Below are positions 1 to 64,000 of a stretch of 64,000 bases of DNA, piece by piece. Numbering within the stretch: the stretch's first letter is position 1; each line of letters begins with the position of its first letter. This stretch comes from Macrostomum lignano (taxonomy: Eukaryota). A program made the translations under genes and the position numbers. The notes below the pieces were generated by a model, which saw nothing but the letters and a program-made list of their open reading frames with translations, made no database searches and was not told the origin of the DNA. The DNA lies in NCBI GenBank assembly GCA_002269645.1, contig NIVC01000517.1, forward strand, positions 151,043 through 215,042. Reading direction: 5' to 3'.

Positions 1-1962
1 GGAAATAGAGTGGGATTATAAAAAAACTTAACAAATAAAATAATAAATTAGAAAAATATTTATTATTATTAATGCTAGGCCTACTAACTGACTAAGCCAA
101 TAAAAATGCTATTGGACATAAAAAAAAATTGATTTATTTCATTTTTAGCAATCTAATTCCAACAAATATAACTATTACAAATATGAAATATTATAAAAAG
201 GAAAAATTGAAATTACTATAATACAACAATTAGTTATGGACCTAACTAAAACATAGGGGCTTATATGCACAGGCCTAACTTACCTATAGTAAGATAGCAG
301 TCCATTCTGAAGAACAAACCACCGCTTTTGGTAGCCACGAATGTAGTTGGTCCATTTATATAGCCAGCCTTTGTATTGGTCGCGATTCCCTGCATCGCTC
401 ATTGTGCCTGCAGGTTTGTATAGGACTGTAAGTGTAGAGTTCGATGAAGATAGTGTTAGTGAAATTTTTACTTCGTGGGAAACTAGTGTCTAGTTGAAAT
501 TTAATGCTAAAGAGATGCCACTATTGATTAAGGGTTATATTTTTATCCTTGACCTTGAGAATAACTTAGTTAGGCCTAAGCCTAATAATAATATGTTACT
601 TGGTAAACAGGATCACAATGTACTAATGCCATAGGAAAATTTTCCTAGAAAACTACAATCCAGAAACAACTTTTTATTATCAGCTTAGTTTTTGTTAGCT
701 TTTAAGCTTAAACGAAGACTTTAGATTGAAGTTCTCACTGTGAATTCGTTGATTCGCATTTTAAGGCAGGATGATGCAGAATAAATTGAAAAAGTCGTGA
801 TTTCTTTTACAAATAAATGAAATTATACTAAAAAGTAAGTTAAAAAGCAATTTTTATTAAGTGAATTAAACAAATATAGCATTCAGTGACAGAAGTGTAT
901 AATGCTTATTTGCTTTTGTTTTAATTTTTAAAAATCGCAAAAAACAGTAGCTCGGAATTCCAAACGCCAAGCCTAGCTAATAATATTATTTTTGGACTTC
1001 TTAATCTTTTCTAGGTTCATGAATTTAAGCGATATTAGACGATGGAATTTAATTGATGATACTTTTTATAATAAATTGGTTAAATGCAAACATTTAATAA
1101 ACTTGCGAATGTTTTTGATTTTATCGTAAGATTGTTGAAGGTACGCAAATTTATTTATTTGTTTATTTATCTTCAAAATTTATAAAAAATTATTTTGTAC
1201 TTTTGTCAGAATAAGAACAAAAAACAGATTGAAAAATCCAAGAATGAAATAACCACATAGGAGTTAATTTTACTTTAATAGGTGATTACAACAATTTAGA
1301 GATTTCAATTGCAGAAAAGTGGACACATTTGGACGGATTTACGAGTAGTTAGCCGTTCTATTAATACTAAATATATAAAATAAGCCGACAGTTAGAAATA
1401 AAATCATCTGCACTTCAACTCTTCAAAAAATCAATTTTAAACCAAATTATCTTTAGAAATTTACAACTTGATCTTGATCAAAGAAACAAGCACTACGGCA
1501 ACAGCTCAGAATTGTGACTGCCTATTAATTTAAATATACTAAATTTCTAATATTTGTATGTCCATAACGCTCTAGAGAGAGCAATTCTTGACCAACTTTG
1601 ATCGCGTTTTCGCCAAAATAAACTTTCTAAACTTACTTAACTGGATCTTTGACTAAGTCTGAATCTGTTGAAAGTACAAATCAATAGGAGCTGTTTTCAA
1701 TAACAATGCAAAAACTGCTGACCTAGCTTGTACACAGGACTTAAAAACCCATCAAATGGAATGTATAATTTTATTTAAACTGCAGTTGCCACGAAATTAA
1801 ACAAATCAGACGTTAAGTAAGCTATTTTTAGATCAATTGACTTGAGGAAAAACGGTAACGGACATGTTAAACATTAAATTCGTAGTCACTTATATTCAAG
1901 ATAGTTCATAAGTTTAAAGAAGTATTTTTTCAGTACTTCTGTGCTTAAAAATCAGCTGTCTG

Positions 1963-4900
1963 CTACTCCAGCTGTCGAGCAAAGCTGACATTGATTCCTT
2001 CATTGACCGCCTGTTGCATTAAGTCGCGCATTTTTCTATCGCTAATGCGTTTGTACTTTTCTAGCTCTTCATCTTTGGCTGCGCGAGCCCGATCCACGGC
2101 CGGCTCGTCAAATTTGTGCGGATCGTTAGGATCGACAGTGGGATTCTCCGGGACAGGATGGCGACCGCCTGAGAATTGATGACGCTGAAAGTGGCAAAAA
2201 CAATCATATACATATGCAATATAACTAATTAGAAAATTTGTATTCAAGTTCTAGGTCAGGAAGCCTTTGATATGCGCGGTAACTAAGGTGTAACTAAGGT
2301 GCCAAGGCTTACTAGGGGAATGGCTGAGGTTTTTCCAAGGAGAAGCTAAATGTAGTTTTTTTTAAATAATAATAACCATTCTTCCTTGGCTCCCCAACGG
2401 GAAATGCGCTGATTTCTAGCATACTACTATAATGTCAGGTAACTGAGAAGAATGGCTCTTCAACTTATTTACACTCACATTACAAATTATGAGCATTAAA
2501 AATATGCCTTTCAAAATTTATAACAACAACTAATCTTCACTACTTAACAAATGAATACCGAAATGGGGCCTACGACATATATGCGTATCAAAAGTAACCA
2601 TGCATTTTAATGGGCCTCAAAGTGCCAAGATAAACAACTTAGATAAATCTATATCTATAGTATGTATCAGATAGAAATCGAGGCTTCACCTCCTCTGGAA
2701 AGTGCTGATAAAACACGTGCTTCCATAGATCCAATGGAGTTCTGCAATTAATAAAAAATGTCAATGTTAACGCAAAGCAATAACTTAGCTTTGTTATTAG
2801 TTGAATAAAAAAAACAAAATCTGCCCTTACTTAGCTGACAGCCGATTGTAGTCGCCATCATCAGCAGGAGGCTGGCCAATTTTAGCGAACGAATCCCGGC
2901 CGGCAGGCAGAATGATGGGGCGGCCAACGTCCGCCTGAACCTCGTCCTGGTGAAAAAATCAACATTCAATGCACAAGTAGACACGCAATTAAAAGCAATT
3001 GATCTAGAGGATAAATTGAGGTCTCATTCATGAGCCTATAACAGTTGTTCCATTGCGAGATTTCAATAGCTAATTACCTCGGTAAAAATATTCCAATTTT
3101 AAGTGCGACAAAACGGCCCTTTTCGAGCTTTGATATAATTTTATTACTATTTCTACAATTAGTAGCCAGACACGAAGGGGGGCCGTAGCCCAGCGGCTCT
3201 GGTGTGCCAGCGACCCAGGCTCGATTCCAAGTGCAGTCACATTAATTTGGGGCTGAATTGGAATCTCCGCTTGGCTCTGCTCGTGCAATTAACGGCCTTG
3301 AGAGCCAACCCCCCAAGGCGCAGTGTAGTGTACATGCCTAACGATAATATAAAGTTAGGGCCGCTGTACGCTCCTGTGTGAGTGTGTGCCTGCGTACGTA
3401 TCCGCGCGCTTGTGTGCCTGCTCAGGGGAGTCGGCGGAATGGGCAATAATGTCTCTCGCCGGTTGTGTGCCTATGTCGCTTAAAGTGCGCCAGGGTGCAC
3501 ACAACCCCCCTGCCTCTAATAAAAAAATAAAAAGCCAGACACGAAAATATCATTGGTCAACTAAAAAAAGTATCGCCTGCCTCAAAGTGTATACCTGATG
3601 CGGATGATGACCGCCAGAGCCAAACGCCAGCTGGGTGAGATGCGACCTCAGTCTAGACGCCGCCTGCTCCTGCTTCACTGTCGAGAAAAAGTACAACGAC
3701 GCGTTATAACTATGCGCTAGAAAGCGCAACGTCTGCGTAGCAACGCGTTTCCGTTCGTGATCGACTTTCTCTTGGAATTGATCGAATTTGCCGCCAACAA
3801 TGGTTAGAGGCAGAGGGAACGGCGTCATGAGTTGGGCGTCGTCAGCCTAAAAAATCAGTATGTTACTGTGTGTTGAAGCTTAAAGTTCCGAAATCCACAC
3901 AACTGATAAATGGTGTGTTACCACCAACATATCGTTCACTTGACTGTGTTACCACCCTCAGATCATTCATTTGACTGTGTTACCATCCTCAGATCATTCA
4001 TTTGACGGTGTCACCAACCTCAGATCATTCATTTGACGGTGTCACCACCCTTAGATCATTCATTTGACGGTGTAAACAACCTCAGATCATTCATTTGACT
4101 GTGTTACCTTCCTCAGATCATTCATTTGACGGTGTCACCACCCTCAGATCCTTCATTTGACTTCACCACCCTCAGAGATCGTTCATTTGACGGTGTAAAC
4201 AACCTCAGATCATTCATTTGACTGTGTTACCATCCTCAGATCATTCATTTGACGGTGTAAACAACCTCAGATCATTCATTTGACTGTGTTACCATCCTCA
4301 GATCATTCATTTGACTGTGTTACCACCCTCAGATCATTTATTTGACTGTGTTACCATCCTCAGATCATTCATTTGACGGTGTAAACAACCTCAGATCATT
4401 CATTTGACGGTGTAAACAACCTCAGATCATTCATTTGACGGTGTAAACAACCTCAGATCATTCATTTGACAGTGTAAACAACCTCAGATCATTCATTTGA
4501 CGGTGTCACCACCCTCAGATCATTCATTTGACTGTGTTACCTTCCTCAGATCCTTCATTTGACTTCACCACCCTCAGAGATCGTTCATTTGACGGCGTAA
4601 ACAACCTCAGATCCTTCATTTGACGGCGTAAACACCTCCAAATCCTTTGTTTGACGGCACTACCACTATCAGATCCTTTATTTGACGGTGCTACCACCAT
4701 TTGACGGTGTTATCAACAACATCTCCCTTATTTGACGGTGTAAACACACTCAAATCCTTCATAGTACATAAATAATGGTATTAAAAACTGAATCACCTCA
4801 ACGTTTTGCAGGCGGTCCTTCTGTTTCTGCCTGAGCTGCTCCTTCAGCCGAGACTCTTTAGGCGCAGATGCGATCACCCTGCCAACGCAGGCAACCACCG

Positions 4901-5249
4901 CCGCGGTTAAAGCTTCAACAGCCGACCAAATTGTGCCTGGCTGGCTCAAATCAACTAGCAGTACAACGGAACAGTTGAGTACATTGTCGGCGTCAATGAC
5001 CATGTCCAATAGGCGAGTCATGCTGAAGCCGCCGCCCAATTCCCAGACGTGAGCAACTTCTTTATTAGAAGCGTGACCTTTGCTCTTACGCCCGAACGTG
5101 TACTCTAGAGCCACTGTAGGCTTGGGCGATTCATCTTTCTCTAACAGCCGATTGATCAATGTGGTCTTGCCGGCCGATTTGGAGCCGAGAAACAGCACGT
5201 GCGACTCCTGCTGGGAGACAGCTGCAATAAGGATAACTAAATGCATCAT
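1963..5249 (-). CDS. DYNC2LI1: Cytoplasmic dynein-2 light intermediate chain 1 (IFT dynein LIC). Exons (minus): 5249(or 5221)-4797, 3846-3595, 2946-2831, 2741-2690, 2184-1963
   Basis: Matches human D2LIC blocks: HVLFLGSKSAGKTT (P-loop-like), PKPTVALEYTFGR, HVWELGGG, VVLLVDLSQP, PFPLPLTIVGGKFD, TLRFLAHSYNASL, PIILPAGRDSFAKIG, TPLDLWKHVF, DEELEKYKR. All four introns are GT-AG with compatible phases (0,0,2,0). The 5' end is uncertain: ATG at 5249, or acceptor at 5222 with an upstream exon such as 7315-7240. Confidence 0.93.
3177..3532 (+). mobile_element. tRNA-derived SINE, copy A, in DYNC2LI1 intron 2 (antisense to host)
   Basis: Head GGGGGGCCGTAGCCCAG with B-box-like GGCTCGATTCC, A-rich tail CTCTAATAAAAAAATAAA, direct repeat AGCCAGACACGAA at 3164-3176 and 3533-3545; near-identical inverted copy at 25799-26159. 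Confidence 0.85.
3930..4740. repeat. 31-bp minisatellite (TTACCACCCTCAGATCATTCATTTGACTGTG) in DYNC2LI1 intron 1
   Basis: Tandem units read directly, degenerating at both ends. Confidence 0.95.
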
Positions 5250-5653
5250 GTCCGTTGAAAACGCTACCGTGACCTAATCGCTAAACAGTCGTTGCAAACA
5301 ACTCTCTCTAGTGGCTCTAGCAATTCTGAGGTGACTCTTGTGATTTGTGACTTTTTAACGACTCTAACGCGTTATAAGCGCGTCACGTGAGTTGTAGAAT
5401 CGTAAAAGAGTCGCGAAATAGTCGTGCAAGAGTCGCTGTGCTGGCGAATAACATTCTACTAACCCAGTAGGCTAGTTGGAGTACAATTAAATTTCAATAT
5501 AGGCTACACTGAGTATTTATTGTGTAACTGTAACTTGTTTAACCCTGACTCTGTAACGCGTCGCATTATAAAGATTCTACAGTGACGCTAAAGCGCTTCT
5601 TCTGAGAATTTTTAGCGACTAGAGAACGCCACTAAAATGCCGGAGATGTGACT

Positions 5654-7007
5654 GGGGGCCCATCACAAGCTCGAAAAATTACATCGTCGAAAAGCATCCA
5701 GCATCACAAGCTCGGAAAGTCATAAGCTCGAAAATTCACATCGTCGAAAACTGATTTAGAAACCACCATCACAAGCTCGAAAAGTCACATCGTCGAAAAG
5801 TCTAGCAACCACCATCACAAGCTCGAAAAGTCACATCGTCGAAAAGGTTAGCAACCACCATCATAAGCTCGAAAAGTCTAGCAACCACCATCATAAGCTC
5901 GAAAAGTCACATCGTCGAAAAGTCTAGCAACCACCATCATAAGCTCGAAAAGTCACATCGTCGAAAAGGTTAGCAACCACCAGCATAAGCTCGAAAAGTC
6001 TAGCAACCACCATCATAAGCTCGAAAAGTCTAGCAACCACCATAAGCTCGAAAAGTCACATCGTCGAAAAGTCTAGCAACCACCACCATAAGCTCGAAAA
6101 GTCACATCGTCGAAAAGTCTAGCAACCACCACCATTAGCTCGAAAAGTCACATCGTCGAAAAGTCTAGCAACCACCATCATAAGCTCGAAAAGTCACATC
6201 GTCGAAAAGTATAGCAACCACCACCATAAGCTCGAAAAGTCACATCGTCGAAAAGTCTAGCAACCACTATCATAAGCTCGAAAAGTCACATCGTCGAAAA
6301 GGTTAGCAACCACCAGCATAAGCTCGAAAAGTCTAGCAACCACCATCATAAGCTCGAAAAGTCTAGCAACCACCATAAGCTCGAAAAGTCACATCGTCGA
6401 AAAGTCTAGCAACCACCACCATAAGCTCGAAAAGTCACATCGTCGAAAAGTCTAGCAACCACCACCATTAGCTCGAAAAGTTACATCGTCGAAAAGTCTA
6501 GCAACCACCATCATAAGCATCGTCGAAAAGGTTAGCAATCACCAGCATAAGCTCGAAAAGTCATAAGCTCGAAAAATCACATCATCGAAAACTGATTTAG
6601 CAGCCACCATCACAAGCTCGAATAGGGTTAGGGTTAGTGCTTGTGCCTTAGAGGTTTAGGTTAGGGTCGGGGTTAGAACTTGTGCCTTTAGGGTTAGGGT
6701 TAGGTTAGGGTTGGGGTTAGGGTTAGTGCCTTAGGGTTAGGGTTCAGGGTTAATTTAGGGTACTGGTGCCTTAGGGTTAGGGTTAGAGCTTGTGCCTTTT
6801 CGAGCTTTTGATGGTGGTTGCTAAATTTTTCGACGATGTGATTTTTCGAGCTTATGACCTTTCGAGCTTATGATGGAGCCTTGTTTTCGACGATGTGATT
6901 GTTCGAGCTTGTGATGGAGCCTTGTTTTCGATGATGTGATTGTTCGAGCTTGTGATGGAGCCTTGTTTTCGACGATGTGATTTTTCGAGCTTATGATGGC
7001 GACCCCT
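5654..7007. mobile_element. Non-autonomous foldback-type DNA transposon with tandemly sub-repeated inverted arms and a TTAGGG-like core
   Basis: Left arm of CATCA(C/T)AAGCTCGAAAAGTCACATCGTCGAAAA units (5654-6620), inverted right arm (6797-7007), termini GGGGGCCCATCA / TGATGGCGACCCCT, exact 8-bp TSD ATGTGACT at 5646-5653 and 7008-7015. Confidence 0.85.
6624..6790 (+). repeat. Degenerate interstitial (TTAGGG)n inside the foldback element
   Basis: Runs such as AGGGTTAGGGTTAG and TTAGGGTTAGGGTTCAGGG interspersed with TGTGCC. Confidence 0.8.
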
Positions 7008-7439
7008 ATGTGACTCTAGTTCATCAAGCAACGCGAATACGCTTCAAACACAACTCAGCAACTTTACCACGCCTAAAATACGACTCAACTCCACTAATGT
7101 CGTTAATTTAAAGTCGAGGACAATAGAAAGTTTTAAACTGATTTTTAGACGACTCTTAGACAAACTTTCGGTAACTTGTACCGTGACATCTCGTTGTTTT
7201 AGAGCCATTTAGAGTCAATAGTTTCCTATTTTACCGTACCTATCATCTGCAACAACGATCTGAAACGACTGTGGGCCGACGCAAGTGACTCTGGGACGTT
7301 AAATTCATCGGACATTCATCATGTACTACATGCTTCGCTTAGTACAGGGCTCGGCAAACTCCGGACCGTGGGCCACATGCGGCTCTCTATGCGGCCGTGG
7401 GGTCCCTTGAAACTTCACAATAGCAATCCTAGAGTTATC

Positions 7440-7715
7440 TCTGATATCCTATCTATTCTCTTATCTCTTATCTCTCCCCTCTTTCGCTCCTCTCACCTCT
7501 CCCTCCTTCTCTCCCCTCTCCTCTCGATCAATGCCCTCTCTCCCTTCTCTCCTCTCTCTGTCTCCCTTCTCTGCTCTCTCTCCTCTTCTCTCCCTTCTCC
7601 CCTCTTTTCTCCTCTTATCTTCTACTCGTATATTTTTTCTCACCCTATCTCTCGTCTCTCCTTTCTTTTCTCATCTCGCATCTTTTATTTCTTTTCATTT
7701 CCACTCCCATCTATC
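7440..7715. repeat. CT-rich low-complexity tract
   Basis: Polypyrimidine CTCT/CCCT run; explains the L/S-rich and R/E-rich spurious ORFs. Confidence 0.9.
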
Positions 7716-8619
7716 CCGCAGCCATGAGCTGGATTTTTGATCTGGCCACGAGGCAAAAAGTTTGCAAAAACTGAAATAATCCAGAACTTACAGCTCTCCT
7801 TGCTTTTAGCATTTTCCAAAGCGATGTCCCACAGTGTCATGTTGTTTTGTCAGGTGTTGCGATTCTTCTGAAAATTTGAAAATGTTAATATGTTAATTTG
7901 TTAATCTAAGATGCCAATTTTTAGACATTGACTTAGACAATCATCCCAGATCCAACTTAAATCTCAAACCTAAACTCAGATTAAAATATTTAAGCTTTAC
8001 ATTATAATGCTAGACTTTATCTTCAGAACCCAAACTTAAATATGAAACTTTTATTAAGCAAACCACAAATCTAACTGTAAATTGGCAAACTATTAAAACA
8101 ATAATAAGAAATAAAGTACTCGGCAAAGGGCGCATATATTTACTGAGTAGAACATTAAAAGCATGAAACACAGATGCATATGTATCATTGTACACTAAAT
8201 TTAACCGGGCCTATTTAGTAATTGGCTGCAAAAAATCTATTATTGTTATCTATTATCTATTATCAAAATACAGCTTAGGAAGAACTGGCACAAGTTACGA
8301 GCGTATTAAAAATTCAAACAAACACACATTCAAACGACTAACACCGGAAATTTCAATAACTAGCATAAAAATATTAGTTGGTAACACTCTGAAAAAAAGT
8401 ACGCAACATTCAGCACAATTAAAGTGATATCATAAGCGCCTTAAAGAATTTTATATTACCACATGATTGCCACTTAAATACGCAACATCGTACTTTCAGT
8501 AGTTAACTATCAGTACAAATAATAATTCTTTTAAAAAGATTTCATAAGCCTGGACAAAAGCTAATGATTTAATCAACATGCATGAAATATTGAGCATAGA
8601 GCCTTGGAACGAGTTGAGG

Positions 8620-9860
8620 AGAGGTGCGAGGGCAGATTCAGGCACTGAGGAAAGGGCGGATAGGCAGATTTAAGGACTGAAGAAAGGACGGAGAGGCAGA
8701 TTCAGGCACTGAGGAAAGGGCGGATAGGCAGATTTAAGGACTGAAGAAAGGATGGAGAGGCAGATTCAGGGACTGAAGAAAGGGCGCAGGAGAGGCAGAT
8801 TCAGGGAATGATGGATGAGTGGAGAGGCAGATTCAAGGACTGAGGGAGGAGTGGAGAGGCAGATTCAAGGACTGAGGGAGGAGCGGAGAGGCAGATTCAG
8901 GGACTGAGGGAGGAGTGGAGAGGCAGATTCAAGGACTGAGGGAGGAGTGGAGAGGCAGATTCAGGGACTGAGGGAGGAGTGGAGAGGCAGATTCAAGGAC
9001 TGAGAGAGGAGTGGAGAGGCAGATTCAGGGACTGAGGGAGGAGTGGAGAGGCAGATTCAGGGACTGAGGGAGGAGTGGAGAGGCAGATTCAAGGACTGAG
9101 AGAGGAGTGGAGAGGCAGATTCAAGGACTGAGAGAGGAGTGGAGAGGCAGATTCAAGGACTGAGGGAGGAGTGGAGAGGCAGATTCAAGGACTGAGGGAG
9201 GAGTGGAGAGGCAGATTCAAGGACTGAGAGAGGAGTGGAGAGGCAGATTCAGGGACTGAGGGAGGAGTGGAGAGGCAGATTCAGGGACTGAGGGAGGAGT
9301 GGAGAGGCAGATTCAAGGACTGAGAGAGGAGTGGAGAGGCAGATTCAAGGACTGAGAGAGGAGTGGAGAGGCAGATTCAAGGACTGAGGGAGGAGTGGAG
9401 AGGCAGATTCAAGGACTGAGAGAGGAGTGGAGAGGCAGATTCAAGGACTGAGAGAGGAGTGGAGAGGCAGATTCAGGGACTGAGGGAGGAGTGGAGAGGC
9501 AGATTCAGGGACTGAGAGAGGAGTGGAGAGGCAGATTCAAGGACTGAGAGAGGAGTGGAGAGGCAGATTCAAGGACTGAGAGAGGAGTGGAGAGGCAGAT
9601 TCAAGGACTGAGAGAGGAGTGGAGAGGCAGATTCAAGGACTGAGAGAGGAGTGGAGAGGCAGATTCAAGGACTGAGAGAGGAGTGGAGAGGCAGATTCAA
9701 GGACTGAGAGAGGAGCGGAGAGGCAGATTCAAGGACTGAGAGAGGAGCGGAGAGGCAGATTCAGGGACTGAGAGAGGAGTGGAGAGGCAGATTCAAGGAC
9801 TGATGGAGGAGTGGAGAGGCAGTTTCAAGGACTGATGGAGGAGCGGAGAGGCAGAGGCAG
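8620..9860. repeat. 32-bp purine-rich minisatellite (GTGGAGAGGCAGATTCAAGGACTGAGAGAGGA) downstream of HOGA1
   Basis: Tandem units read directly; same family as 10570-11274. Confidence 0.95.
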
Positions 9861-9989
9861 ACTAAGAAAATGAAATGATGACCATGTACCGTGACCGTGT
9901 CACGGTATGGTGACCGTGTTTACATTATACGAATCCATCTTAATGTTTCGGTAAGCGGCGGTGACACAAACAGCTACTAATCAGATTGA

Positions 9990-12031
9990 TCAGGCAGACA
10001 CCGGTTGGAATCCGTTCCGCTCAAATTCGGCCCTCAATTCGGCTCTCTTCTCTTTGCTAAGCGGCGCCAAAGGCAGCCGGCAGGGTCCGCCGTACATGCC
10101 AAACAGTTCCATAGCGGCTTTGAGTCCGGGCACGCCCAGTCGCCTAGTTACCAGGCCGTTCGGGCCGATTATACGGCGCTGAAGTTGAGCAGCCGCTTCG
10201 TGGTCGCCGCTGCAGTGTAGATGGTACAGCTGGGCTGTGGGGCCGGGCAGTACGTTGGCGATGGCGCAGACTCCGCCAACGCAGCCCAGCTGAAGCCCGG
10301 GATGAAGCACGCTGCCAGTGCCAGAGAGCACCTTTTTGTTGCGGTATTAGATTGGGAAAATTCAAATTACCTGTAGCTTGAATCATACGCCACGCTGTGA
10401 CCTAGGCTAAGCAAGCACACAGGGTGTACCGCAGGCCTGAATTTACTACTGTCAGACTGGTAGACATGGGAGTTAATCGCACATAAAGTTAAAGTGGATA
10501 AATTAATCAAACGTACGCGACTTTGGTGTGATAGTCGGGACGCGGGAATTGCCGAGAAGAGGGACAAACTGTGGAGACGCAGATTCAGGGACTGATGAAG
10601 GGGCGGAGAGGCAGATTCAGGGACTGAGAGAGGGGCGGAGAGGCAGATTCAGGGACTGATGAAGGGGCGGAGAGGCAGATTCAGGGACTGATGAAGGGGC
10701 GGAGAGGCAGATTCAGGGACTGAGAGAGGGGCGGAGAGGCAGATTCAGGGACTGAGGAAGGGGCGGAGAGGCAGATTCAGGGACTGATGAAGGGGCGGAG
10801 AGGCAGATTCAGGGACTGAGAGAGGGGCGGAGAGGCAGATTCAGGGACTGAGGAAGGGGCGGAGAGGCAGATTCAGGGACTGATGAAGGGGCGGAGAGGC
10901 AGATTCAGGGACTGATGAAGGGGCGGAGAGGCAGATTCAGGGACTGATGAAGGGGCGGAGAGGCAGATTCAGGGACTGATGAAGGGGCGGAGAGGCAGAT
11001 TCAGGGACTGATGAAGGGGCGGAGAGGCAGATTCAGGCACTGAGAGAGGGGCGGAGAGGCAGATTCAGGGACTGATGAAGGGGCGGAGAGGCAGATTCAG
11101 GGACTGATGAAGGGGCGGAGAGGCAGATTCAGGGACTGAGAGAGGGGCGGAGAGGCAGATTCAGGGACTGAGGAAGGGGCGGAGAGGCAGATTCAGGGAC
11201 TGAGGAAGGGGCGGAGAGGCAGATTCAGGGACTGAGGAAGGGGCGGAGAGGCAGATTCAGGGACTGAGGAAGGGCTTAAAGAGTAACCATATTATAAAGC
11301 TTGTACACACGCAGACATTTGCTCACCTGGAAGCCCGGCCGGACAGCGTCCACCACGGTGGCCAGTTTAACCACATCGCCGCTGCTATCCTTAACGCCAG
11401 CAATATTGGGATGGTCAGCCAGACGGGCCATCAGGCTGACTGGCAGGTCATAGCCGGTGCTAGCGGGCATATTATATAGTATTATCGGCCTTGGAGACTG
11501 CTTAGCAACTGTCATATAGTGATCATAAAGCGCCTCTTCGCTAATATGATTGCGAAAGAAGCTGGGGTTGAGTACCAGGAGAGCATCGGCTCCTGCCTCA
11601 ACAAGTCGCTCGCAGGTGGCCAATGTGGCTCTGGTAGTCTCGCAGCCGGCGCCAGCAACCAGGAGGCTGCCTGGCTTCATCAACTGGCGGCATTTAGTTA
11701 CTAGGGCGGCTTTTTCGTCAAGAGTCAAACTGGCTGATTCGCCATTGGTGCCAATGACAACATAGCCTGTGTGACAGGGGGGTGCTTCCTTAGATAAGAT
11801 CAATTTTCTTTAAAAAATACCTCATATGTATACACTTATTATTTTACCTGCAAGGGAGTGCTTATTCCACACTTCAAAATTAATCTGCAGCTTGTCAAAA
11901 TCAATGTCCTCTTTGGCATTGAATGGAGTTGGAATTGGGGGTAGGACACCAGCTAGTTTTATAGATGACATGGATCTTAGCACCATTTTGCTAGATCGAA
12001 TCACTTTATTTAGCTTCAATAGGCTATTCAT
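9990..12031 (-). CDS. HOGA1: 4-hydroxy-2-oxoglutarate aldolase, mitochondrial (DHDPS/NAL family). Exons (minus): 12031-11848, 11766-11327, 10331-9990
   Basis: Basic/Ser-rich N-terminus resembling a mitochondrial presequence; LAGVLPPIPTPF, GTNGE, AGAGCETTRAT, PIILYNMPA (Tyr), HPNIAGVKDS (Schiff-base Lys), GCVGGVCAIANVL, VTRRLGVPGLKAAM, YGGPCRLPL. Intron phases (1,0) join the frames. Confidence 0.95.
10570..11274. repeat. 32-bp minisatellite (GCGGAGAGGCAGATTCAGGGACTGATGAAGGG) in HOGA1 intron 2
   Basis: Tandem units read directly. Confidence 0.95.
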
Positions 12032-12327
12032 AATAGGCTGAAATTAGAAAGAAGTTACTATAACATTTATATTGCAAATAGCTTAACAAAATAATATGCT
12101 AAACAAAGCCATTTCAATACTTAAAAGTACTTTCAAAATAGTAAAAAATAATGAAACTCACAATTGCATACTTTGTTAATCTATAAAAAAGAACAAATGA
12201 GTTTGTACACAATAGTATTACACAATATTAGTTATTTTATGTGACAGTCAATTCAGTGATTTTATTGAATACAGTCATTTTAAGGTCATCCATTTAAGTA
12301 ACAGTCTTTGTTGTGCTATATATAAAT

Positions 12328-13273
12328 GGGTCTATGAACTTTGCTTGTGAGAAGTTTGCTTGCCGAAGTTTGCTTGCAGGACTTTTGCTTGCCAAAGTCT
12401 GCTTGCCGAATTTTGCTTGTGGAATTTTGCTTGCCGAAGTCTGCTTGCCGAACTTTGCTTGCGGAATTTTGCCTGCCAAAGTTTGCTTGCCGAGCTTTGC
12501 TTGCCGAACTTTGCTTGCCAAATTTTGCTTGCAGGAAATTTGCTTACTGCACATAAGCTTGCCGAAGTTTGCTTGCAGGAAATTTGCTTGCCAAACTTTG
12601 CTTGCAGGAAATTTTCTTGTGAGGTTTGCCAGCCAAAGTTTTGCGGAACCTTAAAGAAACCTATTTTTTGAGCTCTTGTATTTCTAATTTTCATTTTCTA
12701 AGATTTGTGGAAGTCGCCTATAGTGTTATGATTTTGTATGAGGATATGGTGGATTATCAATTATATATATTTTATATACTAAAATATTATTAGTATATGC
12801 ATTATTATATATTAGCATCACTGCAATTATCATACCTGCTCAATCGTGCTGAAATCAGGAACTACAAAGATTTATACTGTTACCGATCCCTATCTTCTAC
12901 CTACACTAAATCTCTAAGCATTCTATATACTACATTCTTAGAATGAAACTCTATAAGCCTAGTTTGAAAGCTTTTATAGTGTCAAGTCAGTTTATGTCGA
13001 CCCTGATAAGAATCCACTTGCAAAGCATCTGGTAGTAAGTAATAATTGACTGACCAACTTTACAAGCAATCAAAACAAGCAAGCAAACAAGAAAATAATT
13101 CTGCAAGTTAAAACTTTGCAATTGTGTGATTGTAAATTTCTAGAAAGCAGACATCAAAATTTTGCAAGTGCAAAGTTTGGCAAGCAAAATTCCTGCAAGC
13201 AAAGCTTGGCAAGCAAAATTCCTGCAAGCAAAGTTCGGCAAGCAAACTTCCCGCAAGCAAACGTCGTGCTCCC
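12328..13273. mobile_element. Second foldback-type non-autonomous DNA transposon
   Basis: Left arm of TTTGCTTGCCGAA-type units (12328-12650), inverted right arm (13150-13273), both termini read GGG, exact 8-bp TSD ATATAAAT at 12320-12327 and 13274-13281. Confidence 0.8.
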
Positions 13274-13425
13274 ATATAAATGGAGCATTGAGTATTTGTT
13301 TATAAGTTATAAAATATTTTAAAATAACTCTTTATCATCATACCCAGCAGATAGGCTAGTCATGTTTGTTATATTGTTTGTGGTAAAGGTCTGCATATAC
13401 ACAAAGTAATATATTATATATTATA

Positions 13426-13990
13426 TCCTATATACTAAAAATGAAATGTGTGTCTCTGTGAGATGGATTTCAGAAAAAACGGCTTAACCGATTTTCTTCA
13501 AACTTGCACCATTCGATCAGAAATTTTCCTGGGATGGTACATGCATCTTGGCTAAGAAATTGCTCAATTTTAAAGGGATTAAATATTCGAAAAACATGCT
13601 TTTTTGCAAAGGTCAAGCAGCTCTTTCAACTTGAAAGGCATTGTAAAAATGCGAGAGAAAAAACTGACTGACTGAATTTCAATTGTGATAAAGATTGCAT
13701 CACAAAAAGTTGAAAACAGTGTCAAAGAAATGCACACACTACTTGATAGAAATTGCGTAACCATATTGCTAACTTAAATTGGGACTGATACTGGCTGACC
13801 GAGAAATTGATTATGTCATAACTTTTTACTCCAATTGACTTGCTGTAAGAATTGAATTTAAAGGGCCACAGTTCATGTTCTCAGATTAAAAAAAGAGATA
13901 GCCTAGATGCGAGCAGACTGGACTGCTAATGTAGTGACCTGGGTTCGAATCTTAGTAGAGCAACTAGCAATCTAGCGCCCCCTTCGGGGT
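13426..13990 (+). mobile_element. Non-autonomous Helitron-like element, copy 1, carrying a tRNA-like module
   Basis: 5' TCCTATATACTAAAAATGAAATGTGTGTCTCTGTG...AACCGATTTT...AAACTTGCACC resembles invertebrate Helitron/DINE-type 5' ends; diverged inverted copy at 19298-19889; GC hairpin GCCCCCTTCGGGG near 13977. The 3' limit is uncertain. Confidence 0.55.
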
Positions 13991-14189
13991 GGCCAATAAG
14001 CAAGGGACGAATCCTTTAAAATGAAAAAAAATTCTTAGGGAGGGGGGCTAGGAATCGAATTCTCATTTTAATTCCAGGCTTATGTACCAATAAAACATGC
14101 TTGTGCAGAATTTTATAACAGACATTGAAATTCAACCATACTTGCCTTCTTTCAGAGCTACTTCTACCAGTATGCTTCAGTACGCTACC

Positions 14190-15150
14190 AGTACCCTTGT
14201 AAGCCTTGACATGTCAGCAATCCCCCCCCCACAAGCCTTAACATATCAACTCCCCCCTTGACATCTCAGCGATGCTCCCATAAGCCTTGAAATCTTAAAA
14301 AATCTGTCTACTTTCTAACCCTAACCCTAACCCTAACCCTAACCCTAACCCTAAAGCATTGAAATTTCAGTAATTCTCTCTAAGAGTCATTATAGCACTA
14401 CTACAGCATTATAGCGATTCCCTGCAAGCCTCGACATCGTAGGGATTCCCAAATGAATCTCTTAACTTCGACATGAAGCTTCTTTTATTTTTTTACATTA
14501 CGCTTTTTCTATCAGCGATCCCTCCCGTGAGGAGCCAACAAATAATGTAATAACTTTTTTCCAATAAACTACATGTAGCTTCTGACATTAGCCTTGACAT
14601 CTCATTTATTCCCCCGTGAGCCTTGACATCTCAGCTATAGATAGATAGATAGATAGATTCCCCTCGTAAGCCTTGACATGTCAGCGATGCCCCCCATAAA
14701 CCTTGAAATCTAAAAAATCCCCTGTTAACCTTGAAACGCGCTAAAATCTAACCCTCAACCCAAACCTGACGTAAACCTAACTTTCACCCAACCTAAAGCC
14801 TTGAAATCTCAGCAATTCTTCTCCCCTAAGCCTTGGCATTTTAATGATTCCTTCTTTAAGAATCACAGCACTATAACGATTCCCTCCAAGCTTTGACATC
14901 GTAGCAATTCCCAAATGAATCTTTTAACTTTGACATGACTTTTATTTTATGTATACATAGTGCTCCTTTTATTTTTACATGACTCTTTTTCTATCAGCGC
15001 CCCCCCCACCGTGGCAAGCCAACAAAGAATGCAATAAAAAAACTTAAGTAAAGTACATGTACTTTGAAGTAGCTTCTGACTTTTGCTTTAACATCTCAGA
15101 AACCCCCCTGTAATCTCAGTTATTCTCTGTGAGCCTTGACGTCTCAGTGA
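14190..15150. repeat. Degenerate AAGCCTTGACATCTCAGC repeat block containing (CCCTAA)6 at ~14316-14353
   Basis: Repeated AGCCTTGACAT/GAAAT motifs with two related internal blocks; perfect telomere-type hexamers. Confidence 0.7.
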
Positions 15151-15209
15151 TTCTCCCCAGCACAGCACTATAGCTTCATTTAATTTTTATGACACTTGTT
15201 TCATGTCTG

Positions 15210-16370
15210 ACATGACGCTTCTTTTGATTTTTACGTTACGCTTCTTTTATTCTTCCATGATGCTTCTTAATTTTTTAAATGACACACTTTCATTAGTTTT
15301 TATATGAGGCTTCTATGATTTTTTCATGACGCTTCTATGTTAACATGACGCTTCTATGCTTGTTTACATGACGCTTTTATGATTGTTTACATGACGCTTT
15401 TATGATTGTTTACATGACGCTTCTATGCTTGTTTACATGACGCTTTTATGATTGTTTACATGACGCTTTTATGATTGTTTACATGACGCTTGTATGATTG
15501 TTTACATGACGCTTCTATGATTTTTTACATGACGCTTCTATGATTTTTACATGACGCTTCTGTGATTTTTACATGACGCTTCTATGATTTTTTCATGACG
15601 CTTCTATGATTTTTACATGACGCTTCTATTATTTTTACATGACGCTTCTATGATTTTTTACATGACGCTTCTATGATTGTTTACATGACGCTTCCATGAT
15701 TGTTTACATGACGCTTCTATGATTTTTTATGACGCTTTTATGATTTTAACATGACGCTTCTATGATTTTTTACATGACGCTTCTATGATTGTTTACATGA
15801 CGCTTGTATGATTGTTTACATGACGCTTCTTTGATTTTAACATGACGCTTCTATGATTGTTTACATGACGCTTCTATGATTTTTACATGACACTTCTATG
15901 ATTTTTACATGACGCTTCTATGATTTTTTCATGACGCTTCTATGATTTTTACATGACGCTTCTATGATTGTTTACATGACGCTTCTATGATTTTTTACAT
16001 GACGCTTCTATGATTGTTTACATGACGCTTCTATGTTTGTTTACATGACGCTTCTATGATTGTTTACATGACGCTTTTATGATTGTTTACATGACGCTTC
16101 TATGATTTTTTACATGACGCTTCTATGATTTTTACATGACGCTTCTATGATTGTTTGCATGACGCTTCTATGATTTTTTATGACGCTTTTATGATTTTAC
16201 ATGACACTTTTATGATTTTAACATGACGCTTCTATGATTGTTTACATGACGCTTCTATGATTTTTACATGACGCTTCTATGATTTTTACATGACGCTTCT
16301 ATGATTTTTACATGACGCTTCTATGATTGTTTACATGACGCTTGTATGATTGTTTACATGACGCTTCCAT
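15210..16370. repeat. ~22-23-bp minisatellite (ACATGACGCTTCTATGATT[G]TTT)
   Basis: Tandem units with a variable T-run. Confidence 0.95.
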
Positions 16371-16522
16371 AATTTTTTTTGTCTTGGCGTTAAAAAGCTT
16401 TAATTAAAAAAAACTCTACTCTCTAAAAATTCGAACCATCGTCCCTGCATTTAGCAGTTTAGTCTGTTTACCTCTAGGCTAGCTCTCATGAATTTTAGTC
16501 ATTACCCCTAAATAGAAAATAT

Positions 16523-16790
16523 TCCCAAGACAGCAAGCATCCCCCCAGTAGCAAGCATCCCCTAATACTCCTAGCAAGCATCCACCCAGATAGCAAGCAT
16601 CTGCAGATAGCAAGCATCTGCAGATAGCAAGCATCTTGCAGATAGCAAGCATCTTGCAGATAGCAAGCATACCCCAAATAATGTACGCTCGTAGAAGCAT
16701 CCTTCCAGATAGCAAGCATCCTGCACATAGCAAGAATCCCTAAATAGCAAGCATCCCTGGATAGAAATAATCCTATACATGTAGCCAAGC
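16523..16790. repeat. ~18-bp array (TAGCAAGCATCCCCCAGA); inverted partner of 21140-21690
   Basis: Outer end TCCCAAGACAGCAAGCATCCCCC is the reverse complement of 21668-21690. Confidence 0.85.
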
Positions 16791-19228
16791 TTATCAAGCG
16801 CAGTAATCCTTGGCTATCGAGTGCAGTAATCCTTGGTTTATTAATAGCAATAATCCATGGCTTATGAGTGCAGTAATCCTTGGTTTATTAATAGCAATAA
16901 TCCTTGGCTTATCGAGTGCAGTAATTCATGGTTTATTAATAGCAATAATCCTTGGCTTATCGAGTGCAGTAATCCTTGGTTTATTAATAGCAATAATCCT
17001 TGGCTTATCGAGTGCAGTAATCCTTGGTTTATTAATAGCAATAATCCTTGGCTTATCGAGTGCAGTAATCCTTGGTTTATTAATAGCAATAATCCTTGAT
17101 TAATCAAGTGCAGTAATCCTTGGTTTGCCAAGAGCAATAGTCCTTGGTTTATTGAGTGCAGTAATCCTTGGTTTATTAATAGCAATAATCCTTGGCTTAT
17201 CGAGTGCAGTAATCCTTGGTTTATTAATAGCAATAATCCTTGGTTTATCGAGTGCAGTAATCCTTGGTTTGCCAAGTGCATAATCCTTGGTTTATTAATA
17301 GCAATAATCCTTGGTTTATCGAGTGCAGTAATCCTTGGTTTATTAATAGCAATAATCCTTGGCTTATCGAGTGCAGTAATCCTTGGTTTATTAATAGCAA
17401 TAATCCTTGGCTTATCGAGTGCAGTAATCCTTGGTTTATTAATAGCAATAGTCCTTGGTTTATTGAGTGCAGTAATCCTTGGTTTATTAATAGCAATAAT
17501 CCTTGGCTTATCGAGTGCAGTAATCCTTGGTTTATTAATAGCAATAATCCTTGGCTTATCGAGTGCAGTAATCCTTGGTTTGCCAAGAGCAATAGTCCTT
17601 GGCTTATCGAGTGCAGTAATCCTTGGTTTGCCAAGAGCAATAGTTCTTGGTTTATTGAGTGCAGTAATCCTTGGTTTATTAATAGCAATAATCCTTGGCT
17701 TATCGAGTGCAGTAATCCTTGGTTTATTAATAGCAATAATCCTTGGCTTATCGAGTGCAGTAATCCTTGGTTTGCCAAGAGCAATAGTCCTTGGCTTATC
17801 GAGTGCAGTAATCCTTGGTTTGCCAAGAGCAATAGTCCTTGGTTTATTGAGTGCAGTAATCCTTGGTTTATTAATAGCAATAGTCCTTGGTTTATTGAGT
17901 GCAGTAATTTTTGGTTTATTAATAGCAATAATCCTTGGCTTATCGAGTGCAGTAATCCTTGGTTTGCCAAGTGCATAATCCTTGGTTTATTAATAGCAAT
18001 AATCCTTGGTTTATCGAGTGCAGTAATCCTTGGTTTATTAATAGCAATAATCCTTGGTTTATTAATAGCAATAATCCTTGGTTTATCGAGTGCAGTAATC
18101 CTTGGTTTATTAATAGCAATAATCCTTGGCTTATCGAGTGCAGTAATCCTTAGTTTGCCAAGAGCAATAGTTCTTGGTTTATTGAGTGCAGTAATCCTTG
18201 GTTTATTAATAGCAATAATCCTTGGCTTATCGAGTGCAGTAATCCTTGGTTTGCCAAGTGCATAATCCTTGGTTTATTAATAGCAATAATCCTTGGTTTA
18301 TCGAGTGCAGTAATCCTTGGTTTATTAATAGCAATAATCCTTGGTTTATTAATAGCAATAATCCTTGGCTTATCGAGTGCAGTAATCCTTGGTTTATTAA
18401 TAGCAATAATCCTTGGCTTATCGAGTGCAGTAATCCTTAGTTTGCCAAGAGCAATAGTTCTTGGTTTATTGAGTGCAGTAATCCTTGGTTTATTAATAGC
18501 AATAATCCTTGGCTTATCGAGTGCAGTAATCCTTGGTTTGCCAAGTGCATAATCCTTGGTTTATTAATAGCAATAATCCTTGGTTTATCGAGTGCAGTAA
18601 TCCTTGGTTTATTAATAGCAATAATCCTTGGTTTATCGAGTGCAGTAATCCTTGGTTTATTAATAGCAATAATCCTTGGCTTATCGAGTGCAGTAATCCT
18701 TGGTTTGCCAAGAGCAATAGTCCTTGGTTTATTGAGTGCAGTAATCCTTGGTTTATCGAGTGCAGTAATCCTTGGTTTATTAATAGCAATAGTCCTTGGT
18801 TTATTGAGTGCAGTAATTTTTGGTTTATTAATAGCAATAATCCTTGGCTTATCGAGTGCAGTAATCCTTGGTTTGCCAAGTGCATAATCCTTGGTTTATT
18901 AATAGCAATAATCCTTGGTTTATCGAGTGCAGTAATCCTTGGTTTATTAATAGCAATAATCCTTGGCTTATCGAGTGCAGTAATCCTTGGTTTATTAATA
19001 GCAATAATCCATGGCTTATCGAGTGCAGTAATCCTTGGTTTGCCAAGAGCAATAGTCCTTGGCTTATCGAGTGCAGTAATCCTTGGTTTGCCAAGAGCAA
19101 TAGTCCTTGGTTTATTGAGTGCAGTAATCCTTGGTTTATTATTAGCAATAATCCTTGGCTTATCGAGTGCAGTATTCCTTGGTTTGCCAAGAGCAATAAT
19201 CCTTAGCTTATCGAGTGCAGTAATCTAA
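16790..19228. repeat. 24/48-bp dimeric satellite with higher-order structure
   Basis: Alternating GAGTGCAGTAATCCTTGGTTTATT and AATAGCAATAATCCTTGGCTTATC; source of the 8/16-aa periodic ORFs. Confidence 0.95.
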
Positions 19229-19297
19229 GTGTTTTTATTTAGTCCTTTAATAAAAGCTTTTAATAAAAAATTTTACACTACTACTTTTAAACTACTT

Positions 19298-19889
19298 AGA
19301 TTCGAACCCAGGTCGCTGCATTAGCAGTCTGGTCTGCTCAGCTCTAGGCTAGCTCTCATCGAAGTTATCAGTGAATTTGTACGACGTATATAATTCAACA
19401 CTCACACCAAGTCAGGTAGAGTAAAAAGTCACGCGAAGCAGTTATGACATAATCAATTTCTTAGGCAAGTCAGTACCAGTGTCTATGAAAGCTAACAATA
19501 TGGTTACGTAATATAAATTCAGTACTGCACTATACTTTCACACTCAAAGCTGTGACGCAATTCAATTGAGTGTCAAATTCAGCCAGTACACAGACGATAA
19601 ATAAAGTGTATTGTGATGCAATCTATTTCAGAATCAGAATTCAACCAGTCAGTTTTTTCTCTAGCATTTTTACAGTGCGTTTCAAGTCGAAATAGCTGCT
19701 TGACCTTTGCAAAAAAGCATGTTTTTCGAATATTTAATCCCTTTAGCATCGAGCAATTTCTTAGCCACGATGCATGTACCGTCACGGAAAAATTTCTGAT
19801 CGAATGGTGCAAGTTCGAATAAAATCGGTTGAGCCATTTTTGCTAAAATCGATCACACACATACCAACAGACCATTTTTAGTATATGGA
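19298..19889 (-). mobile_element. Helitron-like element, copy 2 (inverted), with tRNA-like module at 19298-19357
   Basis: Reverse complement starts TCCATATACTAAAAATGG and is colinear with 13426-13951. Confidence 0.55.
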
Positions 19890-19929
19890 AAATAATTTTT
19901 TTGTTAAAACACCTTCAAAACACAAAATG

Positions 19930-21110
19930 CTAAACATAAAAGGGCCACCATGCCAAGCATATACGCGACTCCATGTCGAACATTAAAGAGCCACAATGTC
20001 AAAAATTAGAGAGCCACCATGTCAAACATCAAAGAGCCACCATGTCGAACATTAAAAGGCCACAATGTCAAACATTAAAGAGCCACCATGTCGAGCATAT
20101 TCGTGACTCCATGTCGAACATTAAAGAACCACCATGTCGAACATTAAAGGGCCACAATGTCAAAAATTAAAGAGCCACCATGTAAACATAATGGAGCCAC
20201 CATGTCAAACATTAAAGAGCCACCATGTCAAACATTAAAGTGTCATCGTGTCAAACATTAAAGAGCCACCATGTCAAACATTAAAGAGCCACTATGTTGA
20301 ATATTAAAGAGCCACTATGTCAAACAGTAAAGAGCCACCATGTCAAACATTAAAGAGCCACCATGTCAAACATTAAAGAGCCACCATTTCAAACATAAAA
20401 GAGCCACCATTTCAAACATAAAAGAGCCACCATGTCAAACATAAAAGAGCCACTATGTAAAACATATATGTGACTCTATATCAAACATATACGTGACTTC
20501 ATGTCGAACATTAAAGAGCCATCATGCCGAACATTTAAGAGCCACCATGTTGAACATTAAAGAGCCACTGTAAAACAAAAAAACATTTCGAACATTAAAG
20601 AGCTACCGTGTCAAACATTAAAGAGCCACCATGTCAAACATTAAAGTGCCATCGTGTCGAACATTAAAGAGCCACCATGTCAAACATTAAAGAGCCACCA
20701 TGTCAAACATTAAAGAGCCACCATTTTGAACATTAAAAAGTCATTATGTCAAACATTAAAGAGCCACTTTGTTGAATATTAAAGAGCCACTATGTCAAAC
20801 ATTAAGGAGCCACCATGTCAAACATTAGAGAGCCACCATGTCGAACATAAAGGAGCCGCCATGTCGAACATAAAAGAACCACCATGTAGAACATAAAAGA
20901 GCCACCATGTCGAACATAAAGGAGCCACTATGTCGAACATAAAAGAGCCACCATGTTGAAAATTAAAGAGCCAACCTGTAAAACATTTAAAAGATTCACC
21001 ATGTCAAACATATAAGTGACTTCATTTCAAACATAAAAGAGCCACCATGTCAAACATAAAAGATACACAATTTCAAACGTAAAAGTGAGCGAATTTTAAA
21101 GGAGCCACTA
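19930..21110. repeat. ~21-23-bp degenerate minisatellite (AAAGAGCCACCATGTCAAACATT)
   Basis: Tandem units read directly. Confidence 0.9.
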
Positions 21111-21139
21111 TAATGCTAAGGAAATTGTCGCACTAGCTA

Positions 21140-21690
21140 CTTATTGTCTGGTGGATGCTTGCTATTTGGGGATGCTATCTATCTGGGGGATGCTTGCTAT
21201 CTGAGGGATGCTTGCTATCTGGGGGATGCTTGCTATCTGGGGATGCTTGCTATCTGGGGGATGCTTGCTATCTGGGGGATGCTTGCTATCTGGGGGATGC
21301 TTGCTATCTGGGGGATGCTTGCAATCTGGGGGATGCTTGCTATCTGGGGGATGCTTGCTATCTGAGGGATGCTTGCTATCTGGGGATGCTTGCTATCTGA
21401 GGGATGCTTGCTATCTGGGGGATGCTTGCTATCTGGGGATGCTTGCTATCTGGGGGATGCTTGCTATCTGGGGGATGCTTTTGCTATCTGGGGGATGCTT
21501 GCTATCTGGGGGATGCTTGCTATCTGGGGGATGCTTGCTATCTGGGGGATGCTTGCTATCTGGGGGATGCTTGCTATCTGGGGATTCTTGCTATCTGGGG
21601 GATGCTTGCTATTTGGGTGATGCTTGCTATCTGGGGATGCTTGCTATCCGGGGGATGCTTGCAATCTGGGGGATGCTTGCTGTCTTGGGA
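21140..21690. repeat. 18-bp array (GGGGGATGCTTGCTATCT)
   Basis: Tandem units; inverted relative to 16523-16790. Confidence 0.92.
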
Positions 21691-24120
21691 TGATTTCTTT
21701 TTGCATTGCACTTCATTTGAGTAGTTTGTCTGTTTTCTTTGTGAAAGCTTTATTTGGCTATCTTCTTATTACTTGTAGAGAACAGAGATTCTATACGGAT
21801 GTCCCCCAACGGGGGGCGAAGATTGCTAGTATTAATCTAAAATTATTAACTATTTTTATATGTACATATGCAATGCATGGAATATGTATGCTAAAGTGTT
21901 TAAAGTATTAAAGATGTTTAAAAATAAAATATTGCAGTCAGGTGCAACTTGTAATATATTATCAAGTAAGTCAATATATCAGTTAAGTCATAGGCCTAAG
22001 TTAAGTAGGTCAACATCAATATTTTATTTCTAATTCTATTTCTAACTTTCTAACTTCTATATCTCTAACAGCTTAATTTTAAATAAATGTATCTGTAGAA
22101 GTGTAAACTGAAATATAGGCCTTATCAATATTGTGTCTAAAATGCCTATAGTCAAAGTCAAACTGCTTTAAGGGCTAAATAGACTACCAGACCAAATGGT
22201 CAGGGGACGATTATCCATGACCAAACTGGTTTAGGAACAAAACAGCCAGAATTCCTTGACACAGTCAGAATTTTCTTTTAATATTATGTACATGGTACAT
22301 AAGTAAATGACAGTCGCAAAGGCAAAAAAAACTTCATTTTTTCAATTTTATGATTTATATATGTAATGCAATATCATACTCATAGCTTGAAACTTTGGCA
22401 TAAGTAGGCCTAGCTAGGAGAGGAAAACTCAGACAAGTCAAAAAGGACTAGAAGCTGGTATAAGTATGATAATAATGATAAATTATGTTGATTGATAATA
22501 GGTGCATTGCATTGTACAGTGTGTGTTTTCATTCAAACTTGATGCTTAAAAATTAAGTTTTATCATTCCACTGTTTAAATTTCTTCGGCCAATCTTACAA
22601 GCATAAAGTTTAAAAAAACCTATAGAACTAATTTATAAATTAAAGTACACTATTGTTTTGAAAACATCCAAAATGTTTAGTTTAGTATGCACTAAAAATA
22701 AAAAGCGCAATCAGTTTTGATTTAACGGTTTGAAATATACCTTGTATAGTTTCTTAGAAATGCTGACCAAAAAAGCAGCTCCACCGCCGCAATCTGCCAT
22801 AAAAATGAATAAATGATTAAATGAAAAATGAAAAAATGATGAAAATGTAGCTGGCCTTGTCAAGGAGACGAAAGAGACTAGCATCTTGCAGAATTAGTTT
22901 AGCTAAGTTAATATTTAGTTTTATTTCTTAATTTAATGAGTAAAAAACCACAAAAGTAAAGTTGGGACATTTTTGCACTGGGCCTTTTTTGAACCCATTT
23001 TACTATCAAGGAAAGAATGTGAAAATGTAATAAAAATTGTCATGTATTCAATGACTATATTTTTAGTTCTTTAGGGACTAGTCACTAGACCTAATGAAAG
23101 TGTTTCATATAGGCCCTTTATAATTTTTTTATTTTATTTAATGCATTTAATTTACTAGGCCTAGGTCTTACATAATAGTATTTGATAAATCAATGTATTT
23201 TATATATAAAACTATAAACACTTTTTAAACACAGTTTAAATATATATATTTATTATATTACCCATGGCCACCATAATTAACCTATTGTTTATTGTGGACC
23301 ATTAGATTCTCAAAGTTATTAGCCTAAAATTAGTTGTTTTTTATCCCTCAAGCAAAATGTTTAAAGATTATGCTATGTTTGTTGATCAAAGAAAAAATAT
23401 AGGCTAGGGTCTATTGCAATTTGTTGTTTATTAGGCCTAATTACCGGGAATTTACTGCCCTAATATTATTAGATAAAGTTCAATTTTTGAGCTAAATACT
23501 GTAAATACATAAGATAGATTTGAGCTGAGGGTTGCATTGTGGACCCATAGTTTGGATTGTATATATTATTGTATATATTATTATATTGTATTATTGTATT
23601 GTTGAAGTCTATCATGATATGAAATCATGATTTCTGTCTGTTGTTTGTTGAAAAAGAGATTTAATAAACACAGTTTGTTAACTTTGTTATGTCATTAGCA
23701 ATGTCTATTTGTCTAAAGCAAAACTCTTCAAGCTAGCAATAGGCAGCACTTATCAAAATCATATTTGGCCCTACTCTTTACTCAGCTAGCTAACATTTAT
23801 GCTACCTTGCTTCCCCAATTTCCACTGGCAATATACACATTGGCATTGACCTTCTTTAAGCAAAACATTAAACATTGAATAATTAAATGAGAAAAACGAA
23901 AAAAATGCCAAACTCAATAGTATTATCTTTTTGATACAAATATGCTCATATAACCTCAATTTTCAAGATTGTTTCTTGCTTTCAATAGTGTCTATTCTGT
24001 TTTTTTTATCATCAAATCTGCTTCTGATTGTTTTGGTTCCACTTTCTGATAATTATGCCTCTATTGTTCCCTTGTTGCTTCTGTTTTTCTGATACCTCTT
24101 GCTTTTTTCTGTTGCAAAAG

Positions 24121-24392
24121 TTCCATTTAGGTGCAACAGCATGCTTCTAATCAAGTGTCTCCTTATAGTAGCATGTGGGCCAGTTGTAGAGTGCAAAACT
24201 GTAAGAGCCCAATCTTTAAGCTAGGGTGACTTTTGAGAACCATTTAGTGAAGTTCCTTCATTTGAATCACAAGATAGAGCTTTTGCATGCACTTTCCAGC
24301 TGCTTTAACAAATTACTTATACCCTAGCAGTCTAGCACAATATATAATCATGCTCATAAAACTTAGTAACATCTTTGTGGACTTTAGGCAAA
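24121..24392 (-). pseudogene. Heavily deaminated remnant of a DNA-transposon-type ORF
   Basis: Reads LPKVHKDVTKFYEHD/(frameshift)ARLLGYK*FVKAAGKCMQKLYLVIQMKELH*MVLKSHPSLKIGLLQFCTLQLAHMLL*GDT*LEACCCT; reverting CpG transitions gives KIGLSQFCTLRPAHVLLRGDTR, matching a FYE.D..R.PG.K.FV...QKR.L...KEL...HP..KIG.S.FC.LRP...CxC pattern I recall from invertebrate transposon proteins. Superfamily not assigned. Confidence 0.5.
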
Positions 24393-25798
24393 AGTTTGGT
24401 TTGGCATTATAGAACTTTTTTGACTAGTTGCAAACCAATTGTAGTAGCTACCTGGCAAATAATAGTCTGGTGTCAGCTTGGCATTGTTTGCTATGCTGTT
24501 AAACACCTAATAAGGTTATTAGATATAATTTAGAATCACTTAAAACTGTATATTCAAGTCTTACATTCAGAACTGAAAACATAATTCATTTTACACTTAT
24601 TTAATTATAGCCTAGGTCTGAGAGCATTGCTTGCTGAAAGCTAGTGCTTCTTATGTCTGCTGCTGTTGCTCAGCCAAAGCAAAAGCTTTAGTGATTTGCT
24701 GTTTCTTCTAGAATCTCAACACACAAATCTTTGTATATGCACACTGCTTTGCTACCTGTTCTTACCTGCTCTTGGTCTGCCATTTGTCATTGAACTTTGC
24801 TGCAAACTTTTTCTTTTTCTCTATACTCATAAATATGGCTATCCTGCTACTTCTAGTTATTTTCTACATTAGTTTTTGACCTCATCATCATCATTAATAT
24901 TTGTTTGTGGCTCTAAGTGTGAATTTAGAATTGATAAATATTAAAGAGATTTTTTATATGCCTAACTTTTTTTAGCTAGAATATTGCAACAATGTCTATT
25001 TTACAACTATGATAACACTAGCGCATATAAGAACCATAACTTTGGGGTCACTACACTTTTCATAGTAGATTTATTATAGATACACAGAACTGCTAGGAGC
25101 TTATGGCTTTGCAATCTAAATTTTTAACACTATGTCACTATTTTTAAATGGGTTTTTAGTTACTTAAAAGCTTCTCAATAAATTTGTATAAAAAGATGTT
25201 TCATTAAAGTACTAGGGTCATTATATGCAGATATTGCCCTACAAATATGTTTGTAAATCTAAAAGGCTATGAAATGACTAGTAGATTAATAGTACCATAA
25301 AATATATTATTAAAGCTATATTAACATAGTCAAGTTAACCTGAGTCATATTAATTTAGTATGCAACATGATATATATACTATATTATTTTACTAATTGCT
25401 AGTGAGTATGAGAGTATAAGAGAGTAAGTGTAAGAGTAAGTTTCTGGCTTTAAAGCAGCTAGCAGCTACTATCTATAGCCTAAGCTATAAATGCAAATGC
25501 AAATTCATGCTTGTAAATATGTAAAAAACATGAAATTGAATGTGTATCAATGATTAATAATTTACTTATAGGAGCCAAAATTGTGGAGCTGCTTTCTATG
25601 AATATGTGCAAAATGCCTCTAGCCAATTGCACATACTATAAATATATATCATTTGTATTAGCTATCTCATTTCTCTTAAACTAGACATCATTTACTTTAG
25701 TTAACAATTATTCTCCCAATAGACATGATTGATAGACAGCCTAAATATTTCTCAAATAACCATTGCAAGCAAATATTATTGATGTTTTGACTTATGTT

Positions 25799-26159
25799 TT
25801 TCTTTATTAGAGGCAGGGGGTTGTGTGCACCCTGGCGCACTTTAAGCGACATAGGCACACAACCGGCAAGAGGCATTACTGCCCATTCCGCCGACTCCCC
25901 TGAGCAGGCATACAAGCGCGCGGATACGTACGCAGGCACACACTCACATAGGAGTGTACAGCGGCCCTAACTTTATATTATCGTTAGGCATGTACACTTC
26001 ATTGCACCTTGGGGGGTTGGCTCTCAAGGCCGTTAATTGCATGAGCAGAGCCAAGCCAAGATTCCAATTCAGCCCCAAATTAATGTGACTGCACTTGGAA
26101 TCGAGCCTGGGTCGCTGGCATACCAGAGCAGCTGTGCTACCACTGGGCTACGGCCCCCC
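25799..26159 (-). mobile_element. tRNA-derived SINE, copy B
   Basis: Minus-strand head GGGGGCCGTAGCCCAGTGGTAGCACAG...GGCTCGATTCC (A and B boxes), A-rich tail, 14-bp TSD TTTTGACTTATGTT at 25785-25798 and 26160-26173. Confidence 0.88.
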
Positions 26160-27994
26160 TTTTGACTTATGTTGGAATGATTCTATTATTTAGAAAATGG
26201 TTTGCAAATATCATTTTCTTGCAATTCTATACCTATTTGACCCTATGGTAAAGCAACATAGGATATGAGCTATATGCATTACAAAAACTAGACATTGTGC
26301 TGAGTTAGAATTCCAGTCAAAATTTCAATACCATTGAGAAGGCACTCATAGTTTTTTTATAGAAAATTTCTTACTGTGTAGCTATGGTCTCCAAAACCAA
26401 TCTGAGCTAGCTAGTTATTGGTGCTAATTTGATGGTCATAGAATGCTTGTATTTAAATGTCTAGTTCTTCAAATAGTTGATTAGTCATACCAAATAAGTG
26501 CAGCACTATTAGTGGTATCTAATCTTGGTAGAGGAAGCCACATAGTTTTTGAGAGTAGCAGCAAACATGTTGTGCAATTTTTTTCTTATTTAGTGCATTA
26601 GTAACTTAAAGCCTATTGCCAAATATTTCAAATCAATCTTTATATGTTCATTTGGCCTGGATTTAAAAAATGATCTGGTAGTCTTATACCAAGGACATAG
26701 ATATATGGTTCTGCAGCACTAAAATCATAGGATTATATTAGAACTTTTCATGTCAATTGCTGCACAGAATGGAAATCTTTGCAGATAAAAAGGATTTATG
26801 ATCTGCTATAGCTTATAGGAATCAGAAACAGATTTAACAATGGCAAGCAGGAGTAATTAGTGAACTTCCCATCTTTATAATGGGAATGGCTTGCACCTTC
26901 TGCTTTTGGCTGATCTTCAAGAAGTTGCCTCTGCTATCAATGTCAACTATTATCAATGTGCCATCATCTATAGTCACTTGAAAACATGCTATCATTCTGT
27001 CAATCAGATTCAAAGGATCAGTGCAGAATATAGTGTTGTACATTTCACTTTTTCCTTTGATATTATCCATGTCCAGATAAAGTCAATTCAAACAAATCAT
27101 TCAGAGCAGAGTTGATGACACTTAGTTTGATACATAAATGTTGCTCAATGCTTTTGCATCTATTCCATTTAAAAAAATGAAGTGGCCAACTTAGTCTGCC
27201 AATATAGCATTTACTTATAATCAGCTGAATTCCTCTATTTGTATAGTGCAATCACCAAAGCCATCTCCTATTAATATAGGATCATGACCTCTAGTTGCCA
27301 ATTAAAAGCTAGAGTTTGAGCTTATAGAAGCAGCCTTAGCTTTAATCATGTCATGTCACCTTACTAAATATATTCTCTCATTGCTGTTGGCAGCCCTCAC
27401 TAAGGAAAGCAGTCAGGCAAACCTCTACCGACCATTGAGTGGCAGCAGTGGCCAGATGACAATGGGTTGGGCCAGATACCTAATTTTTTAGCAAGTGTAA
27501 GATATGTTGAACATTATCTTCTTAAAAATACTTTATTTGGGAAATGTTTAGTTAATAATGATAATAATAATTATTATTATTGTGCAGCCAACAGCTTAGC
27601 CACAGCTATTTCATAGCCCATTGTGCAGCATGTTAGTTTTTTTGGTTACTAAAATGAAGTAACTTATAGATGCTTGTAAGTAGGTTTATATTGATATGCA
27701 TTGAGCTTTTTGTATAATTGTTTTTTTGCCAGAGCAATTGAGCAATTAATTCTATTATGCTAGGAAGTAGATGCACTGTTTCTACAGTTAATCTTAGCTA
27801 AATATAAATGTTTTAGAGAAAACATTATTTTATTGAAACAGTAGTGTATGCACTTCACTTCTTACTCATTATTTAGATTCCTTTTTTGTTTATCTGTGCT
27901 ACTATCTTTGCTTCCTCTGGTTGTCATTGAAATAGTTGTCCATGCCAGTCACCAGGCATCAGCAAAAGAAAAAAGATGATCAGAAAATTAACAG

Positions 27995-29170
27995 ACTACA
28001 AATATAATATACCAATACAATTTTGTGCAACTATCCGCTCTATTGCATTTCCCATGGCTGAATTTGAATTGTCACGTGATTGGCATTGTTAATCGCATCA
28101 TTTGGATTAGTAGTAGAAAGGTGGCATTTCGATTGTGCGATCCTACTGTGCCAAATGGCTTGTCATGTATGGCTGTTAGCAACTGGCCAAGAAAGGCTGG
28201 GCGCGGAGGCCTGCCTCAATTGCACTCAGGCTGGGTGGCCATTGTGCATCGAGCTAGTTTTCAAGGCTCACAAATTTTAATATCGCCAAGCGATGGCGCG
28301 GTGGTCTATACATTTTCAAAAGTTCATTTCAACAGAGGCAGTCTCAATCTTCGAATTGGTGCCAATGTTACTCAGGCTGATTTGCGTACAGTGACGCGTC
28401 TGTTTGTATGGCATCAGTACCAGCTCAGGTGTCGAGCCGTTGGTAAATCCACAGATAATACTAAGCTAGCTTCATTTGGCAAAAGTGCAGCAGCTAATGC
28501 ACTATTAAAGCTGGATCATAATGGTAACAGTCAGCTGAGCCTGCCCAATAAGCAAATTCTTAGCAAAACAGATGAAACTGAACAAATAATCGACTGCAGT
28601 AAGCGTGAGAAACATTTGGGGACCCTTGGACCTGAATTGTCAGTTAACGAGCTGCTATCCTTAGCCGTGTCATTGCCATCAACTGCTTGCAATATTGGCC
28701 TGTGCTTAGCAAAAGTCGCAAAGCTGATGCCCAGTGTACCAGATTTATTAGTGTGGCTGTCTTGCTCTACCTGCAATCAAGTTCAAACAGTCACCTCCAC
28801 TCTCAGCCGAGATTACAAGCCGCCAAATTGTGTCAAATGTCCGACAGGATTGCCGATGCAAGTTAAAAAACGAATTGCATTGCTACTGTCAAATGTTAGT
28901 CATGATGAGGCGGGCAAATCGCCAGAAAAAGATTCGTCTACTGTAAGCGCAAGCGGAATCCTTGCTCACGCGTTCAATGCTAGCGCAGAGAGATTGCTTG
29001 GCACAGTATTGCACGTTGAACACGCAATAGACTTTTGCCAACATCAGGTGCTTAGACAACTGCAGCACAGTCTGTTGGGTCGACGCGTACTAGTCCAAGT
29101 GACTTATTTTCGCAATGCCAACGGCGCTGTCTGTTTCCAATTGGACAATGGAATCGAGCGGATCTTTTGA
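27995..29170 (+). CDS. POT1: POT1-like telomeric ssDNA-binding protein (OB1 + Zn-binding C-terminal OB); start codon unresolved
   Basis: OB1 aligns by eye with human POT1: VIGIV~VYGVV, RLCDPT~TIVDQT, LSCMAVS~LTCLLFS, LPQLHSGWVAIVHRASFQ~LPIIYKNGDIVRFHRLKIQ, TQADLRTVTRLFVW~TTEDHKMVEALRVW. C-terminus: AKVAKLMP..VWLSCSTCNQVQTV~AKLRSYKP..VKLHCPKCHLLQEV, CVKC~CKQC, NGAVCFQL~NGTDNQICYQI. Confidence 0.78.
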   Translation, partial: TTNIIYQYNFVQLSALLHFPWLNLNCHVIGIVNRIIWISSRKVAFRLCDPTVPNGLSCMAVSNWPRKAGRGGLPQLHSGWVAIVHRASFQGSQILISPSDGAVVYTFSKVHFNRGSLNLRIGANVTQADLRTVTRLFVWHQYQLRCRAVGKSTDNTKLASFGKSAAANALLKLDHNGNSQLSLPNKQILSKTDETEQIIDCSKREKHLGTLGPELSVNELLSLAVSLPSTACNIGLCLAKVAKLMPSVPDLLVWLSCSTCNQVQTVTSTLSRDYKPPNCVKCPTGLPMQVKKRIALLLSNVSHDEAGKSPEKDSSTVSASGILAHAFNASAERLLGTVLHVEHAIDFCQHQVLRQLQHSLLGRRVLVQVTYFRNANGAVCFQLDNGIERIF

Positions 29171-29319
29171 TTGACGGACTTTAGAGATTGTTCCATTGTG
29201 TCGTCTGTTTCCTTGTTTGTTAGCTAGACAAGTGCTTTCTCATTTGATCTGATCATTTTGGCTATCACCCTCCTTAATTCTTAGTTTATGGGTCATCGTC
29301 AACCCCCTCCCCTCAGATT

Positions 29320-30210
29320 CTCAGTTACTAGGCCAGCCTCCCAGATCATTAGTTGCTGGGCCACCAGCCTCCCAGATCCTCAGTTGCTGGGCCACCAGCC
29401 TCCCAGATCCTCAGTTGCTGGGCCAGCCTCCCAAATCATCAGTTGCTGAGCCACCAGCCTCCCAGATCCTCAGTTGCTGAGCAAGCCTCCCAGATCCTCA
29501 GTTGCTGGGCCAGCCTCCCAGATCCTCAGTTGCTGGGCCAGCCTCCCAGATCCTCAGTTGCTGGGCCAGCAGCCTCTCAGATCCTCAGTTGCTGAGCCAT
29601 CAGCCTCCCAGATCCCCAGTTGCTGGGCCACCAGCCTCCCAGATCCTCAGTTGCTGAGCCACCAGCCTCCCAGATCCCCAGTTGCTGGGCCACCAGCCTC
29701 CCAGATCCTCAGTTGCTGGGCCACCAGCCTCCCAGATCCTCAGTTGCTGGGCCAGCCTCCCAAATCATCAGTTGCTGAGCCACCAGCCTCCCAGATCCCC
29801 AGTTGCTGGGCCACCAGCCTCCCAGATCCTCAGTTGCTGGGCCACCAGCCTCCCAGATCCTCAGTTGCTGGGCCAGCCTCCCAAATCATCAGTTGCTGAG
29901 CCACCAGCCTCCCAGATCCTCAGTTGCTGAGCCAGCCTCCCAGATCCTCAGTTGCTGGGCCAGCCTCCCAGATCCTCAGTTGCTGGGCCAGCCTCACATA
30001 TGTCAGTTGCTGAGCCAGCCTCCCAGATCCTCAGTTGCTGGGCCAGCCTCACATATGTCAGTTGCCTGGCCAGCCTCTCAGATCCTCAGTTTCTGGGCCA
30101 GCCTCACAGATGTCAGTTGCTGAGCCAGCAGCCTCCCAGATCCCCAGTTGCTGGGACAGCTTCATAGAGTTTCAGTTGCTGGGCCAGTCTCCCAGATCCT
30201 CAGTTGCCTG
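29320..30210. repeat. 26-30-bp minisatellite (CCA[CCA]GCCTCCCAGATCCTCAGTTGCTGGG)
   Basis: Tandem units; same family at 39865-40075. Confidence 0.93.
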
Positions 30211-30995
30211 GATTATATGGTTAGGCAGTCAGTCGAATCACAGTGTACATGTACTTGTTAATTTTTTTTTGTACAAATAAATGCGTCTCAATGTTTCGCC
30301 TCAAATGCATCCAGTGTCAATATTTACCTTTCCGTTAAGGCTCTTGTTATCTCGCAAGAAATCACTGTCATTTCAAAATATATTACTTATTCTAGACACA
30401 TTTATATTTTTAGTTTCTTGCGTAAACGCAAATAAAATTCCTTTTTAATAAAAAAATGTCACTCTATGATGACTGCTCATATCATACATTTAATGGAAAA
30501 GCATTTTTTTAAATTAAACATAATTTTCATCAGGTATTTGAATTTTGACATCTCTTTTTACTTTGAACTCGGTTTTTATTCATATCTGCAATTGATAATT
30601 GCGTTTTTTAGTTTATTAATCTACGTGCTATCTAGTTCCTCAGTATGGTGCTTTTGTGAGTTTGAATAGCCTATTCGTGTTTAAAATTGATTTTATCTGT
30701 TTACTGTATGCGTCAAATATTTTCAGTCCTATATTCGGATTTAATAAAAATGTGTACTTTTAAAATGACTTTGATTAACTTCTTACTTTTTCTGACGAGT
30801 TTTAATAGAGTAAAAGTAAGTACTATAGTAAACTAAGGACATGTATGATTTTAATAAAAGTTTTTTTGGAATACTGGCATTATTTAATAATTACTTTCAA
30901 GGATACAAAGACTATCAGACTGACCAAATATTCTTATGCATGCTTCCTTAAGCCGAAAGCACTTAAGTTACTCTTACTCGTAGTTCTTCATCAAT

Positions 30996-31529
30996 ATGCC
31001 CAGTCAGCAGCAGCAGCAACAGAGAATCGGTGGCAATGTTAGCAGTGTCGGTCCATGGACTGATGCTGTTCACCTGTTCACCTGGGCTCTCTTGTTAGGC
31101 ACGCAATTCTGGATGACTCTGGTCAGCGGGCCAACTTTATTTCGCAACGTTAATATTGAGACTTTTAAAGAAGTACAGGGTGTACTACTGCCGAAGTACT
31201 TCATGGTGCAGACAATGCTTTACTCGGGTCTGTTGTTAATATTTCTTATTCGTTATCGGGCTATTTTACCGCAATCGTCGGGCGTCAGATATGCTGGCGC
31301 GTTGCTAATGGCAACAGTATTGGCGGCAACTCACCAGTTTGTACTGGGCCCAGCTGTCACCAGAGCTATGAACGCTAAATCGCCAAGTTTTCGTAAACTT
31401 CACGGCTGCAGTATGGCTATTAATATGGCGCAAATGTGCATTAGCGTTGTTTATCTGCGTCTGCTACTGTTGCGCTTCAGTTTGCCAACTGATAATTCAA
31501 ATGCTACTCCTGTGAAAAAATCTAGTTAG
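30996..31529 (+). CDS. TMEM205: Transmembrane protein 205 (DUF4149 family), single exon
   Basis: VHLFTWALLLGTQFWMTLVSGPTLFR...TFKEVQGVLLPKYF and FRKLHGCSMAIN match TMEM205 blocks; four hydrophobic segments. Confidence 0.9.
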   Translation: MPSQQQQQQRIGGNVSSVGPWTDAVHLFTWALLLGTQFWMTLVSGPTLFRNVNIETFKEVQGVLLPKYFMVQTMLYSGLLLIFLIRYRAILPQSSGVRYAGALLMATVLAATHQFVLGPAVTRAMNAKSPSFRKLHGCSMAINMAQMCISVVYLRLLLLRFSLPTDNSNATPVKKSS

Positions 31530-31599
31530 GATTGTTTTCACGAAGGCATAGAAAGTTTAATAATTTCTCTTTGTGAAAATAGGTCCAAGCTTTGCTACT

Positions 31600-31995
31600 A
31601 TTGACTGAAATAGTCCTATTCATTTTCCGTCCCCCTCTCCCCTATATCCGCTATCATTGGCTGAAATGGTCTTAATCATTTTTCATTCCCTCCCCCTCCT
31701 GAGACGTCGCTTTCATAGGCTAAAATAGTTTTACACATTTTCCTCCCCGCTCCTCAAGCTTCGCTCTCATTGGCTGAAATGGTTTTAAACATATTCCTTC
31801 CCCCGCTCCTCAAGCTTCGCTCTCATTGGCTGAAATGGTTTTAAACATATTCCTTCCCCCGCTCCTCAAGCTTCGCTCTCATTGGCTGTAATGGTCTTAC
31901 ACATATTCCTTCCTTCTCTGCCAAAGCTCCACACTCATTGGCTGGAGTTGCCCCAAACTTTCCTTTACTCTCCCGACAATTTTTTATCATTGGAC
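31600..31995. repeat. ~55-bp tandem repeat with ATTGGCTG (reverse CCAAT box) in each unit, upstream of eIF3h
   Basis: CTCATTGGCTG recurs near 31657, 31768, 31825, 31880, 31937 plus degenerate copies. Confidence 0.8.
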
Positions 31996-32425
31996 ATTGG
32001 TTAAAGTGGCCCAGACCGAATCGGGAGTTTTTATTTTGTAAAATAATCCACCTATACTAACTTGATTTGATTGCAAATTTTCTATTTAAAATTATTTTAA
32101 GTCCATTAATAAAAATGTAGCTCGCTACAATGTTCTTCCTTATACAGTGTGCTTTTACTAGTTTTTATTGTATTCTTCCTACCAATTTAAAACAAGTTGA
32201 TCACAATTGAATAAACCTTAATTGTACTTTTTAAAACAAAACAACGTGGGTGCTTGGCCAAGTAATTATTTCCTCTTTTTAATTGTGAGTTTTTTTAACT
32301 TTTATATGCTATTCATATTACTAACATGTAAGCAGGCAGTTGTGGTTATAATCAATATTTTTAATTACTAATGCATGCAATAACATCCCCAAAGTTTTCA
32401 ATCGCTGCAAAGAAAAAGAGGAATA

Positions 32426-35400
32426 ATGTCCTACTCCCATCATCGAAGGCCGTATCAGCACGGTCACGGTTACGGTTACGGTCACGGCCACGGCCACGGT
32501 CACGGAGGCTATGGCGGCGGTGGCAGCCATTCGCAGCAGCCGCAGCCGAGCGCTGCTTCCGTTGCCGCCGCCGCCGCTGCGGCCGCCTCCGCTCCGGCAA
32601 TTGACGACGAGGACGCTAGCAGCGTTCAACAAGTTGTCATGGAAGGCCTTGTAGTGCTGAAAATTGCTAAACACTTTCACGAGGAGCAGATGAGCGGTAA
32701 TAGGATTGTTCAGGTGAGAGTTGTAGTCATTGATGTATGCCGATATGCCGTAAATCTCATCTGTGGCGCTAATTTCTCACCTGCGGCGCTAAATTCTCAC
32801 CTATGGCGCTAATTTCTCACCTTCGGCGCTAGAATCTCACCTGTGGTGCTAAAGTCTTACTTGCGGTGCTCAAATCTCACCTGCGGCGCTAAATTCTTAT
32901 CTATGGCGCTAATTTCTCACTTGCGGCGCTAAATTCTTACCTGTGGCGCTAATTTCTCACCTGCGGCGCTAATTTCTCACCTGCGGCGCTAAATTCTCAC
33001 CTATGGCGCTAAATTCTTAACTATGGCGCTAAAATCACACTTATGGCGCTAAAATCTCACCATTGGCGCTAAAATTTCACCTATGGCGCTAAAACTCACA
33101 TATGGCGCTAAATTCTTAACTATGGCGCTAAAACTCACATATGGCGCTAAATTCTTAACTATGGCGCTAAAACTCACCTATGGCGCTAAATTCTCAACTA
33201 TGGCGCTAAAACTCACCTATAGCGCTAAATTCTCAACTATGGCGCTAGAGTATCATCTGTGGCGCTAAATTCTTAACTATCGCGCTAAAACCCACATATG
33301 GCGCTAAAATCTCACCTGTGGCGCTAAATATACCAGTGGAATAATTGAACTAGACCAAAAATTGGCACACTGTTTAGTTAAATTAATATGCATGATAGTG
33401 TCCTTAAGCGGCCTTTAATTTTATTCCCTAAAATCATGTGCTTCAGTAACTTCAGTAAATCATGAACTGTACAACACCTTTTTGGAAACTTAATGTCCCT
33501 TCTGCCTACTCATAGTAGTCTTCATTAGTAGAAAATCGTATTTAATACAAAAACCGTTTCCATTTGCTCCAGGGACTACTGTTCGGTCTGGTCCAGGACA
33601 CCCGCCTGGAGATCACCAACTGTTTCCCGTTTCCTCGCCAATCCGACGACGAAGAGGCGGCAAATAGCGGCTTTGGCATTGTGCCAGTTGCCGAATTTGA
33701 CGCGGCCAAGTATCAGCTGGATATACAGAAGAATTTTCGCCAGCTCAATGCCGACTATCTGACTGTTGGCTGGTACCAGAGCTCCGCTGGGGCCGAGTTT
33801 CTTACTAAAGAGTTTGTGGAATCGCAGTTCCACTATCAGGTGTGTTTAGTAACTAATTTGGTCATTTTATTAGTAATGTGAGATTTTAGATCGTGTGATT
33901 ATTTAATTCAAGATTTTTAAAGAGCATCATTCTCTAATAGAGATGATCAAAAGTGCATGATTCTCTAATTAGGGATTATTCAAAAGTGCATGAATCTCTA
34001 TTTAGAGATGATCAAAAGTGCATGATTCTCTAATTAGATATGATCAAAAGTGCATGATTCTCTAATTAGAGATGATCAAAAGTGCATGATTCTCTAATTA
34101 GAGATGATCAAAAGTGCATGATTCTCTAATTAGATATGATCAAAAGTGCATGATTCTCTAATTAGATATGATCAAAAGTGCATGATTCTCTAATTAGATA
34201 TGATCAAAAGTGCATGATTCTCTAATTAGAGATGATCAAAAGTGCATGATTCTCTAATTAGGGATTATTCAAAAGTGCATGAATCTCTATTTAGAGATGA
34301 TCAAAAGTGCATGATTCTCTAATTAGGGATTATTCAAAAGTGCATGAATCTCTATTTAGAGATGATCAAAAGTGCATGATTCTCTAATTAGGGATTATTC
34401 AAAAGTGCATGAATCTCTATTTAGAGATGATCAAAAGTGCATGATTCTCTAATTAGATATGATCAAAAGTGCATGAATCTCTATTTAGAGATGATCAAAA
34501 GTGCATGATTCTCTAATTAGATATGATCAAAAGTGCATGATTCTCTAATTAGGGATTATTCAAAAGTGCATGAATCTCTAATTAGAGATGATCAAAAGTG
34601 CATGATTCTCTAATTAGATATGATCAAAAGTGCATGATTCTCTAATTAGAGATGATCAAAAGTGCATGATTCTCTAATTAGAGATGATCAAAAGTGCATG
34701 ATTCTCTAATTAGATATGATCAAAAGTGCATGATTCTCTAATTAGATATGATCAAAAGTGCATGATTCTCTAATTAGAGATGATCAAAAGTGCATGATTC
34801 TCTAATTAGATATGATCAAAAGTGCATGATTCTCTAATTAGATATGATCAAAAGTGCATGATTCTCTAATTAGAGATGATCAAAAGTGCATGATTCTCTA
34901 ATTAGGGATTATTCAAAAGTGCATGAATCTCTATTTAGAGATGATCAAAAGTGCATGATTCTCTAATTAGATATGATCAAAAGTGCATGAATCTCTATTT
35001 AGAGATGATCAAAAGTGCATGATTCTCTAATTAGATATGATCAAAAGTGCATGATTCTCTAATTAGGGATTATTCAAAAGTGCATGAATCTCTAATTAGA
35101 GATGATCAAAAGTGCATGATTCTCTAATTAGAGATGATCAAAAGTGCATGATTCTCTAATTAGAGATGATCAAAAGTGCATGATTCTCTAATTAGATATG
35201 ATCAAAAGTGCATGATTCTCTAATTAGATATGATCAAAAGTGCATGATTCTCTAATTAGAGATGATCAAAAATGCATGATTCTCTAATTAGATATGATCA
35301 AAAGTGCATGATTCTCTAATTAGATATGATCAAAAGTGCATGATTCTCTAATTAGAGATGATCAAAAGTGCATGATTCTCTAATTAGGGATTATTCAAAA

Positions 35401-37196
35401 GTGCATGAATCTCTATTTAGAGATGATCAAAAGTGCATGATTCTTTAATTAGGGATTATTCAAAAGTGCATGAATCTCTATTTAGAGATGATCAAAAGTG
35501 CATGATTCTCTAATTAGATATGATCAAAAGTGCATGATTCTCTAATTAGAGATTATTACTCGTAAAAGTACATGATTCTCTAGTTAGAGATTATTAAAAG
35601 TGCATTATTCTCTAACTGGAAATGTGATTTAAAAGTGCATTCGAACTGCATGTTTCTCCATGAGTTAACTAAGTACAAAAGCCTAAGTAAAATATAAATT
35701 GTTCAAGTCTCACCTAATTCCAGGTGGGTGTACTGGACGCCGTTGCTCTGGTGTACAATCCGCTGAAGACCAGCCGCGGTCAGCTGGAATTTCGCGCATT
35801 CCGCCTGTCCCCGGCGCTGGTGAAGCTGATGAGCGATGAGGACAATGTGAATCAGCAGCGCATGAAAGAGCTGATGGTTAATCAGGCTAATTTAGTGCAA
35901 GAATTGCCCGTGATTATTCGCAATAGTCACCTGGCTAATGTACTGCTAGCTGAGCTAGAGGACAGCGTCGCTAGTAACGCATTCTCCGGCCTGAGCCTGG
36001 CTATGGGCAGCCAGCTCGAGAGGCAGATGAAGTCTCTGTCGACTGGTTGCGAAGTGATTCTGCAAGAGTCCTCCAAATATCTTAATTATCAACGATCGTA
36101 TAAGAAGTATGAGAAGGCGCTTCAGGTATGCGGGTGTTTCGCTAATTATTTTTATAATCCTAATTGCCTACAAATGACCTTTACATTATGCATCGCATGA
36201 TCTTCACATTATCCGTCACTTGATGTTCACATTATTTATCGCATGATCTTCACATAATCAATCACGTGACCCTCAAGTAGCAGTCACGTGACCCTCAAGT
36301 AGCAGTCACGTGACCCTCACACAATCAATCACGTGACCCCCGCATAATCAATCACGTGACCCTCACACAATCAATCACGTGACCCCCGCATAATCAATCA
36401 CGTGGCCCTCACATAATCAATCACGTGACCCCCGCATAATCAATCACGTGACCCTCACACAATCAATCACGTGACCCCCGCATAATCAATCACGTGACCC
36501 TCACACAATCAATCACGTGACCCCCGCATAATCAATCACGTGGCCCTCACATAATCAATCACGTGACCCCCGCATAATCAATCACGTGACCCCCGCATAA
36601 TCAATCACGTGGCCCTCACATAATCAATCACGTGGCCCTCACATAATCAATCACGTGATCCTCACACAATCAATCACGTGACCCCCGCATAATCAATCAC
36701 GTGGCCCTCACACAATCAATCACGTGGCCCTCACATAATCAATCACGTGACCCCCGCATAATCAATCACGTGGCCCTCACACAATCAATCACGTGACCCC
36801 CGCATAATCAATCACGTGACCGCCGCATAATCAATCACGTGACCCCCGCATAATCAATCACGTGGCCCTCACACAATCAATCACGTGACCTTCGCATAAT
36901 CAATCACGTGGCCCTCACACAATCTATCACGTGACCCTAACACAATCAATCCCGTGACCCAGGACCAGAAGATGAAGATAGTCTACGAGAATCAGCAGCG
37001 AGCCCAACGCGGCGAAGAGCCTCTCAGCGAGGACGCCATCGACAAGTCGAAGCTGCCTAAGATTGGAAATCCGCCAGTGGCCCTCGATCCCGTGCTGGTG
37101 TCGGCCCAGCTGCACCAGTTCACTAGCGAACTGCTGGAGACTGTTGGACAGTCCTACGGCAAACTCATGCTGGCTGAGGGTATCCAGTTCAATTGA
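32426..37196 (+). CDS. EIF3H: Eukaryotic translation initiation factor 3 subunit H. Exons: 32426-32713, 33573-33839, 35724-36125, 36963-37196
   Basis: VQQVVMEGLVVLKIAKH, GLLFGLV..RLEITNCFPFP, VGWYQS, VYNPLKT.RG.L.FRAFRL, ELPVIIRNSHL, ENQQRAQRGEEPL, YGKLMLAEGIQ match the eIF3h MPN-domain protein; all three introns GT-AG, phase 0. Confidence 0.96.
32750..33330. repeat. ~21-bp minisatellite (CTATGGCGCTAAATTCTCAC) in eIF3h intron 1
   Basis: Tandem units read directly. Confidence 0.93.
33930..35640. repeat. 32-bp minisatellite (GATCAAAAGTGCATGATTCTCTAATTAGAGAT) in eIF3h intron 2
   Basis: Tandem units with a recurring GGATTATTC variant. Confidence 0.96.
36250..36960. repeat. 23-bp minisatellite (AATCAATCACGTGACCCCCGCAT) in eIF3h intron 3
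   Basis: Tandem units, each with CACGTG, running up to the acceptor AG. Confidence 0.95.
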
Positions 37197-37489
37197 GTTC
37201 AGCTGGACTCTGATGATAATAATTGGTGTAGGCTTTGATTGATAAATTCGTTGCATTCGATCCACAGGACTGCAGCTTGCTTAAAAAATTGAGAATTTTA
37301 CAGCTCAATTTTCAAGCCGATTCTGTTTCAGTTGAAATGACAAAAGAAGGCAAAAATTAAAATAGAAATTGCGACTGAAAAGAAATTAAAATGCAGTTCA
37401 ACCTTCGGTTTCTTTGTTCTGCCGAAGCTTGTTCGATTAGTGATTAGTGAGCTGAATTGGAAATTTTGACTTGCTTATTTTCATTTAGA

Positions 37490-37835
37490 TTAGTTATGAA
37501 GTGGGTGTAGATTATCCCATAGATCAATTATGAAGTGGGTGTAGATTATCCCATAGATCAGTTATGAAGTGGGTGTAGATTATCCCATAGATCAGTTATG
37601 AGGTGGGTGTAGATTATCCCATAGATCAGTTATGAGGTGGGTGAAGATTATTCCATAGATCAGTTATGAGGTGGGTGTAGATTATCCCATAGATCAGTTA
37701 TGAGGTGGGTGTAGATTATCCCATAGATCAGTTATGAGGTGGGTGTAGATTATCCCATAGATCAGTTATGAGGTGGGTGTAGATTATCCCATAGATCAGT
37801 TATGAAGTGGGTGTAGATTATCCCATAGATCAGTT
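37490..37835. repeat. 34-bp minisatellite (GTTATGAGGTGGGTGTAGATTATCCCATAGATCA) between eIF3h and MED4
   Basis: About 10 near-identical units. Confidence 0.95.
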
Positions 37836-38022
37836 AGTTGTGAGATGGATCGATTAGACTAAGAAAGCCTACTATTCGATAGATTATATTTACAGATAAT
37901 TAGATTAAAAAGTAATTATGAGGGTATTCTAGCACAAAATAGAATGTAATTAGTGATTTCAGATTGACTGTTCCATTTTCGGTAACTAATTATTGTCAAT
38001 GTTGGTTTCAGCCGCATAGGTC

Positions 38023-39455
38023 ATGTCTTCTCTAGCTCTATCCACGTCCACCAAAGTAAAGATGCTGTCAGTGCTTGAAGACATCGAACTATTATCTAAA
38101 GCTCTTTTCGAGGCTTTAGCAACTCGAGAACAATGCAGCACTTCGGACCGCTCAGCATCCGGTCAGCAGCAGCAGCAGCAGCAGCCTCTAGAACTCAACT
38201 GCGAAGCCTTAGTTGAGCAGCTTCGTTTGCGCGAGGCTAAACTGCACCGACTGCGCGATCAGGCCGCCAAACAGCAGCAGCTGCACGAGAAAGCCAATCA
38301 GCTGCGAGCTCTTATTGATCAGCAGGATTTGGCCATTGGTCAGCATCAGCGGCAACTAATGGAAGCTGATCGATTACTGTCGGTAAGGCACTTGCTGCAG
38401 ACCAATCACAGCCATTCTAGACAGTATACATTTGCTCCCGACCAATCGCAGCCTTTCTAGACAGTGTACACTTGCTCCTGACCAATCACAGCCACTCTAG
38501 ACAGTGTAAACTTGCTCCTGATCAATCACAGCCATTCTAGACTGTAAACTTGCTCCTGACCAATCACAGCCACTCTAGACAGTGTAAACTTGCTCCTGAC
38601 CAATCACAGCCATTCTAGACTGTTTAAACTTGCTCCTGACCAATCACAGCCATTCTAGACAGTGTAAACTTGCTCCTGACCAATCACAGCCATTCTAGAC
38701 TGTGTAAACTTGCTCCTGACCAATCACAGCCATTCTAGACAGTGTAAACTTGCTCCTGACCAATCACAGCCATTCTAGACTGTGTAAACTTGCTCCTGAC
38801 CAATCACAGCCATTCTAGACTGTGTACACTTGCTCCTGACCAATCAGAACCATTCTAGGAGGCTAAAGTCGCTCTTGACCAATAAGAGCCATTTAGACTG
38901 TTTACTCACGCTCTCGACCAATAACTATCACAGCTATTCTAGACAGTGCAATTTATGTACACTCGCTCCCCGCCACCCCAATCCCAGGTAGCGATATTCT
39001 ACTCGCGTCAGAAATTAGAATCGCTGCAAACCGCCTGTCAAAACCCTGCCGACTCTGAGGAGTTGGTCAAATTTGCGCACAAAATCAGCGCCAGCAACGG
39101 CGTGATGGCGCCCCTCGGCTGGGGCCTCGGCGATCCGCGCCGGCCCTACCCGACCGCCAACGAGATGGCCAGAGGCCTGCTCAAGCACGTCGATGAGCAC
39201 GGCAACTTTCAGCCGGGTATTGTTGAAGAGGTGGCCTCTTTGTCTGCTGCAGCTGCCGCCGCTGCTGCCGCCGCCGCTGCTGGAAGACAGCAACAACAGC
39301 AGCAGCAGCAACAGCAACAACAATATCCACAGCAAATGTCAGCTTCATCTGCAGCCTCTTCAACTGCTCAAGCTCAACCAACAGCTGGTGCATCCGCTGA
39401 GCAAGTTGAAACTATGAGCAGTGACTCTTCGAGCAGCTCATCGTCTGGCGATTGA
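38023..39455 (+). CDS. MED4: Mediator complex subunit 4. Exons: 38023-38382, 38988-39455
   Basis: STKVKMLSVLEDIELLSKALFE, EELVKFAHKISASNGVMAPLGW..GDPRRPYPT..EM..GLL and terminal ETMSSDSSSSSSSGD match MED4; phase-0 GT-AG intron. Confidence 0.95.
38395..38945. repeat. 40-bp minisatellite (GACCAATCACAGCCATTCTAGACAGTGTAAACTTGCTCCT) filling the MED4 intron
   Basis: About 13-14 units, each with CCAATCA. Confidence 0.95.
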
Positions 39456-39864
39456 GCTGAGTGCACTGTTTGAGGTTGTGCTCACGGCATTTACAAACCA
39501 TGCTAATATAGCATGATAGAACTAATTAATTGATTACTAATTAGTTAGTGTGACCTAATTAATGATAAATTGTATCATAATTCATCAATACGTTTAATAA
39601 ATTAAAAATCAATAATACATGGTCAATTATTTCTGCTGTAAGTTATTATTCATAACTGATCATCTTTCTCCATTTCTAAGATAAAACACGATATGTTTGT
39701 TTGTCATTTCTTATGCATGATGCGATTCCTGTTTATAGTTGTTTATTTTAGTGTGTTAAAGGGTCATTTTTAATGGATAGATAGTTGCTTCTAGTAGATT
39801 GTTATTTAGCAAGTTTTTTACCAGATCGATTGCTGCTTTTGATTCGGGTATTCTGTCATTTCTG

Positions 39865-40075
39865 TCAGATCCTCAGTTGCTGGGCTGGGACCCTGCCAGA
39901 TCCTCAGTTGCTGGGCTGGGACCCTGCCAGATCCTCAGTTGCTGGACCACCTCCACCCTCCCAGATCCTCAGTTGCTGGACTACCTCCACCCTCCCAGAT
40001 CCTCAGTTGCTGGACCACCTCCACCCTCCCAGATCCCCAGTTGCTGGACCAGCCAGCCAGATCCCAAATCCCCAG
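39865..40075. repeat. CAGATCCTCAGTTGCTGG minisatellite upstream of PPP1R7
   Basis: Same core as 29320-30210. Confidence 0.9.
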
Positions 40076-40127
40076 AGTCTCCATATTTACAATCCAACCC
40101 ACTTTCGCCTTATGCACTGCAGACATC

Positions 40128-41105
40128 ATGTCCAACGGAGATTCTCACCAGCAGCAGCAGTCAGCTGAGCCGCTGGTCCCTGAGATAACGGACCCCGAGG
40201 CTGAGTCGCTGGACTTTGAGCACAGCCGCATTGGCCGTTTAGCTGGTCTAGAGTGTCTAACCAAAATTCGTGCGCTCTGCTTTCGCAACAATCTGCTCAA
40301 AGCGATTGAGAATGTGGGCTGCCTGGCTGGCACCCTGACCGAACTCGATCTGTACGACAATCAAATCGAACGCCTGGAGAACTTGGAGCAGCTGACTAAA
40401 CTCGAACACTTGGACGTGTCATTTAATCGCCTATCAAAGATTGAAGGATTGGAGACTTTAGTGAGGCTGCGTAAACTCTACTTGGTGCAGAATCGTATTG
40501 GCAAGATTGAATGCTTGGACAGTTTGATTGAGTTGGAGATTCTCGAATTAGGCGCGAATAGAATCCGCCAGATTGAAAGTCTGGACACTCTGACTAATCT
40601 GCGCGAGTTATACCTCGGCTCTAATAAGATCTCTCGCATTGAAGGCTTGGAACGGCTCACGCAGTTGAGAATCTTAGCTTTAGCCGCTAATAGGCTCACC
40701 AGCATTGAGAATCTTGGCCATCTCACCCAGCTTAACGAGCTCTACTTATCTGAGAACGGTATCCAACAAATTGAAAATCTTGACACGTTGACTAATCTGC
40801 GAATCCTTGATTTGGCTCAGAATCGAATTTCAAGTCTGGATAATTTGTCTAATTTGACTTCCCTCGAAGAGCTGTGGCTTGACAATAATCGATTAGATAA
40901 TTTTGCCGAAATTGAAAAACTAACCAGCTTGCCAAGGTTGAGCACTGTGCTGTTTGAGCACAATCCGATTTTCTACACGTCGGACAAGACGCCGGATCCG
41001 GCTTATAGGCGTAAAGTGCTGCTAATACTGCCGCAGCTCAAGCAGCTTGACGCCACTCTCACTTCTCAGCAGGCAGCTAACGAATTGCTCGGCCAGTCTG
41101 CTTGA
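40128..41105 (+). CDS. PPP1R7: Protein phosphatase 1 regulatory subunit 7 (Sds22), leucine-rich repeat protein, single coding exon
   Basis: About 11-12 SDS22-type LRRs (LxxLxLxxNxIxxIExL), LTELDLYDNQI, LEELWLDNN and LRR cap NPI...DPAYRRKVLLILPQLKQLDAT; ATG at 40128 follows TGCAG acceptor (upstream part of the ORF is repeat-derived). Confidence 0.93.
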   Translation: MSNGDSHQQQQSAEPLVPEITDPEAESLDFEHSRIGRLAGLECLTKIRALCFRNNLLKAIENVGCLAGTLTELDLYDNQIERLENLEQLTKLEHLDVSFNRLSKIEGLETLVRLRKLYLVQNRIGKIECLDSLIELEILELGANRIRQIESLDTLTNLRELYLGSNKISRIEGLERLTQLRILALAANRLTSIENLGHLTQLNELYLSENGIQQIENLDTLTNLRILDLAQNRISSLDNLSNLTSLEELWLDNNRLDNFAEIEKLTSLPRLSTVLFEHNPIFYTSDKTPDPAYRRKVLLILPQLKQLDATLTSQQAANELLGQSA

Positions 41106-42499
41106 ATCAGTGCGCGATTTGTTATTTAGAGAGAACGACAAAGAATTGCTTTCAACTGTTATTTTCTTTTCAAATATGATCATAATATTAATAATATTTA
41201 TGCATCAGAAAATGGATTCACTTACTGAAGAGTGCAAACAAAAAAGTCTTGCTTGCTTCTGCCGTCGAACCGAGAGCCGAAAGCATAAAAAATTACTGAT
41301 TACACACTGACTTTTAATTCTGCATCTGAAGGAAAAAAAACTTAAAAAACAGTTGTCGTAATTGACAAACTATCTAGCTGTTGCGGGGACGTGTCCTATT
41401 TAGTGTAAAATGAAGTCAAAATGTCTCTGATAGGGACTTGTCCCAGTTAGTGTAAAATGATGTCAAATTGATGTCAATTTGTCTCCGATAGGGATTTGTC
41501 ACAGCTTGAATGATGTCAAAATGTTGGTTTAATGTGTGAAATGAGTGTTATACTATTGTTTTTTTGTTAATATTAAAACTATTCCAGAATCGATACAATG
41601 TAGTTAGTGTTTTATATTTTATCTACCGTTTGTCACGATCTTCTGCAACAAATAGTTTCTTACTAATCACTTTGTTCCTTCAATTTTTAAGCTTCTTTTA
41701 TTATAATCTTATTTCTTGTTTTACAGTTTTGTAATAATGTCATCCTAAATTATTTAATAATATATATTCTGTGTATGATTCTATGATTCTGCATTGCATT
41801 GTGTTTCTATTAATTGTTTTCTAAAATATAGTTCACTTTTTATAAGTGAAAGTAAATACAGTGGTTTTTTATGCTTTACTTATTTTTAGTAATAAATTGA
41901 CCTCTGTTAGATAGACGATGAACCTAAAATAATTGTTTGTTTTTATCATTTATGACCGAAACTATTTATAATTGAGCCGGCCCTTTTAATACACATGAAT
42001 GATTCTTTTGTCTTCAGATTTTGTAGAATGTTATCTTATTTTACTAAACATACTACTTGTCAGTTTGAAATCAGTATAGTAGTATTGGCTAGCAGAAGTT
42101 TTGTGCATGAAGTAAAGATGGCGATATAATCAACGTAAAAAATTAAATATTATTCTCATCCCAGATTTGATAGAAATTCCACCCTTAATCAACATTCAGC
42201 TTTGTAAAGTTTTAGGCTTTCGACAGGCAGTTTATTAGTTAATTATGCATGAAGACAATTGGTAAGGAGTTGCTAGGATATTTTAATTAATGTCAATCAA
42301 CTTCGGAGGTTAAGCTGAGCTTAGAACTTGTCACTTTGAGCTGTCACGCTATCGAAATAAAGCTCTAGGCATCGGACACGCCCAAAAAGACTTGCTTTTT
42401 GGTCAGTAGAATAACATTCTTAGATTCTTGCCTCACTTACTCAAAACTCGATTAATTTCAAGCTCAATCTTCAAAGTGCCCTAAAGGCATTAATACTCT

Positions 42500-45400
42500 T
42501 TAGATTCGCCTCTAAACTGTCCTTAGAGTCGTGTCTAAACTGTCCTTAGAGTCTTCACTAAACTTTCCTTAGAGTCGCCTCTAAACTGTCCTTAGAGTCG
42601 TGTCTAAACTGTCCTTAGAGTCGTGTCTAAACTGTCCTTAGAGTCTTCACTAAACTTTCCTTAGAGTCGTATCTAAACTGTCCTTAGAGTCGCCTCTAAA
42701 CTGTCCTTAGAGTCGCCTCTAAACTGTCCTTAGAGTCGTGTCTAAACTGTCCTTAGAGTCGTATCTAAACTGTCCTTAGAGTCTTCACTAAACTGTCCTT
42801 AGAGTCTTCACTAAACTTTCCTTAGAGTCGTGTCTAAACTGTCCTTAGAGTCGTGTCTAAACTGTCCTTAGAGTCGTATCTAAACTGTCCTTAGAGTCGC
42901 CTCTAAACTGTCCTTAGAGTCGTGTCTAAACTGTCCTTAGAGTCGTGTCTAAACTTTCCTTAGAGTCGCCTCTAAACTGTCCTTAGAGTCGTGTCTAAAC
43001 TGTCCTTAGAGTCGTGTCTAAACTGTCCTTAGAGTCGCCTCTAAACTGTCCTTAGAGTCGTGTCTAAACTGTCCTTAGAGTCGTGTCTAAACTTTCCTTA
43101 GAGTCGCCTCTAAACTGTCCTTAGAGTCGTGTCTAAACTTTCCTTAGAGTCGCCTCTAAACTGTCCTTAGAGTCGTGTCTAAACTGTCCTTAGAGTCGCC
43201 TCTAAACTGTCCTTAGAGTCGCCTCTAAACTGTCCTTAGAGTCGTGTCTAAACTGTCCTTAGAGTCGCCTCTAAACTGTCCTTAGAGTCGTGTCTAAACT
43301 GTCCTTAGAGTCGCCTCTAAACTGTCCTTAGAGTCGCCTCTAAACTGTCCTTAGAGTCGCCTCTAAACTGTCCTTAGAGTCGCCTCTAAACTGTCCTTAG
43401 AGTCGTGTCTAAACTGTCCTTAGAGTCGCCTCTAAACTGTCCTTAGAGTCGCCTCTAAACTGTCCTTAGAGTCGTGTCTAAACTTTCCTTAGAGTCGCCT
43501 CTAAACTGTCCTTAGAGTCGTGTCTAAACTGTCCTTAGAGTCGCCTCTAAACTGTCCTTAGAGTCGCCTCTAAACTGTCCTTAGAGTCGTGTCTAAACTG
43601 TCCTTAGAGTCGCCTCTAAACTGTCCTTAGAGTCGCCTCTAAACTGTCCTTAGAGTCGTGTCTAAACTGTCCTTAGAGTCGTATCTAAACTGTCCTTAGA
43701 GTCGCCTCTAAACTGTCCTTAGAGTCGTGTCTAAACTGTCCTTAGAGTCGTGTCTAAACTTTCCTTAGAGTCGCCTCTAAACTGTCCTTAGAGTCGTGTC
43801 TAAACTGTCCTTAGAGTCGTGTCTAAACTGTCCTTAGAGTCGCCTCTAAACTGTCCTTAGAGTCGTGTCTAAACTGTCCTTAGAGTCGTGTCTAAACTTT
43901 CCTTAGAGTCGCCTCTAAACTGTCCTTAGAGTCGTGTCTAAACTTTCCTTAGAGTCGCCTCTAAACTGTCCTTAGAGTCGTGTCTAAACTGTCCTTAGAG
44001 TCGCCTCTAAACTGTCCTTAGAGTCGCCTCTAAACTGTCCTTAGAGTCGTGTCTAAACTGTCCTTAGAGTCGCCTCTAAACTGTCCTTAGAGTCGCCTCT
44101 AAACTGTCCTTAGAGTCGCCTCTAAACTGTCCTTAGAGTCGCCTCTAAACTGTCCTTAGAGTCGTGTCTAAACTGTCCTTAGAGTCGCCTCTAAACTGTC
44201 CTTAGAGTCGCCTCTAAACTGTCCTTAGAGTCGTGTCTAAACTGTCCTTAGAGTCGTGTCTAAACTGTCCTTAGAGTCGTATCTAAACTGTCCTTAGAGT
44301 CGCCTCTAAACTGTCCTTAGAGTCGTGTCTAAACTGTCCTTAGAGTCGTGTCTAAACTTTCCTTAGAGTCGCCTCTAAACTGTCCTTAGAGTCGTGTCTA
44401 AACTGTCCTTAGAGTCGTGTCTAAACTGTCCTTAGAGTCGCCTCTAAACTGTCCTTAGAGTCGTGTCTAAACTGTCCTTAGAGTCGTGTCTAAACTTTCC
44501 TTAGAGTCGCCTCTAAACTGTCCTTAGAGTCGTGTCTAAACTTTCCTTAGAGTCGCCTCTAAACTGTCCTTAGAGTCGTGTCTAAACTGTCCTTAGAGTC
44601 GCCTCTAAACTGTCCTTAGAGTCGCCTCTAAACTGTCCTTAGAGTCGTGTCTAAACTGTCCTTAGAGTCGCCTCTAAACTGTCCTTAGAGTCGTGTCTAA
44701 ACTGTCCTTAGAGTCGTGTCTAAACTGTCCTTAGAGTCGTGTCTAAACTGTCCTTAGAGTCGTGTCTAAACTGTCCTTAGAGTCGCCTCTAGACTGTCCT
44801 TAGAGTCGCCTCTAGACTGTCCTTAGAGTCGCCTCTAAACTGTCCTTAGAGTCGCCTCTAAACTGTCCTTAGAGTCGTCTTTAAACTGTTGTTAGAGTCG
44901 CCTCTAAACTGTCCTTGGAGTCGTGTCTAAACTGTCCTTAGAGTCGTCTTTAAACTGTCCTTAGAGTCGCCTCTAAACTGTCCTTAGAGTCGCCTTTAAA
45001 CTGTTGTTAGAGTCGCCTCTAAACTGTCCTTGGAGTCGTGTCTAAACTGTCCTTAGAGTCGTCTTTAAACTTCCTTAGAGTCGCCTCTAAACTGTTCTTA
45101 GAGTCGTCTTTAAACTGTTGTTAGAGTCGCCTCTAAACTGTCCTTAGAGTCGTCTCCAGACTGTCCTTAGAGTCGCCTCTAAACTGTCTTTCGAGTCGCC
45201 TCCAGACTGTCCTTAGAGTCGTCTTTAAACTATTCTTAGAGTCGCCTCTAAACTGTCCTTAGAGTCGCCTCTAAACTGTCCTTAGAGTCGCTCTAAACTG
45301 TTCTTAGAGTCGCCTCTAAACTGTCCTTAGAGTCGTCTTTAAACTGTCCTTAGAGTCGCTTCTAAACTGTCCTTAGAGTCGTGTCTAAACTGTCCTTAGA

Positions 45401-47250
45401 GTCGTCTTTAAACTGTCCTTAGAGTCGTCTTTAAACTGTTGTTAGAGTCGCCTCTAAACTGTTCTTAGAGTCGTCTTTAAACTGTTGTTAGAGTCGCCTC
45501 TAAACTGTCCTTAGAGTCGTCTCCAGACTGTCCTTAGAGTCGCCTCTAAACTGTCTTTCGAGTCGCCTCCAGACTGTCCTTAGAGTCGTCTTTAAACTAT
45601 TCTTAGAGTCGCCTCTAAACTGTCCTTAGAGTCGCCTCAAAACTGTCCTTAGAGTCGCTCTAAACTGTTCTTAGAGTCGCCTCTAAACTGTCCTTAGAGT
45701 CGTCTTTAAACTGTTGTTAGAGTCGCCTCTAAACTGTCCTTAGAGTCGTCTCCAGACTGTCCTTAGAGTCGCCTCTAAACTGTCCTTAGAGTCGCTCTAA
45801 ACTGTTCTTAGAGTCGCCTCTAAACTGTCCTTAGAGTCGCTTCTAAACTGTCCTTAGAGTCGCCTCTAAACTGTCCTTAGAGTCGCCTCTAGACTGTCCT
45901 TAGAGTCGTCTCTAAACTGTCCTTAGAGTCGCTTCTAAACTGTCCTTAGAGTCGCCTCTAAACTGTCCTTAGAGTCGTGTCTAAACTATCCTTGGAGTCG
46001 TGTCTAAACTGTCCTTAGAGTCGCCTCTAGACTGTCCTTAGAGTCGCCTCTAGACTGTCCTTGGAGTCGCCTCTAAACTGTCCTTAGAGTCGTGTCTAAA
46101 CTGTCCTTAGAGTCGTGTCTAAACTGTCCTTGGAGTCGTGTCTAAACTATCCTTGGAGTCGTGTCTAAACTGTCCTTAGAGTCGCCTCTAGACTGTCCTT
46201 GGAGTCGCCTCTAAACTATCCTTAGAGTCGCTTCTAAACTGTCCTTAGAGTCGTGTCTAAACTGTCCTTAGAGTCGCCTCTAGACTGTCCTTAGAGTCGC
46301 CTCTAAACTGTCCTTGGAGTCGCCTCTAAACTGTCCTTAGAGTCGCTTCTAAACTGTCCTTAGAGTCGCCTCTAGACTGTCCTTAGAGTCGCCTCTAGAC
46401 TGTCCTTGGAGTCGCCTCTCTAAACTGTCCTTAGAGTCGTGTCTAAACTGTCCTTAGAGTCGCCTCTAGACTGTCCTTAGAGTCGCCTCTAGACTATCCT
46501 TGGAATCGCTTCTAAACTGTCCTTAGAGTCGCTTCTAAACTGTCCTTAGAGTCGTGTCTAAACTGTCCTTAGAGTCGCCTCTAGACTGTCCTTGGAGTCG
46601 CCTCTAAACTGTCCTTGGAGTCGCCTCTAAACTGTCCTTAGAGTCGCCTCTAAACTGTCCTTAGAGTCGCTTCTAAACTGTCCTTAGAGTCGTGTCTAAA
46701 CTGTCCTTAGAGTCGCCTCTAGACTGTCCTTAGAGTCGCCTCTAAACTGTCCTTGGAGTCGCCTCTAAACTGTCCTTAGAGTCGCCTCTAAACTGTCCTT
46801 AGAGTCGCTTCTAAACTGTCCTTAGAGTCGCTTCTAAACTGTCCTTAGAGTCGCCTCTAAACTGTCCTTAGAGTCGCCTCTAAACTGTCCTTAGAGTCGT
46901 GTCTAAACTGTCCTTAGAGTCGCCTCTAAACTGTCCTTAGAGTCGCTTCTAAACTGTCCTTAGAGTCGCCTCTAAACTGTCCTTAGAGTCTCTTCTAAAC
47001 TGTCCTTAGAGTCGCTTCTAAACTGTCCTTAGAGTCGCCTCTAAACTGTCCTTAGAGTCGTGTCTAAACTGTCCTTAGAGTCGCTTCTAAACTGTCCTTA
47101 GAGTCGTGTCTAAACTGTCCTTAGAGTCGTGTCTAAACTATCCTTAGAGTCGCCTCTAAACTGTCCTTAGAGTCGCTTCTAAACTGTCCTCAGAGTCTCC
47201 TCTAAACTGTCCTTAGAGTCGCTTCTAAACTGTCCTCAGAGTCTCCTATG
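42500..47250. repeat. 4.7-kb array of a 23-bp unit (TAAACTGTCCTTAGAGTCGCCTC), ~200 copies
   Basis: Tandem units with variant domains (GCCTC/GTGTC/GTATC/GCTTC). Confidence 0.97.
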
Positions 47251-47508
47251 TCAATAATCGAGCTATATCTAAAGAAGGCATGTAGTACAAGTATAAATCA
47301 CCTTTCAACGCACTCATTAGTACTCGAAAATCTTTCTATTTGACCGTTCATGTAGTATAAAGAACTCAAAGCACTAATTATCTGATGGCTAGCTAACGAG
47401 CTCGTACTGGAGTCCACAGTTTTTGTTTTACATTAGTATGCTGCATGAAAACTGTTAATTATGACTTTTATATCTAGTTTCACAAAATAAATTATAATAC
47501 ATTTTTAG

Positions 47509-47900
47509 TCCAGCGCCGTCTCAGCTACAGGCACGCAGAGTGAAATCTGGCATAGCCTGTACGGCGGGGGCCTCTCGCGCCTGCTGCAGCTCCGGGATGC
47601 TCGATTCAGCCATCTGCGACTCTGGCGTCCTCAGTCGCCGTTGTCGTCGTCGACTTTCGCCACGGATTGTGGCGTCGTCGACGCAGATTCGATTGCAGCG
47701 CAGCTACACAATGGGGATCTACTTTATGGAGTCTGCTCACCCAGGGCGGAGCTGGAGGGAGTTCCGCTGCAAATGGTAAGATTTTGCTATCAAATCTGCC
47801 GAAATGTATCGATGTGTATCGTTATGTATAAACTAATATACAAATAAGTGTTTATATGTTATCAATCGAATGAGGCATTTTCAAATATTATATATTCTTG

Positions 47901-47971
<71 letters not shown>

Positions 47972-48094
47972 CTAAGGCAGACAGACAGACAGACGGACAG
48001 ACAGGCAGGCAGACAGACAGACGGACAGACAGACAGACACACAGACAGACACTAAGGCAGACAGACAGACAGACGGACAGACAGACACTAAGGC

Positions 48095-48159
<65 letters not shown>

Positions 48160-48206
48160 CAGACAGACACACAGACGGACAGACAGACACTAAGGCAGAC
48201 AGACAG

Positions 48207-48264
<58 letters not shown>

Positions 48265-51200
48265 GGACAGACAGACACTAAGGCAGACAGACAGACAGAC
48301 AGACAGACAGACAGGCAGACAGACGGACAGTAGTTAGTCATAAAAAACAAGGTTAATCAACCTGCTGCTTTTGCTGCTTACCTGCCGGGGTTAATGAACT
48401 TGAAAATTTAAAAAAATCGTTTCCTTTTTAAAAAGGATTTTATTTTAACTGGCTCTGCTAAAACCCCATTCTAATTTAAGAGCCCCCCTATCGCTTGAGG
48501 ATATTGAAACTTAGTCATGAAATTGTATTTCCAGCTCAAAGTTGTTGCTTTTTATAGAATTACTGCATCGGAAATTTGTTTGATTAATTATTGATTCCTG
48601 TTTGATTCTCTCATTTGTTCAAATCTTTCTCCTTTTCTTCATCAATCGTGCAGATTATCTCCTGCTAATCTGGATTAACGATTTGAGAGCTGCGCCTACT
48701 AAACTGGCACTGCCCATGCCGGGCGGCGGTGCGTCTTCAACACAAGCGGCCTTTGAGTCTGGTCAGATCAGGGATGTCTGCATGTCACCGTGCGGCTCTT
48801 CTATCGGTATTTTGCGCAACTCTGTGCTGCAGCTAATACCAATGACTGCTTACTGGGTAAGCTGGGATGTTGGGAAACTTGTGACTTCAATCATGTATTG
48901 TGCTCAAGCTCATCATGTCCTGTACAGTCAGGCTCATTCATCATGTCCTGTACAATCAGGCTCATCCATCATGTCCTGTACAATCAGGCTCATCCATCAT
49001 GTCCTGTACAATCAGGCTCACTCATCATGTCCTGTACAATCAGGCTCACTCATCATGTCCTGTACAATCAGGCTCACTCATCATGTCCTGTACAATCTGG
49101 CTCACTCATCATGTCCTGTACAGTCAGGCTCATTCATCATGTCCTGTACAGTCAGGCTCACTCATCGTGTCCTGTACAGTCAGGCTCACTCATCATATCC
49201 TGTACAATCAGGCTCATTCATCATGTCCTGTACAATCAGGCTCATCCATCATGTCCTGTACAGTCAGGCTCATTCATCATGTCCTGTACAATCAGGCTCA
49301 CTCATCATGTCCTGTACAATCAGGCTCATTCATCATGTCCTGTACAATCAGGCTCACTCATCATGTCCTGTATAATCAGGCTCACTCATCATGTCCTGTA
49401 CAGTCAGGCTCACTCATCATGTCCTGTACAATCAGGCTCACTCATCATGTCCTGTACAATCAGGCTCATCCATGATGTCCTGTACAATCAGGCTCATTCA
49501 TTATGTCCTGTACAATCAGGCTCATCCATCATGTCCTGTACAATCAGGCTCACTCATCATGTCCTGTACAATCAGGCTCACTCATCATGTCCTGTACAGT
49601 CAGGCTCACTCATCATGTCCTGTACAGTCAGGCTCACTCATCATGTCCTGTACAGTCAGGCTCACTCATCATGTCCTGTACAATCAGGTTCATTCATCAT
49701 GTCCTGTACAGTCAGGCTCATTCATCATGTCCTGTACAGTCAGGCTCATTCATCATGTCCTGTGTATTGGCAGAAATCTCAATCTAGACAGAGGCCTGGA
49801 CGCCTCGTCTCGCATACGGCTACGCTGGAGATTCGACCGCCGCTGTCAAGTCACGGTTCCGATTGGACTGTCGCCTTTGCATTTGGCTCAAATCAAAGGC
49901 ACTTTATTGTTATTGCCAGTTCAGTGAGTTACTTGCACTTCACAATTGCTGATTTTTTTCAATTTATTCTTGTCCTGCCGCACAGGCGAGTACCCACCTC
50001 ACTCAGAAAAATTCTCGACTTTTAGCTAGTTATAACGCGCTGCAATTTTTTTTTCGTCCCCCGCCGCACAAACAGTCACCCACCTCATGCCGCGGCTCTT
50101 ATCTCTCCCTGATTCCAATTTATCCTCGTCCCCCGCCGCTCAAACAGTCACCCACCTCATGCCGCGGCTCTTATCTCTCCCTGATTCCAATTCATCCTCG
50201 TCCCCCGCCGCACAAACAGCCACCCACCTCATGCCGCGGCTCTTATCTCTCCCTGATTCCAATTCATCCTCGTCCCCCGCCGCACAAACAGCCACCCACC
50301 TCATGCCGCGGCTCTTATCTCTCCCTGATTCCAATTCATCCTCGTCCCCCGCCGCACAAACAGCCACCCACCTCATGCCGCGGCTCTTATCTCTCCCTGA
50401 TTCCAATTCATCCTCGTCCCCCGCCGCACAAACAGCCACCCACCTCATGCCGCGGCTCTTATCTCTCTGCTTCCAATTTATTCTCGTCCCCTGACGCACT
50501 AACGGCCACCCACCTCACGCCGCGGCTCTTCTCTCGCTCTAACCGAAGTTGGGAAGTACAGGTTATTCTCGTCACCTGCCGCAGAAACGTCTGTTTAAAC
50601 TTGCTCCACTGTACTTTTCCCAATTTGCAGTCGGGTCACTTGCACTACTACAGTCCAGACTCTGGCCAGTTCTACTCTAAACAAGCTGTTTGTTCCTCCA
50701 TCGTTGCACTGGCCACTTATTTTGATCCGTCTATTGCCGATTCAAGTCCTACTATGCTTGTAAGTATCATATCGAATATGTATGATTTTATTTATCCATA
50801 AATGTTTTAAAGCCTACTAATTATTATAGAAGTTATTTTTCGTCTACGAACTCTTTTCCAGGTGACAAGCCGAAGCGGTGATCAGTTCAAAGTACAGGCT
50901 GCACTTCCTCCAGTTACAAACCAAAATCAACAGCAACCTTCTTCATCTACTACCCACGAGTCCACAAAGTCTACGAAACACGCAAAACATTTTTCCAAAA
51001 GCAAGCACTCATCGTCGGCGCCAATTGGCGAACCTGTTGAATTCCGCTCGGATCCGGGTTCCGTTGATCGACTTCGTTGCCAACGCAACCAGCTGGGCTT
51101 CGTGACAGCCGTAGCGCCAAGCTGTCAATCCGCCACTAGTGCGGCTAGTAAATTTGTCTACTGCCACATTCAAAATAGCAATCTAGAGCAGGATCGGCTG

Positions 51201-52397
51201 TTACTATATCTGCCTAACGATTTTACTAACGCCTTGTACACCTACGTTATACCCTGTCGGACCATACAATTCGAACTGGACTATGCTCTCATTTATTGCT
51301 TGCATCGTAGCGATAATGGCAGACTGGCGCTCACTGTGCAGTGCAGGCACCTGTGCAGCTTGTCTGGGAAGGCCAGCTGGGATCAGGTGAGAATAGGATT
51401 CAGCTGGGATCTGGGTTATAGCAAGTTTGAATCTGGCTTGGGAAGTTGGGGTCCGGATATGAGTAGTTGGGATCTGAGTAAGACAAGTTTGAATCTGGCT
51501 TGGGAATTTAGGATCTGGATATGAGAAGTTGGGATCTGGATATGAGTAGTTGGGATCTGTGTATGGAAAGTTATCATCTGGGTATGGGAAGTTGGGATCT
51601 GGTAACGGAAAGTTGGGATCTAGGTATGGGAAATTGGGATCTGTGTAGGGAAATTTGGGACCTGTATAGGAAGTTAGGATCTTGGTATCTGGGTACGGGA
51701 AGTTGGGATCTACGAGCTAGGTAGGGGAGTTGGGATCTGGGTCTGAGAAATTGGGATTCAGGTATCGAAAGTTTGGATCTGTGTATGGGATTTTTGTATT
51801 TGAAACTATGTGGGATCAGTAATTTTTCTGTGAACTTTCGATCTCAATGGGATCTCAACAACTGTCCCTATCGAAAAATCCTCTTTTCCCAGGTAGGTCC
51901 GCAGTTCGCCGCCTCCATATTGGTGTCGCTGGACACCGGCCTGGCTGTCGGCCGCTTCCTCACCGCCTGCCTGCTGACTCCTCCCTCGTCCTCTTCATCA
52001 GAACCTTCGACGCCGTCTTGGCGCGGTCTCCCGCTCCGAGGAGGCCGTCAGAACCATCAGCAGCATTCAGCGGAGGCGAAGCTGACCGTCTTGCCGACCC
52101 TGCTGGTTTGCCACCGCGGCGGCTGCCTCGCCCTGCCGTGCCGCCGGGCTCCCGAGCTCGCTTTCCTGACCTCCGCCGTCACCCGCGGCGCCGACGTAGC
52201 CCAACGCCTGGGCGTCGGTTTGAAACTCGACGTGCATAACCTGTTCGAGCTGGCCAGCCGCCACCTGCTGGCCAATCAGCGGCTTGACATGGCCGACGAC
52301 TGTGCGCATCGGTTCTGCGGCGGCGGAGGCGGCGGCGCCGGCAAGAAGCTGGCGCATGTCCTGGCCTGCGGGTGGAGCGATGGGAGTAACGAGTGAG

Positions 52398-52428
<31 letters not shown>

Positions 52429-52433
52429 CTGCC

Positions 52434-52480
<47 letters not shown>

Positions 52481-52505
52481 CTGCCTGTCTGTCTGTCTGT
52501 CTGAC

Positions 52506-52572
<67 letters not shown>

Positions 52573-52581
52573 CTGTCTGCC

Positions 52582-52632
<51 letters not shown>

Positions 52633-52637
52633 CTGCC

Positions 52638-52676
<39 letters not shown>

Positions 52677-52793
52677 CTGCCTGTCTGTCTGTCTGTCTGT
52701 CCGTCTGTCTGCCTGTCTGTCTGTCTGTCTGCCTGTCTGTCTGTCCGTCTGTCTGCCTGTCTGTCTGTCTGTCTGTCCGTCTGTCTGTCTGCC

Positions 52794-52842
<49 letters not shown>

Positions 52843-52915
52843 TAGTGTCTGTCTGTCTGTATCTGTCTGTCTGTCCGTCTGTCTGCCTGTCTGTCTGTCT
52901 GTCTGTCTGTCTTAG

Positions 52916-52958
<43 letters not shown>

Positions 52959-53165
52959 CTGCCTGTCTGTCTGTCTGTATCTGTCTGTCTGTCTGTCTGC
53001 CTGTCTGTCTGTCCATCTGTCTGCCTGTCTGTCTGTCTGTCTGTCTGTCTGTCTTAGTGTCTTAGTGTCTGTCTTAGTGTCTGTCTGTCTGTCTGTCTTA
53101 GTGTCTGTCTGTCTGTCTGTCTGTCTGTCTTAGTGTCTGTCTGTCTGTCTGTCTGTCTGTCTTAG

Positions 53166-53206
<41 letters not shown>

Positions 53207-53245
53207 TAGTCTCGGTCTGTCTGTCTATCTGTCTGTCTGTCTTAG

Positions 53246-53286
<41 letters not shown>

Positions 53287-53307
53287 TAGTGTCTGTCTGT
53301 CTGTCTA

Positions 53308-53340
<33 letters not shown>

Positions 53341-53348
53341 GTGTCTCT

Positions 53349-53382
<34 letters not shown>

Positions 53383-53399
53383 CTGTCTGTCTGTCTTAG

Positions 53400-53430
<31 letters not shown>

Positions 53431-53515
53431 CTGCCTGTCTGTCTGTCTGTCTGTCTGTCTGCCTGTCTGTCTGTCTGTCTGTCCGTCTGTCTGCCTGTCT
53501 GTCTGTCTGTCTGCC

Positions 53516-53574
<59 letters not shown>

Positions 53575-53607
53575 CTGTCTGCCTGTCTGTCTGTCTGTCC
53601 GTCTGCC

Positions 53608-53676
<69 letters not shown>

Positions 53677-53833
53677 TAGTGTCTGTCTGTCTGTATCTGT
53701 CTGTCTGTCCGTCTGTCTGCCTGTCTGTCTGTCTGTCTGTCTGTCTTAGTGTCTGTCTGTCTGTCTGTCCGTCTGTCTGCCTGTATGTCTGTCTGTATCT
53801 GTCTGTCTGTCTGTCTGCCTGTCTGTCTGTCCA

Positions 53834-53876
<43 letters not shown>

Positions 53877-53899
53877 TAGTGTCTTAGTGTCTGTCTTAG

Positions 53900-53932
<33 letters not shown>

Positions 53933-53935
53933 TAG

Positions 53936-53968
<33 letters not shown>

Positions 53969-53971
53969 TAG

Positions 53972-54016
<45 letters not shown>

Positions 54017-54037
54017 TAGTCTCGGTCTGTCTGTCTA

Positions 54038-54068
<31 letters not shown>

Positions 54069-54103
54069 GCGTGTCTGTCTGTCTGTCTGTCTGTCTTAGT
54101 GGC

Positions 54104-54146
<43 letters not shown>

Positions 54147-54154
54147 GTGTCTCT

Positions 54155-54188
<34 letters not shown>

Positions 54189-54205
54189 CTGTCTGTCTGT
54201 CTTAG

Positions 54206-54253
<48 letters not shown>

Positions 54254-57200
54254 CATCTATCTGTTTATATCTCCGTACCCCCCTCAGCGGCACAGCAGAC
54301 GCGGACCCGGCCAGCCGAGGCCACCTGTTCGGCCGCCTGGTGGAGTTCCTGTTGGGGGCAGCGGCGGCGCTCGGCCGAATGGAGCCGCCGGCTAATCACG
54401 GCGCCTGCCGTACCGCCGCCCTTCTGGCGCTGACGTGCGCCGCTCAGGACGCCGCCGCGGCCGACCAAGACGAAGTCGCCGGCAACAGCGTCGAATTGTG
54501 TCGCCAGCGAGAGGGACAGCGGCGCCAGATGCTGCTGCAGTTCTGCTTCGCTCACGGCCAGTTTCTGGATTCCGGCGGCGCTTTGAAAGTCCTCATCAAT
54601 GGCGGACTGTTCGAGGCGGCTGCTCTGCTTGCGTTGGTGGGTGCTGCTTTTAGTAGCTGTTTGGGTTTTGCTCATTTTTAACCTCAGTCTATTTAATCTC
54701 TCTTAATATCTCGTTCAGTGTCAGTTTATTGTTGCTATTAGTGTCAGTTTAGTATTGCTATTAGTGTCAGTTTATTGTTGCTATTAGTGTCAGTTTAGTA
54801 TTGCTATTAGTGTCAGTTTATTGTTGCTATTAGTGTCAGTTTAGTATTGCTATTAGTGTCAGTTTATTGTTGCTATTAGTGTCAGTTTAGTATTGCTATT
54901 AGTGTCAGTTTATTGTTGCTATTAGTGTCAGTTTATTGTTGCTATTAGTGTCAGTTTATTGTTGCTATTAGTGTCAGTTTAGTATTGCTATTAGTGTCAG
55001 TTTATTGTTGCTATTAGTGTCAGTTTAGTATTGCTATTAGTGTCAGTTTAGTATTGCTATTAGTGTCAGTTTAGTATTGCTATTAGTGTCAGTTTAGTAT
55101 TGCTATTAGTGTCAGTTTAGTATTGCTATTAGTGTCAGTTTATTGTTGCTATTAGTGTCAGTTTATTGTTGCTATTAGTGTCAGTTTAGTATTGCTATTA
55201 GTGTCAGTTTAGTATTGCTATTAGTGTCAGTTTAGTATTGCTATTAGTGTCAGTTTAGTCTTGCTATTAGTGTCAGTTTAGTATTGCTATTAGTGTCAGT
55301 TTAGCGTTGCTATAAGTGTCAGTCAAGGCTAATTAGCTACATTGCCTTATAGTTTTTCAAGATGTCGCCAGACTACACAATGATAAACACCAATACTAAT
55401 CAGGGGTATTGTTGACGCAAAAACTAGCAGAATAAGTGCATTAATTAGTTGCCATGTACGTATATGCGCAAATAATAAGCAGACTCAAGAGGTGAGTCCA
55501 AAAGCTGCAGATTGAGTACACAGAGTTTTACTGACACGACACTAATTAGCACTAACCAGGCCTATAGAGCATATCACACATCCTGGATCAATACGAGTAT
55601 AGGTTAGTCTATAACAGTATTCTATATAGAATCAGAACTCAATATACTATTTACTGTTGTTGTCCACTGCATTTTGCGTACTTTTTTTCTTCTGTTTTTT
55701 TGTCTTCAACACTTCTCTCTGCATCGCCGTTTTAATTATTTCTGATTGACAGAAAGGCTTTTTTACTTTGCTAATCATGTCGAGTTCCTGTTTGTCGAAA
55801 TCCCAAATCCCCATTGATCCTCTCCGAAAATCCCAAATCCCCATTGATCCTCTCAGAAAATCCCAAATCCCCATTGATCCTCTTCGAAATCCCAAATCCC
55901 CATTGATCCTCTCAGAAAATCCCAAATCCCCATTTATCCTCTCCGAAATCCCAAATCCCCATTTATCCTCTCCGAAATCTCAAATCCCCATTGATCCTCT
56001 CAGAAAATCTCAAATCCCCATTGATCCTCTCAGAAAATCTCAAATCCCCATTGATCCTCTCAGAAAATCTCAAATCCCCATTGATCCTCTCAGAAAATCT
56101 CAAATCCCCATTGATCCTCTCAGAAAATCTCAAATCCCCATTGATCCTCTCAGAAAATCTCAAATCCCCATTGATCCTCTCAGAAAATCTCAAATCCCCA
56201 TTGATCCTCTCAGAAAATCTCAAATCCCCATTGATCCTCTCAGAAAATCTCAAATCCCCATTGATCCTCTCAGAAAATCTCAAATCCCCATTGATCCTCT
56301 CAGAAAATCTCAAATCCCCATTGATCCTCTTCGAAATTCCGGATCCCCTGTTAATACTCCCTATAATCCCAGATCCTCCCTCAGATCCATAAGATCTGCA
56401 TCATCTAATCCCATGTCCGTCAGCCCAGAATCCCACAAAATCATGGAATCTGCATGGGTTCCGCATTCCCTAATTGTGTCCCATCACCTGTCAGCTGTTT
56501 CCCATCCGTCATTGATCCCCAACTCAGAATCTGCGCTGCATCTCCGAATGCCTCGCCGCCGTTCTCGACCGGGTCGCCTCTCTGGCGCCGGCGTCTCCGC
56601 GCCTGGCCACGCACACCCTGCGCCAATTTCTGCGCCTCCTGCCGGCCGAATTGATCAACGGCGCGCTGCAGACTGGCGCCGAGCATCCGTTGGACGCGCT
56701 TTGCGACGCCGTTGACTCGCGACTTGAACAGCTGATCTTGGCCGGTGCCGAAGGACGCGGACTTGAGCAGATCCTGGAAGGCTGGTTTCATCCCGACGGG
56801 TCGCCTACTTGGTTCCTTATTAACAAGGTGGGGGCGAGTTTGATCTTTGGTGGTTCGAATCCTATAGTATTTTGTACTGCACTTAAACTATTGTCCTTTG
56901 AAGAGTTCCAACGATCCAGAGCTTTATGATTATACCATAAACTGTCTTGTAAACATTCACGAAATATTCTCATAAACATTCCCTAAACTGTCTCTTAAAC
57001 ATGCCTTAAACTGTCTCTTAAACATGCCTTAAACTGTCTCATAAACTATCTTATAAACATCCCCTAAACTGTCTCATAAACATCCCTTAAACTGTCTCAT
57101 AAACAACCCTTAAACTGTTTCATAAACAACCCATAAACTGTCTCATAAACACTCCCTAAACTGTCTCTTAAACATCCCTTAAACTGTCTCTTAAACATCC

Positions 57201-60200
57201 CCTAAACGGTCTCAAAAACATTCCCTAAACTGTCTCATAAGCATCCCTTAAACTGTCTCATAAACATCCCATAAACTGTCTCATAAACATCCCATAAACT
57301 GTCTCATAAACATCCTTTAAACTATCTCATAAACATCCCATAAACTGTCTCATAAACATCCTTTAAACTGTCTCATAAACATCCCATAAACTGTCTCAAA
57401 CATCCCATAAAAATCTGGAAAATCTGCACACGATGCTGTCATATTTCAATTACAGCAACCCCACAGGCCCCTGACAAAGCGATGGTGTCAGCTGGCCTGC
57501 CGTTACTACGGTTTGAAAGCGTGCTCAAGTTTGAGTAGCAGAAGCAATAGTCTAGAAAATCCGTGCCCTCTACTGGCTGGGCAGTTGCAGCACTGCCGCT
57601 CATTGAAGCAGAAACAGATTCAGTCTACTCTGTTGGCAGGTTCTGCCACGGCCCTATCGATGTCTCTGCACTATCTGATAGTCTATGCCAACCAGACCCT
57701 GCGCGTCTACTGCCCCAGCCTGCTGTCTCCGCCTCTGTCTATTACTCAACCCGGCGTAGTGGAAGTCTCAGCTGGATTGCGACACGCTCTGGTGTTGCTA
57801 AGCAACGGCTGTCTGTTGTCGGCCGGCTCTAACGCCTACGGGCAGCTTGGCGTTGGCAAATTTAATAAAGATAAAACTAATGAGGAGGATAAACAAGAAT
57901 TGCAATTGATGCAGTTGAGACCCGTTCTTGGCCAATTGGAGAATTGTCCTGTTCGATACATATCGGCTGGGCATTATTCTAGCGCTTGTATTGTTGCTGG
58001 AAATGAGATTAACGACGGTCGAGTGTACACCTGGGGCTGGAATGCGCTTGGGCAGTTGGGCCTTGGCGACTCAGAGAACCGCTGCTCACCTGAGCTGGTT
58101 CAGCTGCCGGATGCTGCTGGTTGGTGCTCTTTGAGTGCTTTTTCTCATCAAGCTTTGGGATTAATTTAAGGATTTATTGAAATCCTAATATGGGATTTAT
58201 TGAGATCCCTAATTTAAGGATTTATTGAGATCCCTAATTTGGGGATTTATTGAGATCCCTAATTTGGGGATTTATTGAGATCCCTAATTTGGGGATATAT
58301 TGAGATCCCTAATTTGGGGATTTATTGAGATCCCTAGTTTGGGGATAAATTGAGATCCCTAATTTGGGGATTTATTGAGATCCCTAATTTGGGGATTTAT
58401 TGAGATCCCTAATTTGGGGATTTATTGAGATCCCTAATTTGGGGATTTATTGAGATCCATAATTTAGGGATTTATTAAAATCCCTAATTAGAGGATTTAT
58501 TGAAATCCCTAATTTGGAAATTTATTGAGATCCTTAATTTGGGGATTTATTGAGATCCATAATTTAGGGATTTATTAAAATCCCTAATTAGAGGATTTAT
58601 TGAAATCCCTAATTTGGAAATTTATTGAGATCCCTAATTTGGGGATTTGTTGAGATCCCTAATTTGGGGATTTGTTGAAATCCTCATTAGGGGATTTATT
58701 ACAGAGGTGTGAAGAATTAAAACCAATTCCCTTGCAGACTCAACCATCGCTGAGAACGCCGACCATCCTGGCAATGCAGATTCGCAGCAGTTAAAATGCT
58801 CAACCCTGCTAGCCAGCCGGGTAGTCTGCGGTCGCGAGCACACCCTATTCCTGACCAGTTCCGGTCGGGTGTTCGCTTCCGGTTCCAACTGCCGCAATCA
58901 GCTGCTGCACACAGAGCCTCAGAAATGCTCACATCCATTGGAGCTGACTGGGATCAATAATCGAAAGCTATTACCGACTGGAGATATTGCCCAAATCGAT
59001 ACCAAAGCTTATCTATCGGTTGCAGTTGGCCGAAATGACAATCGACTGTACATGTGGGGCCTCTGCCGGTACATGAATTTGCAGTTGGCTACGCTAAAAA
59101 TTGTGCGCAACTTGGCGCCAAAGGATGCGGCGCCGGGATCCCTGAGGCTGCTCTCCTGCGGCTACGAGGCGTGTCTGGTGAGCAGCGATCCTAGTTATAG
59201 ATCCTCAGGTGTGATTGATTTGTCCCCTAACTGGGATCTTGAGGTGTGATTGATTTATCCCCTAACTGGGATCTTTAGGTGTGATTGATTTATCCCCTAA
59301 CTGGGATCTTGAGGTGTGATTGATTTGTCCCCTAACTGGGATCTTGAGGTGTGATTGATTTATCCCCTAACTGGGATCTTTAGGTGTGATTGATTTATCC
59401 CCTAACTGGGATCCTTAGGTGTGATTGATTTATCCCCTAACTGGGATCCTTAAGTGTGATAGATTTATCCCCTAACTGGGATCATTAAGTGTGATAGATT
59501 TATCCCCTAACTGGGATCATTAAGTGTGATAGATTTATCCCCTAACTGGGATCCTTAGGTGTGACTGATTTGTCCCCTAACTGGTGTGATTGATTTATCC
59601 CCTAACTGGGATCCTTAGGTGTGATTGATTTATCATCAGGTGTGATTATCATCCATCCCCTAATTGGGATTCCATATTAAATCATGATACCTTTTTATAT
59701 CTCCTGCTCGTAATTGTTAGTCTTGAAGCTGTAATTTTTGTTTCAAGGGTGTCATTTTTGTGCATAATCTATATTAATCAGGCTGTAAAGTAGATGGATG
59801 AAATACTTTTGTAAAAGTGCAGATTTTGAGCAGTTTTTCTTTATCCAATATAATTAGCGCTCAAGGAATTAATTAGAAAACTTACTTTTGCCTCTGATTA
59901 GTTGGTCATTTCTTATCAATAGTGTTTGTGCTGGCTATTTTTGCGTGCACGACATGCCGAACTGCGTGGCTTGCTTTGACAGCTTAAACTGGCTCCCTTG
60001 AGAATAGGTTTGTAATATTACTGGACTAGTTCATGGACGCTTGTGGATTGAATCTGGACTGTTAGCGGAATGCTAGTTCATGGACACTTATTGATTGAAT
60101 CTGGACTGTTAGCGGAATGCTAGTTCATGGACACTTATTGATTGAATCTGGACTGTTAGCGGAATGCTAGTTCATGGACACTTATTGATTGAATCTGGAC

Positions 60201-63144
60201 TGTTAGCGACATGCTAGTTCATGGACGCTTGTGGATTGAATCTGGACTGTTAGCGGAATGCTAGTTCATGGACACTTATTGATTGAATCTGGACTGTTAG
60301 CGGAATGCTAGTTCATGGACACTTATTGATTGAATCTGGACTGTTAGCGGAATGCTAGTTCATGGACACTTATTGATTGAATCTGGACTGTTAGCGGAAT
60401 GCTAGTTCATGGACACTTATTGATTGAATCTGGACTGTTAGCGACATGCTAGTTCATGGACGCTTGTGGATTGAATCTGGACTGTTAGCGGAATGCTAGT
60501 TCATGGACACTTATTGATTGAATCTGGACTGTTAGCGGAATGCTAGTTCATGGACACTTATTGATTGAATCTGGACTGTTAGCGGAATGCTAGTTCATGG
60601 ACACTTATTGATTGAATCTGGACTGTTAGCGATATGCTAGTTCATGGACGCTTGTGGATTGAATCTGGACTGTTAGCGGAATGCTAGTTCATGGACACTT
60701 ATTGATTGAATCTGGACTGTTAGCGGAATGCTAGTTCATGGACACTTATTGATTGAATCTGGACTGTTAGCGGAATGCTAGTTCATGGACACTTATTGAT
60801 TGAATCTGGACTGTTAGCGGAATGCTAGTTCATGGACACTTATTGATTGAATCTGGACTGTTAGCGGAATGCTAGTTCATGGACACTTATTGATTGAATC
60901 TGGACTGTTAGCGGAATGCTAGTTCATGGACACTTATTGATTGAATCTGGACTGTTAGCGACATGCTAGTTCATGGACGCTTGTGGATTGAATCTGGACT
61001 GTTAGCGGAATGCTAGTTCATGGACACTTATTGATTGAATCTGGACTGTTAGCGGAATGCTAGTTCATGGACACTTATTGATTGAATCTGGACTGTTAGC
61101 GACATGCTAGTTCATGGACACTTATTGATTGAATCTGGACTGTTAGCGACATGCTAGTTCATGGACGCTTGTGGATTGAATCTGGACTGTTAGCGGAATG
61201 CTAGTTCATGGACACTTATTGATTGAATCTGGACTGTTAGCGGAATGCTAGTTCATGGACACTTATTGATTGAATCTGGACTGTTAGCGGAATGCTAGTT
61301 CATGGACACTTATTGATTGAATCTGGACTGTTAGCGGAATGCTAGTTCATGGACACTTATTGATTGAATCTGGACTGTTAGCGACACGCTAGTTCATGGA
61401 CGCTTATTGATTGAATCTGGACTGTTAGCGGAATGCTAGTTCATGGACACTTATTGATTGAATCTGGACTGTTAGCGACATGCTAGTTCATGGACACTTA
61501 TTGATTGAATCTGGACTGTTAGCGACATGCTAGTTCATGGACGCTTATTGATTGAATCTGGACTGTTAGTGACATGCTAGTTCATGGACAATTATTAATT
61601 GAATCTGGACTGCTAGCGACATGCTAGTTCATGGACACTTATTGATTGAATCTGGACTGTTAGCGACATGCTAGTTCATGGAATATCCAATTCCACCCCT
61701 ACTTCACCAGTTGTGTTTATATCGCATCGCAGGTGTCCCTGCCCGATGGCTCCCTCGTGTCGGTGCCCTACATTGACCCGGACTCGCTGCGAGCGCCGGT
61801 CCGATCTTCGACTATCTGTCGTCGAAGCGACGGTAGCGGCGGCCTCCTTCGCGCTGCCTCGGACCGCGGCATCCACTGCGCCTTGGACAGCGACGGCTGT
61901 TTGCACCTGTGGGGCGAGGTGTCTTCGCACCTGTTGTTCACTTTCTGTCATCAGGGCGCGCCCCGGCACGTACCGACGCCCTATCTGCGGCTGCCGAGGC
62001 CAGCTGAGGACGACAGTGAAATGATGGACGACCCGGTCGATCGGATTATCAAACTATCGACGCCTCTGCACGCCGGCGCCGAGTGGCTGCGCGCTAGCGG
62101 CGCCGTCAACGCCAAATCTAAAGATCTGCTAGCGGCGCTGCTATGTCGACGTGGCGACTTCACCGGCGCGCTGCACTGGACTCTTCGCCGATGCGAGTTT
62201 GCTAGGGCCCCGGCTCTACTTGGCCAGCTGTTATCGTTGGCGCCGCGTCCGGAGGACTGCGTGGCCGATTTAGTGCACGCGCTTGCCGACCGCGAAGCTG
62301 GAATAGCCCTGCTTGAGCAGCTGCTGACTTCCGCGATGTCGCCTGCAGTGGCTGCCCAGTTAGCGAGGTCAGTGCGAGAATTACCTGCGGCTGTTTTGTT
62401 TAGTTAAAATCCTACTAACAGTAGCATTTCAGTAAAAAAGACGATATTTTCTATAATCAAAATCAAACTACTCTACTCATAGTAGAACACCAAAACATTT
62501 TACAGTCCAAATTGAATTTGATTGTAAAAATTCACCCACTAAGCTAAGAGTGTTTAGTGAGTTTAATAATTAACTAGTTAATTAAAAAGTAAAAAAGTTA
62601 TTTTTTTCATTTACAGCATCACTTTTTTACTGACAGCATCAAAATCAGCAAAATATGCCCTAGTTTGTTTCATGCCCTTAAAAGAGCCGTTTTATTTAAT
62701 TTCAAACTGCTTAACTGCTATCACAGATGCTGTCACTCCGGCCGGCTGGACTCCTCTCGCCTGTCAGCCCCCTTCTGTCTGGCGTGGCTGCGACAACTGT
62801 TTCAAAATTCAAGCAATTCGGCTTCGTCAAGCGGCACCGATGCCGGGCCGGAGCTGCGGATGTCGCTGACAGAGCTCTTAGCCAGACAGGAGCGTCAGCA
62901 AGCCGAAGGCCTGTACGCAGACAGTCTGTGGCACTTCGCTTGCTGCGGTCGCCAGTGCCCTGAGAGCGACCTGTTTCAATTGCGCTATCCAACGCTGCTG
63001 CGGCGCTTAGCTGAGACCGGCGCAGATGCCGAACTGCGCGCCTTAGTTGATAGATTAATTAGGCGCGATGGTAAACAATTGAAAGCAATGCCCTGTCCAG
63101 TGTGTTTTGGCCAGGCGCTGGGTCTGGCCTCCGATCAGCGTTAG
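47509..63144 (+). CDS. ~1500-aa RCC1-repeat protein resembling claret/GLO-4 Rab GEFs. Exons: 47509-47775, (48535-48577?), 48654-48856, 49774-49923, 50631-50759, 50862-51386, 51893-52392, 54288-54636, 56528-56827, 57456-58119, 58738-59177, 61733-62367, 62727-63144
   Basis: Splice phases are consistent from 48654 to the stop. RCC1 blades: [86 protein letters not shown]|VSLPDG. Helical block [19 protein letters not shown] and a degenerate C-terminal Cys cluster (FACCG...CPVC). RCC1 assignment is firm; claret/GLO-4 orthology is from recall only. Confidence 0.7.
47900..48330. repeat. (GACA)n microsatellite with CACTAAG interruptions
   Basis: Read directly. Confidence 0.97.
48900..49760. repeat. 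28-bp intronic minisatellite (CATCATGTCCTGTACAATCAGGCTCACT)
   Basis: Tandem units; stop-free in several frames, producing the 257/411/191-aa spurious ORFs. Confidence 0.96.
50060..50540. repeat. 72-bp intronic tandem repeat
   Basis: About 6 copies, 24-aa period in the ORF track ([24 protein letters not shown]). Confidence 0.95.
51390..51860. repeat. Degenerate ~21-bp AGTTGGGATCTGG intronic repeat
   Basis: Recurrent TGGGATCT cores. Confidence 0.8.
52397..54250. repeat. 1.85-kb (TCTG)n microsatellite with CTTAGTG interruptions filling an intron
   Basis: Read directly; starts just after donor GTGAGT at 52393. Confidence 0.97.
54715..55325. repeat. 23-bp intronic minisatellite (TTAGTGTCAGTTTAGTATTGCTA)
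   Basis: Two alternating variants. Confidence 0.95.
55795..56340. repeat. 30-bp intronic minisatellite (AAATCTCAAATCCCCATTGATCCTCTCAGA)
   Basis: Perfect 30-bp period across several lines. Confidence 0.97.
56940..57415. repeat. 22-bp intronic minisatellite (TAAACTGTCTCATAAACATCCC)
   Basis: Tandem units read directly. Confidence 0.93.
58170..58700. repeat. 25-bp intronic minisatellite (ATTTGGGGATTTATTGAGATCCCTA)
   Basis: Tandem units with an internal GGGA/TCCC inverted motif. Confidence 0.93.
59205..59660. repeat. 35-bp intronic minisatellite (GTGATTGATTTATCCCCTAACTGGGATCTTGAGGT)
   Basis: Tandem units read directly. Confidence 0.93.
60020..61685. repeat. 47-bp intronic minisatellite (GGACTGTTAGCGGAATGCTAGTTCATGGACACTTATTGATTGAATCT)
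   Basis: About 35 units, two variants. Confidence 0.96.
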
Positions 63145-63774
63145 TTGTTTATTATCTAATCACAAAATTGCACTGATTTGCTCACTAACTACTCTTAGTA
63201 TAGCAGGTGAATTTTTATTAAATTAAATAAATTTAGACTGTAAAATGTTTAGAGTTCTACTGCTAGTAGAGTAGTTTGAACTTGATTATAGAGAATATCG
63301 CGTTTTTTACTTAGATGCTACTTTCAGTAGGTGAAAAATAGTTTTTCTGGTGCTTTTTCATATGTATCTTTGATCTTTGATTCCAGTAATTCATAAATCA
63401 ATTTGCTTAATTTGCCCGATTTCAATTAGCTGTGCAATGCTGACAGCTCACGAATCTTTGCTAATTGTTTTTTATTACTTGCAGATTCTCCAATTCTGCA
63501 GTGTATAAATATAGTTATTTGTTTGGTTTGATTTCTTCTTTTTGCTTGAAAGTTTTTATTGACGTTGCTACCAAAATTCGCATAATCTATGAATTCTTTT
63601 TTTCACTTATAAAATTTCAGCATCACAAATATTTTTTGGTTTGATAATAGCGCCGTGGATTAAATACAGTACTTTCAAGCGCGATTGTGATTCTCTGTTT
63701 CCAGTATCTGTTGAAGTGTTTTAGAGCTAAATCTCGAAATATAGAATCGCTCTATTTTCACTCCCTAAGAGACT

Positions 63775-64000
63775 CCTGCATTCCCTAAATCTCACTGAGA
63801 ATCGGCCTTATGCATTCCCTAGATCTCACTGAGAATCGGCCTTATGCATTCCCTAGATCTCACTGAGAGTCTCCCTTATGCATTCCCTAAATCTCACTGA
63901 GAATCGGCCTTATGCATTCCCTAGATCTCACTGGGAATCGGCCTTATGCATTCCCTAGATCTCACTGAGAATCGGCCTTATGCATTCCCTAGATCTCACT
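63775..64000. repeat. 34-bp minisatellite (GCATTCCCTAGATCTCACTGAGAATCGGCCTTAT), truncated by window end
   Basis: Tandem units read directly. Confidence 0.93.

What the first reader, a model, noticed from the sequence alone, without database searches (positions are those of the whole stretch)
27995..29170. Minimal two-domain POT1: OB1 joined to a Zn-OB3, with no OB2 and no HJRL insertion
Seen: a ~390-codon ORF whose first ~135 aa align with POT1 OB1 and whose last ~175 aa align with the POT1 C-terminal OB, with CSTC (28763-28774) and CVKC (28829-28840) only 18 residues apart. Known: human POT1 has OB1-OB2 for ssDNA binding and a ~145-aa Holliday-junction-resolvase-like domain inserted between these two CxxC pairs; OB3 and HJRL together bind TPP1. 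Inference: this protein binds telomeric ssDNA with one OB fold and has a simple RPA70C-like Zn ribbon, implying a reduced or different shelterin interface. The ~65-aa linker is too short for OB2.
Basis: partly seen in the sequence, partly recalled or inferred. Interest (0 to 1): 0.8.

Follow-up and report, generated by a model that had tools for sequence, protein, structure and literature searches.

The report
Orphan flatworm zinc-ribbon protein, possibly POT1-like
This is a real but frameshifted copy of a gene found only in the flatworm Macrostomum lignano; its protein has a zinc-ribbon tail that faintly resembles the planarian telomere protein POT1, but the tools here could not show that it is a "minimal POT1".

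Summary
The window is Macrostomum lignano (NIVC01000517.1).

The frame has no start codon of its own. A duplicated locus encodes an intact 407-aa protein (PAA85234.1) starting at the ATG that corresponds to window 27942. In the window, a 5-bp tandem duplication (~28001-28005) shifts the frame and creates a stop at 28005-28007. This copy is therefore a broken allele or an assembly error.

The claimed alignment to POT1 could not be reproduced at any accepted threshold:
- Pfam, PDB phmmer, BLASTP against human POT1 and hhalign gave nothing.
- An exhaustive scan of 1.8 billion proteins found no homologue outside the protein's own cluster.
- Two AlphaFold runs failed (pLDDT 35-37).

Only the C-terminal β1 plus zinc-ribbon segment shows weak similarity to POT1 OB3, mostly through planarian SmedOB1 (empirical P about 0.001-0.02). 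SmedOB1 also lacks the HJRL insertion. The N-terminal "OB1" match is not robust.

The two copies differ by 9 nonsynonymous and 0 synonymous changes.

Verdict: a fast-evolving orphan gene. A POT1-like identity is plausible (about 40%) but unproven. Interest is moderate to low.

The parts
27934..27935 (+). Candidate 3' splice or trans-splice acceptor AG, preceded by a pyrimidine-rich tract, 6 nt upstream of the native ATG
   Evidence: Read from the sequence...ctatctttgcttcctctggttgtcattgaaatag|ttgtccATG. The M. lignano spliced leader ends in ATG (PMC8629364). Spliced at this site, it would be in frame with ATG 27942. This is inference only; no transcript data were available.
27942..28007 (+). 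Native start codon and first 21 codons (MPVTRHQQKKKDDQKINRLQI), ending in a premature TAA at 28005-28007 in this copy
   Evidence: The intact copy P0002 starts MPVTRHQQKKKDDQKINRIQIYQYNF. DNA alignment A1.
28001..28005 (+). 5-bp insertion (tandem AATAT duplication; exact position ambiguous within about 27999-28010) that shifts the ATG frame relative to the main frame
   Evidence: Columns 123-127 of alignment A1 against L002.
27995..29170 (+). The open frame as reported: 391 codons plus stop, with no start codon of its own
28169..29170 (+). CDS as annotated in GenBank for this copy (P0001, 333 aa, from the first in-frame ATG). It lacks the first 74 residues of the intact protein.
28007..28426 (+). 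N-terminal domain of about 140 aa (residues 21-160 of the 407-aa protein). It is a putative OB fold, followed by the helix TEADLRTVTRLFVW. All 9 differences between the two copies lie in this domain or in the first few linker codons (28052-28487).
   Evidence: hhalign aligns residues 20-160 end to end with POT1 OB1 5-144 at 23% identity, but P=0.056. The match is not robust. Substitutions.
28427..28651 (+). Low-complexity linker of about 75 aa, too short for an OB fold
   Evidence: Sequence. No match to OB1 or OB2 profiles.
28652..29167 (+). C-terminal domain of about 170 aa with a zinc-ribbon motif. It is a putative Zn-OB of the POT1-OB3 / RPA70-DBD-C type.
28763..28774 (+). First CxxC (CSTC)
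28829..28840 (+). Second CxxC (CVKC), 18 residues after the first
28892..28957 (+). Ser/Lys/Glu-rich loop (NVSHDEAGKSPEKDSSTVSASG). It is treated as an insertion in the hhalign alignment to RPA70 DBD-C.
28500..29300 (+). Tract of about 800 bp that is 100% identical to the duplicated locus. It covers the C-terminal half of the gene and the start of the 3' flank.
   Evidence: Binned alignment. Upstream intergenic DNA differs by 5-8%.

Best explanation
This is one of two near-identical copies of a single-exon gene restricted to the Macrostomum lineage. The intact copy is BOX15_Mlig026483g4 (PAA85234.1, 407 aa).

The window copy carries a 5-bp tandem duplication after codon 20. From its native ATG it encodes only 21 residues. 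At best it yields a 333-aa product from ATG 28169 that lacks the first 74 residues of the intact protein. It is therefore a broken allele, a young pseudogene, or a PacBio assembly indel.

The intact protein has three parts:
- an N-terminal domain of about 140 aa with many alternating-hydrophobic stretches;
- a disordered linker of about 75 aa;
- a C-terminal domain of about 170 aa whose CxxC-x18-CxxC most likely binds one zinc ion as a zinc ribbon.

My best guess at function is inferred, not shown. I read it as a strongly diverged, fast-evolving single-stranded-DNA-binding protein of the POT1 kind. The C-terminal Zn-OB would correspond to POT1 OB3 in the short, HJRL-less form also seen in planarian SmedOB1. 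The N-terminal domain would be the DNA-binding OB.

Shown: the gene structure, the frameshift, the cysteine motif, orphan status, and the excess of nonsynonymous changes. Inferred: the OB folds, zinc binding, and any telomere role.
For: Gene structure and identity:
- Contig identity and organism.
- The intact paralogous copy has the same neighbours (DUF4149 and eIF3h).
- Frameshift.
- The two copies share 378 of 387 aligned residues.
- Coding-like composition and codon usage in this frame.

C-terminal similarity to POT1 OB3:
- The top hhalign segment against full-length mammalian POT1 is AKVAKLMP..CSTC aligned to AKLRSYKP..CPKC.
- BLASTP against SmedOB1 gives its best hit at residues 255-304 against 361-410, E=0.027.
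- POT1-OB3 profile (mammals plus SmedOB1): 7.4 bits. Shuffles reach this 4/3000 times, or 17/3000 with cysteines fixed. Real control proteins score -0.6 or lower.
- hhalign P=0.0047, empirical 2/240.
- Smith-Waterman against the SmedOB1 C-terminus: 5/1000.
- The RPA70-DBD-C profile scores lower: 111/3000.

Other points:
- SmedOB1 itself has CSCC-x15-CPKC and no HJRL.
- The N-terminal domain aligns colinearly with POT1 OB1, with matching domain boundaries and a shared T-x-x-D-x-x-x-V-x-x-L-x-x-W helix.
- M. lignano already has a canonical RPA1 elsewhere.
Against: - No Pfam POT1, POT1PC, HJRL or Rep_fac-A_C hit.
- No POT1 or RPA among PDB hits at E<=10.
- BLASTP against human POT1 gave nothing.
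- Mammal-only POT1 HMMs scored no better than shuffles.
- The N-terminal signal is beaten by an unrelated exon and fades when S. pombe Pot1 is added. It also matches an OB2 profile about as well.
- Part of the C-terminal score is driven by cysteines. The same segment matches a PINCH LIM finger at E=0.0014, which shows how easily such segments match by chance.
- Planarian OB1 is well conserved, so a true orthologue this diverged would be unusual.
- The two copies show 9 nonsynonymous and 0 synonymous differences, so purifying selection is not demonstrated.
- No structure model was obtained.
Confidence: 0.4

Rival explanations
1. It is a lineage-specific orphan protein with a generic zinc ribbon and no evolutionary relationship to POT1 or RPA. 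The weak similarities arise from the CxxC pairs and from amphipathic patterns. Its function could be any nucleic-acid or protein binding by a zinc ribbon.
For: - No homologue at all among 1.84 billion cluster representatives, nor at E<=10 in the 5.8-billion-protein index.
- No Pfam family.
- The strongest database match of the ribbon is to a LIM finger of PINCH.
- N-terminal profile scores lie within the range of unrelated proteins.
- AlphaFold gives no confident fold.
Against: - Domain-specific, colinear, sub-threshold matches to SmedOB1 in both halves (11/1000 and 5/1000), with negative cross-controls.
- The C-terminal score persists with cysteines fixed.
- Only one of the two LIM fingers could be present, and there is no Pfam LIM hit.
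Confidence: 0.3
2. It is a diverged RPA70-DBD-C-like (or CTC1/Teb1-like) zinc-OB protein, not a POT1. In that case it would be a general or specialised ssDNA-binding paralogue.
For: - hhalign of the C-terminus against an RPA70C profile (human, Ustilago and yeast; human sequence verified against PDB, the other two copied from its printed alignments) aligns CVKCPTGLP..KRI..LLS..ILAHAFNASAERLLG with CEKCDTEFP..YRMILS..WVTCFQESAEAILG, P=0.039.
- Empirical score: 7/240.
- The short ribbon spacing is like RPA70C, not like human POT1.
Against: - The RPA70C HMM score is not above shuffles once the cysteines are fixed (347/3000), and an unrelated exon scores higher.
- No Pfam Rep_fac-A_C hit.
- The POT1-OB3 profile scores better.
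- M. lignano has a canonical RPA1, Mlig015525.g1.
Confidence: 0.12
3. The locus is a decaying or non-functional gene: both copies drift neutrally and this one is already broken. No current function needs explaining.
For: - Frameshift in the window copy.
- 9 nonsynonymous and 0 synonymous differences, against 0 and 4 in the neighbouring DUF4149 gene (Fisher exact 1/715, my calculation).
- Weak codon bias: 0.04 bits per codon against 0.19-0.44 for neighbouring genes.
Against: - The other copy keeps an intact 407-codon frame.
- Apart from the 5-bp insertion there are no indels in 1.16 kb, while the flanks are full of them.
- The excess of nonsynonymous changes is equally compatible with positive selection.
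- The gene model comes from the genome authors' annotation, which (from my own knowledge, not checked here) was transcriptome-based; the only direct trace is the locus tag.
Confidence: 0.18

Closest known systems
SmedOB1, the POT1 homologue of the planarian Schmidtea mediterranea (PMC5032016)
   Same: - It comes from a flatworm.
- Its C-terminal domain has an AR/KV..P strand followed by two CxxC pairs only 15 residues apart (18 here), so it has no HJRL insertion.
- It shares 'PM' after the second pair and a similar C-terminal hairpin.
- It is the best pairwise match of the M. lignano protein.
   Different: - SmedOB1 is about 500 aa. Its OB1 is clearly recognisable (Pfam POT1 66.7 bits; human POT1 at E=1.4e-11).
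- It has an OB2-like middle region (…LILIWDGT…GDYVYFHRV…, read by eye).
- The M. lignano protein has neither a recognisable OB1 nor room for an OB2.
Human POT1 (PDB 1XJV, 5H65, 5UN7, 7QXB)
   Same: - Possible colinear correspondence of an N-terminal OB followed by a helix, and of a C-terminal Zn-binding OB.
- The four zinc ligands are two CxxC pairs.
   Different: - Human POT1 has OB2 and an HJRL domain, with about 117 residues between the CxxC pairs.
- There is no significant sequence similarity.
RPA70 DNA-binding domain C (PDB 1L1O), Pfam Rep_fac-A_C
   Same: - An OB fold interrupted by a short zinc ribbon.
- A …F-x-x-S-A-E-x-L-L-G helix motif after the ribbon.
   Different: - The ribbon is C-x4-C-x13-C-x2-C.
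- RPA70 has three further OB folds.
- No Pfam hit, and the profile score is not above controls.
Single-OB telomere proteins of Caenorhabditis elegans (POT-1/CeOB2, POT-2/CeOB1), cited in PMC5032016 and known to me
   Same: They are a precedent for POT1-family proteins reduced to fewer OB folds than the vertebrate protein.
   Different: As far as I recall, they have one OB fold and no C-terminal Zn-OB. This was not tested here.

Membership tests
POT1 (protection of telomeres 1) | N-terminal OB1 that matches the Telo_bind/POT1 profile (Pfam PF02765) | tested here: not met
   No hit at E<=10 for the full protein or for isolated N-terminal pieces. SmedOB1 scores 66.7 bits on the same model. Custom profiles give P of 0.01-0.1 and are outscored by an unrelated exon.
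POT1 (protection of telomeres 1) | Second OB fold (OB2, Pfam PF16686 POT1PC) next to OB1 | tested here: not met
   No Pfam hit. Only a low-complexity linker of about 75 aa lies between the two domains. The linker does not match an OB2 profile.
POT1 (protection of telomeres 1) | C-terminal OB3 with four Cys zinc ligands arranged as two CxxC pairs | tested here: inconclusive
   Two CxxC pairs are present. Similarity to an OB3 profile is weak but above controls: 4/3000, 17/3000 with cysteines fixed, hhalign P=0.0047, BLASTP against SmedOB1 E=0.027. The fold itself could not be modelled.
POT1 (protection of telomeres 1) | HJRL domain inserted in OB3 (Pfam PF21375), as in vertebrate POT1 | tested here: not met
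   Only 18 residues separate the CxxC pairs and there is no Pfam hit. Planarian SmedOB1 also lacks it (15 residues), so this feature does not define the family across animals.
POT1 (protection of telomeres 1) | Sequence-specific binding of telomeric G-strand ssDNA, and binding of a TPP1-like partner | not testable with these tools
   Needs EMSA or pull-down experiments. The M. lignano proteome could not be searched for TPP1 or for a canonical POT1.
RPA70 DBD-C (Rep_fac-A_C, PF08646) | Match to the family profile, with a C-x4-C-x13-C-x2-C zinc ribbon inside an OB fold | tested here: not met
   No Pfam hit. The spacing differs (CxxC-x18-CxxC). A three-sequence profile gives 111/3000, or 347/3000 with cysteines fixed.
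LIM domain | Two consecutive zinc fingers with eight ligands, matching PF00412 | tested here: not met
   Only PINCH LIM5 matches one finger (E=0.0014-0.02). There is no Pfam LIM hit. A first finger of the form C-x2-C-x17-H-x2-C is absent.

The most novel reading that the evidence does not exclude
This gene is the only POT1 orthologue of Macrostomum lignano: a two-domain POT1 (OB1 plus a short Zn-ribbon OB3) that has lost OB2. Its DNA-binding domain evolves under positive selection (9 nonsynonymous and 0 synonymous differences between the two copies). If so, a regenerating flatworm with TTAGGG-type telomeres would cap its chromosome ends with single-OB recognition.
Probability: 0.2. Interest if true: 0.6.

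Novelty: new variant of a known kind. Interest (0 to 1): 0.35.

Why it matters
M. lignano is a model for stem cells, regeneration and ageing, and I found no description of its chromosome-end protection proteins in the literature I could search.

If this orphan is a POT1 reduced to OB1 plus a zinc-ribbon OB3, two things would follow:
- OB2 would be dispensable in an animal with vertebrate-type repeats.
- Together with SmedOB1, it would show that the HJRL insertion is not an ancestral animal feature.

As things stand, the practical value is more modest:
- The GenBank model of this copy (333 aa) is an artefact of a frameshift.
- The gene has no detectable relatives.
- The POT1 label should not be propagated without a structure or a binding assay.

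Tried and rejected
- Homologue searches. The indexed search found only the protein's own cluster, and again at E<=10. The exhaustive phmmer over 1.84 billion representatives gave the same result. A metagenome contig scan found nothing.
Those sequences served as a narrow profile but did not reach flatworm POT1 proteins. Whether M. lignano has a canonical POT1 therefore remains unanswered.
- Pfam on the whole protein, on split domains and on a loop-deleted C-terminus gave only noise: DUF3182 and HAMP.
- PDB phmmer gave only a PINCH LIM finger and a phage protein. I rejected LIM as a chance match to a single finger.
- AlphaFold2 without an alignment gave unusable models for the full frame (pLDDT 36.9) and for the N-terminal 160 aa (pLDDT 34.8). 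No fold search was run, because the matches would be meaningless.
- I did not feed AlphaFold a POT1 alignment, because that would have forced the answer.
- Smith-Waterman against single domains of human POT1 and RPA70 was uninformative. One z=4 hit of the linker to yeast Rfa1 aligned to the ribbon without any cysteines and was discarded.
I rejected this because the upstream sequence is purine-rich and the intact copy uses the ATG at 27942.
- Literature and supplement searches for an M. lignano POT1 or for Mlig026483 found nothing.

Full report
WHAT IS THERE

The window is part of Macrostomum lignano contig NIVC01000517.1, assembly GCA_002269645.1. On the + strand an open frame of 391 codons runs from 27995 to 29167, with the stop at 29168-29170. 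CSTC is encoded at 28763-28774 and CVKC at 28829-28840, with 18 residues between them, exactly as reported.

Several features point to a real coding exon:
- The region has about 50% G+C, against about 35% around it.
- The frame shows GC1 above GC2, and the best codon-usage score of the six frames. The bias is weaker than in neighbouring conserved genes.

GENE STRUCTURE AND THE FRAMESHIFT

The frame has no ATG until 28169. GenBank's model for this copy starts there (P0001, 333 aa).

The 90% cluster holds a second protein: PAA85234.1, BOX15_Mlig026483g4, 407 aa. It is encoded as one uninterrupted exon on contig NIVC01000340.1, next to the same DUF4149 and eIF3h genes. That locus is therefore a duplicated or homeologous copy. 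It starts MPVTRHQQKKKDDQKINRIQIYQYNF.

The corresponding ATG in the window is at 27942, but in another frame. The DNA alignment shows a 5-bp insertion in the window, a duplicated AATAT at about 28001-28005. As a result the ATG frame ends at TAA 28005-28007.

The window copy is a frameshifted allele, a young pseudogene, or an assembly indel.

I considered trans-splicing at the CAG before 27995, because the M. lignano spliced leader ends in ATG (PMC8629364). I judged it unlikely. A better acceptor, a pyrimidine tract followed by AG, lies at 27934-35 just upstream of the native ATG. That placement is inference only.

Because the intact copy is one continuous exon, extra exons supplying OB2 or HJRL are not expected.

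EVOLUTION OF THE TWO COPIES

Downstream of the insertion, the two copies share 378 of 387 aligned residues.

- All nine differences are nonsynonymous and fall between 28052 and 28487. None is synonymous.
- From about 28500 to about 29300 the two loci are identical at the DNA level. Intergenic DNA upstream of 27750 differs by 5-8% and carries many indels.
- The neighbouring DUF4149 gene shows the opposite pattern: 4 synonymous and 0 nonsynonymous differences. The contrast gives a Fisher exact P of 1/715 (my calculation).

Purifying selection on this protein is therefore not demonstrated. The pattern fits a recent conversion tract combined with relaxed or positive selection on the N-terminal domain.

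IS IT POT1? STANDARD TESTS

All standard tests were negative.
- Pfam gave no POT1 (PF02765), POT1PC (PF16686), HJRL (PF21375) or Rep_fac-A_C (PF08646) hit. This held for the whole protein, for isolated domains and for a loop-deleted C-terminus.
- phmmer against the PDB at E<=10 found no POT1 or RPA. It found only one zinc finger of PINCH LIM5 (E=0.0014-0.02) and a phage protein.
- BLASTP against human POT1 found nothing. My recalled human sequence had first been checked against 7QXB.
- hhalign against 24 mammalian POT1 proteins gave P=0.19.
- Mammal-only HMMs for OB1, OB2 and OB3 scored within the range of shuffles.
- The protein has no detectable homologue outside its own cluster, in the indexed search, in an exhaustive phmmer over 1.84 billion representatives, or in metagenome contigs.
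- AlphaFold2 without an alignment failed twice (pLDDT 36.9 and 34.8).

IS IT POT1? MORE SENSITIVE TESTS

The supplement of the SmedOB1 paper (PMC5032016) gives the planarian POT1 homologue's protein sequence, as OCR text.

SmedOB1's OB1 is plainly POT1: Pfam 66.7 bits and human POT1 in the PDB at E=1.4e-11. Its C-terminus reads …ARVVKVHPS…FCSCCQELRDMKDVSQLAYACPKCAVPIPM…. That is two CxxC pairs 15 residues apart with no HJRL. The HJRL-less ribbon is therefore not peculiar to M. lignano.

C-terminal half:
- BLASTP of the 407-aa protein against SmedOB1 gives its best hit at exactly the homologous place, residues 255-304 against 361-410, E=0.027.
- On an OB3 profile built from mammals plus SmedOB1, the C-terminal half scores 7.4 bits. 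Shuffles reach that score 4/3000 times, or 17/3000 with the cysteines held in place.
- Ten real control proteins from the window, and the reversed sequences, all score -0.6 bits or lower.
- hhalign gives P=0.0047 and an empirical 2/240.
- Smith-Waterman against the SmedOB1 C-terminus gives 5/1000, or 22/1000 with cysteines fixed.
- An RPA70-DBD-C profile was built from the human, Ustilago and yeast sequences (human checked against PDB; the other two copied from its alignments). It aligns the segment after the ribbon (…AFNASAERLLG with …CFQESAEAILG) but scores lower: 111/3000, or 347/3000 with cysteines fixed.

N-terminal half:
- It aligns end to end with POT1 OB1 in a sensible register: residues 20-160 against 5-144, 23% identity. 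The alignment includes LP…G-x-V-x-I-V-HR and the T-x-x-D-x-x-x-V-x-x-L-x-x-W helix.
- The statistics are weak: HMM 32/3000, hhalign 9/240, Smith-Waterman against SmedOB1 11/1000.
- An OB2 profile does about as well.
- An unrelated exon from the window outscores it on the OB1 HMM.
- Adding S. pombe Pot1, verified against 7CUH, lowers the signal to 298/3000 and hhalign P=0.27.

READING

The C-terminal domain is probably a zinc-ribbon OB of the POT1-OB3 / RPA70C kind, closest to the planarian POT1 form. I put that at roughly even odds.

The N-terminal domain may be an OB fold, but calling it POT1 OB1 is not supported by any robust test.

M. lignano has a canonical RPA1 elsewhere (Mlig015525.g1), so this is not the replicative RPA. 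Whether it also has a canonical POT1 could not be checked. POT1 does not appear in the M. lignano supplements held as text, but those tables are partial.

I give about 40% to a diverged POT1-like ssDNA-binding protein. About half of that would be "the" POT1 orthologue. I give about 30% to an unrelated zinc-ribbon orphan, about 12% to an RPA/CTC1-like protein, and the rest to a decaying gene.

COMPARISON WITH KNOWN PROTEINS AND NOVELTY

The closest known protein is SmedOB1. It shares the short ribbon and the flanking motifs. It differs in having a recognisable OB1 and an OB2-like middle region.

Compared with human POT1, this protein lacks OB2 and HJRL and shows no significant similarity. C. 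elegans single-OB POT proteins are a precedent for reduced POT1 architectures (from my own knowledge and PMC5032016).

If the POT1 reading holds, this is a new variant of a known kind, not a new kind of system. Loss of OB2 would be the new element, because loss of HJRL is shared with planarians.

SCORES

Interest is 0.35. The idea is attractive to telomere biologists working on a regeneration model. However, the evidence is sub-threshold, the window copy is broken, and partial precedents exist.

Noticed in passing
window 28052-28487 versus 28500-29300; L002 10100-11360: Between the two gene copies, all 9 substitutions are nonsynonymous and cluster in the N-terminal domain and the first few linker codons. 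The next ~800 bp are identical, including the 3' flank. The neighbouring DUF4149 gene has 4 synonymous and 0 nonsynonymous differences. This suggests a gene-conversion tract combined with relaxed or positive selection.
   Followed up: partly
window 29314-30207: A 31-bp minisatellite of about 30 copies starts about 140 bp after the stop codon. In one frame it reads PPRSSVAGPPASQILSCWA… and creates several spurious ORFs. The same unit recurs at the 5' end of the ORF at 39939, upstream of the PPP1R7/SDS22-like leucine-rich-repeat gene.
   Followed up: partly
whole window, e.g. 42500-47247, 16791-19225, 33919-35615, 60026-61682, 52398-54264: The window is packed with long minisatellite arrays with periods of 18-72 bp and up to 206 copies, plus (TGTC)n and (GACA)n tracts of 0.4-1.9 kb. 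TRF returns 34 rows at score 400 or above. They generate most of the long 'ORFs' in the mechanical list.
   Followed up: no
window 28757-28888 (residues 255-298 of the 391-aa frame): The zinc-ribbon segment matches the second finger of LIM5 of human PINCH-1 (LIMS1) and its following helix, with 17 identities over 44 residues and E=0.0014-0.02 against the PDB. I judged this a chance match to one finger, because there is no first finger and no Pfam LIM hit.
   Followed up: yes
window 27880-27941: A pyrimidine-rich tract followed by AG at 27934-35 lies 6 nt upstream of the native ATG. It looks like a 3' splice or spliced-leader acceptor. The ATG of the M. lignano leader would be in frame with the native ATG.
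   Followed up: no
window 30996-31529, 32426-37196, 38023-39455, 40140-41105, 11276-11803 (-), 4728-5249 (-): Neighbouring genes: a DUF4149 (TMEM205-like) single-exon gene and eIF3h (JAB plus eIF3h_C). Read by eye only from the ORF translations: a glutamine-rich gene, a PPP1R7/SDS22-like LRR gene almost entirely in one exon, a dihydrodipicolinate-synthase-like exon, and a dynein light-intermediate-chain-like exon. Synteny with the second locus holds at least through eIF3h.
   Followed up: partly
SmedOB1 protein (supplement of PMC5032016), residues ~160-290 and ~355-498: The published planarian 'one-OB' POT1 homologue appears by eye to contain an OB2-like region (…LILIWDGT…GDYVYFHRV…). It also has a C-terminal Zn-ribbon OB (CSCC-x15-CPKC) without an HJRL insertion. 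The paper describes neither feature. Pfam detects only OB1.
   Followed up: partly
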